From an uncultured bacterium (GTDB taxonomy: Bacteria; Krumholzibacteriota; Krumholzibacteriia; JACNKJ01), in NCBI GenBank assembly GCA_963695095.1, contig CAVOFT010000001.1, positions 2,144,001 through 2,208,000 on the forward strand: DNA of 64,000 bases, in the 5' to 3' direction. Below, piece by piece: positions 1 through 64,000 of the stretch. Under the pieces are notes generated by a model, which saw nothing but the letters and a program-made list of their open reading frames with translations, was not told the origin of the DNA and did not search any database. Numbering within the stretch: position 1 is the stretch's first letter; every line of letters begins with the position of its first letter. Position numbers and translations under genes: made by a program.

Positions 1-71
1 ATGTTCAGATCGGCGGCCCCGGCCACGCTTGTCGGCGCCCCGGCGCGCAGGCGTGAAGTGGACAGAGGCAT
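1..71 (-). CDS. ExbD/TolR family biopolymer transporter, 5' fragment (runs off window start)
   Basis: ATG at 71 with GAGGAG RBS; translates MPLSTSRLRAGAPTSVAGAADLN(I/M), the ExbD-like DLN(I)TP lead-in; directly downstream of the exbB-like gene. Confidence 0.7.
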   Translation of the reverse strand, partial: MPLSTSRLRAGAPTSVAGAADLN

Positions 72-153
72 GGGCTGCTCCTCGATCAGCGAGCGCCGGC
101 GCGCGGCAGCGGCGCTCCCTTCAGGCGGCGCCGGCAGTCCGCGCCGCGCGCGC

Positions 154-825
154 CTAGGCCGAAATGCGACCGGCGACCACGCCCGAGGTCTCGGGGCGAT
201 TCTCCAGGTAGTTGAGCAGGCGCAGCGCGCCGGCGTCGAGATCTTCCGCCCGCCGCGCCTGCATGCCGGCCAGGAGCGCGTGCGCCGCCAGACAGGGGAT
301 CGCGATCAGCAGACCGAAGGAGGTCGTGTTCATCGCCTGCGCGATGCCCCCGGCCAGGACGGCTGCCTTCTCGGTGGCATCGGTCAGGGCCAGGGAGCGA
401 AAGGCCGCCTGGAGACCGAAGATGGTGCCGAGCAAGCCGGCCAGGGTGGCCAGGTTGGCGAAGGTCTGCAGGTAGCCCAGCCGGCGCGTGAGGCGCGGCA
501 CCTCGTGGATGGCCGTCTCGTCCACCGCCTGGCGGATCTCGTTCATCGCGTAGCCGTCGCGATAGCGCTCGATGGACACGCGCAGAATGGCGTTGAGCGG
601 TCCGCTGCCCGCCGACACTGCACGCAGCGCGAGCTCCGACTGATCGGCGTTGAGCGCCTTGACCGCCGCCGGCACCAGGGCCGCCGCGCGATCGCGACAG
701 ACGACGAGGTAGAAGTGCAGGCGCTCGGCGATCACCGCCACAGCGCTGCCGATGATGGCGAGGATGGGCCACATCATGGTGCCGCCGTCGGCGAAGTAGC
801 GCGCCAGGGTGTCGAACATTGCCAT
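154..825 (-). CDS. MotA/TolQ/ExbB proton channel family protein
   Basis: GGTMMWPI N-terminus, ATLAGLLGTIFGL and GIAQAMNTTSFGLLIAIP TM motifs; alternative start at 819. Confidence 0.92.
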   Translation of the reverse strand: MAMFDTLARYFADGGTMMWPILAIIGSAVAVIAERLHFYLVVCRDRAAALVPAAVKALNADQSELALRAVSAGSGPLNAILRVSIERYRDGYAMNEIRQAVDETAIHEVPRLTRRLGYLQTFANLATLAGLLGTIFGLQAAFRSLALTDATEKAAVLAGGIAQAMNTTSFGLLIAIPCLAAHALLAGMQARRAEDLDAGALRLLNYLENRPETSGVVAGRISA

Positions 826-1033
826 CCTTTCGGGGGCGCTCAGGCGTGCAAGGCACCCCTCTCGCTACGGCCTGCGAGTTGCCCTTCGCCCCCTGGTCTC
901 CCGGAATCCGCCCGCCCTGGATGCGGGCTCGGTGCTGCGTAGCGCGCCGCCGGCGGCGCGCAACCCGTGCCGCCCTCGCTGCCGCCCCGCTGTCGGCGGC
1001 ATGGCGACCTGGTGAGCACCACGCGTAGGGCAT

Positions 1034-1062
1034 ATTATCGCAGGCGCGGGCCGATGCGTCAA
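1034..1062 (-). promoter_or_regulatory. sigma70-type promoter for exbB-exbD
   Basis: TTGACG-17 bp-GATAAT with TG extended -10 on the minus strand. Confidence 0.7.
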
Positions 1063-1069
1063 CCGCGCC

Positions 1070-1100
1070 GCGCCGCAAGCGCGCAAGCGCCTTGCGGCGC
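1070..1100. terminator. GC-rich hairpin downstream of the long minus-strand operon (possible terminator, no clear U-tract)
   Basis: Inverted repeat GCGCCGCAAG ... CTTGCGGCGC. Confidence 0.35.
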
Positions 1101-1149
1101 CGCACTTGCAGTTCCTCGCAACGCTTGCCCCAGGCGGCACAGCGCGGCG

Positions 1150-1431
1150 CTAGGCGCCCGGATCGACCTCGTCGTCCCCGACGCGCTCGACGCTGATGAT
1201 GCAGCTGGTCATCAGCGCGGCGAGGGCGCCGACCGCGGCCAGCACCGGTGCCAGCAGGCCGACCACCACCCCCATCGTGAGCGGGATCTCGATCAGGGGC
1301 CGACCGGCTTCGTTCTTGATCGTGATGCGGCGAATGTTCCCCGCATGCAGCAGTTCCTTCACCTTGGCCACGAGCTTGTCGCCGTGGATCGAGAACTCCT
1401 CGGTGTGCACGCGCTTGTCGGGCATCTGCAT
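1150..1431 (-). CDS. DUF4342 domain protein
   Basis: EEFSIHGDKLVAKVKELLHAGNIRRITIK...LIEIPLTMGVVVGLLAPVLAAVGALAAL pattern; alternative start at 1425. Confidence 0.85.
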   Translation of the reverse strand: MQMPDKRVHTEEFSIHGDKLVAKVKELLHAGNIRRITIKNEAGRPLIEIPLTMGVVVGLLAPVLAAVGALAALMTSCIISVERVGDDEVDPGA

Positions 1432-1443
1432 CCTCTTTCAGGT

Positions 1444-5968
<4,525 letters not shown>

Positions 5969-5982
<14 letters not shown>

Positions 5983-8900
5983 GGCTCTCCAATCGCAGGC
6001 GCTGGCGAGGCGGCTCGCCCGATTCCTCGCGCAGCTCGTAGCGCACGCTGAGAGTGAGGTTGGCGCCCGCCTGGGCCGTTGCCTCCAGGCGCAGCATTCG
6101 CGTCCAGCCCGGCGCAGCGAAGAACCAGGGCCGGCCGGCCTCCGGATCGCCCTCGCCGTAGCTGCTGTGGCTGAACTCCCAGCGGCCCTCCAGACGCAGG
6201 CTGGCGATGGGCGTCAGGGTCAGCCCCGGCTCGAGGGCCAGGGCGCGCCGCGCCAGGCCGCGCAGGGCATCCCGCTGCCAGAGGGCCTCCAGGCCGGCCA
6301 GCGCGCTGAGCCGGCCGGCCAGGTGCTGGGTGCCCTCGAGGCCGGCCGCTCGCTCGCTTACCCGGTAGCTGCCGCCGGCGCCGAAGGCGGCCTGGCCGCT
6401 GCGGCGGCGCTCGGCCAGGCGCAGGCTGGCCTCCAGGCTGCTGCGCTCCCCGCCCCGGCGCGCGCGCAGCTCGTGGCTGCCCTCGCGCTCGCTCAGCTCG
6501 CCTGCGCTGTCGCGGCCGTCGAGGCGATCGAGCCGACGGAGCCGATAGCGCAGTTCCAGGCCGCCGCGGGCCGGACGCAAGCGCAGTTCCTGGAGCAGTT
6601 CCAGGCTCCCCAGCAGGGTGCTGCCCGATCGGCGGAGGCGGCTGAAGTCCAGGCGGGCGAGGCGCCAGGGCTCGGCGTCGCGATTCTCCTCGCGCAGGGT
6701 CAGGCGCGACTCGCTGCCCAGGCGGCGGAACCAGGCTCCCTCGCGGGCCTCGAGGCGCTCCAGCCGCGCTTCGAGCTCGAGGTTCTGCGTGCGCACCGCC
6801 TCCTCGGCCAGCACGCTCAGGCGCCGCCAGTCGCCCTCGCCCTCGCCGACGAAGATGCCGTCTTCATTGAGATCGCCCAGGCCCAGGCCGACGAAGACGA
6901 GTCGGCTCTGGCGCAGGCGCTGGCGCTGGCTGCCGAGGCGGTAGCGCGTCTCGCCGCCCCAGCCGCCCGCGCGGGCCAGCCAGCTGCCCCGCGCCTCGGC
7001 CTGGAATTGCTCGCTGTCCAGCCCGCCGCGGCGGCGCTGATAGTGGGCGCTGGCCTCCAGGCGGCCCGCGCCCGGCAGCGCGCCCTGGTGGCCCGCGCGC
7101 AGGCGGCGCAGGCGATCCGTCCCCGTGCCGGGTGAGGCGATGCGCTCCTCGCGCCAGCTCAGGGTCCAGGGGGCGGCCTGGCCCCGGCTGCCCAGGCGCA
7201 GCTCGACGGCGCCCCGATCGTGATTGCCGCGCTGCTCGGGAACGCGCAGGGAGTCCAGGCTGTCGGGTCGCGCCAGACGGGCCCTCGTCCCGTCCACGCT
7301 GATCGCGCGCAGGAGGGGCAGCGCCAGCCCGAGCTCGAGACGACCGTCCTGCTTCTCGCCCGCGCCGAGCAGGGAGTCCCGGCTGGCCATGGCGGCGGCA
7401 TCGCCGCGCAGGGCGAGGCCGCCCAGGTCCAGGCCGCCCGCCAGGGTGCCGCGCCGGCCGTCGAAGCGCTCGCCCAGCTGCAGGGTCTCCAGCGTGGCGC
7501 CCAGGCGCGCCTGGGGCCGCTCGCCCCAGTCCAGGCCCAGGAGCAGGCGGTCCTCGCTCAGGAGGCCCGGATTCCAGGGCAGGTTCCAGAGCCGGTACTC
7601 GGCGGCGCCGCGGCGGGCGCCTGGATAGCGGAAGCGCGCCTCCTGGCGTTCGGCCTCCAGGCGCAATCCGAGCGGTGCGCCGGCGGGCCGGCCCAGGCGC
7701 CCCGTCAGGCCGGCCCGCAGGGCGAGGCCCTGATTGTCGCCGTCCTGTCGGGACGAGAGCAGGTTGGCGTCCTGGTCGCTGAGGGCCAGCTCGAACTGGC
7801 TCGTGAAGCGCTCGTTCGCCCAGGCCAGGCGCAGGCTCTCGAGCCGATAGGCCTCGGGCAGGGCGAGCTGCTCGCCGAGCGCGAAGCTGCCGGCGCCCGT
7901 CGGATCATAGGCGAAGTAGCGCTCGCCATCCGCGCTCACCCCGGCCGCCCGGTAGTCGCCGGCGCCGGCGCCCACGTCGCGGAAGCGCAGGTTGTAGTCG
8001 CCGAGCGAGTCCACCCAGGCATAGGTGGCGGCCAGCGGATCCTCGGGATCCTCGTGCGTCAGCACGTAGCGGCCGGCGCCGGGCGCGAAGCTGACGCCGC
8101 CCGTGACGGCCAGGGCCGGATCGTCGCCGGCGGCGGCGAGCGCGGCGCGGCGCTCGGCATCGAGGCCGAAGGCCAGGGGGCGCTCGGGATCGTCCTCCTC
8201 GGCGAAGTGCAGCAGGTCCACGGCGACGGCGCCCAGCCGCCCGCGGGCGCTCGCGCCCCAGGCGCCGCGCTCCCAGCTCTCCTGCGAGTAGCGGAAGTCG
8301 ACGCGGATGATGTCCCCCTCGCTGATCGGCTGACCGGTGGCGAAGCTGAGCGTGCCCAGGTCGTAGTCGATGACGTAGTCCCGCTCGCGCCCGCGCGTGA
8401 GCAGGCGGCCGTTGAGGTGCACGCTCTCGCTGCCCGCCAGGACGACGGCGCCGTCGTCCCTGAGCGCGCTCAGCAGCTCGTAGGGCCCTTGCAGTCCCTC
8501 GCTGCCGCTGAACTCGAGACTCTGGAAGAGCCCCTGGCTCTTGGCGAGCCAGAGCCCCGTCGCGCCATGGCTTCCCTGCCATTCGCCCTGGATGCCCTGG
8601 AAGTCGCGCTCGAAGGGCGTGAGCACCCGCCCCGGCGCCGTGAAGACGAAGTCCCCCACGCGCGCGCGACCGGCCGGGCCGCGAATCTCGAGGAAGACCT
8701 TGTCCAGCTCGTCCAGGCGCTCGGTGTTGCCCTCGGGCTGGAAGGGCAGGTCGTCGTCGCGCAGCACGGCCTCGACGCGCGTGGAATCGCCGATCTGACC
8801 CTCGAGCTGGAGGCGCAGGCTCTGCTCGAGCGCCAGATTCTCACCCTCGCCCATGCGCAGCACCAGGGACTTGCTGCCGCCCATGTTGAAGGCCGCCGGC

Positions 8901-9380
8901 ACGGTCGGCGCGCTCCCCGCCGGCGACCGAGACCCCCGGCGGCGCGGCAGCCGCGTCCGCTGCTGTCAGCTCGGCGAGCAGGTCCTGCCAGGAGCGGAAG
9001 GGCGCCAGCTCGAGACGGCGCGGCAGATTCCCCGGACGCCGCGCCGCCCGCAGGCTGAGCAGGGCGCCGGGCGCGGCCTCGCTCAGCTCGAGCAGGCCGC
9101 TCGCGGGATCGAGCCGATAGTCGCGGCCCGGCTCGAGTCGCTCGCCGTCGAGGCGGATCTCCTCGCTGCCGGGCACCAGGGCCCTTTCGCCCAGATCGAT
9201 GCGGCGCTCCTCGGGCCCCAGTCGGCGGCTGAGCTGCAGGCTCAGAAGCTCCGCGAAGGCGCCGCCCGCGAGCGAATCCGGGGCCGCCGCCTGGCCAGCG
9301 GCTGCGGCGCCCGAGTACGAGAGCGAGAGACCGCAGAGGACCAGGAGACCAAGGCGCAGGGGGGCCGGCGGCAGGTGCAT
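5969..9380 (-). CDS. Large outer-membrane beta-barrel protein (~1137 codons) with two SprA-like repeats; one-base frameshift between 8900 and 8965
   Basis: ORF from ATG 9380 (signal peptide) joins ORF 5969..8902; span 3412 nt = 3n+1; two GSE.(I/V).L.G..L..G(RE)RDY.(L/I)D...G.L.(L/F) repeats; ends RLESRAFF (beta-signal). Confidence 0.75.
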
Positions 9381-10258
9381 CAGGGCCCCTCGTCCCCCTC
9401 CGGGCTCAGGTCGAGGAGCCAGGCCGCGTCCGCGTCCTTGAGCACCAGCAGCGCGCCTTTGGGCTGGCGCCGCAGGCCGAGCTGCAGCTCGCCGCCCGCG
9501 GGGTCGTGGGCGACGAGGAGCTGATCGCGCTCGTCGACGGCCAGGGCGATGGCACCCGGCGGCAGGCCGAGGCGCCAGCTCCCCAGCGGATTGCCCGCGC
9601 CGTTGAGATGGTGCAGGCGGACGGGCCAGCCTTCGGCGAGGTAGAGTCCCCCTTGCTCGTCGGGACACCAGTCCAGCACGGGGCCCCGGTAGCCGGGCAG
9701 GCGGCGCGCCAGCTCCCAGGACTGCAGGCGCTGGCCGCCGCGGCTGAGAACGAGAAAGCGGCCGCTCTGCTCCTCGCTGATCCACAGGCGGCCGCCGCGA
9801 TCCGCGCGCAGCCCGCGCCAGAGGCCGGACTCGGGAAGGGCCCAGCGCTCCTTGGCTTCACCGCGGCGGCCCAGGCGCAGGACGGTCCGGCCGCCCTCGA
9901 CGAGCAGCAGCCAGTCCGGACCGTCGGCGGCCACCGCCTCGGCCCAGTCGCGCGTGGCCAGGTCGCTGCTGAGCAGGCGGCGCGGCAGGCTGTCCCCCTC
10001 GGGAATCAGGCGCAGGGCGCCGTCGGCATCCAGCAAGAGCAGGTCCCCGCCGAAGCCGCCGAGGGCCATGTCCCGCGCCGCCGCGAGCGGGATGCGCCCG
10101 AGGGTGCGCAGGGAATCCGCGCGCAGAGCGGTGCCGGCCCCATAGCGGTAGATCCGCGCCGCCGGTGCGAGCGGAGCGCTCCGATCGGGAGCAGCCGCGC
10201 CCGAGAGCAGGGCGGCCAGGGCGAACAGGTGAAGGCCTGCGGGGATCCCGCGCATCAT
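9380..10258 (-). CDS. Secreted NHL/beta-propeller-like protein
   Basis: Signal peptide; repeated blade-like units (LRADRGGRLWISE, DEQGGLYLAE, LAVDERDQLLVA); TGATG overlap with the next gene. Confidence 0.65.
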   Translation of the reverse strand: MMRGIPAGLHLFALAALLSGAAAPDRSAPLAPAARIYRYGAGTALRADSLRTLGRIPLAAARDMALGGFGGDLLLLDADGALRLIPEGDSLPRRLLSSDLATRDWAEAVAADGPDWLLLVEGGRTVLRLGRRGEAKERWALPESGLWRGLRADRGGRLWISEEQSGRFLVLSRGGQRLQSWELARRLPGYRGPVLDWCPDEQGGLYLAEGWPVRLHHLNGAGNPLGSWRLGLPPGAIALAVDERDQLLVAHDPAGGELQLGLRRQPKGALLVLKDADAAWLLDLSPEGDEGP

Positions 10259-10287
10259 GGCTCCTGCGTGGGGGCGGCGGCGCCGGG

Positions 10288-11124
10288 TCAGAAGCTTCGC
10301 ACCCAGCCCAGACGCAGCATCAGACCCTCAGGCGCCGGGAGGGCGCCGATCTGGATGCCGCCGCTGTCGCCGGCGGCCTCGCGCTCGAGCCCGCCCCGGA
10401 TGGCCTCGCGCTCCCGATGCAGGCGCCAGACGTCCACCAGGCTCACCACGCGATTCACCAGCAGGGCGTAGAGGGTGTAGGTGGCGCGGCGCTCGGCGTT
10501 GTTGCTGGCCTTGCGCTTCTCGAGGTAGGCCCCGCGCCTCGCGTCGCTGTTCCAGTCCCAGGCGAGGCCCTCGCCGATCTCGTTGTCGGCGATGTAGGCG
10601 TAGTAGTCGTCCGTGCCATAGCCGTACTCGCGCCGCGCCTGGTAGCGCAGCCACTCGTTGTAGTCGAGCCAGCTCGCATGCTGGCCGACGGCCTTCCAGT
10701 AGTCGTCCGGGTGCTCGCCGCCCGCGACGCCGGCGAAGACCTGGGCCATCTCGATGTAGTTCTCCCGGCGCAACCACTCCTGGGTCTTGAAGCTGCCCCA
10801 GGTGCCCCAGGTCGCCGCCTCGGCGCCCATGAAGACGAGGCCCCTTCCGGGCGCGCCCAGGTGGCGCTGGCCGAGTCCCGGCAGCAGCGCACTGCGCCAG
10901 AGCGCGCTGACGAGGCTGCGTTCACCGCTCGGCCGCTCCTGGATGCCCAGGCTGCCCTGCGGCTTCGGCTCGCCGCGCTGCCAGGCGAGGGGACGCGCGA
11001 GTTCGCCGAGCGGAGGCTCGGCCGCTCGGCTCGCTGCGGCACTGCCCGCCAGCAGGACGAGGGCGAGGGCCAGGATCGATCGCCGGCCGCACCAGGGCGC
11101 GTTCAGGGCTGCTCTGCTGCTCAC
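10288..11124 (-). CDS. DUF5683-like envelope protein (paralogue 2)
   Basis: Signal peptide, ALWRSALLPGLGQ motif, NRVVSLVD, C-terminal LRLGWVRSF. Confidence 0.7.
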   Translation of the reverse strand: MSSRAALNAPWCGRRSILALALVLLAGSAAASRAAEPPLGELARPLAWQRGEPKPQGSLGIQERPSGERSLVSALWRSALLPGLGQRHLGAPGRGLVFMGAEAATWGTWGSFKTQEWLRRENYIEMAQVFAGVAGGEHPDDYWKAVGQHASWLDYNEWLRYQARREYGYGTDDYYAYIADNEIGEGLAWDWNSDARRGAYLEKRKASNNAERRATYTLYALLVNRVVSLVDVWRLHREREAIRGGLEREAAGDSGGIQIGALPAPEGLMLRLGWVRSF

Positions 11125-11125
11125 G

Positions 11126-11890
11126 CTACCAACTCCTCGTCAGGGCAAGTCGCCAACTCGTTCCGCGCGCATCCCGGGGACTGAAGTCCAGACGCCAGGC
11201 CTCGTCCAGCCCGGCCCGATCGCCGCCGGCGCGATCCAATCGCCGCAACAGGATGTAGGTATCGGCCAGGGACACGACGCGCGCGGCGACGAGCGCGAAG
11301 ATGAAAGCCTCCGCGCGATCGAAGGCCCTGTTGCTGTCCTTGCGCAGGCCCGTGTAGAGGTAGCGGCGGACCGAATCGTCGCTGCCTTCATCGTAATCGT
11401 CCCAGCCCCAGCGGTACCAGTCGTACTTGCCCAGGTTCTCGTAGTAGTGCTGGGGATCCTCGTGGTAGGGCGCGAAGTGGCTCTCCATGTAGCCCTCGTG
11501 ATCATCGTGGAGAAATTCCATCGCGCTGGCGAGGGTGTCCGGCCAGGCGAGCGCCGCCCACTGGTCGTCCGTGACCCAGTAGAGCCACTCGGGCACGCCC
11601 TCCGCCTGCCGATTCCAGGCCGAGGCCCAGCGGGCCTCCTCCCAGTGCGCCTCGGCATAGGCCTCGTAGTCGTGCCGCAGCTTGAAGCCCTGGTCGCGGT
11701 AGTAGAAGTTGCCCGCCCAGCAGCCGGCCTCGACGGCGAACTGCCCGACGGCGCGGCCCCGATAGCCCAGGCTCCACTCGCCGAGACCGGGCAGGAGCAG
11801 CGAGTAGAGCAGAGGCCGGCCCTCGAGGGCGGTCGCCGGCGGCGCCAGGGCCAGCAGGGCGAGAAGCAGAGCGGCGAGGCGCGCCTTCAT
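11126..11890 (-). CDS. DUF5683-like envelope protein (paralogue 1)
   Basis: ATG 11890 overlaps the upstream stop (ATGA); signal peptide MKARLAALLLALLALA; YSLLLPGLGE, ARVVSLAD; ends WRLALTRSW. Confidence 0.7.
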   Translation of the reverse strand: MKARLAALLLALLALAPPATALEGRPLLYSLLLPGLGEWSLGYRGRAVGQFAVEAGCWAGNFYYRDQGFKLRHDYEAYAEAHWEEARWASAWNRQAEGVPEWLYWVTDDQWAALAWPDTLASAMEFLHDDHEGYMESHFAPYHEDPQHYYENLGKYDWYRWGWDDYDEGSDDSVRRYLYTGLRKDSNRAFDRAEAFIFALVAARVVSLADTYILLRRLDRAGGDRAGLDEAWRLDFSPRDARGTSWRLALTRSW

Positions 11891-14800
11891 CGCAGCACCG
11901 CCAGTCGCCGCAGGCTGTGCTTGCCGGCGGACTCGATGCGCCCGAAGTAGACGCCGGCGGCGAGGCTGCGCAGCTCGAGCGGAATCTCGAAGGGGCCGTC
12001 CGTCGCCGCTATCGCCTCGCGGGTGAACTTGAGCTGGCCCTCCAGGTCGAAGAGCTCCAGGCGCACGCGCGTCCCGGCCGGCACCGCCGGATGGTGCAGC
12101 CGGCAGTTGCTCGCCGCGGGGTTGGGATAGAAGAGCCAGCCCTCGCTGTCCAGGTTCGCCAGGTCCTGGATCGGATGCTGGCGCTGCCAGCGCCCCTCGC
12201 GGGCGAAGCCGCCGCCGCCGGCCCCCCACTCCGGCGCCGCGGGCGTCGCAGCGCCCGTGAAACCGAGAAGGAAACCGTCGCGGCTGATCGCGAAGACCTG
12301 GCCGCCCAGGCTGATCAGATCCTGGACCGGCGCCGCGGCGAGCGAGCGGGGCGTGCCGAGCAGGGGCCGGCCGCTGGCGCCAACGACGATGAGGTGGCCC
12401 GAATCGCCGAAGAGGATCAGCTCGGCGATGCCGTCGCCTGTCATGTCGGCGGCCCGCAGGCCGGAGCCCAGGCGCATCGGCGGGTCGAGGTCGGCCAGCT
12501 CGCCCAGGCGCAGCGGCCAGTCGGCGTAGGCGAAGCCCTCGGGGCTGAGGCGGTGCACGCGATCGCCCGCGGCGAGCAGGAACTCGGGCTGGCCGTCGCC
12601 GTCCAGGTCCGCCACGGCCGGGTCGGCGCTGAGGCGATCGCCCGCCAGCGGCGCCGCGAAGCGGGGCGTCCAGCCTTCCTCGCCCAGGGTGACCGCGCGG
12701 CCGTCGACGTGGATCCAGAAAAGCTCGTCGGGGCTTTCGAAGCCGTCGCCGTCCAGGTCCAGCGGGCGGATCCAGAAGGGGCCCTCCCCCGGGTCGGGCA
12801 GGCCCAGGCGCGAGGTCGCCGCCGCGCCGAAGGGATCGACGAGGCTGAGCGTGTCGTCCACGGCGACGCCCACGCGCGTGCCGGCGGCGGTCTCCACGCG
12901 CACCAGCGGCGCGGAGACGCCCGCGCGCCCCCGCCGCGCCGGCGGGTCGAGGGACAGGGCGTTCAGCGGGCCCGGCGCCAGCGCGCCGCGCCGATAGCTC
13001 AGCGGGAGCAGATAGAGCAACTCGTCCTCGCCGAGCCAGAGCAGACGGGCGCTTGCCGTCTCGGCGTCGAGCAGGGCCAGCGGCAGCGAGGCCGGCGCCG
13101 CCGGCAGCTCGAGGCCGAAGAGCGCTTCCGGCACGGCGCCGGCGACCTCCGGCCCCCAGGCGAGCAGGGAATCCGAGGTGAGCAGGAACCAGGCGGGCTC
13201 GCCCAGCCCCGGCGCCTCGAGCAGGGCGCTGCCGGCCAGGGTGCTGCTGAGCCGGCGGGGCGGCTGCGGCGCCAGCGGCGGCTCGGCGTTGGCCGCGCTG
13301 CCGCTGAAGAGCAGATGCGTCTGCAGCAGGGTGTCGGGATCCAGCGAGTCCATCGCGTAGCCCAGCCAGAGCGAAGCGCCGTCGACGAGGGGGAGCAGGC
13401 TGCCCGCCGCCGGCAGCACGGCGAGCACGTCCGCCACCGCCTCGCGATCGTCGCGGGGCAGGCCCTCCGGCACGCCCGCGCGGGCGATGCGGAAGCTGAT
13501 CGTGGAGTCCACGAAGGCATCGCTCAGCAGATAGGGGCTCGTCACCAGCTCCGTGAGGCGGAAGCCCGAGGCCGTGCCGTCGCGCAGGCGCGTGTCGGGA
13601 ACGCCCGTCTCCAGCCACTCGGTGACGTTGCCCGTGTAGAAGGGATCGCGATCGCCGCCGCGCCACTCGAAGGAGTAGGGATCGCCCAGGTCGGCCGTGC
13701 CGTCGGCCTCAACCAGGCTCACGTGCTTGTCCCCGTCGAGATTGATGATGTTCAGCGGATAGAGCGTCTCGAAGTTGCGCTCGTCGACATGCCAGGCGAG
13801 CAGGCCCGACTGCGGCAGGAAGAGGTCGTACTCGCCGCTGTTCTCGGCGCTGTCCGGATAGGCGGGGAAATCCTTGGACACGAACTGGAAGACGCCCGTG
13901 TCGCCGTCACGCTTCACGTAGCGATTGCCCCGGAAGAGCAGCTCCTGGCGGTTCTCGAGCAGAAAGTATTCACGTTCGCTCAAGTCGAGTCGCAGGGCCT
14001 TGACGCCGCCGGGCTCCTGCACGTTGCAGGCGGTGAGCGTCACCTCGTGCTCGCCGCCGCCGGGCCGGGCGAGGCTAGCATCGCCCGCCTCCACCCAGCC
14101 CAGGAGCATGCGGTGCCAGATGGCGAAGCTCGTCGGCAGCGCGCCGTAGACGTAGATCGGGTTGTCCGGGTCCTCCGCGGTCTGGAAGCCGAAGAGGATC
14201 TGGTGGCCGCTGTCCATCAGGTCCCAGTAGCCCACGCTCGGCCAGCCCCAGTAGGTGTTGTAGGTGTCGGCAAGGTCGAGCTGGTGGCCGAACTCGTGGG
14301 CCGTGACCGCATTCAGCGCGCCGTAGACGGGCGAGGCCGGATCGGTGTCCTGCGTGGTGGTCTCGGGCAGGAGCAGCACCGAGCCGAGCGGGCGGCTGCC
14401 GCCGTCCACCAGCGGCGGATCGCCGAAGAAGATGTTGAAGCTGGGCAGATCATTGGGACTGTCGCCGAAGATGTCGTTCTGCAGATCGCTGCCCGCGTGG
14501 AACACCATGACGTGGTCGTAGTCGGCGAAGCGCGGGCCGCCGGCCTGTGCCTGCAGGGCGGCGTCGATGCTGTCGACAGCCGTGCGCACGAAGGCCTCGA
14601 GCAGCTCGAGCGTCCAGAAGTCGCCCGGCTCCCCCGGCCCGTAGTCGGCGATGTCCGGCAACAGGAAGAGCCCGCCGTCGGCCGCAGGCCCCGCCACGAT
14701 GTCCCAGTCGATCACCAGGCGGCCGTAGCTCTGGATGCGGTAGAACTCGCGCATGGCGCGCATGTGCGCATCGAAATAGGCGGCGTCGTGGGGCGGCGGA

Positions 14801-15225
14801 TCGACGCGCGTGAGCCAGGCGGGCAGGGTGTCGGCGGCCGCCATGAACTTGCCGTCCACCGGGATCGTGGTCAGGTCGGGACGGCGGTTCTCGCGAAAGG
14901 CGAGCAGGCAGACCATCACCCGCGCCGTGTCGGGCAGGCCGGCCCGCGCGGCCACGGCCGCCTCGGGATCGGGCAGGGCCAGGACTCGCTTCAGTCCGGC
15001 CGTGAGCGCCTCCACCTCGGCGAGGCGCTCGGCGCGCAGGCGGGCCGCCGGATCGGCGCTTGCGGGCGCTCGCTCGCCGCGGGCTCCGGCGAGGGGCAGC
15101 CAGCGCTCGCCGGCCGCGGGCCCACTCCAGGCAATGAGGATGGCGAGCGCCAGCGCCGCCGTCCCCCTGCCGAGGGCCCGGATGCCGCCGGGCCGTCCCG
15201 GAGTCCGCGCGCCGCGCTTGAGCAC
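11887..15225 (-). CDS. M6/immune inhibitor A-like metalloprotease with FG-GAP-like repeats and T9SS type A C-terminal sorting domain
   Basis: HEFGHQLDLADTY zinc motif, WDLMDSG, EYFLLENRQ, DLDGDG repeats, CTD FYPNPA...LAAGVYFGRI...RRLAVLR. Confidence 0.9.
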   Translation of the reverse strand: MLKRGARTPGRPGGIRALGRGTAALALAILIAWSGPAAGERWLPLAGARGERAPASADPAARLRAERLAEVEALTAGLKRVLALPDPEAAVAARAGLPDTARVMVCLLAFRENRRPDLTTIPVDGKFMAAADTLPAWLTRVDPPPHDAAYFDAHMRAMREFYRIQSYGRLVIDWDIVAGPAADGGLFLLPDIADYGPGEPGDFWTLELLEAFVRTAVDSIDAALQAQAGGPRFADYDHVMVFHAGSDLQNDIFGDSPNDLPSFNIFFGDPPLVDGGSRPLGSVLLLPETTTQDTDPASPVYGALNAVTAHEFGHQLDLADTYNTYWGWPSVGYWDLMDSGHQILFGFQTAEDPDNPIYVYGALPTSFAIWHRMLLGWVEAGDASLARPGGGEHEVTLTACNVQEPGGVKALRLDLSEREYFLLENRQELLFRGNRYVKRDGDTGVFQFVSKDFPAYPDSAENSGEYDLFLPQSGLLAWHVDERNFETLYPLNIINLDGDKHVSLVEADGTADLGDPYSFEWRGGDRDPFYTGNVTEWLETGVPDTRLRDGTASGFRLTELVTSPYLLSDAFVDSTISFRIARAGVPEGLPRDDREAVADVLAVLPAAGSLLPLVDGASLWLGYAMDSLDPDTLLQTHLLFSGSAANAEPPLAPQPPRRLSSTLAGSALLEAPGLGEPAWFLLTSDSLLAWGPEVAGAVPEALFGLELPAAPASLPLALLDAETASARLLWLGEDELLYLLPLSYRRGALAPGPLNALSLDPPARRGRAGVSAPLVRVETAAGTRVGVAVDDTLSLVDPFGAAATSRLGLPDPGEGPFWIRPLDLDGDGFESPDELFWIHVDGRAVTLGEEGWTPRFAAPLAGDRLSADPAVADLDGDGQPEFLLAAGDRVHRLSPEGFAYADWPLRLGELADLDPPMRLGSGLRAADMTGDGIAELILFGDSGHLIVVGASGRPLLGTPRSLAAAPVQDLISLGGQVFAISRDGFLLGFTGAATPAAPEWGAGGGGFAREGRWQRQHPIQDLANLDSEGWLFYPNPAASNCRLHHPAVPAGTRVRLELFDLEGQLKFTREAIAATDGPFEIPLELRSLAAGVYFGRIESAGKHSLRRLAVLR

Positions 15226-15237
15226 AGTGCCTCCCGG

Positions 15238-16221
15238 CTAGAAGAGCATCTCGAAGGAGAAGCGGTGGACGCGGTCCAGTCCCTTGGCCTGCGGGATATT
15301 GCCGTAGTCGAGGAAGAAGTCCTTGCCGCCCAGCTTCGTGTGGAAGCCGCCGCCGTAGGTGAACTCCTCGATGTCGCCGTCCGGGTCGTGGATGCGGCCG
15401 ATGCGCAGGGCCATGATATCCGTGTACTGCAGCTCGGTGCCGCCATTGAGCGTGGTCTGGCCGCCCGAGACCAGCAGCTTGTTGAAATCGGCGCTGAGCA
15501 GCACGTGGCCGTACTCGCTCTGATAGACGAGCCCGGCGGCGCCGACGCGGAAGAAGCGGGGCAGCGGGTCGCTCTGCTCGGCGTCGATGAAGCTGATGTT
15601 GGGACCGAAGTTCGTCAGCGCGAGGCCGGCGCTGTAGGGTCCGAAGCGGCGCAGGACGCCGAGGTCGACGGCCACCGAGCCGCCGGCGCCGTCGCCGGCA
15701 CCCGGATCGGGCACGCTGGAGGCGGGCGCCAGATCCACGCGCACGTACTTGATGCCGAGGCCGACCGCCGTGTTCTCGTCCAGGCGCACGCCGTAGCTGA
15801 GGGCGGGCGAGAACTCGTAGCTCTTGAAGGTGCCCTCGGGATCGGGGCTGTCGGTGGTCTTCACGCTCTCGCCGTAAGAGAGGTAGACGAGGCTGAGCGA
15901 GTAGGTGCCCCAGCCCTCGAGCTGCTGCACCCAGCCGGCGTACTCGTAGTAGATATCATCGGCCAGATCGGGCACGAGCTGGCTGTGCATCAGCCCCAGC
16001 GTGCGCCCCGACATGAAGCCCAGGCCGGCCGGGTTCCACCAGGCGGCCGTGGCGTCGTCCGCGAGGGCGACGCCGCTCTGCCCGAGCCCGTTGAAGCGAG
16101 CGCTCGGCGGAATCTGGAGGCTCGCCGCGCCGGCCAGGCTGGCCAGGGCGCTTCCCGTCGGCGCCGACAGGAAGAGCAAGGTCAGCAGGGTGGCAAGGGA
16201 GGCAGTGAGGGTCCGGTTCAT
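15238..16221 (-). CDS. porV: PorV/PorQ family outer membrane protein (T9SS shuttle)
   Basis: LQIPPSARFNGLG..VALADDATAAWWNPAGL motif, LTNFGPNISF..QSDPLP, HRFSFEMLF; GGAGG RBS; adjacent to porU. Confidence 0.88.
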   Translation of the reverse strand: MNRTLTASLATLLTLLFLSAPTGSALASLAGAASLQIPPSARFNGLGQSGVALADDATAAWWNPAGLGFMSGRTLGLMHSQLVPDLADDIYYEYAGWVQQLEGWGTYSLSLVYLSYGESVKTTDSPDPEGTFKSYEFSPALSYGVRLDENTAVGLGIKYVRVDLAPASSVPDPGAGDGAGGSVAVDLGVLRRFGPYSAGLALTNFGPNISFIDAEQSDPLPRFFRVGAAGLVYQSEYGHVLLSADFNKLLVSGGQTTLNGGTELQYTDIMALRIGRIHDPDGDIEEFTYGGGFHTKLGGKDFFLDYGNIPQAKGLDRVHRFSFEMLF

Positions 16222-16254
16222 GCAGGTCGTCCTCCAAAAGGGTTGATATCGCAC

Positions 16255-16284
16255 AATATAGGCTCCTCGGCGGGCAGGGGTCAA
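16255..16284 (-). promoter_or_regulatory. Internal sigma70-type promoter for porV and downstream genes
   Basis: TTGACC-18 bp-TATATT. Confidence 0.6.
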
Positions 16285-16286
16285 GG

Positions 16287-19200
16287 TCACTCCCGCATGC
16301 GCACGAGGGCGCCGGTCTGCTCACGACGCCGCGCGGCATTGTCCGCGTAGGTCGCCACGAGGCGGTACAAGTAGGTGCCGTTCGCCACTTCGTCACCGAC
16401 GGCATCCCGGCCGTCCCAGTCGAGAGCGTAGCGGCCCGGCTCCGGGCAGTCCCGCTCGAGGCGCCGCAGGCGCCGCCCCGAGACGGTGTACAGATCCAGA
16501 CTCACTCGGCCCGGAGCGGTGAGTTCGAAGCTGATCGCGCAGTGGCCGCGGAAGGGGTTCGGGAAGGGCTGCACCGCGACCAGATCGGCTCGGCCCGCCT
16601 CGAAGAGCTCCACGCGCAGGGTGTCGCGGCCCACGTTGCCCAGATTGTCGGCCACGGAGGCGACGAGGGTGTTGCGCCCCGCCGGCAGGCTCGCCGGCAG
16701 GAGGGCCGCCACGCTGCCGGCGGTGGCGCTGCCCAGCTCGTACTCGAAGCGATCGGTGAGATTGTCGATCTGGCCCGTCTCGACGAACTCGACGAAGATG
16801 GCATTCTGCGGATGCGCCCCCACCAGGTTGATGCCCGAACTTGCGGCGGCGCTCAGCGTGTAGCCGCTGCCCGGCGTGGCGTGGGTGGCCCCGCCGGCCA
16901 GGGCCAGGGCGACCGTGGGCGCCTCGCCGGCCGGCGGCAGGATGCCGGGCAGCACGGCAAGGGAGTCCAGCACGCCCACGGCCGCTTCGTCCGTGGCCGG
17001 GCTCACCGCATAGGCGCGGACGCGGCCGTAGCTGCCGAGCGCGGAGTCCGGCAGCCCGGGCACGAAGCAGGCCGGCGTCTCGAAGCGGCCGTCGCGCACC
17101 TGCACCCGCCCGCGGAAGATCTCCGGGCCGAGCAGGTGGTAGTCGACATGCACCGTGCCGCCGCCGTAGAGGGGCCGCTCGAAGCCGCTGGTGTCCGCCG
17201 AGGCGCGCACGCTCAGGTCGAGCTCGCCGTTGAAGTCCGGCGCCAGCAGGCCCTCGCGTAGAATCCGGCCGCTGAGCGCCAGGGTGCCGCCGACCTTGAG
17301 CGTGTCCGCGCCGCCCGGCGCAAGCTCCACGCTCAGACGCGGGGTCAGCAGGGCCAGCGAGGGATCGCCGAGAATGGCGTAGCGCTCGTTGTTGGGACCC
17401 TGGTTCTGGGCGTAGTCGACCCTCTGCACGCGCACCTTGGCCCGGAGCAGCGCGGCGCCGACCGGCACGCGGGCGCCGATCTCACCTCCCGGGAAGAGCT
17501 CGGCGAGGAAGTTGCGGTTGAGCACGTTGTTGAAGCCCGCCGTCGACAGGTCGCTGGATGCCATCGTGGCAATGGCGCCGCCCTGGGCGAGGCCGACCAT
17601 CTCCTCGCTCATGCTCCGGCCCTGCGTGTCGTCGAACTTGCCCACGTTGCAGGAGGCGGAGATGAACAGGTAGCGCCGGTTGCCGTTGGCGAGGGAGGCC
17701 AGGCGCGTCGAGAGCAGCAGCTGCTCGTCGGAGAGCACGTCGTTGCCGCCGTGGCCGACGTAGTTGAAGATGAGCACCCCCGCATCGAGCGCCTGGAAGA
17801 GGGCGTTCTGCGGCGCCGGCTTGAAGCCCGCGTAGTCGCAGTCCCACTCGCACATGTAGATCTTTTCGATGTCGAGCACGGGCGGAATGGCGCGCGCGAC
17901 GAGCACCTCGGCCTGTCCGGTATGGTCGATGGTGTCGATGTCGTCGCACTGCTTCGTGTAGTCGTCGGTGGCCAGCACCATGCGGTTGCGCCAGGCGCCG
18001 GCCGGAGCGTCGCGTTCGTAGCCGATGACGGCATCCACCATCTGCTCGGCCGCCGCGGCGGATGCGGCCGGCAGCCGGCCCACCGCGAGATCGGGGATGG
18101 CCAGGCGCAGCGAGTCGTCCTCCTCGTCCATGTAGGCGAAGTAGTCGTCGGTCGTGTAGGCGTAGCTCGCCTGCTCGATGCGGAAGCGGTCGCTGAGGGC
18201 CGGCACGAGTGCGTTGCTGACGTCGCCGCGCACTTCGCGGCCGAGGAAGTTGCGATAATCAGTGCTCGCATCGCCGAGCAGGAGCACGTAGGTCAGGCGG
18301 CTCGCCGGCGCCTCGTAGCGGTACTTGAGGAAGTTGCGCAGAGCGGCCGGATCCTGCATGCCGCTGCCGAAGTTCGCGTAGATGTCGCCGATGCCCACCA
18401 CCTCCACCTCGCCCTGGCCGAGCAGGGGGAAGTGCCCACGGCGCCAGGCGGCGTAGCGCTGGGCGGCACTCATGAAGCCGCTGTCGCCGGCTCCATCGAG
18501 CTTGCCGTCGAAGGCGACCACGATCATGTGCGGCGTCGCGTCGTGGCGCAGCGGCGTCGGACTCTGCGCGAGCAGGCGCACGGGACTGCGGTAGTTGACC
18601 GGGGCCGCGGGATCCACCAGCCAGAGGCGGCGGCGCTGGGCCGTGTCCACCCCGAGGACGAGGCTGTCCCCCGCCCAGACGCCGCCCGTCAGCAGCGCCG
18701 GCGCGAGCGGATCGCTGAGGTCCCAGACATCGGGCGGATGGGCCCAGCCGCTGGCCGCGACGCGCGCCCTCGCCTGCGTGGCCGGTACGTGGAGCTCCAG
18801 GGGCGCCGAGCCGCGGCTGCGCGCGCGCGTTGCGTAGAAGAGCTCGTACCAGAGCAGCCAGCCGAAATCGTTCGCCAGGCCCAGCGGCGGATCCCGCGGC
18901 AGGCGCAGCGTGAAGCGGGCCTGGGCGTCGCCCTCGAGGTCGGCCGGCAGGGGCAGCGTGCCCTCGACGACGGCCATGCTGAGCGAACTCGTGATGCTGA
19001 TGCTTGCGTCGACGAAGCGGTGCGTCGGATCGCTGGGATCCGCCCCCGTGCCCGCCGGCGTGATGAAGCCCTGCAGGTGATGCGGCCCGCTCAGGCCGTT
19101 CCGGCGATCCGCGTCGAAGCCGATGCGCAGCCGCGCCGGCTCGCCGGCGGCGGGCCAGGCAAAGGCGAAGTTCTCGGCGAAGCTCGTGGGGCCATCGCCG

Positions 19201-20249
19201 GGAAAGAAGTAGCTCCAGGCCCAGCCGTCCTCGTGCAGCTCCTCGGAGGAGTACTCGGCGTTCTCCTCGCGGTGGAGTCGCGCCGGAAACACGGCCAGCG
19301 GCGTCTCGTCGCCCTGGGGCGCCGCATCGCGACCGGCCACGCGCAGACCGGCGCCGCCGCCCCAGGTGAGGTAGTAGGTGGCCCAGCCCGTGTAGGGATT
19401 GCGCAGGTAGCTCTGGAAGTCGGCGCCGGCGACGACCTCGTCGCGGAAGCCGTCCACGCCCGGCAGGTAGGCGATCAACTCGGTGTTCGGATTCAGGGTC
19501 GTCCCGCCCTTGACGAGCAGGGGCAGTTCCTGCGGCTGCCAGCCCCGCTCCCAGGAGCCCCCGGGCCAGTCGAGACGGAAGGGCTGCGGCCGACCGCCGC
19601 TGCCCAGGAGCCGAAAGCTCGCGAGCTCGATGCCGGGAGCGATGCCGGCGCTGACGAGATCGGCGTAGCGCAGCCGGTACAGGCCGCCGGCCCGCAGGTC
19701 CAGGCGCAGCCAGCGGCCGCTGCCGTCGAAGATCTCGTCGCCCTCTCGAGATCCGGCGCCCCGGGCGAGAGCGGCTCCTCCGGCCGGCGCGGCGACGGCG
19801 TTCACGAGCAGCCCCGCGAGCAGGGGATCCGCGTTCGGGCCTGGGCTCGTGGCCGGCAGCGTGGCGTCGAAGGCCAGGCGGATTTCGGCCTCGCGCCAGG
19901 CGCCCGCGGGCGGCAGGAAACGCAGGCGGCCCACGCGCTGGCGCCGGTAGACTGCCGGCGGGGCGAGGGCGAGGTGGACATCCACCGCGACCGCAGCGCC
20001 GTCGATGCGCAGACCCTCGGCGCGCCAGCCGCCCTGGTCGGGCAGCGCGACGACCAGATCCAGCGGCTCGCCCGCAGCAGCGCCAGGCGCGGCCCTCAAG
20101 GTGAGGCGTGCGCTGCGCCCCTCGCCCTGCCAGCTGAAATCGGCGGCCACGGCGGCCACGGCGGGCCGGCCGGCGGAGAGGTGGATGCTGAGCGCCAGCA
20201 GGAGCGGCGTCCAGGGGAGCAGCCGGCGGCTGGGCTCAGTCGTTCGCAT
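16287..20249 (-). CDS. porU: T9SS sortase PorU (gingipain C25 family) with C-terminal FlgD-Ig/CTD
   Basis: IYANFGSGMQDPAALRNFLKY, YVLLLGDASTD, DLAVGRLP, NYVGHG and SCNVGKFD His/Cys dyad, ILGDP, PFPNPF...WDGRD...VANGTYLYRL. Confidence 0.92.
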   Translation of the reverse strand: MRTTEPSRRLLPWTPLLLALSIHLSAGRPAVAAVAADFSWQGEGRSARLTLRAAPGAAAGEPLDLVVALPDQGGWRAEGLRIDGAAVAVDVHLALAPPAVYRRQRVGRLRFLPPAGAWREAEIRLAFDATLPATSPGPNADPLLAGLLVNAVAAPAGGAALARGAGSREGDEIFDGSGRWLRLDLRAGGLYRLRYADLVSAGIAPGIELASFRLLGSGGRPQPFRLDWPGGSWERGWQPQELPLLVKGGTTLNPNTELIAYLPGVDGFRDEVVAGADFQSYLRNPYTGWATYYLTWGGGAGLRVAGRDAAPQGDETPLAVFPARLHREENAEYSSEELHEDGWAWSYFFPGDGPTSFAENFAFAWPAAGEPARLRIGFDADRRNGLSGPHHLQGFITPAGTGADPSDPTHRFVDASISITSSLSMAVVEGTLPLPADLEGDAQARFTLRLPRDPPLGLANDFGWLLWYELFYATRARSRGSAPLELHVPATQARARVAASGWAHPPDVWDLSDPLAPALLTGGVWAGDSLVLGVDTAQRRRLWLVDPAAPVNYRSPVRLLAQSPTPLRHDATPHMIVVAFDGKLDGAGDSGFMSAAQRYAAWRRGHFPLLGQGEVEVVGIGDIYANFGSGMQDPAALRNFLKYRYEAPASRLTYVLLLGDASTDYRNFLGREVRGDVSNALVPALSDRFRIEQASYAYTTDDYFAYMDEEDDSLRLAIPDLAVGRLPAASAAAAEQMVDAVIGYERDAPAGAWRNRMVLATDDYTKQCDDIDTIDHTGQAEVLVARAIPPVLDIEKIYMCEWDCDYAGFKPAPQNALFQALDAGVLIFNYVGHGGNDVLSDEQLLLSTRLASLANGNRRYLFISASCNVGKFDDTQGRSMSEEMVGLAQGGAIATMASSDLSTAGFNNVLNRNFLAELFPGGEIGARVPVGAALLRAKVRVQRVDYAQNQGPNNERYAILGDPSLALLTPRLSVELAPGGADTLKVGGTLALSGRILREGLLAPDFNGELDLSVRASADTSGFERPLYGGGTVHVDYHLLGPEIFRGRVQVRDGRFETPACFVPGLPDSALGSYGRVRAYAVSPATDEAAVGVLDSLAVLPGILPPAGEAPTVALALAGGATHATPGSGYTLSAAASSGINLVGAHPQNAIFVEFVETGQIDNLTDRFEYELGSATAGSVAALLPASLPAGRNTLVASVADNLGNVGRDTLRVELFEAGRADLVAVQPFPNPFRGHCAISFELTAPGRVSLDLYTVSGRRLRRLERDCPEPGRYALDWDGRDAVGDEVANGTYLYRLVATYADNAARRREQTGALVRMRE

Positions 20250-20415
20250 GCATGCTCCTGGCGCTCTCCGGCAGCAGATCGGCGATGCCGTCCACGATGG
20301 GATAGAGGAGGCGGCACTGGTCGCAGGCCAGTTCGGCCCGCTCCGACAGGTGGCGCAGGCCCTGCCGGCAGCGTGGACAGGCGAGGATGGCCAGGAGTTC
20401 CCGGTCGAAGTCCAT
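20236..20415 (-). CDS. Trm112/YcaR family protein
   Basis: LLAILACPRC...LACDQCRLLYPIVDGIADLL; overlaps the porU start. Confidence 0.9.
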   Translation of the reverse strand: MDFDRELLAILACPRCRQGLRHLSERAELACDQCRLLYPIVDGIADLLPESARSMHAND

Positions 20416-20605
20416 GCGCGCGCTCCCTGGCCGGCCGGGAACCGGCGGCACCGGCCCTGGCAGGCAGACTGAAGCCTCTCGCCCTGAGCAATTCACGGCG
20501 ATTCTTAGAGGAGACAGGGGAGTCGGGCAAGCCCGAAAATCGGGACCCCCCGCCAGGGGGGCGCAGTGACTGGTCTGCAAAGAATAGGGCTTCCGGCGCC
20601 CGGAA

Positions 20606-21574
20606 TCAAGCGGGACCCTGCTCCCGGAACACGCCCATCCGCCCGAACTTGGCCACGCGGGCCTCGACCAGCTCCTCGGGCCGGCGCCCCTGCAGGGTCG
20701 CCAGCTCCTCGACCAGGGCGCGGGCGAGCAGAATCGCCATCCCGTCGGGGTCCCGGTGCGCGCCGCCCTCGGGCTCGCCGATGATGCGGTCGATCACGCC
20801 CTGTTCGGCCAGGTCGCGGCTGGTCAGGCGCAGGGCCTCGGCGGCCTCCTGGCGCTGCCCGGCGTCCTTCCACAGGATCGTGGCGCAGCCCTCCGGGCTG
20901 ATCACGGCGTAGACGGCGTGCTCGAGCATGAGCACGCGGTCCCCCACCGCCAGCGCCAGCGCCCCGCCGCTGCCGCCCTCGCCCGTGATCACGCAGACGA
21001 TGGGCGTGGGCAGCAGGGCCATCTCGCGCAGATTGCGGGCGATGGCTTCGGCCTGGCCCCGCTCCTCGGCGCCGATGCCCGGGTGGGCGCCCGGCGTGTC
21101 GATGAAGGTGATCACCGGCCGTCCGTAGCGGGCGGCCAGTTCCATCAGGCGCAGGGCCTTGCGATAGCCCTCCGGGTTGGGCATGCCGAAGTTGCGGCGG
21201 ATGCTCTCGCGGGTTTCCCGGCCCTTCTGGTGGCCGATGACCATGACGGGCAGGCCCTGCAGTTCGGCCATGCCGCCCACGATGGCCGGGTCGTCGCGGT
21301 AGAGGCGATCGCCGTGCAGTTCGACGAAGTCGGTGAAGATGCGGCCGATGTAGTCGAGCGTGTAGGGCCGCGCCGGATGGCGGGCCAGCTGCACTTGCTG
21401 CCAGCGGGTGAGCTTGCCGTAGATCTGCCCGCGCAGCTTGGCGGCCTTGGCTTCGAGGCGCTCCAGTTCCTCGTCCATCTCGACGCCCTGGCCGCCGGCG
21501 AAGGCGCGCATGTCCTCGATCTGGCTCTCGAGCTCCACGAGCGGCTTTTCGAAGTCCAGGTAGGGTCCCCTCAT
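20606..21574 (-). CDS. accA: Acetyl-CoA carboxylase carboxyltransferase alpha subunit
   Basis: [36 protein letters not shown]. Confidence 0.97.
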
Positions 21575-21590
21575 CGCGTGCCTCCCGGGC

Positions 21591-22439
21591 TCAGAAGCTG
21601 CCTTCGTAGCTGATCTCGAGCTGCCGGTCCACCGAGTCGCCGCGGCCCGCGCGGGGGCCATCCGGGTGGCGATAATTGGACAGCAGGTCGCGGAGGAAGA
21701 ACTTGAACTGGACCCCTCCGATCGCATTCCAGCGCATGCCCAGATCCAGCCAGCCCACCCCGCGTCCGTAGCGGGTGGGCTGCTCGTCCCGGCGATCGTC
21801 CAGGCCGGCGGCGAAATCGAGGATCAGCGCGAACTGACCATCGAAATCCTGCTCCAAGCCGGCGAAGAAGTCCAGCGAGGACTCATCCGTGTTCTCACCG
21901 CTGAGGTTGATGCCGCCGGTGGTGGCCACATCCGTGCCCAGGGGGCCGTACCAGTTGCGGGTGGCCGCCAGGAAGAAGCCCTTGCTCTTGCGCTCGTAGC
22001 GCTCGAGGCCTTCGTCCCAGGCGCCGTAGCCCTGGTTGTCGAAGCCGAGCACCAGGGCGGGCAGTTCCATCTCCTCCACGAGCAGCAGGCGCAGCGACAG
22101 GGCCGTGCGGTCGTTGAACTCGACCTCGCCGCGGCCGAGCAGGCCCTGCATGCCCCAGGACACGCCCACTTCCAGCCGGTCCCTGATGCCGACGCTGGTG
22201 CCGGCCACCAGGGAGCCGCCGTGCATCAGCCGGCACTCGATGCGGTAACGGCCGTGACCGAGCACGGTGGCCGTGGGGCTGTCGACGAGATTGCTGGAGC
22301 GCAGCAGGCCGCCGGAAGCGGCGGCCGAGCTGGGCGGCGCGTCATAGGCGTAGTCGGCGTTGGTCTGGCCGAGGACAGGCAGGGCGACGGCAAGGCAGGC
22401 CGCGGCCAAGAGCAGACGCAGTCGGGAGGTCCACATCAT
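21591..22439 (-). CDS. YjbH-like outer membrane beta-barrel protein
   Basis: Signal peptide; [21 protein letters not shown]; alternating beta strands; C-terminal YEGSF. Confidence 0.65.
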
Positions 22440-22462
22440 CTTCCCCTTTCGGTCTGCCTCAC

Positions 22463-23551
22463 TCAAGGTAGGAACTTCTCCGTGTGCGCCAGCTTGCGCG
22501 GCAGGTACTCGTCGATGACGTAGTTGAGGCCGTGCTTGGCCAGGGCCTGCTGCTCCGCGCGCACGCCCATGCCGATCATCTGCGTGATCGCCTTCTGCCA
22601 CTGCTTGTAGTGCTGCACGAAGGGATCGTTCTTGAGCGCATCCTTGGCGCGCTTGACGTCCACGTCCTTCAGCGGGTGCGTCGGCAGCTCGTAGTCGATG
22701 ATATCCTGGGGCGTGATGCCGAGAAAGCGCGCCTGGGGCACGCAGAAGTACTCGTTCAGATGCGCCGCGTTCCCGCTGCCCACCTTCAGCGTGCGGTAGA
22801 TGTTGCTGATCCCGTAGGGGTCCCCGTCCACGAAGACGTAGACGGGCAGGCCTTTCTCGTCCGCCAGGCGGCGGATGAAGCGGCGGCAGGCGCGCGTGGG
22901 CACGCCGCCCATGCTGACCAGGATGCAGCGCGCTGTCTGCCAGTAGCCGTGCTTGACCAGGCGCTGGAACATGCCGGCCGTCTCGATGGCGAGGATGAAG
23001 GTGGCCTTCGTCTCGAAGCCGAGGTGCTCCACGCTGTTGGGAATCGAGTAGGCGCCGCTGCCGAACTTGGTGCAGTCGATGCGCAGCTTCTTGCCCGAGG
23101 CCGGATCGCGGTCGATCACCACCAGCGCGCCCGCGACCTCGCCGCCCTTCTCCTCGGGGATGAAGCCGAGCTGTTCGCGATTGACGCCGAAGAGCGCCTC
23201 GACGTCGTCCATCACCGTGTCGCTCTCGGGCTGCTCGTGGAAGCGCGCCTCGCCCCAGTTCTTGGAGACGTAGTAGGCCTCTCGCTTGGTGGCGATGTCG
23301 TCGGACTCGACGAGCTGCTTGGACAGGGCCATCATCTTCAGGGTCTGGGCGAAGGACTTCACCGTGCTCACGGTGAGCGTGCGCTCCTTGCGCGCGGCCT
23401 TCATCGTGAAGTGGCCGCGCGCGGCATCGTAGCGCACGTTGCCCAGGCTGCGGATGGGGAAGCGCAGGGTGGGCTTGCCGCCGGCGGCGGCGCTCTTCTC
23501 CACCAGGCGCGCCTGCTCCTTGATCTTCTTGACGACGGGTCCAGCGGCCAC
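22463..23551 (-). CDS. top6A: DNA topoisomerase VI subunit A (Spo11 homologue)
   Basis: TKREAYY catalytic Tyr, QPESDTVMDDVE, TOPRIM ILAIETAG and FVDGDPYG, AEQQAL. Confidence 0.95.
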   Translation of the reverse strand: MAAGPVVKKIKEQARLVEKSAAAGGKPTLRFPIRSLGNVRYDAARGHFTMKAARKERTLTVSTVKSFAQTLKMMALSKQLVESDDIATKREAYYVSKNWGEARFHEQPESDTVMDDVEALFGVNREQLGFIPEEKGGEVAGALVVIDRDPASGKKLRIDCTKFGSGAYSIPNSVEHLGFETKATFILAIETAGMFQRLVKHGYWQTARCILVSMGGVPTRACRRFIRRLADEKGLPVYVFVDGDPYGISNIYRTLKVGSGNAAHLNEYFCVPQARFLGITPQDIIDYELPTHPLKDVDVKRAKDALKNDPFVQHYKQWQKAITQMIGMGVRAEQQALAKHGLNYVIDEYLPRKLAHTEKFLP

Positions 23552-23554
23552 GGC

Positions 23555-25326
23555 CTACACCTTCCGGCTGCGTTCGAGGGTGTCGCTGAGCCGCTCGACG
23601 ATCTGCTGCTCGCGCGCTTCGCTGAGGCCCAGGATCTCGCGCAGGGCCTCGCCGATGTGGGGAATGTAGCTCTTGATGTAGTCGGACTTCTGGCGCGCAT
23701 CGGCCAGGCGCTTGCCGCGGCGGATGTGCCCGCCGAGGCGACGGCCGCAATCCTGCAAAGCGAGGCGGATCTCCGCAGGATCTCGGGGTAGCTCGCCACC
23801 GCCTCCTTGCTCTCGCTGGTGAAGGGCACCCAGGCGCTGGCGATGTGCACGGTGACGACCAGCGGCCCCGCCGGCAGCGCGCCCTTGCTCTGGCTGAGGC
23901 CGTAGTTCTTCCAGCCCGCGCCCACGACGCTCTTGGTGATGGCGCAGGCGCCCTGCTGGTACTGCAGCGGCACCCGGTTGGCGAAGCGGTGCAGGAGCGC
24001 CAGTTCGTCGGCGCCCATCCCCTCGACGCCCCAGGCCAGCGCCGCCTCGACGAGGAAGGGATTGCCGCGGTAGACGGCGGGCTTGCGGCTGACGGCCGTG
24101 AAGAACTCGGCCGTCACCACCTTGCGCAGGCCGGCCTCCAGCTCGACGGCGCCGATCGGCGACAGGCAATTGGTGGGCGGCGCCATGATCTTGGTGCCGG
24201 CGATGCCGTGCAGGAGCTGCTCGGCCTGGTCGCGGCCGAGGCTGCCGGGCTTCGCCTGCGGGCGCAGCATGGCGTGACCGGCGATCTCGTCGGCCACCTT
24301 CGCGCCCACGCGGCTGAACTCGTCCTGCAGGAAGGCATGCAGCGTGCGGCTCTTCGTCTGCTCGAGCATGCTCATGAGAATGCCCAGCTCGACGCCGTAG
24401 GGATGGGGCTTGATCGCCTGCGCCTCGTGGGGCAGGGCCTCCGTGACGCGCGGGTACTGGATCTCCTCGCCGCCGGGCTCGCGATAGCTGAGGTCCAGAT
24501 GCGGATTGGCCACCGCGGTGAGGGCGAGGTAATCGTCCACGCTGCGGCGGCCGCGCTTGTGGATGGCCTCGAGCTCGATCTCCACCCGGGTGCCGTGGGG
24601 CGCGTCCCAGTCCACCACCTCGTCGACGGCGATGATGGGCTCGTTCTTCTGGGTGTTGATCTTCACCTCGAAGCGGTGCGCGTCGGCCTTGGGCGCCGTG
24701 CGGCTCGTGATGCGCACCGGCTTGCCCGTGGTGAGCTGGCCGTACATGCCCGCGGCGCTGATGCCGATGCCCTGCTGACCGCGGCTCTGCTTGAGCGTGT
24801 GGAACTTGGAGCCGTAGAGCAGCTTGCCGAAGATCCGCGGAATCTGCGCGCGCACGATGCCCGGGCCGTTGTCCTGGACGACGACGCGGAAGCGCTCCTC
24901 GCCCACCTGATGGGCCTCCACGCGCAGCGAGGGCAGGATGCCGGCCTCCTCGCAGGCGTCGAGGCTGTTGTCCACCGCCTCCTTGATCGTGGTGAGCAGG
25001 GCCTTGCTCGGGTTGTCGAAGCCGAGCAGGTGGCGGTTCTTCGTGAAGAACTCGCTGATCGAGATCTCGCGCTGCTTCTTGGCCTGCGCCTCGGCGCTGC
25101 CGCCCGCGCGCCGCCCCGCCGCGCGACTGGGACGGCGCTGCCCGCCGCCCTGGTCAGCGGCCGCGCCGCGGGCGGCGCCCGCTGCCGGCCCCGCCGTCGC
25201 CGCCGGGGCGATCTCGGCTGCCGGCCCGCTCTCGGCCGGCGCTTCGGCGAGGGCGGAGGCCGCCCCCGCCTCCTTCGCGGCGAAGAGGTCGCCGGTACCC
25301 GACTTGCTGCGCTTCTGCGTGGCCAT
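23555..25326 (-). CDS. top6B: DNA topoisomerase VI subunit B; one-base deletion frameshift near 23773
   Basis: EISISEFF, KEAVDNSLDA, DNGPG, KLLYGSKF, QSRGQQGIGIS, RFANRVPL, PFTSESKEA; YPEIL continues as EIRLALQDCGRRL in the adjacent frame; span 1772 nt = 3n+2. Confidence 0.93.
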
Positions 25327-25366
25327 GCGACTCCCTGCTGGCGGCGGCATCCCCGTTGCGGGCGGC

Positions 25367-25396
25367 AGTCTAGCGAAGCCCCGCGCGTAGCGTCAA
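25367..25396 (-). promoter_or_regulatory. sigma70-type promoter for top6B operon
   Basis: TTGACG-18 bp-TAGACT. Confidence 0.6.
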
Positions 25397-25418
25397 AGGA
25401 AAGCTCGGTGGCGGTCCA

Positions 25419-25435
25419 TGTCAACCAAGTTGACA
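25419..25435. promoter_or_regulatory. Perfect palindrome TGTCAAC-N3-GTTGACA in the divergent top6B/patatin intergenic region
   Basis: 7-bp arms visible directly; each arm contains TTGACA pointing outward. Confidence 0.5.
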
Positions 25436-25548
25436 GATGCTCCCCGTAACCTGCTATCTCCACAGGCGTTCCCTGGCCGCCAAGGCCGTCTTGCAGGGGG
25501 TGGGCCAGCTTGGCGGGCGGTCCTTCGCCCAGCGCGGCGCGAATGGCC

Positions 25549-25576
25549 TTGAGTCGGATCCGACCTTGCATAGAAT
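25549..25576 (+). promoter_or_regulatory. Promoter for patatin gene (probably leaderless)
   Basis: TTGAGT-16 bp-TAGAAT, ATG 6 nt downstream; GTCGGATCCGAC palindrome overlaps the spacer. Confidence 0.55.
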
Positions 25577-25582
25577 CGGCTC

Positions 25583-26482
25583 ATGGCTCTTGATCCCGAC
25601 AGCTCACCCCAGGGCTACCGCGCGCCGGCAGGCGGCGCGCCCAGCGTGGCCGTGGCCATGGGCGGCGGCCTGCCCTTCGGCGTCGTCGCGCTGGGCCTGC
25701 TCAGGCTGCTCGAGGAGAAGGGCATCGCCATCAAGGCCCTGGCCGGGACCAGCCTGGGCGCCATCGTCGGCGCCTGCTACCTGCGCCACGGCAGCGCGGA
25801 GCGGGTGGAGGCCCTGCTGGCCGACTTCTTCGCGCAACTGCACCCGCGTTACCTGCTGGTGCGGGACTTCCGCTTCTTCCAGCCGGGCCTGCTCACGGGC
25901 CGCAGCGTGATCGGCCTGATCAAGGAGCTGCTGGGCGGCGACTTCCTGCTCGAGGAGGCGCCGGTACCCTTCTTCATCAATGCGACGGATCTCCTGCGCG
26001 GCACCGACGTGGTCATCCGCACGGGGTCGGCGCTGGAGGCCATCCACGGCAGCATCGCGATGCCGGGCATCTTCGTCCCCCACAAGTGGGGCGACACCTA
26101 CCTGGTGGACGGCGCCATGACCTGCCCCGTGCCGGCCGCTTTCCTCGAGCGCGAGGGCTTTGCGCCGGTGATCCCCGTGCGCGGCCTGCGCACCCTGCCC
26201 GACGATGCCGAGGTGGACAAGGAGCGCACGCGCCTGGAGAAGGAACACCTGCTGCAGCGGGGGCTGGCGCCGAGCATCATCTACGTGCTCTGGCGCTCGA
26301 TGGGCCTGATCCAGCAGGACGACTTCGCGCGGCGGATCATGGAACAGAATCCGCTGAGCGTCGCCCCCAGCATCAGCCTCGAGCTGGGCAGCGACTTCCA
26401 GAAGGTGCGCGAGCTGGTGCAGATCGGCTACGACGCCGCGCTCGAGAAGTGGCCGGCCATCGAGCGCGCACTGGGAGCGTGA
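25583..26482 (+). CDS. Patatin-like phospholipase family protein
   Basis: AMGGGLPFG Gly loop, GTSLG nucleophile, SIAMPGIF, LVDGA. Confidence 0.9.
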   Translation: MALDPDSSPQGYRAPAGGAPSVAVAMGGGLPFGVVALGLLRLLEEKGIAIKALAGTSLGAIVGACYLRHGSAERVEALLADFFAQLHPRYLLVRDFRFFQPGLLTGRSVIGLIKELLGGDFLLEEAPVPFFINATDLLRGTDVVIRTGSALEAIHGSIAMPGIFVPHKWGDTYLVDGAMTCPVPAAFLEREGFAPVIPVRGLRTLPDDAEVDKERTRLEKEHLLQRGLAPSIIYVLWRSMGLIQQDDFARRIMEQNPLSVAPSISLELGSDFQKVRELVQIGYDAALEKWPAIERALGA

Positions 26483-26503
26483 GCGCCCCCCGCTCGCCCG
26501 CGC

Positions 26504-27148
26504 TCACTTGCCCATTGCCGCCTGCCAGGTATCCCAGGACGACAGGATCCCGCCCTGCGCGGCGTCGCGGTAGAGCACGCGGAAGCCCATGCGCCCGGCC
26601 ACGTGGAAGTGCTCGTAGAGCTCGTGCGCCGCGGCCTCGGGCGTGAGCCGCCGGAAGCGCTGCGGCCGCGGGGCGCCGGCGTAGATCCAGGACCAGAAGA
26701 GCAGGTCCAGGGCCGTGCTCTCCAGCCAGGGCACCTCCTGCTCGTAGGCGGCCACCCAGCGCAGGGCGGTATCCTCGAGCAGCGACGTGAGCACTCCGGC
26801 CTGACCCAGGCCGCAGGCCCCCAGGTGCAGGCCCACGATGGAGGGCGCGGGGGCGATCATCTGCACGAGCTCCGCCAGCGGGATGTGCTGCTCCAGGGTG
26901 AGCAGGCGCCCGGAGCGGCTGCCATGCGTCGCCAAGTAGAGGATCTTCTCCTTGCCCGCGCGGCGAATGCGGCCGAACTTCTCGATCCAGAGGGTCAGGT
27001 CGTTGCGGCTGTCGAAGACGCGATAGAAGAACTCCCAGCCGTGGAGGTCGCAGAGGCCCTTGATGAAGGGGTGCACGGAGTTGCGCGTCTTCAGGTCGTC
27101 GGACCAGTAGGACTCCAGGACCAGAAAGCAGGGCTTGGCTCGCTTCAT
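26504..27148 (-). CDS. Caspase/CHAT-fold (DUF6642-like) protein
   Basis: ILYLATHG and GLHLGAC His/Cys dyad pattern; ATGA overlap with the upstream flavoprotein. Confidence 0.6.
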   Translation of the reverse strand: MKRAKPCFLVLESYWSDDLKTRNSVHPFIKGLCDLHGWEFFYRVFDSRNDLTLWIEKFGRIRRAGKEKILYLATHGSRSGRLLTLEQHIPLAELVQMIAPAPSIVGLHLGACGLGQAGVLTSLLEDTALRWVAAYEQEVPWLESTALDLLFWSWIYAGAPRPQRFRRLTPEAAAHELYEHFHVAGRMGFRVLYRDAAQGGILSSWDTWQAAMGK

Positions 27149-28422
27149 CGCTGATTCCATTCGTCGGCCGGCGACGCGCCGTCCGCCCGGCCGGGACGGC
27201 CGGCGTGGATGCCCGCCAGGCGCCCGGTGGCGAAGGCCGCCTGGAAGTTGTAGCCGCCGATGGGGCCGTCGACGTCCAGCAGTTCCCCGCAAATGAAGAG
27301 GCCGGGCGCGAGGCGGGAGGCCATCCTACGGGGGTCGACCTCGTCCAGGGGGATGCCGCCGCGCGTGACCTCGGCCTTGGCGAAGCCCAGCGTGCCGGCC
27401 ACGGCCAGGCGCAGGCCCTTCGCCGCCGCGAGGAGCCGGGCGCGGGCCCTGCGGTCGAGTTCAGCGGCAGGGCCCGCCGCGCCCGCCTGCTCGGCGAGGG
27501 CGCGGCGCAGGCGCTCGGGCAGCACTTCAGGCAGCAGGGACCAGGCCGCGCGGCGCCCACCCGCGGCGATGCCCGCGCGCAGGAGCGCGTCGAGCGCATC
27601 CCGGCTCGTGCCCGGCAGGAAGTCGATGACGAGGGTGGAGCCGGACCCCGCCGCTTCCACCCAGCCGGCGAGGTCCATGGGCCCGGGGCCCGAGAGCCCC
27701 TGATGCGTGAAGAGCAGGGGCCGGCGGCGGCGGGCGATCACGCGGCCTTCGCCGCCTTCGAGTGCGAGCGTGCAGTCGGCCAGGGTCAAGCCGGCCAGGG
27801 CATGCAGCCAGGCCGCGTCCAGGGCCAGCGGAGCGAGGGCGGGCAGCGTGGGCGTCACCGCGTGGCCCAGCCCGGCGGCGAGACGATAGCCGTCGCCCGT
27901 CGTGCCCATCTGCGGATAGCTGCGGCCGCCGCTGGCCAGAATCACGGCGCCGGCCAGGATCGGCCCCGCCGGCGTCTCGGCGCGAAAGCCCTCGCCCTCG
28001 CGAGCCAGTGCGGTGACCGGCCGACCGCAGGCGAGCCGCACCCCCGCGGCTTCGGCCTGGGCGAGCAGGGCCGCGAGCACGTCGGCCGCGCGATCCGAAA
28101 CCGGGAAGATCTTCTCCAGCGCCTCTTCCTTGAGCGGCACGCCGGCGGCCTCGATCTCGGCGCGCAGGGCCGCCGGCGGATAGGCGCGCAGGGCGTGGCG
28201 CAGCCAGCGGCCGGCTGCGGCGCCGTAGGCGGCCTCGAGAGCCGGGCCCGTCACCGTGGTGGTCAGGTTGCAGCGGCCGCCGCCGCTGGCGAGGATCTTC
28301 ACGCCGGGGCGCTTGTTCTTCTCCACGAGGATGACGCGACAGCCACGCTCGGCCGCGCAGCGCGCGGCGATCAGGCCCGCCGCGCCGGCGCCGATGACGA
28401 GCACATCCCCGGATAGCGGCAT
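27145..28422 (-). CDS. HI0933/YhiN/BaiN family FAD-dependent oxidoreductase
   Basis: GAGAAG, KILASGGGRCNLT, GGRSYPQMGTTGDG, LFTHQGLSGP, GELLDVDGPIGGYNFQAA. Confidence 0.93.
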   Translation of the reverse strand: MPLSGDVLVIGAGAAGLIAARCAAERGCRVILVEKNKRPGVKILASGGGRCNLTTTVTGPALEAAYGAAAGRWLRHALRAYPPAALRAEIEAAGVPLKEEALEKIFPVSDRAADVLAALLAQAEAAGVRLACGRPVTALAREGEGFRAETPAGPILAGAVILASGGRSYPQMGTTGDGYRLAAGLGHAVTPTLPALAPLALDAAWLHALAGLTLADCTLALEGGEGRVIARRRRPLLFTHQGLSGPGPMDLAGWVEAAGSGSTLVIDFLPGTSRDALDALLRAGIAAGGRRAAWSLLPEVLPERLRRALAEQAGAAGPAAELDRRARARLLAAAKGLRLAVAGTLGFAKAEVTRGGIPLDEVDPRRMASRLAPGLFICGELLDVDGPIGGYNFQAAFATGRLAGIHAGRPGRADGASPADEWNQR

Positions 28423-28431
28423 CGCGCGGGG

Positions 28432-31956
<3,525 letters not shown>

Positions 31957-31992
31957 CGGGGCGGGGGTCCTTTCGGGCGGAGGGCGGCCCCC

Positions 31993-32021
31993 ACTCTAGC
32001 CGCTGGGGCGGGGCCGCTCAA
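31993..32021 (-). promoter_or_regulatory. sigma70-type promoter for dnaE
   Basis: TTGAGC-17 bp-TAGAGT. Confidence 0.55.
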
Positions 32022-32064
32022 TGCCGGAGTGCCCAGCCGCCGGCGGCGATTCGCCGCTTTCGTA

Positions 32065-32093
32065 TTGCGGAGGGCGAGGCCCTGTGCTAAGTT
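32065..32093 (+). promoter_or_regulatory. sigma70-type promoter for PpiD-like gene
   Basis: TTGCGG-17 bp-TAAGTT with TG extension. Confidence 0.5.
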
Positions 32094-32187
32094 ATGCCGC
32101 CTCAGCGAATTGACCGCCTGCTTCCGCTGCGGTCGCGTCCGTTTTCCCCATCAGCCGTCTTCGCCGGAGCGCAGGGAGGGGCCTTCC

Positions 32188-34011
32188 ATGTTGAGCAAGA
32201 TGCGCCAGGGGCCATTCATCAAGACCGTCCTCTGGGTGGTGGTCGTCGCCTTCGTCGCCACGATGGTCTTCGTCTGGGGCGCCGATCTCCAGGGCGTCGG
32301 CTGCAGCCAGGGCGCCCCTCAGGGGCAGCAGTGGGTGGGCAAGGTGGGCCACAAGGGCCTCAGCCTCGTCGACTACGATCGCCGCCTGCGCCAGGCCATC
32401 AGCCAGCTCGCCCAGGGCCGCGAGCCCGGCCAGGTGATCAGCGAGGACGAGCGCCTGCGCGTGGCCGATCAGGTCTTCGAACAGATGGTGAACGAGCAGC
32501 TCTTCGAGATGGAAGTCTCGCGCTTGAAGCTGACGCCCAGCGATGCCGAGGTGGGCGACATCCTCCAGTTCGATCCGCCCGAGATCCTGCTCCAGCAGTT
32601 CCGCGACGCGCAGGGCAACTTCGATCGCGGCGCCTACGAGCTGGCCCTCAACAATCCGAACGTCGACTGGACGCCCTTCGAGCAGTACGTGCGCGCCAAC
32701 CTGCCGGCCGAGCGTTTGCAGCAGATGCTGATCAGCAGCGTGCACGTGGGCGAGGGCGACGTGCGCCAGGAATACGAGCGCCGCTTCCGCAAGATGACCG
32801 TCCTCTATGCCGGCCAGGCCTGGCGCGAGGTGAAGCTGGCGAACGACACCCCCACCGACGAGGTCCTGCGCGCCTACTTCGAAGAGCACAAGGACAAGTT
32901 CGCGGTGGAGGAGCGCTACCGCATCGAGGCCATCCGCCTCTCGCGCGAGCCCAGCCCCGCCGATGCGGACTACGTGCGCGGGCGGCTGGATGCCCTGCGC
33001 AGGGAGATCGTCGCCGGCGGCAAGACCTTCGCCCAGATGGCGAAGGAGTGGTCGCAGGACCTCGCCAATGCCGAACTCGGCGGCGACCTTGGCTGGTTCG
33101 GCAAGGGCCGCATGGACCCCGCTTTCGAGGCGGCCGCCTTCGCCCTCGCCGCGGGACAGGTCAGCCAGCCCGTGCGCAGCGCCTTCGGCTATCACCTGAT
33201 CCAGGTGGACGAAAGGCGCAAGCAGGCGGGCGCGGACGAAGTCTCGGCCCGGCACATCCTGCTGCGCGTCGAGCCCAGCTATGCCACCCTGGACAGCCTG
33301 AACAGCCTCGCCGACTCCCTCTACGCGAAGGCGGAGGCGAGCGGCTCCCTGGCCGACGCGGCCCGGGCGCTCGGCCTGGCGCCGATCAGCCCGCCGCCCT
33401 TCTCCAAGCGCGAGTCGATCGCGGGCCTCGGCTTCAACAGCGCCATCAAGGCCAAGGTGGAGCACATGAAAGCGGGCACGGTGAGCAAGGTCTTCCAGGC
33501 CCGCGACGCCGACTACCTGGTCCAGCTGCTGGAAGTCCTACCGGCCGGAGCCGCCGACTTCGCCAGCAAGCGCGACGAGGTGCTGCGCGCCTGGCGCGAG
33601 ACCGAGCAGCGCGGCCTCGCCCGCCAGCAGGCCGCGGCCCTGAAGACCGCCATCGACAGCGGGCGCGGGCTGCGTGATGCCGCCACCGCCCTGGCTCTGA
33701 CGCCCGTGCAGAGCGAGCCCTTCAGCCGTCGCGACTACGTGCCCGGGGTGGGCCGCGAGGGCGCCTTCCAGATCGCAGCCTTCCTGCTCAATCCGGGCCA
33801 GGTGAGCGGCGTCATCGAAGCGCAGGAGGGCGCCTACGTGCTGCAAGTGCTGGAGAAGCCCGAGTCCGACAAGGAGAACTGGCTCACCGAGAGCAAGAGC
33901 ATCCGCGAGCGGCTGCTCGGCAACGCCCAGCAGCGCTACTTCGTGAGCTGGATGACGGCGCTGAAGAAGCGCTTCCCCGTCGAGGACTATCGGGACCGCT
34001 TCTATAATTAG
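32188..34011 (+). CDS. PpiD/SurA-like parvulin peptidyl-prolyl isomerase
   Basis: N-terminal TM LWVVVVAFVATMVFVWG; GGDLGWFGKGRMDPAFEAAAF; SAFGYHLI; ARHIL. Confidence 0.9.
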   Translation: MLSKMRQGPFIKTVLWVVVVAFVATMVFVWGADLQGVGCSQGAPQGQQWVGKVGHKGLSLVDYDRRLRQAISQLAQGREPGQVISEDERLRVADQVFEQMVNEQLFEMEVSRLKLTPSDAEVGDILQFDPPEILLQQFRDAQGNFDRGAYELALNNPNVDWTPFEQYVRANLPAERLQQMLISSVHVGEGDVRQEYERRFRKMTVLYAGQAWREVKLANDTPTDEVLRAYFEEHKDKFAVEERYRIEAIRLSREPSPADADYVRGRLDALRREIVAGGKTFAQMAKEWSQDLANAELGGDLGWFGKGRMDPAFEAAAFALAAGQVSQPVRSAFGYHLIQVDERRKQAGADEVSARHILLRVEPSYATLDSLNSLADSLYAKAEASGSLADAARALGLAPISPPPFSKRESIAGLGFNSAIKAKVEHMKAGTVSKVFQARDADYLVQLLEVLPAGAADFASKRDEVLRAWRETEQRGLARQQAAALKTAIDSGRGLRDAATALALTPVQSEPFSRRDYVPGVGREGAFQIAAFLLNPGQVSGVIEAQEGAYVLQVLEKPESDKENWLTESKSIRERLLGNAQQRYFVSWMTALKKRFPVEDYRDRFYN

Positions 34012-34063
34012 CGCCGGCTGAGCCGGCTGCGGCAATTCGCGCCGGCGCTGCCGGCCGCGACGA

Positions 34064-34543
34064 TCAGGAGGCGGATCCGGACTTGTCCGGGTCCGCTTCC
34101 TGCGTTGGGGGCGGACCCTCCTCGGCGGGCGGCTCGGTTGCCGGCGGCGCGCTCGGAGGCGGGGTGGCCGGCGGGGGCGAAGCGGCCACGAGGCCCGCGC
34201 GCTGCAGCTCGGCCTCGGCGTCGCGGTAGGGCGCCTCGAAGTCGCTCGCGGCGGCGGACGGAGCCGCCAACGCGCCTTGCTCGATGTTCCGTGCGGCCGG
34301 CCGCGGCGCGTCGACGCCGCTCTCCAGTTCGCTGCCGCGCGCAGGGCCCACCGCCGGGGGCGGCTCCAGATTGCTGTAGAGCTCCCGCTTCAACTCGCGA
34401 TTGGCGTCCCTGAGCCGGCTGCTCACCTTGCCGAACTGGCGAGCGATCTCCGGCAGGCGCTTGGGCCCCAGCAGCACGAGGGCCGCGCCGAGGATGAGCA
34501 GCAGCTCCGTGCCGCCGATGTCGAGGAAGGCTACCATGACCAT
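34064..34543 (-). CDS. Twin-arginine translocase TatA/TatB family subunit
   Basis: FLDIGGTELLLILGAALVLLGPKRLPEIARQFGK plus Pro/Ala tail; alternative start at 34537. Confidence 0.88.
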   Translation of the reverse strand: MVMVAFLDIGGTELLLILGAALVLLGPKRLPEIARQFGKVSSRLRDANRELKRELYSNLEPPPAVGPARGSELESGVDAPRPAARNIEQGALAAPSAAASDFEAPYRDAEAELQRAGLVAASPPPATPPPSAPPATEPPAEEGPPPTQEADPDKSGSAS

Positions 34544-34800
34544 TTCAGCAACTGGATCATCACGAAGATGCCCAGCACCGATAGCAGATTGAAGGTGAGG
34601 CTGAAACCGAAGGTGAAACTGCAGATGAGCAGGTCCACCGTGAAGGGCGCCAGCGTGAAGCTCTTGGCATAGGTGAGCACATCGCGGGGAACGCCCGGCG
34701 GCAGGATGATGCCCAGCAGTTCGCCCAGCAGCGTGCCCACGGCGATGCCGAGCAGGATGCTGAGGACAATCGTGCGGAAGGACTTTCGATGCAGGGCCAT
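34531..34800 (-). CDS. DUF4321 family small membrane protein
   Basis: ILLGIAVGTLLGELLG...PFTVDLLICSFTFGFSLTFNLLSVLGI; GAGG RBS. Confidence 0.8.
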   Translation of the reverse strand: MALHRKSFRTIVLSILLGIAVGTLLGELLGIILPPGVPRDVLTYAKSFTLAPFTVDLLICSFTFGFSLTFNLLSVLGIFVMIQLLKWSW

Positions 34801-34834
34801 CGCCTCACCTCGCCGGCGTTGCCGCTGGCCGGAC

Positions 34835-35356
34835 TCAGGGCTCCGGCCAGCGATAGTCTTGCCAATCATGCCCCAGGACGAGCGTGGCGTCCAGCATCAG
34901 ATCCTCGCGCCGCTGGACGATCACGGGCACGCCGCCCATGCGCTCGGCGAGGGCGAGCGTCGCCGCTCGGCACCCCTCGCGCCCGCTACGCACGACAAGC
35001 AGGGTCTCCGGGAAGGGCCAGCCGGGGGCGTTGGTCTTGTCGAGGGTGTCCACCCCCCAGTGGCGCAGCGCCTCGCCCCGCTCCAGGGCGAGGCGGCTCA
35101 CCCCGGTCGCGTTGAGAATCTGCAGGCGCAGCGGGATCGTCGGCAGGGCGGCGATCTCCGGCTCGCCCACGGCCTCGGGCGCGACCGCCTCGCCACCCGT
35201 CAGACGCCCCCGGCTCCAGTCCCAGGCGCGGCCCAGGCCCTCGCCGAGATCCGAGGCGTAGCGCAAGGCCAGGGAGAAGACGAGCAGGACGAGGAAGGCG
35301 ACCAGCAGCCAGCGCCCCCGGGCGGACTGCCTGGCCGCGCGGCGCGCAGCGCTCAT
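34835..35356 (-). CDS. LytR C-terminal domain membrane protein
   Basis: TM helix, LQILNATGVSRLA, DATLVLGHD. Confidence 0.85.
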   Translation of the reverse strand: MSAARRAARQSARGRWLLVAFLVLLVFSLALRYASDLGEGLGRAWDWSRGRLTGGEAVAPEAVGEPEIAALPTIPLRLQILNATGVSRLALERGEALRHWGVDTLDKTNAPGWPFPETLLVVRSGREGCRAATLALAERMGGVPVIVQRREDLMLDATLVLGHDWQDYRWPEP

Positions 35357-35357
35357 T

Positions 35358-35840
35358 TCAGGACTCGCCTTCCGCGGCCAGGGCGGCCTCGAGGCGGGCG
35401 AAGCTGTCGGCGGGATCCTCGGGCACGACGCGCAGGCCGCCGACGGTGCTCATGAAATTCGTGTCGCCCCCCCAGCGCGGCAGCAGGTGAATGTGCAGGT
35501 GGCCGGGGATGCCGGCTCCGCCCGCGACGCCGAAGTTGATGCCGACATTCATGCCTTCCGGCCGGTAGGCCAGCCGCAGCGCCGCCTCCACGCGCGCGAG
35601 CAGGGGCGCCAGCTCCGCGAGGGCCAGCGCCGGCAGCTCCCCCAGCCAGCTCTTGTGCGCGCGGCTGATCAGCATGACGTGCCCGCTGCAGTAGGGAAAG
35701 GCGTTGAGGGCCAGGTACCAGTGCGGCGTGGCCAGGAGCTGCTCTGCCGGCTGCTCGGCCAGGCGGCAGAAGACGCAACCCTCCTCGCGCTGGCCCTCCA
35801 TCACGTACTGCCGACGCCAGGGCGTGAACAGAAAATCCAT
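35358..35840 (-). CDS. HIT family hydrolase (Ap4A/FHIT-like)
   Basis: LFTPWR, CVFC, LNAFPY.SGH, AGAGIPGHLHIHLLPRW. Confidence 0.93.
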   Translation of the reverse strand: MDFLFTPWRRQYVMEGQREEGCVFCRLAEQPAEQLLATPHWYLALNAFPYCSGHVMLISRAHKSWLGELPALALAELAPLLARVEAALRLAYRPEGMNVGINFGVAGGAGIPGHLHIHLLPRWGGDTNFMSTVGGLRVVPEDPADSFARLEAALAAEGES

Positions 35841-36631
35841 CAGGTCCCCCCGGCCAGGCGCGCTTCCAGCGCGGCCAGCTGCTCGCGGTCGTTGATGCCG
35901 GCAATCTCGATGGGGTCCTCGCAGCGGCGCGCCGCCACCCGCTCGCCGCGCGCGCGCAGGATGGCCAGGGTGTCCGTGAGGTAGTACTCGCCCTGGTCGT
36001 TCTCGGGCCGCAGGGCGTCCAGGGCCGTGAGCAGCGCCGGCAGCCGGAAGCAGTAGATGCCCGAGTTGATCTCGCCCACGGCGCGCTCGCTCGCGCTCGC
36101 GTCGCGGTGCTCGCGAATGGCCGCCACGTCGCCCGCCCCATCGCGCAGGATGCGCCCGTAGCCCGTGGGATCGGCCAGCTCGGCGGTGAGCACCGTGGCC
36201 GCGGCCTGCCGCTCCCGATGCTCGGCGAGCAGCCCGCTCAGGGTCTCGGCGCGGATGAGCGGCACGTCGCCCGCCAGGACCAGCAGGTCGCCCGTGAGTT
36301 CGGCCAGCTCGGCCCTGGCGACCTGCGCCGCGTGTCCCGTGCCGTGCTGCTCGGCCTGCAGCACGAAGCGCAGGTCGCCCGCATCCTCAGCCGCCATCGC
36401 CTCGCGTACCCGCTCGTGCTGGTATCCCACTACAAGCACGAGAGGCGCCAGCTGCGCTGCGCGTGAAGCCTCGATCACCCAGAGCAGCAGCGGACGGCCT
36501 CGCAGGGTGTGCAGCACCTTGGGCAGGTCGCTCTTCATGCGCGTGCCCTTGCCGGCGGCCAGGATCAGGGCCGCGCAGCCCAGGCCGCCGGCCCCGCGCT
36601 CCGCGGGCGCCTCAAAAAAGCAGGGTTTCAT
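35840..36631 (-). CDS. GlmU N-terminal-only nucleotidyltransferase (UDP-GlcNAc pyrophosphorylase domain)
   Basis: LAAGKGTRMKSDLPKVLH, QHGTGHA, GDVPL, GYGRI, EINSGIY, NDQGEYYLTD; ends before the LbH domain; start uncertain. Confidence 0.88.
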   Translation of the reverse strand: MKPCFFEAPAERGAGGLGCAALILAAGKGTRMKSDLPKVLHTLRGRPLLLWVIEASRAAQLAPLVLVVGYQHERVREAMAAEDAGDLRFVLQAEQHGTGHAAQVARAELAELTGDLLVLAGDVPLIRAETLSGLLAEHRERQAAATVLTAELADPTGYGRILRDGAGDVAAIREHRDASASERAVGEINSGIYCFRLPALLTALDALRPENDQGEYYLTDTLAILRARGERVAARRCEDPIEIAGINDREQLAALEARLAGGT

Positions 36632-37505
36632 GCACCGCCTCCCCATCGATGGCGAAGGTCAAGTTGTCGATCAGGCGCGTGCGGCCGAGCCGCGCCGCGC
36701 AGGCGACGAGCAGGGTACCGGCCGCCGGTACCCGCAGCGGGGGCGCCAGCGTGGCCGGATCGACGACCGCGAAGTACTCGGGGACCAGGCCCGGCGCGGC
36801 GGCCAGCCGGGCCAGCCCGCCCGCGGCCAGCCGCTGCGCATCGCGCTCGCCGGCGCGCAGGGCTTCGCCGGCCGCTGTGAGGGCCGCGAACAAGGCACTC
36901 GCCTGGGTCCGCTCCGCCGGCGCGAGATAGCGGTTGCGGCTGCTCATCGCCAGGCCGTCCGCCTCGCGCCGCGTGGGCGCCAGACGCAGGGCGAGCGGGA
37001 AGTGCAGGTTCTCGACGAGGCGCCGGACGATGAGCGCCTGCTGGGCGTCCTTCTGGCCGAAGACCGCCTCGTCCGGCTGCGCGAGATTGAAGAGCCGGAC
37101 CAGCACGTTGGTGACGCCGTCGAAGTGCCCCGGCCGGCTGGCGCCGCAGAGCGCGTCCAGGCCCCAGCCCACGCTCACCGTCGTCCTGTCGCCGGGCGGA
37201 TAGACGGTCTCGGCCGCCGGGGCGAAGCAGGCCACGGCGCCCAGGCTCGCCAGGAGGGCGAGGTCCGCATCGAGATCGCGCGGATAGGCGGCGAAATCCT
37301 CCTGCGGGCCGAACTGGGCGGGATTGACGAAGATCGAGACCAGCAGGCGATCGTTGTGCGCGAGGGCCAGCCGCGCGAGATCCAGGTGCCCTTCGTGCAA
37401 GCCGCCCATCGTGGGCACGAAGCCGAGGCGATGCCCGTTGGCGCTGAGGACGCGCCGCCAGGCACGCAGCTCGGCAGGGCTGCGCAGGAGCAGCGGCCGG
37501 CTCAC
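36612..37505 (-). CDS. panC: Pantoate--beta-alanine ligase
   Basis: PTMGGLHEGH, SIFVNPAQF, RPGHFDGV, FGQKDAQQ, LAMSSRN, RLIDN. Confidence 0.97.
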   Translation of the reverse strand: MSRPLLLRSPAELRAWRRVLSANGHRLGFVPTMGGLHEGHLDLARLALAHNDRLLVSIFVNPAQFGPQEDFAAYPRDLDADLALLASLGAVACFAPAAETVYPPGDRTTVSVGWGLDALCGASRPGHFDGVTNVLVRLFNLAQPDEAVFGQKDAQQALIVRRLVENLHFPLALRLAPTRREADGLAMSSRNRYLAPAERTQASALFAALTAAGEALRAGERDAQRLAAGGLARLAAAPGLVPEYFAVVDPATLAPPLRVPAAGTLLVACAARLGRTRLIDNLTFAIDGEAVHETLLF

Positions 37506-38347
37506 TGGCCGCCCCCGCCTTCGCGGCCCTTGGCCGGCGGCGTGGCCTCGAAGCGGTGCTCAGGACCGGGGAAGCGGCCCGCGCGCACGTCGGCGGCGTA
37601 GGCGCCGACGGCGGCGCGCAGCGCATTCTCGATCTCCGCGTAGCGCTTGACGAAGCTGAGCCCGCCCTCGCCATAGCCCAGCAGGTCGTGGAGGACGAGG
37701 ATCTGTCCGTCGCAGTGCTCGCCGGCGCCGATGCCGATGGTCGGCACGGCGACGGCCGCGCTCAGCTCGCGGGCCAGGGTCCAGGGAATGCCCTCGAGCA
37801 CGATCGCGAAGACGCCCGCCGCGGCGAGCGCGCGCGCTTCCTCGATGAGGCGCGCAGCGGCCGCCGGCTCGCGGCCCTGGACACGGTAGCCGCCCAGGGC
37901 GAGATGGCTCTGCGGCGTCAGGCCGAGATGGCCCATCACCGGAATGCCGGCGGCGAGGATGGCCTCGATGGCCGGCAGGGTGCGCAGGCCGCCCTCGAGC
38001 TTGACGCCCCCCGCGCCCGCCTCCTTCACGAAGCGGCCGGCGTTCTCCAGCGCCTGGGCCGCGCTCACCTGGTAGCTCATGAAGGGCATGTCGGCGACGA
38101 CCATGGCCCGCTCGGCGCCGCGGGCCACGGCCGCGGTGAGCACGAGCATCTCGGTCATCGTGACGGGCAGGGTGGACTCGTAACCGAGCACGACGTTCGC
38201 CGCGCTGTCGCCGACGAGCACGATGTCGACGCCGCAGGCATCGAGGATACGGGCGCTGGGGTGGTCGTAGGCGGTGAGGGCGACGATCCGCTCGCCCTTC
38301 GCCTTCATGGCCGCGAGCTGCCGCGGACCGATGCGCTTGGTGGCCAT
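37502..38347 (-). CDS. panB: 3-methyl-2-oxobutanoate hydroxymethyltransferase
   Basis: LTAYD, LVGDS, DMPFMSY, KLEGG, GHLGLTPQS, IGIGAG. Confidence 0.98.
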   Translation of the reverse strand: MATKRIGPRQLAAMKAKGERIVALTAYDHPSARILDACGVDIVLVGDSAANVVLGYESTLPVTMTEMLVLTAAVARGAERAMVVADMPFMSYQVSAAQALENAGRFVKEAGAGGVKLEGGLRTLPAIEAILAAGIPVMGHLGLTPQSHLALGGYRVQGREPAAAARLIEEARALAAAGVFAIVLEGIPWTLARELSAAVAVPTIGIGAGEHCDGQILVLHDLLGYGEGGLSFVKRYAEIENALRAAVGAYAADVRAGRFPGPEHRFEATPPAKGREGGGGQ

Positions 38348-39015
38348 CAGCGCTCCCAGTTGGGCACGTAGTAGAGCGTGCCCTCGAAGGGGGTGAGGAC
38401 GCGCCGCACGAGGTCTTCGAAGTGCTCCGGATGGGCCACGAAGTTGACGTGGTCCGTGTTCACCACGAGCAGCGGCGACTCGCGGTAGTGGAAGAAGTAG
38501 TGGTTGTAGGCCTCCGCCAGCGTGCTCAGATAGCGCGGCTCGATGTCCTTCTCCATCCGCCGTCCGCGGCGAGCGATGCGCTCGAGCAGGCTCTCCACCG
38601 AGGCCTGCAGGTAGATGACCAGCTCGGGCTGCGGCACGCGATGCGCGAGCACGCCCGCCACCTGCTTGTAGAGGGCCAGCTCCTCGTCGCTGAGCGTGAT
38701 GTTGGCGAAGATGAGGTCCTTGGCGAAGTGGTAGTCCCCCACCACGCGGCGCTGGAAGAGCTCGCCCTGCAGCAGCTCCTGTTGCTGGCGGAAGCGCGAG
38801 AGCAGGAAGAACATCTGGGTCTGGAAGGCGTAGCGCGCCGGATCCGCGTAGAAGCCGGCCAGGAAGGGGTTCTCCTCCACGGCCTCGAGATTGAGACGCG
38901 CGTCGAAGCGCTCGGCGAGCAGGCGGGCGAGGCTGGTCTTGCCCACGCCGATCACGCCCTCGACGACGAGGTAGCCGGGCAGTTGGCCTCTAGTGGCCGT
39001 CGGACGCATGCCCAT
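38347..39015 (-). CDS. Deoxynucleoside kinase
   Basis: VEGVIGVGKTSL, NPFL..FY, AFQTQMFFLLSR, RIARRGR. Confidence 0.93.
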   Translation of the reverse strand: MGMRPTATRGQLPGYLVVEGVIGVGKTSLARLLAERFDARLNLEAVEENPFLAGFYADPARYAFQTQMFFLLSRFRQQQELLQGELFQRRVVGDYHFAKDLIFANITLSDEELALYKQVAGVLAHRVPQPELVIYLQASVESLLERIARRGRRMEKDIEPRYLSTLAEAYNHYFFHYRESPLLVVNTDHVNFVAHPEHFEDLVRRVLTPFEGTLYYVPNWER

Positions 39016-39544
39016 CGTCAAGGCGCCACCACCCTTCTCGCGCCGCGGCGCCGGGAGGGTCGAGCCGCCGCAGCGCCTGCTCTTCGCCGAGCGCGGCCAG
39101 CATCTCGTCCACGCGGCGGCCATCGCCCGGATGCACCCAGTCGGGCCGGAGTTCGGCGAGCGGGGCGAGCACGAAGCGCCGCCGCGGCAGGCCCGGATGC
39201 GGCAGCGTGAGACCCGGCCCGCTCAGCTGCAGGCGGTCGTAGTAGAGCAGATCGATGTCCAGGACGCGCGGGCGGCGAGGTCCCCCCGCAGGGCGGCCGG
39301 CAGCGCGCTCGAGGGACCGGCAGCCGGCGAGCAGGCGCGCGGGACTGAGCGCGCAGTCCCCCACCGCGCACAGGTTGAGAAACGCGGGTTGCGGCTCGCC
39401 CACCTCGACCGGCGCCGACTCGTAGAGGCTGCTCACGCGCAGGCCCGTCAGAAGATCGGCCTCGATCCCGCGCAGCGCCGCCGCGAGCTGGCGCCGCCGA
39501 TCACCCAGGTTGCTGCCGAGGGAAAGGGCCACTGCGCCGCTCAC
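38990..39544 (-). CDS. folK: 2-amino-4-hydroxy-6-hydroxymethyldihydropteridine pyrophosphokinase
   Basis: LSLGSNLGD, SSLYES, PRVLDIDLL, LPHP, RRFVLAPL. Confidence 0.95.
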   Translation of the reverse strand: MSGAVALSLGSNLGDRRRQLAAALRGIEADLLTGLRVSSLYESAPVEVGEPQPAFLNLCAVGDCALSPARLLAGCRSLERAAGRPAGGPRRPRVLDIDLLYYDRLQLSGPGLTLPHPGLPRRRFVLAPLAELRPDWVHPGDGRRVDEMLAALGEEQALRRLDPPGAAAREGWWRLDDGHASDGH

Positions 39545-39930
39545 GCCGGCCGCTCCCGCCGCTCCCGATGGAGGCGCACCTCGACCTCGCGGCAGGTGTT
39601 GGGAAAGGGGAGGTTCATCTTGCGCAGGGAGACGCCCACGCCGCCCAGGCGCGGGAAACGGGCGAGGAGGCCGTCGATCACCGTCTGCGCGAGATGCTCC
39701 AGCAGGCGGCAGCGCGTGCCGCCGGCGAGCTGCTGCGCGGCGACGTAGATCTCCTCGTAGCTCACCGTGTGGGTGAGCGAGTCGGTCTCGGCCGCCTGAC
39801 TGAGGTCGATGCTGAGATCCAGGTCCATGAGCAGGCGCTGGCCGATCTGGCGCTCGGGGTCCGAGGCGCCGTAGTAGCCGTAGACGATGATGTCGCGCAG
39901 GCGAATGCTGTCCATGAAAGTCCTTGGCAT
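39541..39930 (-). CDS. folB: Dihydroneopterin aldolase
   Basis: YGYYGASDPERQIGQ, TDSLTHTVSY, LLEHLA; upstream of folK. Confidence 0.93.
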   Translation of the reverse strand: MPRTFMDSIRLRDIIVYGYYGASDPERQIGQRLLMDLDLSIDLSQAAETDSLTHTVSYEEIYVAAQQLAGGTRCRLLEHLAQTVIDGLLARFPRLGGVGVSLRKMNLPFPNTCREVEVRLHRERRERPA

Positions 39931-39984
39931 GGAATCAGTTGCAGGTGAACGCCGGTCCCGGCAGGCGCGTCGCGACGCGGGCAG

Positions 39985-40013
39985 AGACTACGGGCAGCGC
40001 CGCGGGCTGTCAA
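39985..40013 (-). promoter_or_regulatory. sigma70-type promoter for folB-folK-dNK-panBC operon
   Basis: TTGACA-17 bp-TAGTCT. Confidence 0.7.
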
Positions 40014-40083
40014 GGCGGGGAAGTGACGGGCCGGCAAGGCCCCCGCGCCGACCCGCCCGCCGCACAGGAGCCATGTCCCCGGG

Positions 40084-40599
40084 CTACTCGCTCGCGACGC
40101 GCAGGTAGCGGCGCGGCTTGGCGGTCGCGTTGCCGAAGCCCCGCAGGGTGTCCTGCGCCACGCGGGCAAGGAGGCTGCTCCTCGCCGTGCCGCCTGCCGT
40201 GGGCGAGCAGCCCTCGGGCAGGGGCCCGCTCACCCAGATCGCGAAGCCCTCGTCCGCAAGCTGCCAGTCGCTGCGCGTAAGCGGCGGCGTACCTTCGGCC
40301 GCGAGCGCGCCATAGCCGAGGCAGATGCCCGTCACACGCACGGTCAGGCCGACCAGGCTCGAGTCCGCGAGGATTTCCCGCACGCTGGCCGTACGAAGTG
40401 CGGTGTGTTCGACCAGCCCGGGCGCGGGTGCTGCGACGCTTGCCGGAGCCTTCACCTCGATCGGCGCCGCCGGCGCCGGCGCGGCCAAGGCAGTGTCACC
40501 GGTCGCGAGTTCGCCGTGCTCCCTCTCCGCGGCAGGCTCGTCCTTGCAGGACAGGCCGGCGACGGCGCAGGCCGCCGCCAGCACGATCAGCGCGCGCAT
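40084..40599 (-). CDS. Hypothetical lipoprotein (possible OB-fold)
   Basis: Lipobox AGLSC; SVREILAD..LVGLTVRVTG; TGATG coupling with the clostripain stop. Confidence 0.7.
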   Translation of the reverse strand: MRALIVLAAACAVAGLSCKDEPAAEREHGELATGDTALAAPAPAAPIEVKAPASVAAPAPGLVEHTALRTASVREILADSSLVGLTVRVTGICLGYGALAAEGTPPLTRSDWQLADEGFAIWVSGPLPEGCSPTAGGTARSSLLARVAQDTLRGFGNATAKPRRYLRVASE

Positions 40600-42884
40600 C
40601 AGTGCCCCCTCCCGTTCAGCATCGCACGCAGGCCCGCCATGTCGGCTTGCCGCGGCGCTTCCCAGCCGAGATCCCGGTGCTCCTTCACGATCGCCCGCGC
40701 CCTGGCCAACTGCAGCGCCGTTGGGCGCGCCAAGGGCCCGGCCGGAGCGGCCGCGGACGACTCGGGCCGCGCCGCTATCAGCTCCCGCGGGGCGCGCCGT
40801 GGACTCACGTTCATGCTGGCCGCCCACTGCAGGTCGCTGTAGGCGCCGGCGTCCACCTCCTCCCAGGTCGGCGTGGGATCATCCTCCCATGAGAAGTCCC
40901 GCGTGAGTACCGGAAAGTTCGGCGCGTAGAGCGAGTGCAAGTCGTCGGTCTGATCGGCGCGCCAGAGAATGTCGTACTCCGGCCCGAAGTCGAAGGGGTC
41001 CGTGTAGAGATTCGCGTAGAAGCGGTACTCGCCCGGCTGGATGTAGCGGTTCGTGAAGTAGCCCTCGAAGGCCACCTGGTCGGTGTAGGAATCGGCAGTG
41101 AAGTGCCCGTTCGGTGTCACGCTGCCAAGGTAGGGAATGTAGAGCTCGCCGTCGGGCTCGATCACCCACAGATCGATATCCGCGTTCTGGTTGATGGCAG
41201 CGGGATCCCAGGCCAGATAGACCTCCACCCGCTGATCGCCCTGATCGACGTAGTCCAAGGGCAGCTGGCCGCTATCGTTCAGCCAGGCGGCGAGGAACGC
41301 TGACCAGGCCGCGCCGGGCAGCAGAGCAGAATAAGCCGCGAAGCTGCGCGGTCCCTCGTCGGCGAACTGGTCACCTCCGCTGCCGGCCGGCAAGACGACG
41401 CTGAGGCCATGCGAGTCGCCGACCTCGCTGGCGTCGGCTTCCGTGCCGGTGCGGGCGTGATTGCGCAGTCGGAAGGTACCTGTGACCTGGCTGCGCAGCG
41501 CGGCAATCTGGCTCTGGATCGTCGCGTCCGCGATCATGGGGGCCAGCGTATCGAGAAAGTCGACCAGGTCCTTGATCTCGAGCATCGCGTAGGCCTGTGT
41601 CTGGGGAATCGCGGCGCCGAGCGCGCCGCCGAGGTCGCCGATGCCGGCCGTGAGGCTCGTCGCCAGCGCGTCCAGCGCCGCCGCGAAGGCAGCGTAGCCC
41701 GCCATGTCGAAGGCGGAGATCGTGGTCGATGCGCGATCACCGTTATAGGCGGCGTGGAACTCGTCGGCGATCACCGCCGCCGCCGCGGCCGGGCCCATGG
41801 CGCTGTTCGCCTGCATGGCGGCAAGGATCTCGGTGTAGGGATTCCCGTCCCCGGGCACCACCTCCTCGGAGAAGACCACGTAGTCCGCGTAGCCCGGCAG
41901 CAGCGCCAGCGTCTCGTAGGCGCCCATCAGGCACATGTCGAAGTCGAGGATGTCCACCCCACCCGCAGCCGCCAGCGCCCCGGGGAGATCGCCTAGCGCC
42001 ATCAGATCCGTTGCCGAACTCTGATCCTCGATGAGGCCGACATAGCCCCCGCCGTGATTCCAGAGGACGAGACAGTAGTGCTCCGCCGGGTACTCGTCCT
42101 TCGCCCAGTTGACGAACTCAGCCAGCTGCGCCGGATCGGTCATGTCCCGATTGCCGATGTCCGTGGCGTCGCCATTGGGCCCGTAGCTCTCTGAACCCTC
42201 CCCCCTGTAGGCGTAGCGGAAGGTGTTCCAGTTCGGACGGTTGAAGCAGCTCGGGTCGCCGCAACCCGCCTGCGCCAGCGCGGTGGGACTGAACTCCGCC
42301 TGCACGAGCACCTGCACGTCCGCATCGAAGCCCGCCGCCTCCATCTCGTCGATGTCGAGAATGCCAGCCACGGCCAGGGTGTTGTCCGCGGCCATGTACA
42401 CCATGACGGTCCACCGCCGCAGACGCGCGGTGGCGGTCAGCGTCGTGCTCAATTCGGGATGGCCGACCACCGTCGCCGTCAGCGTGTTCGTTCCCTGGTC
42501 CAGGCCCAGGATCCACTGGCCCGGTGAGGCAATGCCGCTGGTGTTCGTGCCCTGCTGGGCGCTCGCAATCGCGCCACCGCCGCCAGCAACCGCGAAGCTG
42601 ACCTGGATACCCGGCACCGGATCTCCCTCCGCGTCGGTGACCCGGAAGGCGGGGTTGATGGCCAGGGCGCCGCCCGTGGGCGCGCTCTGGCCGGCGCCGG
42701 CCTGCACGGCGATCGCTGCCGGTGTCGTGCCAGGCGTCTGTGTTCCGGTCGGGCTCGAATCGCCCGAGCAGCCGCTGAGAGCTGCAATCGCGAATAGCAC
42801 CGGCGGCAGGACGAGCGCGGCCAGTCGGGAGGGCAAAGCTGCGGCGCAGATCGCCGACGCGCTCCGGACACGGAATACAGCCAT
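40599..42884 (-). CDS. Clostripain (C11)-family cysteine peptidase lipoprotein with N-terminal Ig-like and C-terminal YfaP-like domains
   Basis: Lipobox LSGC; WTVMVYMAADN, YPAEHYCLVLWNHGGG, FDMCLMG; ADIDLWVIEPDG. Confidence 0.9.
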   Translation of the reverse strand: MAVFRVRSASAICAAALPSRLAALVLPPVLFAIAALSGCSGDSSPTGTQTPGTTPAAIAVQAGAGQSAPTGGALAINPAFRVTDAEGDPVPGIQVSFAVAGGGGAIASAQQGTNTSGIASPGQWILGLDQGTNTLTATVVGHPELSTTLTATARLRRWTVMVYMAADNTLAVAGILDIDEMEAAGFDADVQVLVQAEFSPTALAQAGCGDPSCFNRPNWNTFRYAYRGEGSESYGPNGDATDIGNRDMTDPAQLAEFVNWAKDEYPAEHYCLVLWNHGGGYVGLIEDQSSATDLMALGDLPGALAAAGGVDILDFDMCLMGAYETLALLPGYADYVVFSEEVVPGDGNPYTEILAAMQANSAMGPAAAAAVIADEFHAAYNGDRASTTISAFDMAGYAAFAAALDALATSLTAGIGDLGGALGAAIPQTQAYAMLEIKDLVDFLDTLAPMIADATIQSQIAALRSQVTGTFRLRNHARTGTEADASEVGDSHGLSVVLPAGSGGDQFADEGPRSFAAYSALLPGAAWSAFLAAWLNDSGQLPLDYVDQGDQRVEVYLAWDPAAINQNADIDLWVIEPDGELYIPYLGSVTPNGHFTADSYTDQVAFEGYFTNRYIQPGEYRFYANLYTDPFDFGPEYDILWRADQTDDLHSLYAPNFPVLTRDFSWEDDPTPTWEEVDAGAYSDLQWAASMNVSPRRAPRELIAARPESSAAAPAGPLARPTALQLARARAIVKEHRDLGWEAPRQADMAGLRAMLNGRGH

Positions 42885-42975
42885 TGGCGGCAACCCCTTT
42901 CATCGCGGAAATGGGGCGCACCGCCAGCGTTTGGCCGTGCCCCGCGCGGCATTGGGAGCGAGCCGAGCGCGCGCG

Positions 42976-43004
42976 ATCCTAGTGGAGACCTCGCTGCATT
43001 TCAA
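42976..43004 (-). promoter_or_regulatory. sigma70-type promoter for clostripain gene
   Basis: TTGAAA-17 bp-TAGGAT. Confidence 0.6.
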
Positions 43005-43037
43005 CTGATCAAATCAAGGGTAGCCGCAGTTCTGGAT

Positions 43038-43058
43038 TTCCAAGACAGCTATTTGGAA
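43038..43058. promoter_or_regulatory. Candidate operator TTCCAA-N9-TTGGAA in AT-rich patch upstream of the clostripain promoter
   Basis: Inverted repeat in a locally AT-rich stretch. Confidence 0.4.
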
Positions 43059-43075
43059 TTCATCTACGATGCGGC

Positions 43076-44737
43076 TCAGCGGCCGCGCAGGCGCAGGGCC
43101 GGCGGCGGCAGCATCCCCTGGCGGGCCGGCTGCCCGGCGGCGGCCGGCTGCCAGTAGCGCCCGGCCGCGCTCGCCGCCTTGGCGGCCTCGGGGACCAGCG
43201 GGTGCTGCGCGGCCCAGGCGTCCTGGCGCGCGCCCGTCACCTGCCAGCAGACCTTCAGGCCCGGCCTGCCGCCGGCGATCCGGAAGCGGCCGTCGGCGAT
43301 CTCGCTGGCCACGTAGACCGGTGCATGGCCGCCCACGCAGGTGAGCTGGTAGCGGAAGTCGCCGCTCAGCGCCGTCGTCCAGGCGGGCAGTTCCACCCAG
43401 GCGCTGCCCGTCGCATCGAGCAGGACGCTGCCGTCGTAGACGCTCTTCATCTCGTCGCTCTGGACGAGCGCCTGCGTGAGCGTCATCGTCGCCGGCGCCA
43501 GCGGATGGTCGATGCGCGTGGCCAGACCGGCCGAGTAGACGTAGCCGTCCACCTGGATGTCGCCCAGGAAGTAGCCGGCGTAGTTGGCCGTGCCGCCGTC
43601 CGCGTAGCCCAGGATGCCGACGTTGACCTCGGGACCCTGGGCGTCGCCCGTGGCGCCATAGGCGAAGCCGCCCGCGCCGCTGGTGGCCTGGCCGTAGGCG
43701 CCGTAGTACTCGCCGTTGCTCGCGCCCTCGCTGAGCGCCCAGGCGCCCACGTACCCGCCCAGGAACTGCCCACCCACGCCGTAGGCCTCGCTGGGCACGG
43801 CGATGCCCTCGACGCCGATGTAGTCGATCTGCCCCGTGGCGGTCACCTCGCCGAGGATGGCGTCCCCCGCTGCCGCACTGGCGACGAAGAGGCGGTCCGG
43901 GCTCGCGGTACCGAGGCCGATCGCGCTGCCGCTCTGGAACAGGGCCGAGTTGCCCAGGGCCGTCGCGCCCGTGAAGCGCGGCAGGTAGTTCAGCGTGCCG
44001 CTGCCCGTCAGGCCCCCGCCGGCGCCGCTCGCCGCGATGGTGATCGTGTTCGCCGCATCGTCGGCGGTGATCGTCACGTTCGCGCCGGCGACGAGATCGA
44101 TGTTGCCGCCGTCGTTCGTCACGCCATCGAGGCTGGACACGATGGCGGGCCCGATGTCGGCGGCGCTCACCGCGCCGTCGGCGATGGCCGCCGAGGTGAC
44201 GGCGCCCGCCGCCAGCTTGGCCGCGCTGACCGCGCCGTCGGCGAGCTTGGCCGCGCTCACGGCGCTGTCGGCAAGCTTGGCCGTCGTCACGGCGCCATCC
44301 TGGATGGCCGCCGTGTCCACGGCGCCCGGGCCGAGCCCACCCGTGGACAGGGCCACGTCGGCAGTGGCGGCGTGGAAGGCATAGGCGGTGGTGCCGAGCG
44401 GGATGGCCGCCAGTTCCTCGCCGCCGACCGTGAGCACGAGGGCGCGCTCGCCGCCGGCGATGAAGGCGCCGGCCGGCATCGGCGCCTGGCCGCCGCCGTC
44501 GTTAGCGCCCAGCATCAGGCTGATCACGCCGTCCACCGGCGTCACCACGTAGATGGCGCTCCAGAGCGTGGCGCCCAGGCCGTCGCGCAGGCTGAAGGTG
44601 ACCGGCGTGCCGGCGGCGATCGGCTCGCCCGCCGCATCGGTGAGGATGCCCTGGAAGGGCATCGTGCTCGGCGTGGTCGCCGCCGCGGGCAGGGCCGTCA
44701 GCAGGAGGCCGAGGGCAACGAGGATGCGCGCGTTCAT
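43076..44737 (-). CDS. Secreted fibre/tail-fibre-like protein with decapeptide and Gly-rich repeats
   Basis: Signal peptide, PSTMPFQGILTDAAG N-domain, AYAFHA linker, GAV..AKLAD repeats, G.x.G.A repeats, C-terminal IDHPL...FRYQLT...V.WQVTG domain; GGAGG RBS. Confidence 0.8.
   Translation of the reverse strand: MNARILVALGLLLTALPAAATTPSTMPFQGILTDAAGEPIAAGTPVTFSLRDGLGATLWSAIYVVTPVDGVISLMLGANDGGGQAPMPAGAFIAGGERALVLTVGGEELAAIPLGTTAYAFHAATADVALSTGGLGPGAVDTAAIQDGAVTTAKLADSAVSAAKLADGAVSAAKLAAGAVTSAAIADGAVSAADIGPAIVSSLDGVTNDGGNIDLVAGANVTITADDAANTITIAASGAGGGLTGSGTLNYLPRFTGATALGNSALFQSGSAIGLGTASPDRLFVASAAAGDAILGEVTATGQIDYIGVEGIAVPSEAYGVGGQFLGGYVGAWALSEGASNGEYYGAYGQATSGAGGFAYGATGDAQGPEVNVGILGYADGGTANYAGYFLGDIQVDGYVYSAGLATRIDHPLAPATMTLTQALVQSDEMKSVYDGSVLLDATGSAWVELPAWTTALSGDFRYQLTCVGGHAPVYVASEIADGRFRIAGGRPGLKVCWQVTGARQDAWAAQHPLVPEAAKAASAAGRYWQPAAAGQPARQGMLPPPALRLRGR
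44147..44326 (-). repeat. Six imperfect 30-bp (10-aa) tandem repeats within the fibre-like gene
   Basis: GAVDTAAIQD GAVTTAKLAD SAVSAAKLAD GAVSAAKLAA GAVTSAAIAD GAVSAADIGP. Confidence 0.85.
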
Positions 44738-44806
44738 CAGTACCTCCGCGGCCGGCTGAGTCGCCGGTCCGAGACATCGCGCGCCCGCGGCGCGCGGGGA
44801 TGCGGA

Positions 44807-46684
44807 TCAGTGCAGCAGCACCAGCTTGCGCACGGCGACGAGGCCCGGCGCCTCGGCGCGAATGAAGTAGACGCCGGCGGCCACCGGCGCGCCGCGCTCG
44901 TCCTCGCCGCGCCAGGTGAAGCGGGCCAGGCCCGGCGCGACGGGTCCCTCGTGCAGGCGGCGGACGAGGCGCCCCTGCACGTCGTAGATGCGCAGCAGCA
45001 CGGTGCCCGCCCGCGGCGCGGCGAGCGCGATCACCGTGCCCTCCGCGCGGCGGCTGGGATTCGGCAGCGCCGGCCAGAGCGCGAAGCCGTCCAGGCCGGC
45101 GGCGAACTCCGCGGCGATGGCCATGCGCTCGGTGGCGAGGTAGGCGGCTCCGCCGGCGAGCAGGTGCCAGCGGCGCGTGCCGCCGCCGGTGGGCAGCCTG
45201 CCCGCGAGCAAGGGCGCGCCCAGCAGCTCCTGCTCGCTCAGCGTGCGGGCGTCCACGGCCAGGAGGGACCAGCCCGGCGGCAGTTCGCCGTCGAGCAGGC
45301 AGTCCACGCGGTAGCCCGCGCCAGCCTGGTCCGCGTCAAGCTGCAGGCTCCAGCGCTCGCCGGCTGAGGCGAGCGCGCGGTAGTCCGTGGCCAGGCGGCT
45401 GCCGGCGGGGTCCAGCCAGGCCAGGCTGAGATAGCCCCGGGGCGGCGAGGGCGGCTCGCCGTAGTCGAAAGCGTCGCGCTGGGCCGTGGCCCCGCTGCGC
45501 TGGCCGCAGCGCGCGCGGGCCGTGCCCACGGAACCCGTCGTCGCGCGCAGCTGCAGGCTCCAGCCGGGCTCACCCGGCGGGCGGGCGGGCGCGGGCAAGG
45601 GCGGAGCCGGCGGCATCTCCTGCGGGCTCACCGGGACCTGGAGCACGAGCGGGCCCGTTCCCCGGTTTTCCACCCAGTAGCCTTCACCGGGCGCAAGCGC
45701 CGTCAACCCGCCGCCGGCCGCGTCCACGTAGTCGGCCAGGGCGCTGGGGCGATAGGCATGGAGATTGTGCGGCTGGCCGTCGCTGTAGCGCAGGCCGGCC
45801 ACGGCGACGGGAAAGGCGAAGGGACTGGCAATGGCGTTCCAGCCGGGTGCCAGGCTGAGCTCCAGGTCGGCGCTCAGCTCGGCGCTGCGCCCATCGAGGG
45901 TCACGAAGGCCGCCTGCGCGCTGCTCAGCCAGAAGCCGCGGCCCGGGGCGAGCGCCGCCGCGGCCGGTCCCTCGCGGTAGGCGCCGGTCGCCGTCTCGTA
46001 GGTGAAGAGCTGCCAGCGCGGCGCGCCGTAGTCCCCGAGGGGCTCGCCGAAGATCAACGCGGGATCGCCGCTGGCCGGCGCGAGCGGCAGGCCGAGGAAG
46101 TAGCTGCGCGGGTTATCCCCGAGCGCGAAGGCTTCGTGGTCGGCCACGGGGACGGCGAAGCTCCCGTGCCCCGCGGCGGGCGCCCCCGCGGGCAGGCGCA
46201 GCGCAAAGGGCGGATCGGCGACCTCGATGAAGTACTGGATCCCGCGCGCGCCCAGCAGCTCGGCAGGGAGCTGCGCGCTCCAGGCCTGCCCGCCGCCTGC
46301 CGGCTGCATGGCGAGCTGGGCGTAGCCCAGCTCCCCGCCGCGGCGATGGAAGAGCGTGGCCGCGCTCACGCCCTCGGCCAGCTCGAGGCGCAGCGCGCCG
46401 AGCTGCCCGTCCACGCCCTCGCTGAGCGAGATCACGCGGGGCGCGCCGAACTCGCTGCCGACGAGCAGGCCCGCGCCGCCGCCGGGAGCCGACCAGGCTC
46501 CGCCGCCGGCGGGTTGGCCCAGGCAGAGCAGCAGACGGTACCGGGCACTGGCTGCGTAGCCGCCCGCGGCGGGCAGCGCGACGCGGGCAGCGCCCGCGGC
46601 CAGCGGCCAGGAAGCGACCAGCAGCAGGGCAATCCCTGGCCAGTGGCGCCGGCGCGGGACGGGGACGGTCGCGCAAACTCGCAT
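44807..46684 (-). CDS. Secreted protein with T9SS type A/FlgD-Ig C-terminal domain
   Basis: Signal peptide; APGRGFWL, LAPGWNAIASPF, APGEGYWV; CTD LPNPS...IYDVQGRLVRRL...WRGED...VAAGVYF...RKLVLLH; start uncertain. Confidence 0.8.
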   Translation of the reverse strand: MRVCATVPVPRRRHWPGIALLLVASWPLAAGAARVALPAAGGYAASARYRLLLCLGQPAGGGAWSAPGGGAGLLVGSEFGAPRVISLSEGVDGQLGALRLELAEGVSAATLFHRRGGELGYAQLAMQPAGGGQAWSAQLPAELLGARGIQYFIEVADPPFALRLPAGAPAAGHGSFAVPVADHEAFALGDNPRSYFLGLPLAPASGDPALIFGEPLGDYGAPRWQLFTYETATGAYREGPAAAALAPGRGFWLSSAQAAFVTLDGRSAELSADLELSLAPGWNAIASPFAFPVAVAGLRYSDGQPHNLHAYRPSALADYVDAAGGGLTALAPGEGYWVENRGTGPLVLQVPVSPQEMPPAPPLPAPARPPGEPGWSLQLRATTGSVGTARARCGQRSGATAQRDAFDYGEPPSPPRGYLSLAWLDPAGSRLATDYRALASAGERWSLQLDADQAGAGYRVDCLLDGELPPGWSLLAVDARTLSEQELLGAPLLAGRLPTGGGTRRWHLLAGGAAYLATERMAIAAEFAAGLDGFALWPALPNPSRRAEGTVIALAAPRAGTVLLRIYDVQGRLVRRLHEGPVAPGLARFTWRGEDERGAPVAAGVYFIRAEAPGLVAVRKLVLLH

Positions 46685-46797
46685 CGCGGGCGGGACTCCT
46701 GGGCTCGGGGATCCACCGGTAGCCGCCCAGCAAGCCGCGCGCCGTTCGGAGCGCGGAAGCGCCGGGACAGGCAGCGGGCGGCGCATTGCAGCAATGG

Positions 46798-46829
46798 AAA
46801 GCCCGGCCCCCTGTCGGGGACCGGGCTCG
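46798..46829 (-). terminator. Rho-independent terminator of groESL
   Basis: GCCCGG(T)CCCC...GGGG(G)CCGGGC stem followed by TTTCC just after the groEL stop. Confidence 0.75.
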
Positions 46830-46851
46830 ATCGAGGCGAGTGGACGGAAGC

Positions 46852-48552
<1,701 letters not shown>

Positions 48553-48838
48553 CTAGAGCACCGCGAGGACGTCGCTCTCGCGCAGGATGATGTACTTCTC
48601 GTCGGTCGATGGTCACCTCGGAGCCGGAATACTTCCCGTAGAGCACCGTGTCGCCCTTCTTGACCTCGAGCGGCAGGCGATCGCCGGCGTCCGTGAGGCG
48701 CCCAGGACCGACGGCGATGACTTCGCCCTTCTGCGGCTTCTCTTTGGCGGTGTCGGGGATGATGATGCCGCCCTTCTTGACCTCCTCCTCATCGAAGGCC
48801 TTGACCAGGATGCGGTCAGACAACGGCTTGATGGACAT
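48553..48838 (-). CDS. groS: Co-chaperonin GroES; one-base insertion near 48604
   Basis: [37 protein letters not shown]; removing one base restores [20 protein letters not shown]; span 286 nt = 3n+1. Confidence 0.95.
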
Positions 48839-48922
48839 GCTCCAACCTCCAGAGATCGTGGTCCGCGGCGCGCCCCCCACGGCGGCTGGCCGCGTCGGCT
48901 ATCGCGTGACATTTCAGTGGGT

Positions 48923-48949
48923 TTGGCACTCGCGTGTTGCGATTGCTAA
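48923..48949 (-). promoter_or_regulatory. CIRCE element (HrcA operator)
   Basis: TTAGCAATC-N9-GAGTGCCAA vs consensus TTAGCACTC-N9-GAGTGCTAA, between the promoter and groES. Confidence 0.92.
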
Positions 48950-48961
48950 TTCGTCCCCGCG

Positions 48962-48990
48962 AATATAGCCAGGCCCTCCGGGGGACGCAA
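48962..48990 (-). promoter_or_regulatory. sigma70-type promoter of groESL
   Basis: TTGCGT-17 bp-TATATT immediately upstream of CIRCE. Confidence 0.7.
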
Positions 48991-48993
48991 GGG

Positions 48994-49506
48994 CTATCCG
49001 GCGGCTTTTTCGACCTCGGGCAAGGGCAACAGCGGCGAAGGCTGGAAGGCCCGCCGCCTCAGGGGGTGCGCGTAGGCCCGGCCCGGATCCACCCGGAAGC
49101 GGCCCGCGAGGTCGGCGCGGCCGAGGTGGAGGAAATACTGCCGTCGGCTGGGCACCAGGGCCAGCTCGGCTTCCCAGGCCAGGTCCCCCAGCGCCAGAGC
49201 TGTGCGCACCACCATGCAGCGGCCCAGCCCTTCGCCCAGGCGCGTCCGGCGCCGGTAGAAGGCGTAGACCTGCTTCACCCGCTGCCGGCCCCGACCCATC
49301 GGCACTTCCAGCCGCAAGACCAGGCGCAGGCGTCCTTCGTCGTCACGCATGCGCCCCACGCGCTCGACCCGCTCCACGGCCAGGGTGGACAGGGCCGAAA
49401 CCGGATCGACCAGGGCCTTGAGCGTCAGGCCCCAGGCCGGCAGCGCCACGCGCTCCTTCCAGCCGAGGACGGGGGCCTCCTGGCGCCCCTGCTCGCTTTT
49501 CGCCAT
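48994..49506 (-). CDS. RimK/LysX-associated retropepsin-like (ATP-dependent Zn protease family) protein, degenerate active site
   Basis: VLGWKERVALP...LKALVDPVSALSTL (DTG replaced by DPV), HLGR..LAGRFRVDPG; GGAGG RBS. Confidence 0.7.
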   Translation of the reverse strand: MAKSEQGRQEAPVLGWKERVALPAWGLTLKALVDPVSALSTLAVERVERVGRMRDDEGRLRLVLRLEVPMGRGRQRVKQVYAFYRRRTRLGEGLGRCMVVRTALALGDLAWEAELALVPSRRQYFLHLGRADLAGRFRVDPGRAYAHPLRRRAFQPSPLLPLPEVEKAAG

Positions 49507-49664
49507 CGCCCTCTCCCTCCGGCGCGGCCGCGGCGCCCCTGCCCCTCCAGGCGAGATAGCCCTCAAGCTCCGCGCCCGCTTGCCGATACTGAGTTTGCGC
49601 GGGGGCCCGCGACGCTTCTCCCTGTGGGCCGCCGCTGCATGCTCCACTGTCCCCGTCGCTGCGG

Positions 49665-49777
49665 GGGCAGGCTTCTCCCGGGATCCCGGCTCCTTTCATC
49701 AAGGGGCCGGGATTCTTTAGCCGTCACTATAGCCGATCGGCGAAGGTGAGTGTAGGGGCGGCCCGCCAGGACTGCCC
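49665..49777 (-). ncRNA. Structured ~113 nt RNA, 6S-Flavo-like candidate 6S RNA
   Basis: Closing stems GGGCAG/CTGCCC and TCCTGG/CCGGGA; internal GCCG/CGGC and TCAC/GTGA; hairpin ATCCCGGC/GCCGGGAT; single-stranded CCCCTACAC and GGCTAAAG resemble 6S-Flavo as recalled (not searched); strand inferred from that resemblance. Confidence 0.65.
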
Positions 49778-49854
49778 ATCACCCAGGTGACGAGCGCCCG
49801 GTCCAGCCTTCCTCGGCGGCGGCTGCCAGGGCAAAGGGCCGGGCGGCGATGGCT

Positions 49855-50601
49855 TCAGTCCCGCGGCGCCAAGGCGTAGATGCCCTTGAGCGTCCACCCC
49901 GGATCCCAGCGCAGGGCGCCTTCCACCCAGCGCTCGACCAGGGCCGGCGCCCCGCCACCCGTGAGCAGCACGGCGGCTTCCCGGCCGCTGTCGGCGCGAT
50001 AGCGGCGTGCGAGGCCCTCGAGAGCGGCGAGACCGCCCCAGAGCGCGCCCGCGGCCAGAGCGGCGGCGCTGTCCTCGCCCCAGGGCGTGGGCGGCCAGAG
50101 GGGCGGCGCGGCGAAGAGCTGCTCGCCGCCGCGAGCCAGCGCTTCCAGACAGAGGCCGGGGCCCGGCAGGATGGCCCCGCCCCGATAGCGGCCCTCGGCA
50201 TCGACCCAATCCACGGTGACGGCGGTGCCGGCGTCGATGAGCAGGGCCGGGGCAAGACCCTCCGCCCAGGCCGCCGCCGCGTTGCAGAGGCGATCGGCGC
50301 CCAGCGTGTGGCGCCCCCCGACGAGCACGGGAAAGGGGACCGGGCTTTCGCCCCGGATGCAATGGACGCGCGCGCCCAGCGCGCTCAGGCCGGCGAGCAG
50401 TTCAGGGTCCTGGGAAGGGCGCACGCTGCACAGGGCCGCGCGCCCGCCCGCGGCCGCCAGCAGCGGGGCGAGCTGGGCGGGCCACTGCTCGGCGACCGCC
50501 GCGGCCAGGATCAGGATCTCGCCGCCGCCCTCGCCGTCGCGAAGCTGCGCCTTGAGACGGCTGTTGCCGAGGTCGAGACAGAGACAGCTCCCGCTCGCCA
50601 C
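49855..50601 (-). CDS. coaX: Type III pantothenate kinase
   Basis: LDLGNSRLK, LGADRLCN, IDAGTAVTVD, GGAILPG, LTGG. Confidence 0.95.
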   Translation of the reverse strand: MASGSCLCLDLGNSRLKAQLRDGEGGGEILILAAAVAEQWPAQLAPLLAAAGGRAALCSVRPSQDPELLAGLSALGARVHCIRGESPVPFPVLVGGRHTLGADRLCNAAAAWAEGLAPALLIDAGTAVTVDWVDAEGRYRGGAILPGPGLCLEALARGGEQLFAAPPLWPPTPWGEDSAAALAAGALWGGLAALEGLARRYRADSGREAAVLLTGGGAPALVERWVEGALRWDPGWTLKGIYALAPRD

Positions 50602-51449
50602 TAGCTTTCCTCCTCGCTCCCGCCTGGGGACTCCGCCTCGATCTGCAGCTTGACCCCGGCATGCAGGCTGACCTCGCCCTGCGTAGCGGCGACCCGCAGC
50701 GCTCCGTCCTCGGCGATGCCGAGCAGGTGCAGCCGCTGTCCCGCCTCGTCCCGCGCCCAGCGGCCCGCATGAGCCCAGTGCGCCGTCCACTCCGCGCGCA
50801 GCGCGGCGGCGGCGGCCGAATTCAGGCCGGCCGCCAGGGCGGGCAGCCGCCCTTCGAGGGCGGCCAGGAAGTCGGCGCAGAGCCCGGCCCGGTCGAGTCG
50901 GCGGCCGGCCAGCAGATCCAGGGACGTCGCCTCCGCCTGCAGTTCGGGCGGGAAGCTCTCGCGGCCCTGGTGCACGTTGACGCCCAGTCCCAGCACGAGC
51001 TGGCGATAGCCGCCCGCGCTGAGCCGCGCTTCGCTCAGGATGCCCGCCACCTTGCGCCCGCCGCCGAGCAGGTCGTTGGGCCACTTCAGCGCCAGGCGCA
51101 GACCCTGCGCGGCGGCCGCATCGAGCGCGGCGAGCCCGCCGGCCAGGGCGAGCAGGCCGCCCGCCGCCGGCTCCCAGTCCGGGCGCAGCAGGAGCGCGAG
51201 CAGCAGGCTCTCGCCGGGCCGATCGTGCCAGGGGCGCGCCTCGCGGCCGCGCCCCCGGCGCTGATGATCCGCGACGACGCAGGTGCCGGCGGGCGCGCCC
51301 GCCTCGCCCAGCGCCTGGGCCTGATCCATCGCGCTGTCCAGCTCGACGTGGAACTCCAGGGGCCGGCCCAGACTGCCGCGCAGCCGCGCAGACCAGGCCG
51401 CCTCGCGGGCGGGCAGGCGGCCCGCCGCCTCTGCGGGGCGGAGGCTCAC
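50601..51449 (-). CDS. birA: Biotin--[acetyl-CoA-carboxylase] ligase (no N-terminal HTH)
   Basis: HQRRGRGR, LKWPNDL, RKVAGILSE, GLGVNV. Confidence 0.93.
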   Translation of the reverse strand: MSLRPAEAAGRLPAREAAWSARLRGSLGRPLEFHVELDSAMDQAQALGEAGAPAGTCVVADHQRRGRGREARPWHDRPGESLLLALLLRPDWEPAAGGLLALAGGLAALDAAAAQGLRLALKWPNDLLGGGRKVAGILSEARLSAGGYRQLVLGLGVNVHQGRESFPPELQAEATSLDLLAGRRLDRAGLCADFLAALEGRLPALAAGLNSAAAAALRAEWTAHWAHAGRWARDEAGQRLHLLGIAEDGALRVAATQGEVSLHAGVKLQIEAESPGGSEEES

Positions 51450-52377
51450 GCCTCGATCTCCAGCGCTAGGTCGAGGGCGCCGGCGCCATGGGTGATACTG
51501 CCCAGGCTCGCGACCTCGACCCCCACGTAGCGCGGATCGGCGAGGTCGGCGGCGACGAGACCGCCCGAGATCTCGAAGGCGGGACCGCCGAGCTGCGCGC
51601 GCAGCGCGACCGCGGCGGCCACGGCCGCCGGCGGGAAGTTGTCCAGCAGCACGCGCTCGATGCGCCGGCGCTCCGCATGCTCCAGCAGCAGGCGCAGTTC
51701 GTCAAGGCTGTCCACCTCGACGATGAGCGGCAGCTCCGGCGGCAGGCTCGCCAGGCGGGCGAGCACGGCAGCCAGGCCGCCCAGAGCTTCCTTGTGGTTG
51801 TCCTTGACGAGCAGGGCATCATGAAGGCCCAGGCGATGATTCTGGCCGCCCCCCATGCGCACGGCGTACTTCTCGAGCAGGCGGAAGCCCGGCGTCGTCT
51901 TGCGCGTGTCGAGCACGGCCGGTCCGCAGCTCGCCGCGACGGCCCGGGCCGTGGCTCCGGCCACGCCGCAGAGCCGCTGCAGGAAGTTCAGGGCCGTGCG
52001 CTCGCCGGCGTGCAGGAGCGAGGCGGGCGCGGCCAGCCGCGCCAGGGTCTCCCCCGCCGGGAAGTGCAGTCCCTCGGGCGCCGTCTCGAGCAGCTCGAGC
52101 GCAGCGCAGGCCAGGGGCGCGGCGGCGTCGCGGGGCAGGGGCGCTGCGAGGGCGAGCCGGGCCGCGGCGGCGCGGAAGACGAAGAGGAAGAGCGGCAGGC
52201 CGGCCAGCACCCCCGCCTCGCGGGCGACGAGGCGGGCTCGCGCTCGGCCGTCGCCGGCATCGAAGTAGCGCGCCGTGAGGTCGCCCGCCGCGCCGAGATC
52301 CTCCGCGAGGGCCAGCTCCACCAGCGGCAGGGCCGCTTGCCTGAGCTCGACCGGCCAGGCCAGCCAGGGATCGCGGG

Positions 52378-52381
<4 letters not shown>
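51446..52381 (-). CDS. nadC: Nicotinate-nucleotide pyrophosphorylase (carboxylating)
   Basis: [47 protein letters not shown]. Confidence 0.96.
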
Positions 52382-54390
<2,009 letters not shown>

Positions 54391-54425
54391 GCGGGGCTCC
54401 GGGGGCTGAGGAGGGCCGAGCGGGA

Positions 54426-54455
54426 AGCCTAGCGCCGGGACAGGGGCAGCGTCAA
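54426..54455 (-). promoter_or_regulatory. sigma70-type promoter for uvrB operon
   Basis: TTGACG-18 bp-TAGGCT. Confidence 0.6.
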
Positions 54456-54474
54456 CCGCGGCGCTAGGCCAGCC

Positions 54475-56358
54475 CTACTTGACGCCGTTGACGGCCGACC
54501 AGTCGCGCCAGCGGCCCTCGGAGATCTTCAGCCGGCGCAGCATGGGCGTCTTCTTGTGGTTGTGGTCGCGCATGCGCATCATGATGTTGTCGAGGAAGCG
54601 CACGGCGTCCACCACGAAGGGCCCCTTGTTGAGCATCACGCATTCGGCCCGGGCGCTCATCGCGGCGTCGCTGACCTCGCTGCGCGTCGGCGTGCCCGTC
54701 TTGGTCAGCGTCTCCAGCACCTGCGTCGCCCAGATCACGGGCAGGTGCGCGGCCTCGGCCAGCCAGAGAATCTCCTCCTGCACCTCGGCCATGCGCTCGA
54801 AGCCCAGCTCGACGCCGAGATCCCCGCGCGCCACCATGACGCCGGCCGGCGGGCGGCCGAGCGCGGCCAGCAGGAGCGTGGGCAGGTTCTCGAAGGCCTG
54901 CCGCGTCTCGATCTTGAGGACGACCCCGAGCGTCTCGCCCCCGCGCTGCGCGAGCTCGGCGTGCAGGGCGGCCACGTCCTCGGGCCGCCGCACGAAGGAC
55001 ATGCCCACGAGATCCGCATGGCGCACGGCGAAGTCGAGCGTGGCCAGATCCGCCGCGGTCAGCGGCGTCAGCGAGAGATCCGTGTCGGGCAGGTTGATGC
55101 CGCGATCCGCCTGCAGGCGGGTGCCCGTGGCCGCCGCGCGGCGGACTTCGACGCGCAGGAAGCTGGGCGTCGTCTCGCGGATCACGCCCTCGATGCGGCC
55201 GTCGTCGAAGAGGATGCGCTCGCCCACGCGGGTGTCGGCGAAGATCTCGGGCAAGGTGCAGGGAACGCGCGCGGGCTCGAGCAGCGCGCCCTCGCTGTCG
55301 CGGCGAGCGGGCGCCCCCGGCTCCTCGCCCGCGGTGACGAGCAGCGTGTCGCCGGGCGCGAGGAGCAGGCGCTGCTGGCGGGCGGGCAGGCTGCCGATGT
55401 GGCCCGCCCACAGCTCGACGCCCTGGCGGTAAAGCCGCAGAGGCAGGCCGCTGCTGAAGTAGAGGCCGCGCCGCGTCTCGATCCAGAGGCTGCCGCCTGG
55501 GCCATCCGCCACGCGCAGCCGGCGCGCGCGCCCGGGCAGGTCGCGCAGTCGCAGCTCGTCGCCCGCACGCAGGAGCCCGTAGAGGGCCTCGTCGACGGGC
55601 AGCACGCGCTCGCCCTGAGCCTGGGGCTCGGCGCCCTCGCTGACCAGGCGCAGGCGAGCGGGCTGGCCGATGCGGCCGCAGTCGTCGCGCTCGGGGCGCA
55701 GACGCAGCACCTCGGGCCCCGGCGCCAGTGGCCCCGTGCGCAGCTTCGGCCCGGCGAGATCGAAGAGGACCCGGCAGCTGCGGCCGGTGTCGCCCTCGGC
55801 GCGGCGCACGCGCTCGATCATCGCCTGCCAGGCCTCCGGCCCATCGTGGGCGCTGTTGATGCGGGCGATGTTCATGCCGCTGGCCACGAGGTCGCGCACG
55901 AGGCCGTAGTCCTGCGCCGCTTCGCTGGGCAGGGTGACCATGATGCGCACGATGCGGTTGGGCGCTTCCGGGCCGAAGAGGTCACCGGCGTGGCGGGCAA
56001 GGCGCTCGTCGCCCTCGCGGAAGCGAGCGGGCTGCACGCCCGTGGGCGCTTCGCTCAGGGGCTCGCCGGTCATGCTCTCGAGCGCCGCCAGCACGGATTC
56101 GAGGGCGGCCACCACGTGGGCCTCCATGCGGCCCAGGGAGCTGAGCCCCAGTTCGCCGAGCTGGATCTGCAGGGCGCGGATGTCGTGGCGGCGCACGGCC
56201 AGGTAGTGCAGCAGATTGCGCGCGCTGGCAGCATAGTCCGGCGGCATGGCGGCGAGCAGGCCCGCCTGCTCCTCGGCGAGGGCGAGCGCCGCTCCGCGCA
56301 AGGCAAGCAACTGCGCGTGCAACTGGCGGAGGAGTTCAGCGGAGTAGCGGGCTGGCAT
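54475..56358 (-). CDS. pyk: Pyruvate kinase, long variant (N-terminal extension, enlarged B domain, no C-terminal regulatory domain)
   Basis: ARINSAHD, DLAGPKLRTG, FDDGRI, GINLP, LKIET, MVARGDLGVE, ATQVLE, RSEVSD, VMLNKG. Confidence 0.9.
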   Translation of the reverse strand: MPARYSAELLRQLHAQLLALRGAALALAEEQAGLLAAMPPDYAASARNLLHYLAVRRHDIRALQIQLGELGLSSLGRMEAHVVAALESVLAALESMTGEPLSEAPTGVQPARFREGDERLARHAGDLFGPEAPNRIVRIMVTLPSEAAQDYGLVRDLVASGMNIARINSAHDGPEAWQAMIERVRRAEGDTGRSCRVLFDLAGPKLRTGPLAPGPEVLRLRPERDDCGRIGQPARLRLVSEGAEPQAQGERVLPVDEALYGLLRAGDELRLRDLPGRARRLRVADGPGGSLWIETRRGLYFSSGLPLRLYRQGVELWAGHIGSLPARQQRLLLAPGDTLLVTAGEEPGAPARRDSEGALLEPARVPCTLPEIFADTRVGERILFDDGRIEGVIRETTPSFLRVEVRRAAATGTRLQADRGINLPDTDLSLTPLTAADLATLDFAVRHADLVGMSFVRRPEDVAALHAELAQRGGETLGVVLKIETRQAFENLPTLLLAALGRPPAGVMVARGDLGVELGFERMAEVQEEILWLAEAAHLPVIWATQVLETLTKTGTPTRSEVSDAAMSARAECVMLNKGPFVVDAVRFLDNIMMRMRDHNHKKTPMLRRLKISEGRWRDWSAVNGVK

Positions 56359-56366
56359 GGTCGGCG

Positions 56367-56395
56367 AGTCTAGGGCCGAGGCCGGCGAGCGTCAA
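56367..56395 (-). promoter_or_regulatory. sigma70-type promoter for pyk (near-leaderless)
   Basis: TTGACG-17 bp-TAGACT, ATG 8 nt downstream; -35 overlaps the upstream stop codon. Confidence 0.65.
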
Positions 56396-57265
56396 CCACC
56401 GCCAGCGGAGTCGGCGGCTGGCGGTGCGTCCAGGCGCAGGGCCAGGGGTTCGCCCGCGGGCAGGTCCGGCAGCGGGTAGGCCTCGCCGTTGAGGCGCAGG
56501 GCGAGACCTTCGGCGTTGGCGACGCTGAGGACGACGAAGCGCTCGGCCTCGACGCGCCAGCTCTCCCCGGCGGCGAGAGCTCGCACCAGACGGCGGCGGT
56601 CATCGACATTGAGCTGGAGCTGGATGGGCGCCACCGCGTCCAGCTCCAAGCGCAGGGCGACGGCTCCCGGGGCAGCTTCAGCGGCCGCCGCGAGCGCTCC
56701 CGCAGGGTCAGCCGCCGGCGCCAGCGGCCCGGCGGCCCAGGCGGCCAGGGCTTCCGGATCCGGTGGCCGGGCTGCCTGGGCCAGGCTGTCCTCCTCCGGC
56801 GGCGGCGCCTCCACGGGTCCCAGCGAAGCGTCGACGCTCGGGCGCAGGGGCTCGGGCTCCGGCAAGGCCGGGGGCGACTGGGCGCGGAAGGCCCAGAGGA
56901 CGGCGCCGATGAGGGCGCCGGCCACGACGATGGCGCCCAGGCCCAGCCAGAGGCCGCGGCCGGGGCGCCAGCCCTCCAGGCGCGTCTCCGGCACTTCCTC
57001 GCGCCAGACCCTTTCGGTCGCCGCCGCTGGGGGCGCCGCTTGACCGCCCCGATAGCTGGCCAGGAGCTCGCCACGATCGAGATCGAGGGTGTCGGCGATC
57101 ATGCGCAGGGCATTGGCGACGTAGAGCTCGCCGGGCAGCTCGGCCCGGCGGTCCTCCTCCAGCGCGCGCAGGACGGACAGCGCGAGCCGAGTCTCGCGCC
57201 CGACGGCCTCCAGGCTGAGCCCGCGCGCCTCGCGCGCCTGGCGGATGCGCTCGCCGAGGGTCTGC

Positions 57266-57276
<11 letters not shown>
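56392..57276 (-). CDS. rodZ: RodZ-like HTH/TM/DUF4115 protein
   Basis: [31 protein letters not shown] helix, C-terminal [15 protein letters not shown]. Confidence 0.82.
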
Positions 57277-60013
<2,737 letters not shown>

Positions 60014-60072
60014 CGCCGATGCTCCTCACCCCTGCCCGCCCCGGCGGGTGGCCGGCTGTCGATGAAGCAGGT

Positions 60073-60101
60073 ATCCTAGGTCAAGGCCGGAGACCGGTCA
60101 A
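60073..60101 (-). promoter_or_regulatory. sigma70-type promoter for valS
   Basis: TTGACC-17 bp-TAGGAT. Confidence 0.65.
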
Positions 60102-60115
60102 GGCGAGCGCGCCGA

Positions 60116-61249
60116 TCAGCCGCTGGCCGCGCGCGCGGCTGGACGATGGCCGAGGGCCTCAGCCTGGCGGTAACGCTGCCGCGCCGCCTCCGCCTGACCG
60201 AGCTGGTCGTGGATGATACCGAGGTAGTAGTGGCTGCGCGCGTCCTCCGGATGCAGCTCGATCACCTTGAGGAAGCAGGGCAGGGCCTGTGCGAACTCGC
60301 CCAGGTTCACCCGGCACAGGCCGAGGTAATACTTGATGCGCGAATCGGCGGGTTCCGCCAGCTCGGCCCGCTCGAGCTCGGCCAGGGCCTTCCGGTGGGC
60401 CCCCAGCCGCAGGTGGCAGAGCGCCGCGTAGAAGCGCGCGTCGCCGAAGGGCGGGCGCAGGGCCAGCACGGCCTCGAATTCGGCCAGGGCCTCGCCGTAG
60501 CGGCTGCTATTGTAGAGGGCCAGCCCCAGGCTCATGCGGCCCTCGACGCTGTCGGGGGCCAGCTCGACCGTCTTGCGGAAGAGATGGATGGCCTGCTCGT
60601 ACTCGCCGCGCTCGCCGTAGAGCGCCCCGAGATTCAAGTGCCCCATCGCATTGCTGGGATCGAGCTGGATCGCCCGCTTGAAGTGCAAGATGGCCTCATC
60701 GCGCTCCCCGCGGCGGTCGAGGCTGAAGCCGAGGTTGGTGTGCGCTTTGGCCAAGCGGGGATCGAGGCCGAGCGCTCCGCGGAAGGCCTCCTCGGCCTCG
60801 AGCGTGCGATTCTCGCGCAGCAGGGTGCAGCCGAGCTGATAGCGGCTCTCGGCCGCGTCCGCAGGCATGGTCAGGGCCAGGCGATGCAGCTCGTGGGCCT
60901 GCTCGAAGCGGCCGGCCAGGCTGTGCAGACGCGCGGCCTGGTTGAGCGGGCGCGGCGACTCGGGCTCGCGCCGGCGCCAGGCGGCGGCCAGGCGCAGCCC
61001 TTCCTCGAAGAGCTCCGCCCGGAAGCTCGCCTCGATGAGTTCGCTGTAGCTTTCGGCCGGCAGGGAGAGCGGGTCGGAAATCTCCTCGAAGAAGGCCTCG
61101 AGCTCTTCGCGCTCGCCGCGGGCGATGCGCTCGTCGAGCCAGCGGCCCACGGCCTCCGGATCGTGCGCGGCCTCCGAGCAGAGTGCGTCGATGAGCGTCC
61201 GTCGGCGCGAGCGCCGCTGCAACTTGCGGTACCAGTTCCAAGGACCCAT
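60116..61249 (-). CDS. Tetratricopeptide repeat protein
   Basis: Tandem TPRs (AKAHTNLG...EAILHFKRAIQLDPSN etc.). Confidence 0.92.
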   Translation of the reverse strand: MGPWNWYRKLQRRSRRRTLIDALCSEAAHDPEAVGRWLDERIARGEREELEAFFEEISDPLSLPAESYSELIEASFRAELFEEGLRLAAAWRRREPESPRPLNQAARLHSLAGRFEQAHELHRLALTMPADAAESRYQLGCTLLRENRTLEAEEAFRGALGLDPRLAKAHTNLGFSLDRRGERDEAILHFKRAIQLDPSNAMGHLNLGALYGERGEYEQAIHLFRKTVELAPDSVEGRMSLGLALYNSSRYGEALAEFEAVLALRPPFGDARFYAALCHLRLGAHRKALAELERAELAEPADSRIKYYLGLCRVNLGEFAQALPCFLKVIELHPEDARSHYYLGIIHDQLGQAEAARQRYRQAEALGHRPAARAASG

Positions 61250-61289
61250 GCGCAGCCCACCTCTCCTGCTTGCCGGTCTGAACGGCGGC

Positions 61290-61319
61290 AGGATAGGTGG
61301 GCCTTCAAAATTCGGTCAA
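61290..61319 (-). promoter_or_regulatory. sigma70-type promoter for TPR gene
   Basis: TTGACC-18 bp-TATCCT. Confidence 0.5.
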
Positions 61320-61334
61320 GACAATGTTAGGCGA

Positions 61335-61832
61335 CTAGTCGTCACTACCCAGCGGTTTGTCGCGCAGGGGCGACAGGAGTCCGCCCGAACGCCAGCCGAA
61401 GGGCGCGAGGGGATCGTAGAGACCGCCGCCCTGCCCCACCTCGAGGCGCAGGAGGAAGTTGTCGCCGGGTCGCCAGTCGAGCGCGGCATAGGGCAGCACG
61501 AGGCGGGCGCCGCCATCCTCGCGGCCCCACTGCTGGTCACCGGGTGAGAAAGCGAGACCGAAGCGGGCGTTGAAGTCGAGCTGCGCGCCCAGGGGAATGC
61601 GCAGATCGCGGGTCAGGAGGCCGAGAGAGCGACTCTCGCCGCCGCCCCAGGACTGGCTGTAGCTGAGCGCGCTGGGCCCCCATTGCAGGCGATCGAGCCC
61701 AAGGCCCAGTTGGGGGCTGCTCGAGATGGGCGCCACCAGGGCGAGCGGGTTGGCGGCCGTCTCGGCCAGGGCCGGCTGAGCCAGCGCGAGCAGAAGCAGG
61801 CAGGCGATGAAGCGGCGAGTCGACATGGTCAT
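61335..61832 (-). CDS. Hypothetical secreted beta-rich protein
   Basis: Signal peptide RRFIACLLLLALAQPALA; amphipathic strands; alternative start at 61826. Confidence 0.65.
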   Translation of the reverse strand: MTMSTRRFIACLLLLALAQPALAETAANPLALVAPISSSPQLGLGLDRLQWGPSALSYSQSWGGGESRSLGLLTRDLRIPLGAQLDFNARFGLAFSPGDQQWGREDGGARLVLPYAALDWRPGDNFLLRLEVGQGGGLYDPLAPFGWRSGGLLSPLRDKPLGSDD

Positions 61833-61864
61833 CCCTTCGGCCGGCGCAGGCCGGCGTCAATGCT

Positions 61865-62233
61865 TCAGTCGGTGAGCAGTTCCCGGACCTTGGCCTTCAG
61901 CGGGTCGAGGTCCGAGGACTTGACCAGGTAGGCCTCCGCCGACCACGAGGCGAAGTCATCCTTGTAGCTGTGGTAGGCGCTGCTGATCAGCACCCGCAGG
62001 CCGCGGTGGACCTGCATCACTTCCCGCAAGTAGCTCAGGCCGTCCTTGCCCGGCAGCTCGATGTCGAGGATGAGCAGGTCGGGGCAGGCGCGGGCCAGGA
62101 CCTCAGCCGCCTCCTCCGCTGAGGCCACCGCCTCGACGAGGTAGCCCTCGTCCCGAAGCTCCTGGCTGTAGAGGGTGCGGATGCTGGCCTCGTCGTCGAC
62201 GACGAGGATTCGCTTGCCTGCGCTCGCGGTCAC
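61865..62233 (-). CDS. Single-domain response regulator (CheY-like)
   Basis: ILVVDDE, LLILDIELPGKDG, ISSAY, YLVKS. Confidence 0.93.
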   Translation of the reverse strand: MTASAGKRILVVDDEASIRTLYSQELRDEGYLVEAVASAEEAAEVLARACPDLLILDIELPGKDGLSYLREVMQVHRGLRVLISSAYHSYKDDFASWSAEAYLVKSSDLDPLKAKVRELLTD

Positions 62234-62253
62234 GGCGGCCTCCTGACCGCGGG

Positions 62254-62282
62254 AGCCTAGTTGCGCTTCCCCGGGCTGTCAA
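62254..62282 (-). promoter_or_regulatory. sigma70-type promoter for response regulator
   Basis: TTGACA-17 bp-TAGGCT. Confidence 0.7.
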
Positions 62283-62288
62283 GCGCCG

Positions 62289-63971
62289 CTACTCCAGAGG
62301 CACCAGCTCGCCATCGCGGAGCGCGAAGCGCATCCCCGCGCCGGCGGGTCGCGACGGCGCACTGGGAGCGCGCCCCGCCGCCACCGGCGCCGACTCGGGA
62401 GAGGCACCGGCCTGCGCCTCGCTGGCCATGCCGCGCGTGGCCGGGATGCCGGGCGCTGCTTCGCGGATGGGAGCCGCCGTCGCCATCCAGCCGGGCGCGC
62501 TGCCCCCCTCCGCCGAGAGGCCGCCGCTCGGAGGCGCCGGCGGAGCCGGAGCGTCCTCGAGTACGAGACGCAGAACCAGCTCGCCGCCGCTCAAGGCGCT
62601 GCGGGGAATGCGCAGGGTGAATGGCTGCGAGGCCCCGACCGGGGCCGGCGGCGCGGCGTGCTCCCCCCGACTAGCCGGCGGCGCCGCGGCCGCCCGCTCG
62701 GGCGGCGCAGCGGGGCCGCTGCCCTCAGGCGTGGCCGCGGTCGGCGGCATCGAGGCCCAGAGCGCCACCGACGGCGGGGGCGCTGCGCTCTCGGTCGGCG
62801 AAGCGACGGGCGGCGGCGCCGAATCCATCGCCGCGGGCGGGATTGGCACGGAGGGCGCCTGCAGCGGCGGCTGCGAGGCCCAAGGCGCTACCGGTCGGCT
62901 GGGGGCCGGCCGCGGTGCCGCGCTCGGCAGCTCCTCGAGCTCGACGATTTCAGGCACCACGCGGGACATCGGCACCGGCGGCGGCGAGGTCCCAGCGGTC
63001 ATGCGCTCCAGGGCCGAGGCCCCGGGCGCCGGCGGCGCGGCCTTGGGCGGGCTCGGCAAGGGTAGCGTATCGGCGAGGGAGCGCAGCGGCGAGGCCTCGA
63101 TGGAGGTCTCCACCTCGCGCAGGGCTCGGCGGACATCGCCGGCCTCCATCAAATCGGCGATCGGCGTGCCCGGGCTGGGGTGCGGCGTCCGCAGTTCGCC
63201 AGGCGTCAACTCGACGACGCGCGGATCGGGCAGGTGGTCGAGGTTGAGGCCGGAGCGCGGCGCGGGCGGCTCAGGACGCTGCGGCGCGGATGTTGCCAGA
63301 TCCCGCGGAGGCAGCGGCGCGGGCGGCGTCGAGCGGCTCGGGCTGGCGCTGGGGGCGCTGCGCAGGGACTCGCCGAGTTCCTTCTCGACGAGGGCGCGCA
63401 GCCGGGGCCGCAAGTGCTCGGTCACGCCGAGCAGGGTCTCCTGCACCCCTTCGCCGCGCGGGGCGACGGCGCTGAAGCTGGGCACCTGCGCCGGATTCAG
63501 GGCCTGCTCGAGTTCCTGCACGCTGAGCACGTCGGGCAGGTCGCGCTTGTTGTACTGGATCACCCAGGGCAGATCCTCGAGCTTGAGGTTCATGTCCGCC
63601 AGGTTCGAGCGCAGGTTCTCCAGGCTCTCGAGGTTCTCCTCCATCTTGCCGCGCTGGCTGTCGGCCACGAAGACCACGGCGTCGACGCCCTTGAGCACCA
63701 GGCGCCGCGTCGCGTTGTAGTAGACCTGGCCTGGCACCGTGTAGAGCAGGATGCGCACGTTGAAGTCGAGAATGGAGTCGCCGCTGAGCGGCAGCAGGTC
63801 GAAGAAGAGCGTGCGGTCGGTGCGCGTCTTCATCGAGATCATCTTGCCGCGCTGGTCTTCAGGCACCTGTCGGAAGAGCACTTCGAGATTCGTCGTCTTG
63901 CCGCTGAGCCCCGGGCCGTAGTAGACGACCTTAGCGCTGACTTCCTGCCCTGCACGGTTGATGAGAGCCAC
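62289..63971 (-). CDS. mglA: MglA-family small GTPase with long Pro/Ala/Ser-rich C-terminal extension
   Basis: KVVYYGPGLSGKTTNL, RTLFFD, YTVPGQVYY, GVDAVVFVADSQ, QYNKRDLP; GTG start with GAGG RBS. Confidence 0.9.
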   Translation of the reverse strand: MALINRAGQEVSAKVVYYGPGLSGKTTNLEVLFRQVPEDQRGKMISMKTRTDRTLFFDLLPLSGDSILDFNVRILLYTVPGQVYYNATRRLVLKGVDAVVFVADSQRGKMEENLESLENLRSNLADMNLKLEDLPWVIQYNKRDLPDVLSVQELEQALNPAQVPSFSAVAPRGEGVQETLLGVTEHLRPRLRALVEKELGESLRSAPSASPSRSTPPAPLPPRDLATSAPQRPEPPAPRSGLNLDHLPDPRVVELTPGELRTPHPSPGTPIADLMEAGDVRRALREVETSIEASPLRSLADTLPLPSPPKAAPPAPGASALERMTAGTSPPPVPMSRVVPEIVELEELPSAAPRPAPSRPVAPWASQPPLQAPSVPIPPAAMDSAPPPVASPTESAAPPPSVALWASMPPTAATPEGSGPAAPPERAAAAPPASRGEHAAPPAPVGASQPFTLRIPRSALSGGELVLRLVLEDAPAPPAPPSGGLSAEGGSAPGWMATAAPIREAAPGIPATRGMASEAQAGASPESAPVAAGRAPSAPSRPAGAGMRFALRDGELVPLE

Positions 63972-64000
63972 GCTGCACCTCGTTCTCGCGTTTCAGGTCG

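Follow-up and report, generated by a model that had tools for sequence, protein, structure and literature searches.

The gene pair described here lies in the window, that is, the whole stretch of 64,000 nucleotides of DNA that was analysed. It consists of an upstream gene for a secreted partner protein (P0002) and a downstream gene for a fibre-like protein (P0001). An earlier note, made from the DNA sequence alone, had proposed this pair; the open reading frames and translations bear out the positions and place both genes on the minus strand (Table 1). The two genes are probably on one transcript; no terminator-like site was found in 42500-47200. A search of sequencing runs listed no RNA run for the region and one DNA run, labelled wetland metagenome, with a small share of its sequence words. 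The pair is flanked by groES-groEL and the gene for a C11 peptidase, and these flanks contain no phage genes.

Table 1. Features of the gene pair and of the T9SS genes in the same window.
Feature	Position	Strand	Description
porV + porU	15241..20249	-	T9SS shuttle and sortase, same window as the pair
Fibre gene P0001	43076..44737	-	553 aa, CTD-less; ORF and translation
Fibre C-domain	43178..43528	-	residues ~404-520, IDHPL...YQLT...WQVTG
Decapeptide repeats x6	44144..44323	-	residues 139-198, phage tail-fibre type
Fibre N-domain	44387..44674	-	residues 22-117, beta-sandwich straight after the signal peptide
Spacer P0002/P0001	44738..44806	-	69 nt, GGAGG ahead of the fibre ATG
Partner gene P0002	44807..46684	-	625 aa: signal peptide, docking motif (putative), Ig-like stalk, T9SS CTD
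P0002 T9SS type A CTD	44810..45064	-	residues 541-625; PF13860, TIGR04183
P0002 body / stalk	45065..46435	-	residues ~84-540, chain of Ig-like beta-sandwich domains
P0002 N-terminal motif	46439..46588	-	residues 33-82, Gly-rich, four-strand, ~50 residues
P0002 signal peptide	46589..46684	-	residues 1-32, cleavage guessed after AGA; judged by eye

P0002 and its orthologues start with MRVCA. Seven close orthologues are 68-72% identical, and the wider family comprises proteins of ~600-630 aa with the same layout. The AF2 model has a helix at residues 15-24. The N-terminal motif is a degenerate form of the pattern ..L.W.TIDGGG..S.GG.Y.L.GTIGQPDAG..SGG.Y.L.GGFW and was aligned from P0002 and 14 other motif proteins; the motif HMM finds it in P0002 with E-values of 6e-10 and 4.5e-9, and G56, G61 and G72 are invariant across the P0002 family. 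The stretch AAGGYAASARYRLLLCLGQPAGG, quoted in the earlier note, corresponds to residues 39-61. In the monomer model the motif region has a pLDDT below 50. No curated Pfam or NCBIfam model covers the motif save for a weak PamT match. A word-based search for homologues of the motif region gave only 26 matches (all unnamed, four with a dockerin), and the ESM Atlas returned unnamed clusters only, with scores of at most 0.84.

The P0002 model is all-beta (mean pLDDT 84.3, pTM 0.79), and a Foldseek search with the body yielded only generic multi-Ig matches. A P0002 module of ~520 aa recurs as the final part of numerous larger proteins, with 334 representatives at E <= 1e-30. That the upstream protein carries a CTD holds: the region matches FlgD_ig (PF13860; E 2e-10, 40.9 bits, cut-off 27) and comes marginally short of the cut-off of TIGR04183 (22.7 bits, cut-off 23); it has 135 matches across the genome. 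In the T9SS, cargo bearing a CTD is exported, and PorU then removes the CTD and puts a lipid-linked surface anchor in its place. The machinery is encoded in the same genome: PorV matches PF19572 (E 4.2e-20), PorU matches Peptidase_C25 (E 4.3e-78) plus FlgD_ig and reaches 438 bits with the T9SS_sortase model NF033707 (cut-off 420), and SprA, encoded outside the window, scores above the cut-off of TIGR04189. P0002 therewith resembles type A cargo of the gingipain type, which PorU and PorV attach to the surface, but differs from it in that it seems to hold another protein that has no CTD of its own.

P0001 starts with a signal-peptide-like stretch ending in AAA before TTP (by eye). No CTD is detected in it by Pfam or NCBIfam and it is absent from the 135 CTD matches of the genome, in agreement with the proposal of a downstream protein with a signal peptide and no CTD. 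No Pfam or NCBIfam family covers P0001, and eight further fibres gave none beyond the repeats. Homologues number 798 at E <= 0.001 among 8000 candidates scored, and 625 relatives were found in a search of genome contigs. The N-domain, which contains the quoted PSTMPFQGILTDAAG, is recognised by its HMM with E 2.3e-21 and modelled with block-mean pLDDT values of 74-89 over residues 21-110 (AF2). A fold search with it gave generic Ig-like matches only (Z ~6.6 or less), T9SS CTDs among them, and from these modelled likenesses we claim no specific kinship to any.

The six decapeptide repeats, the Gly-rich stretch and the C-domain with its IDHPL...YQLT...WQVTG signature, all listed in the earlier note, are present in P0001. 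TRF reports the repeats with a 30-nt period and 4.6 copies (44159-44296). They match PHROG 892 (tail fiber, E 5.7e-15), PHROG 28766 (E 1.1e-10) and PDB entry 9eg4_H, orf16 (E 0.0076); in PDB sequence searches the repeat region alone was matched (9eg4 orf16, 4v1j), with no match for the N- or C-domain. The C-domain HMM scores E 1.5e-66, and the block-mean pLDDT over residues 401-510 is mostly 70-94 with one low block at 421-430 (AF2). With VIA-align, residues 431-502 superimpose on the cyanophage Pam1 tailspike at its C-terminal domain (7eea_A; Z 9.6, rmsd 2.0, 68 aligned residues), and the C-domain also aligns with the K64-1 depolymerase (Z 7.6) and the R2 pyocin fibre (Z 6.6). BFVD matches are to minor tail and tail-fibre proteins. 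With the full fibre model the best Foldseek match in the PDB is weak (E 1.4e-3), and the VIA-align match of the C-domain is clearer. The C-domain is probably the distal binding tip of the fibre. It had been likened to tail-fibre or chaperone-like domains; the first half of this stands, since its likeness is to the distal domain found in tailspikes and tail fibres, and the second does not, as it does not resemble a chaperone. By analogy with trimeric phage fibres, which it resembles, P0001 is probably a trimer.

P0001 thus shares with phage tail fibres and tailspikes the decapeptide shaft repeats (PHROG 892, 28766) and a distal C-terminal beta-sandwich fold (7eea, 6cl6; Z 9.6 to 6.5). It differs from them in having a Sec signal peptide and no phage sequence match, in lying outside any phage or tailocin tail module, and in an N-terminal attachment that would be made to a cellular partner, not to a baseplate.

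The two genes are associated in the genome far more often than expected by chance. Only four motif ORFs are present in the 3.64-Mb genome, and three of them adjoin the only three loci with a fibre N-domain, all three of which thereby lie next to a motif+CTD gene. One of these loci is the pair in the window. At another (L012) a fibre paralogue lies beside a small protein made up of signal peptide, motif and CTD, and at the third (L093) a small motif+CTD protein is followed by two N-domain proteins with other tips. The fourth motif ORF is an orphan without a fibre. The earlier note had mentioned proteins of the type GG.S....Y.L...GQP next to such fibre genes, and this association is real and strong, the GG..Y.L...GQP...GFW motif being the part that accompanies the fibre gene.

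To search in the reverse direction, the motif and the N-domain were run against 121 genomes of the same phylum. Of the 30 best motif loci, 26 lie no more than 1.5 kb from a fibre domain, and four have no fibre gene within that distance. An N-domain match lies within 3 kb of 75 of the 106 motif matches; 74 of these neighbours are on the same strand, and in 61 the motif gene is upstream, as in the window. The adjacency across genomes that had been suggested as a check, with HMMs of both N-terminal domains, was therefore found. Sorted by hand, 58 genomes have both domains, seven the motif only, nine the N-domain only and 47 neither, counts that overstate the statistical weight because related genomes are not independent. 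As a control we took 26 loci with the stalk+CTD module of P0002: a gene with the N-domain adjoins all six that carry signal peptide and motif, and none of the 20 homologues without the motif. The motif proteins of this phylum invariably end in a T9SS CTD (29/29).

Twenty-five loci of the phylum with an N-domain match could be divided by motif score. In 13 the motif reaches at least 56.2 bits, and 12 of these have a divergent N-domain (E 1e-7 to 1e-12), the remaining one (L108) a canonical one; all 12 loci with a lower motif score have a canonical N-domain (E <= 1e-26). By sequence, distinct motif classes thus pair with distinct N-domain classes within the phylum.

A multi-phylum set of 79 loci, picked by the fibre C-domain, contained 24 motif ORFs in 22 loci. 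All are on the strand of the fibre, and 21 lie less than 300 bp from the fibre gene. The motif occurs at 19 of 47 N-domain-positive loci versus one of 22 N-domain-negative ones, and this single locus has a masked N-terminus; going by these sequence profiles, the motif tracks the N-domain of the fibre, not the IDHPL C-domain. The locus concerned (L066) had looked like an exception, with a C-domain fibre and a partner and no N-domain, which is an artefact of a run of N that masks the 5' end of the fibre gene. No motif gene was found within 10 kb at the other 28 of the 47 N-domain-positive loci. Together with the nine of 121 genomes of the own phylum with the N-domain only, a count valid for the queries used, this shows that the fibre can exist without an adjacent partner.

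In MAGs of Planctomycetota, Chloroflexota and deltaproteobacteria the motif is followed by a dockerin or other modules, not by a CTD. In at least five phyla motif and fibre stay adjacent with the partner otherwise exchanged, and the 50-residue motif is the only part of the partner conserved across phyla. Fused motif-fibre proteins were absent among 59 motif ORFs (0/59), so that Rosetta-stone support is lacking. These data support the pair as a conserved functional unit, and since the pairing extends beyond the T9SS lineages, its general role would be anchoring or docking. For the proposal that the fibre rides on its T9SS partner this means that the conserved pair, the CTD-less fibre and the T9SS in the genome speak for it, and that the pairing itself is not specific to the T9SS.

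The dockerin-bearing partners recall cohesin-dockerin surface proteins, from which P0002 differs in having a T9SS CTD instead of a dockerin. At L066 a protein with a cohesin (Cohesin E 5e-20) follows the dockerin partner. A dockerin can anchor only if a surface cohesin exists; cohesins were looked for at this one locus.

The closest likeness of the fibre by architecture is to the MAT fibres of Bdellovibrio bacteriovorus. In the parts of Caulton et al. (2024, Nat Microbiol, PMC10769870) drawn on here, the signal peptide is followed directly by a domain that is conserved among these fibres and "would presumably tightly bind" some element of the cell surface that the authors leave open; the PDB entries cover MAT tips and no MAT N-domain, and those parts describe no partner gene. 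The MAT fibres are likewise chromosomal, not phage-borne, and combine signal peptide, conserved beta-rich N-domain, shaft and interchangeable tips. P0001 has the signal peptide (by eye) and the beta-rich N-domain (alignment, HMM, AF2), and tips are mosaic here too: 21 N-domain fibres from 20 loci of the phylum have at least five unrelated tail types, none with the IDHPL domain, and the N-domain family also has members ending in an S74 chaperone-protease tip (L151, Peptidase_S74, E 6.5e-10, 39.6 bits, cut-off 22). The host differs, being a high-GC, T9SS-bearing uncultured bacterium and not a predator as far as known. A further likeness is to PamT (NCBIfam NF058579), predicted to be the pilin at the tip of the Pam pilus of CPR bacteria, where a tail-fibre-like protein co-localises with pam operons (Troman et al. 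2026, preprint, PMC13278184). Four of 12 partner proteins weakly match its N-terminal part (best E 1e-7, profile positions ~8-84 of 241), as do two of 21 motif-only segments (best E 1.6e-6). The best score among the 12 was 31.6 bits against a cut-off of 240, and P0002 itself gave no match. Unlike PamT, the partners lack an Ig-like pilin domain behind the motif, and there are no chaperone-usher-like genes nearby.

Our best reading is that the pair is a MAT-type fibre system, with a tail-fibre-like surface fibre and a secreted stalk partner; we found no description of such a module of motif partner and fibre in the literature. The motif would be a docking socket for the fibre N-domain on interchangeable surface anchors and the pair a two-piece appendage, to which we give a probability of about 0.6. 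P0002 would pass through the T9SS by its CTD, which PorU, judging from established T9SS biology, would exchange for a lipid-linked surface anchor. The anchored protein would present an Ig-like stalk with its free N-terminal motif of ~50 residues facing away from the cell. P0001, as a CTD-less and probably trimeric MAT-type fibre, would dock on this motif with its N-domain, leaving the tail-fibre-tip-like C-domain as the distal binding end. We infer the physical binding as well as its stoichiometry; a 1:1 complex prediction of N-domain residues 21-128 with P0002 motif residues 33-92 scored 0.07 (mark 0.32) with an uncertain fold of the partner itself, and so speaks neither for nor against an interface. 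In other lineages the motif would be a portable socket placed ahead of the respective anchor, be it a T9SS CTD, a dockerin or another module. Co-export with the partner would be the simplest route for the fibre across the outer membrane in T9SS lineages, and piggy-back export might thus be a special consequence in lineages with a CTD; we found no description of T9SS co-export or hitch-hiking in the literature.

In phages, the gene for a tail fibre is often accompanied by one for a dedicated helper, and P0002 might likewise be a transient assembly or export helper, a periplasmic trimerisation aid or a T9SS carrier, that then releases the fibre. Adjacency and N-domain specificity also fit such a helper, as does a motif that is unstructured alone in the model. 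The partner, however, always bears a display or attachment module (the CTD in 29/29 proteins of the phylum, a dockerin elsewhere), and P0002 has a long Ig-like stalk; both would be superfluous for a transient helper. Chaperones of phage fibres moreover act on the C-terminal tip, whereas the motif follows the N-domain whichever tip is present. We therefore consider a transient helper unlikely, and equally so a fibre that ends up free or attached elsewhere.

Somewhat less probable still are two co-regulated and physically independent proteins, such as two adhesins, or a partner that shields or regulates target recognition without docking. The operon-like arrangement would suit them, and the interface of motif and N-domain is putative. 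They would leave unexplained the adjacency kept over at least five phyla with the remainder of the partner swapped, the conservation confined to the 50-residue motif, the matching of motif and N-domain classes within one phylum, and the 0/20 stalk+CTD homologues beside fibres when the motif is missing. Were the pair left over from a prophage or tailocin, as a tail fibre and an accessory gene with no cellular role, this would account for the PHROG matches of the repeats and the tailspike-like fold of the C-domain. We rejected this origin as highly improbable because tblastn of P0001 against 50,697 phage records gave no match; the non-phage flanks, the Sec-type signal peptides on both proteins (by eye) and the bacterial surface-sorting modules of the partner also oppose it.

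The docking reading has a bolder extension that we regard as doubtful, if less so than any of these alternatives: the motif might be a universal socket for MAT N-domains, in T9SS lineages the CTD-less fibre might reach the surface only by passing SprA bound to its CTD-bearing partner, and the same socket might stand at the start of PamT. If true, a fibre riding the SprA translocon on its partner would be the first case of T9SS hitch-hiker secretion, a universal socket would supply the anchor left open by the Bdellovibrio work, and its presence in PamT would give the Pam pili of CPR bacteria a tip adhesin that is tail-fibre-like.

Chromosomal phage-fibre-like adhesins such as the MAT fibres are widespread, and the parts of the published work drawn on here leave their attachment to the cell unexplained. 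The motif is a concrete anchor candidate for MAT-type fibres and, because it accompanies such fibres in many bacterial phyla, likely the missing link that fastens them. For T9SS organisms it raises the question of whether a cargo with a CTD can take another protein, bound to it, through the T9SS, and the module could serve as a natural two-piece surface-display system. The motif also offers a rule by which fibre systems of this kind can be recognised in uncultured bacteria.

The two genes lie on the minus strand, immediately 3′ of groES-groEL, in a window with a G+C content of about 72%. They are separated by 69 nt, a GGAGG motif precedes the start of the second gene, and no terminator-like site was seen when the stretch between them was scanned. 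The first gene encodes the partner, P0002, which begins with MRVCA like its orthologues, has by eye a signal-peptide-like N-terminus and contains the Gly-rich stretch quoted in the earlier note (hereafter the motif). Its C-terminal domain (CTD) scores 40.9 bits with FlgD_ig (PF13860, cut-off 27) and 22.7 bits with TIGR04183 (cut-off 23), and has 135 matches across the 3.64-Mb genome; about 135 FlgD_ig/T9SS-type CTDs amount to an unusually large predicted T9SS secretome for one genome of this size. The second gene encodes the fibre, P0001. Its start is signal-peptide-like and no CTD was found in it with Pfam, NCBIfam or among the genome-wide CTD matches. P0001 contains six decapeptide repeats (30-nt period in the DNA according to TRF), which match phage tail-fibre PHROGs (PHROG 892, E 5.7e-15), and has, according to the alignment, both the conserved N-terminal domain (N-domain) and the conserved C-terminal IDHPL domain (C-domain). 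Every element observed in the earlier note was thus borne out: both genes, the CTD on P0002, the CTD-less fibre, the repeats and the domains.

The T9SS genes of the genome encode PorU, PorV and SprA, and porV and porU are adjacent genes at a distance of some 23 kb from the pair. Topoisomerase VI, which is commoner in archaea and plants than in bacteria, is also encoded in the window. Clan CD cysteine peptidases are encoded beside two of the three fibre loci of this genome, which may be a coincidence or reflect a role in processing.

Features of the gene pair, its surroundings and related loci (window positions unless a locus is named)
Feature	Position	Strand	Remarks
P0002 gene (partner)	44807-46684	-	625 aa
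P0001 gene (fibre)	43076-44737	-	553 aa
P0001 N-domain	44387-44674		
porV and porU	15241-20249	-	PF19572; Peptidase_C25 and CTD, NF033707 above cut-off
M6-like/FG-GAP protein	11890-15225		1112 aa; precedes porV/porU
Topoisomerase VI subunits A and B	22466-25350	-	neighbouring genes; TP6A_N/Toprim, Topo-VIb transducer
C11 clostripain-like lipoprotein gene	40599-42893	-	just downstream of the pair
Promoter-like site of the C11 gene	43004-42976		the gene's own
C25 gingipain-like CTD protein	L012 7947-10220	-	just upstream of the L012 fibre
Tandem N-domain proteins	L093 4735-6420 and 6444-8084	+	behind one motif and CTD gene
Orphan motif ORF	L094, G000:C1:461258-461722	+	canonical motif, without start codon
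Cohesin protein	L066 11162-12754	+	two cohesin stretches, PKD/Ig domains, own dockerin; deltaproteobacterial MAG

A word-based search returned only seven close orthologues of P0002. The exhaustive search showed that residues ~100-624 are a module found at the end of many larger proteins and revealed a family of ~600-630-aa proteins whose layout is co-linear with that of P0002 beginning at the signal peptide; in this family the Gly-rich N-terminus is conserved and G56, G61 and G72 are invariant. The AF2 model of P0002 (mean pLDDT 84.3, pTM 0.79) is a chain of beta-sandwiches with the CTD last, residues 26-80 are modelled with low confidence, and Foldseek found generic multi-Ig matches only. The model suggests that P0002 is a stalk whose N-terminal motif is flexible.

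P0001 belongs to a large family without a name: among 8000 candidates scored, 798 homologues were found at E ≤ 0.001, and 625 relatives are present in contigs of a one-genome-per-species set. The MAGs with relatives are labelled Eisenbacteria, Ignavibacteria, Bacteroidota, Planctomycetota, Acidobacteriota, Chloroflexota and deltaproteobacteria. Neither the N-domain nor the C-domain is covered by a Pfam or NCBIfam model. In the AF2 model (mean pLDDT 63.9) both domains are confident and the shaft is poor, as expected for a fibre modelled as a monomer. The N-domain (residues 22-117) is a beta-sandwich with generic Ig-like matches only. Two T9SS CTDs are among its fold matches (PorU 6za2_B and mirolase 8qb1_A, both Z 6.3), at the same level as the other Ig-like matches. 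Within the C-domain, the stretch 431-502 aligns structurally with the distal C-terminal domain of the tailspike of cyanophage Pam1 (7eea_A; Z 9.6, rmsd 2.0, 68 residues aligned), and the C-domain also matches the K64-1 depolymerase (Z 7.6), the K1 lyase (7.0), the R2 pyocin fibre (6.6) and AP22 gp53 (6.5); the matching predicted viral structures are minor tail and tail-fibre proteins. These likenesses might suggest that the pair is a phage remnant, which we regard as very improbable: no sequence match to P0001 was found in the 50,697 phage records searched by tblastn, and P0001 is therefore a cellular protein that resembles phage fibres.

At the second fibre paralogue of the genome (L012), the fibre gene is followed by that of a small protein consisting of a signal peptide, a GGG..Y.I...VGQ...GFW motif, a short linker and a T9SS CTD, and nothing else. 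An HMM built from such segments detects four ORFs in the genome: P0002, the L012 protein, a small protein with motif and CTD at a third locus (L093), and an orphan (L094). The N-domain HMM finds exactly three loci, namely the window, L012 and L093, and all three have a neighbour with motif and CTD. With only four motif ORFs in 3.64 Mb, chance is by rough estimate not a reasonable explanation for this pairing. At L093 the motif gene is followed by those of two N-domain proteins with another C-terminus. A long central stretch of these two (~190 residues) is apparently identical and both ends differ, which suggests a recent duplication or gene conversion with diverged tip and N-terminus. The orphan has an FN3-like segment ending in ..RFYRLFNP after the motif; its neighbour is an IS91-like transposase gene, and it has the appearance of a partner gene that was transferred or has decayed.

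The multi-phylum set comprised 79 loci (1.13 Mb) retrieved through the fibre C-domain. It contains 24 motif ORFs in 22 loci, all 24 on the strand of the fibre gene and 21 within 300 bp of it; of the 52 loci that extend 1 kb or more to each side, 17 have one. The motif is present at 19 of 47 N-domain-positive loci, at one of 22 negative loci and at two of ten in which the fibre N-terminus is cut by a contig end. The sole negative locus with a motif is L066, where the 5′ end of the fibre gene is masked by N. It is the N-domain and not the C-domain that the motif follows.

The test was reversed in the own phylum (Krumholzibacteriota, 121 genomes), where the counts come from related, non-independent genomes and are descriptive figures that carry no statistical test. 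The motif model matched 65 of the 121 genomes (106 matches listed) and the N-domain as a single query 67. Sorted by hand from the two lists, 58 genomes have both, seven the motif only, nine the N-domain only and 47 neither; in several of the motif-only genomes the HMM detects a divergent N-domain adjoining the motif. An N-domain match lies within 3 kb of 75 of the 106 listed motif matches (74 on the same strand, 61 with the motif gene upstream), with distances clustering at 350-780 bp, and, conversely, for 82 of the 150 listed N-domain matches a motif lies no more than 3 kb away. Many fibres stand in tandem arrays behind a single partner. A fibre domain is present in the 1.5-kb flanks of 26 of the 30 best motif loci (N-domain 25, C-domain 1); none was found in those flanks at the own orphan, L097, L110 and L123. 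Checked with HMMs of motif and N-domain, the adjacency mentioned in the earlier note holds at most of these loci as well as in the own genome. Altogether, over 100 pairs were located in adjacent position; L061 and L028 are examples from Cytophagia or Ignavibacteria relatives. None of 59 motif ORFs contains motif and fibre in one reading frame.

As a control for the stalk, P0002 without its CTD was searched against the own phylum, yielding 26 loci with the stalk module. Six of them (the own gene, L125, L126, L127, L132 and L140) have a signal peptide and a motif-type N-terminus, four seen by the HMM and two by eye, and all six adjoin an N-domain gene. No N-domain gene was found in the flanks of the other 20, which include the own paralogue L146 and stalks ending larger proteins. 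It is the motif, rather than the stalk or the CTD, that goes with the fibre.

In the own phylum, a T9SS CTD forms the C-terminus of each of the 29 motif proteins scanned. Outside it, the modules after the motif differ: Dockerin_1 above the Pfam cut-off in MAGs of Planctomycetales, Chloroflexia and deltaproteobacteria (L048, L059, L066), a dockerin under the cut-off yet with E < 0.05 at L014 and L023, EF-hand-type Ca-binding matches only at L027, BNR repeats and a CTD at L054, and other small domains in Anaerolineae, Caldilineales and Kouleothrix. The gene next to the dockerin partner of L066 encodes cohesin domains (E 5e-20), possibly a scaffold that receives the partner of the fibre.

Motif and N-domain also covary in class. 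Among 25 own-phylum loci with an N-domain match, the 13 with a motif score of at least 56.2 bits have a divergent N-domain (E 1e-7 to 1e-12) in 12 cases and a canonical one in one (L108), and all 12 loci below this score have a canonical N-domain (E ≤ 1e-26). In the own genome each class is represented by one pair, and the pair in the window is of a third kind. This fits partner-specific recognition, and linkage alone could also have kept the classes together. The tips were surveyed at 20 own-phylum loci, which had been selected for an adjacent pair and hence are no test of adjacency. Five unrelated tail clusters are seen among the 21 N-domain fibres, and one of these clusters ends in Peptidase_S74 (L151, 39.6 bits, cut-off 22); none of the fibres has the IDHPL domain.

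Literature searches yielded no published description of the pair, and the motif strings were in no paper found. Nothing was found on T9SS co-export: in one paper such terms as hitch-hiking and piggyback refer to Tat and peroxisomal import, and the titles of the others gave no hint of it. Tail fiber-like together with type IX secretion led only to a tailocin mini-review whose title and first lines of the abstract show no sign of this pair. All 21 mosaic adhesive trimer (MAT) fibres of Bdellovibrio bacteriovorus are reported to have in common a beta-rich domain of ~130 aa that directly follows the signal peptide and is presumed to bind tightly to an element of the cell surface (PMC10769870); the family described here has the same architecture, with signal peptide, conserved N-domain, shaft, and S74 or non-S74 tips. 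There is a weak match between the motif and the beginning of the PamT model NF058579, in four of 12 partners (best E 1e-7) and two of 21 motif-only segments (best E 1.6e-6), but every score is far under the cut-off. A preprint describes PamT as a predicted tip pilin and reports a tail-fibre-like protein co-localising with pam operons (PMC13278184). The resemblance may serve as a lead rather than indicate family membership.

We consider it most likely, with a probability of about 0.6, that the partner anchors and displays the fibre. T9SS export with exchange of the CTD by PorU is established for cargo with a type A CTD. P0002 would be exported and attached to the outer surface in this way, with its stalk holding out the N-terminal motif as a docking site for the fibre N-domain, and the tail-fibre-like C-domain would be the part that binds some target. 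Since P0001 has a Sec signal only and no CTD, it needs help getting through the outer membrane of a diderm; the simplest route would, we infer, be co-export bound to P0002. A partner that acts as a transient helper would likewise be encoded next to the fibre, and appears unlikely beside the anchor modules that follow the motif. That partner and fibre are independent proteins which are co-regulated is somewhat less likely still; the close spacing of the genes would suit it, and the stalk control and the class pairing have to be set against it.

The pair is a real, conserved two-gene module without a name. The fibre with an anchoring partner proposed in the earlier note stands in substance, but its T9SS-specific mechanism was too narrow. 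The same pair occurs in lineages without T9SS, which indicates docking, and not T9SS targeting, as the core function of the motif.
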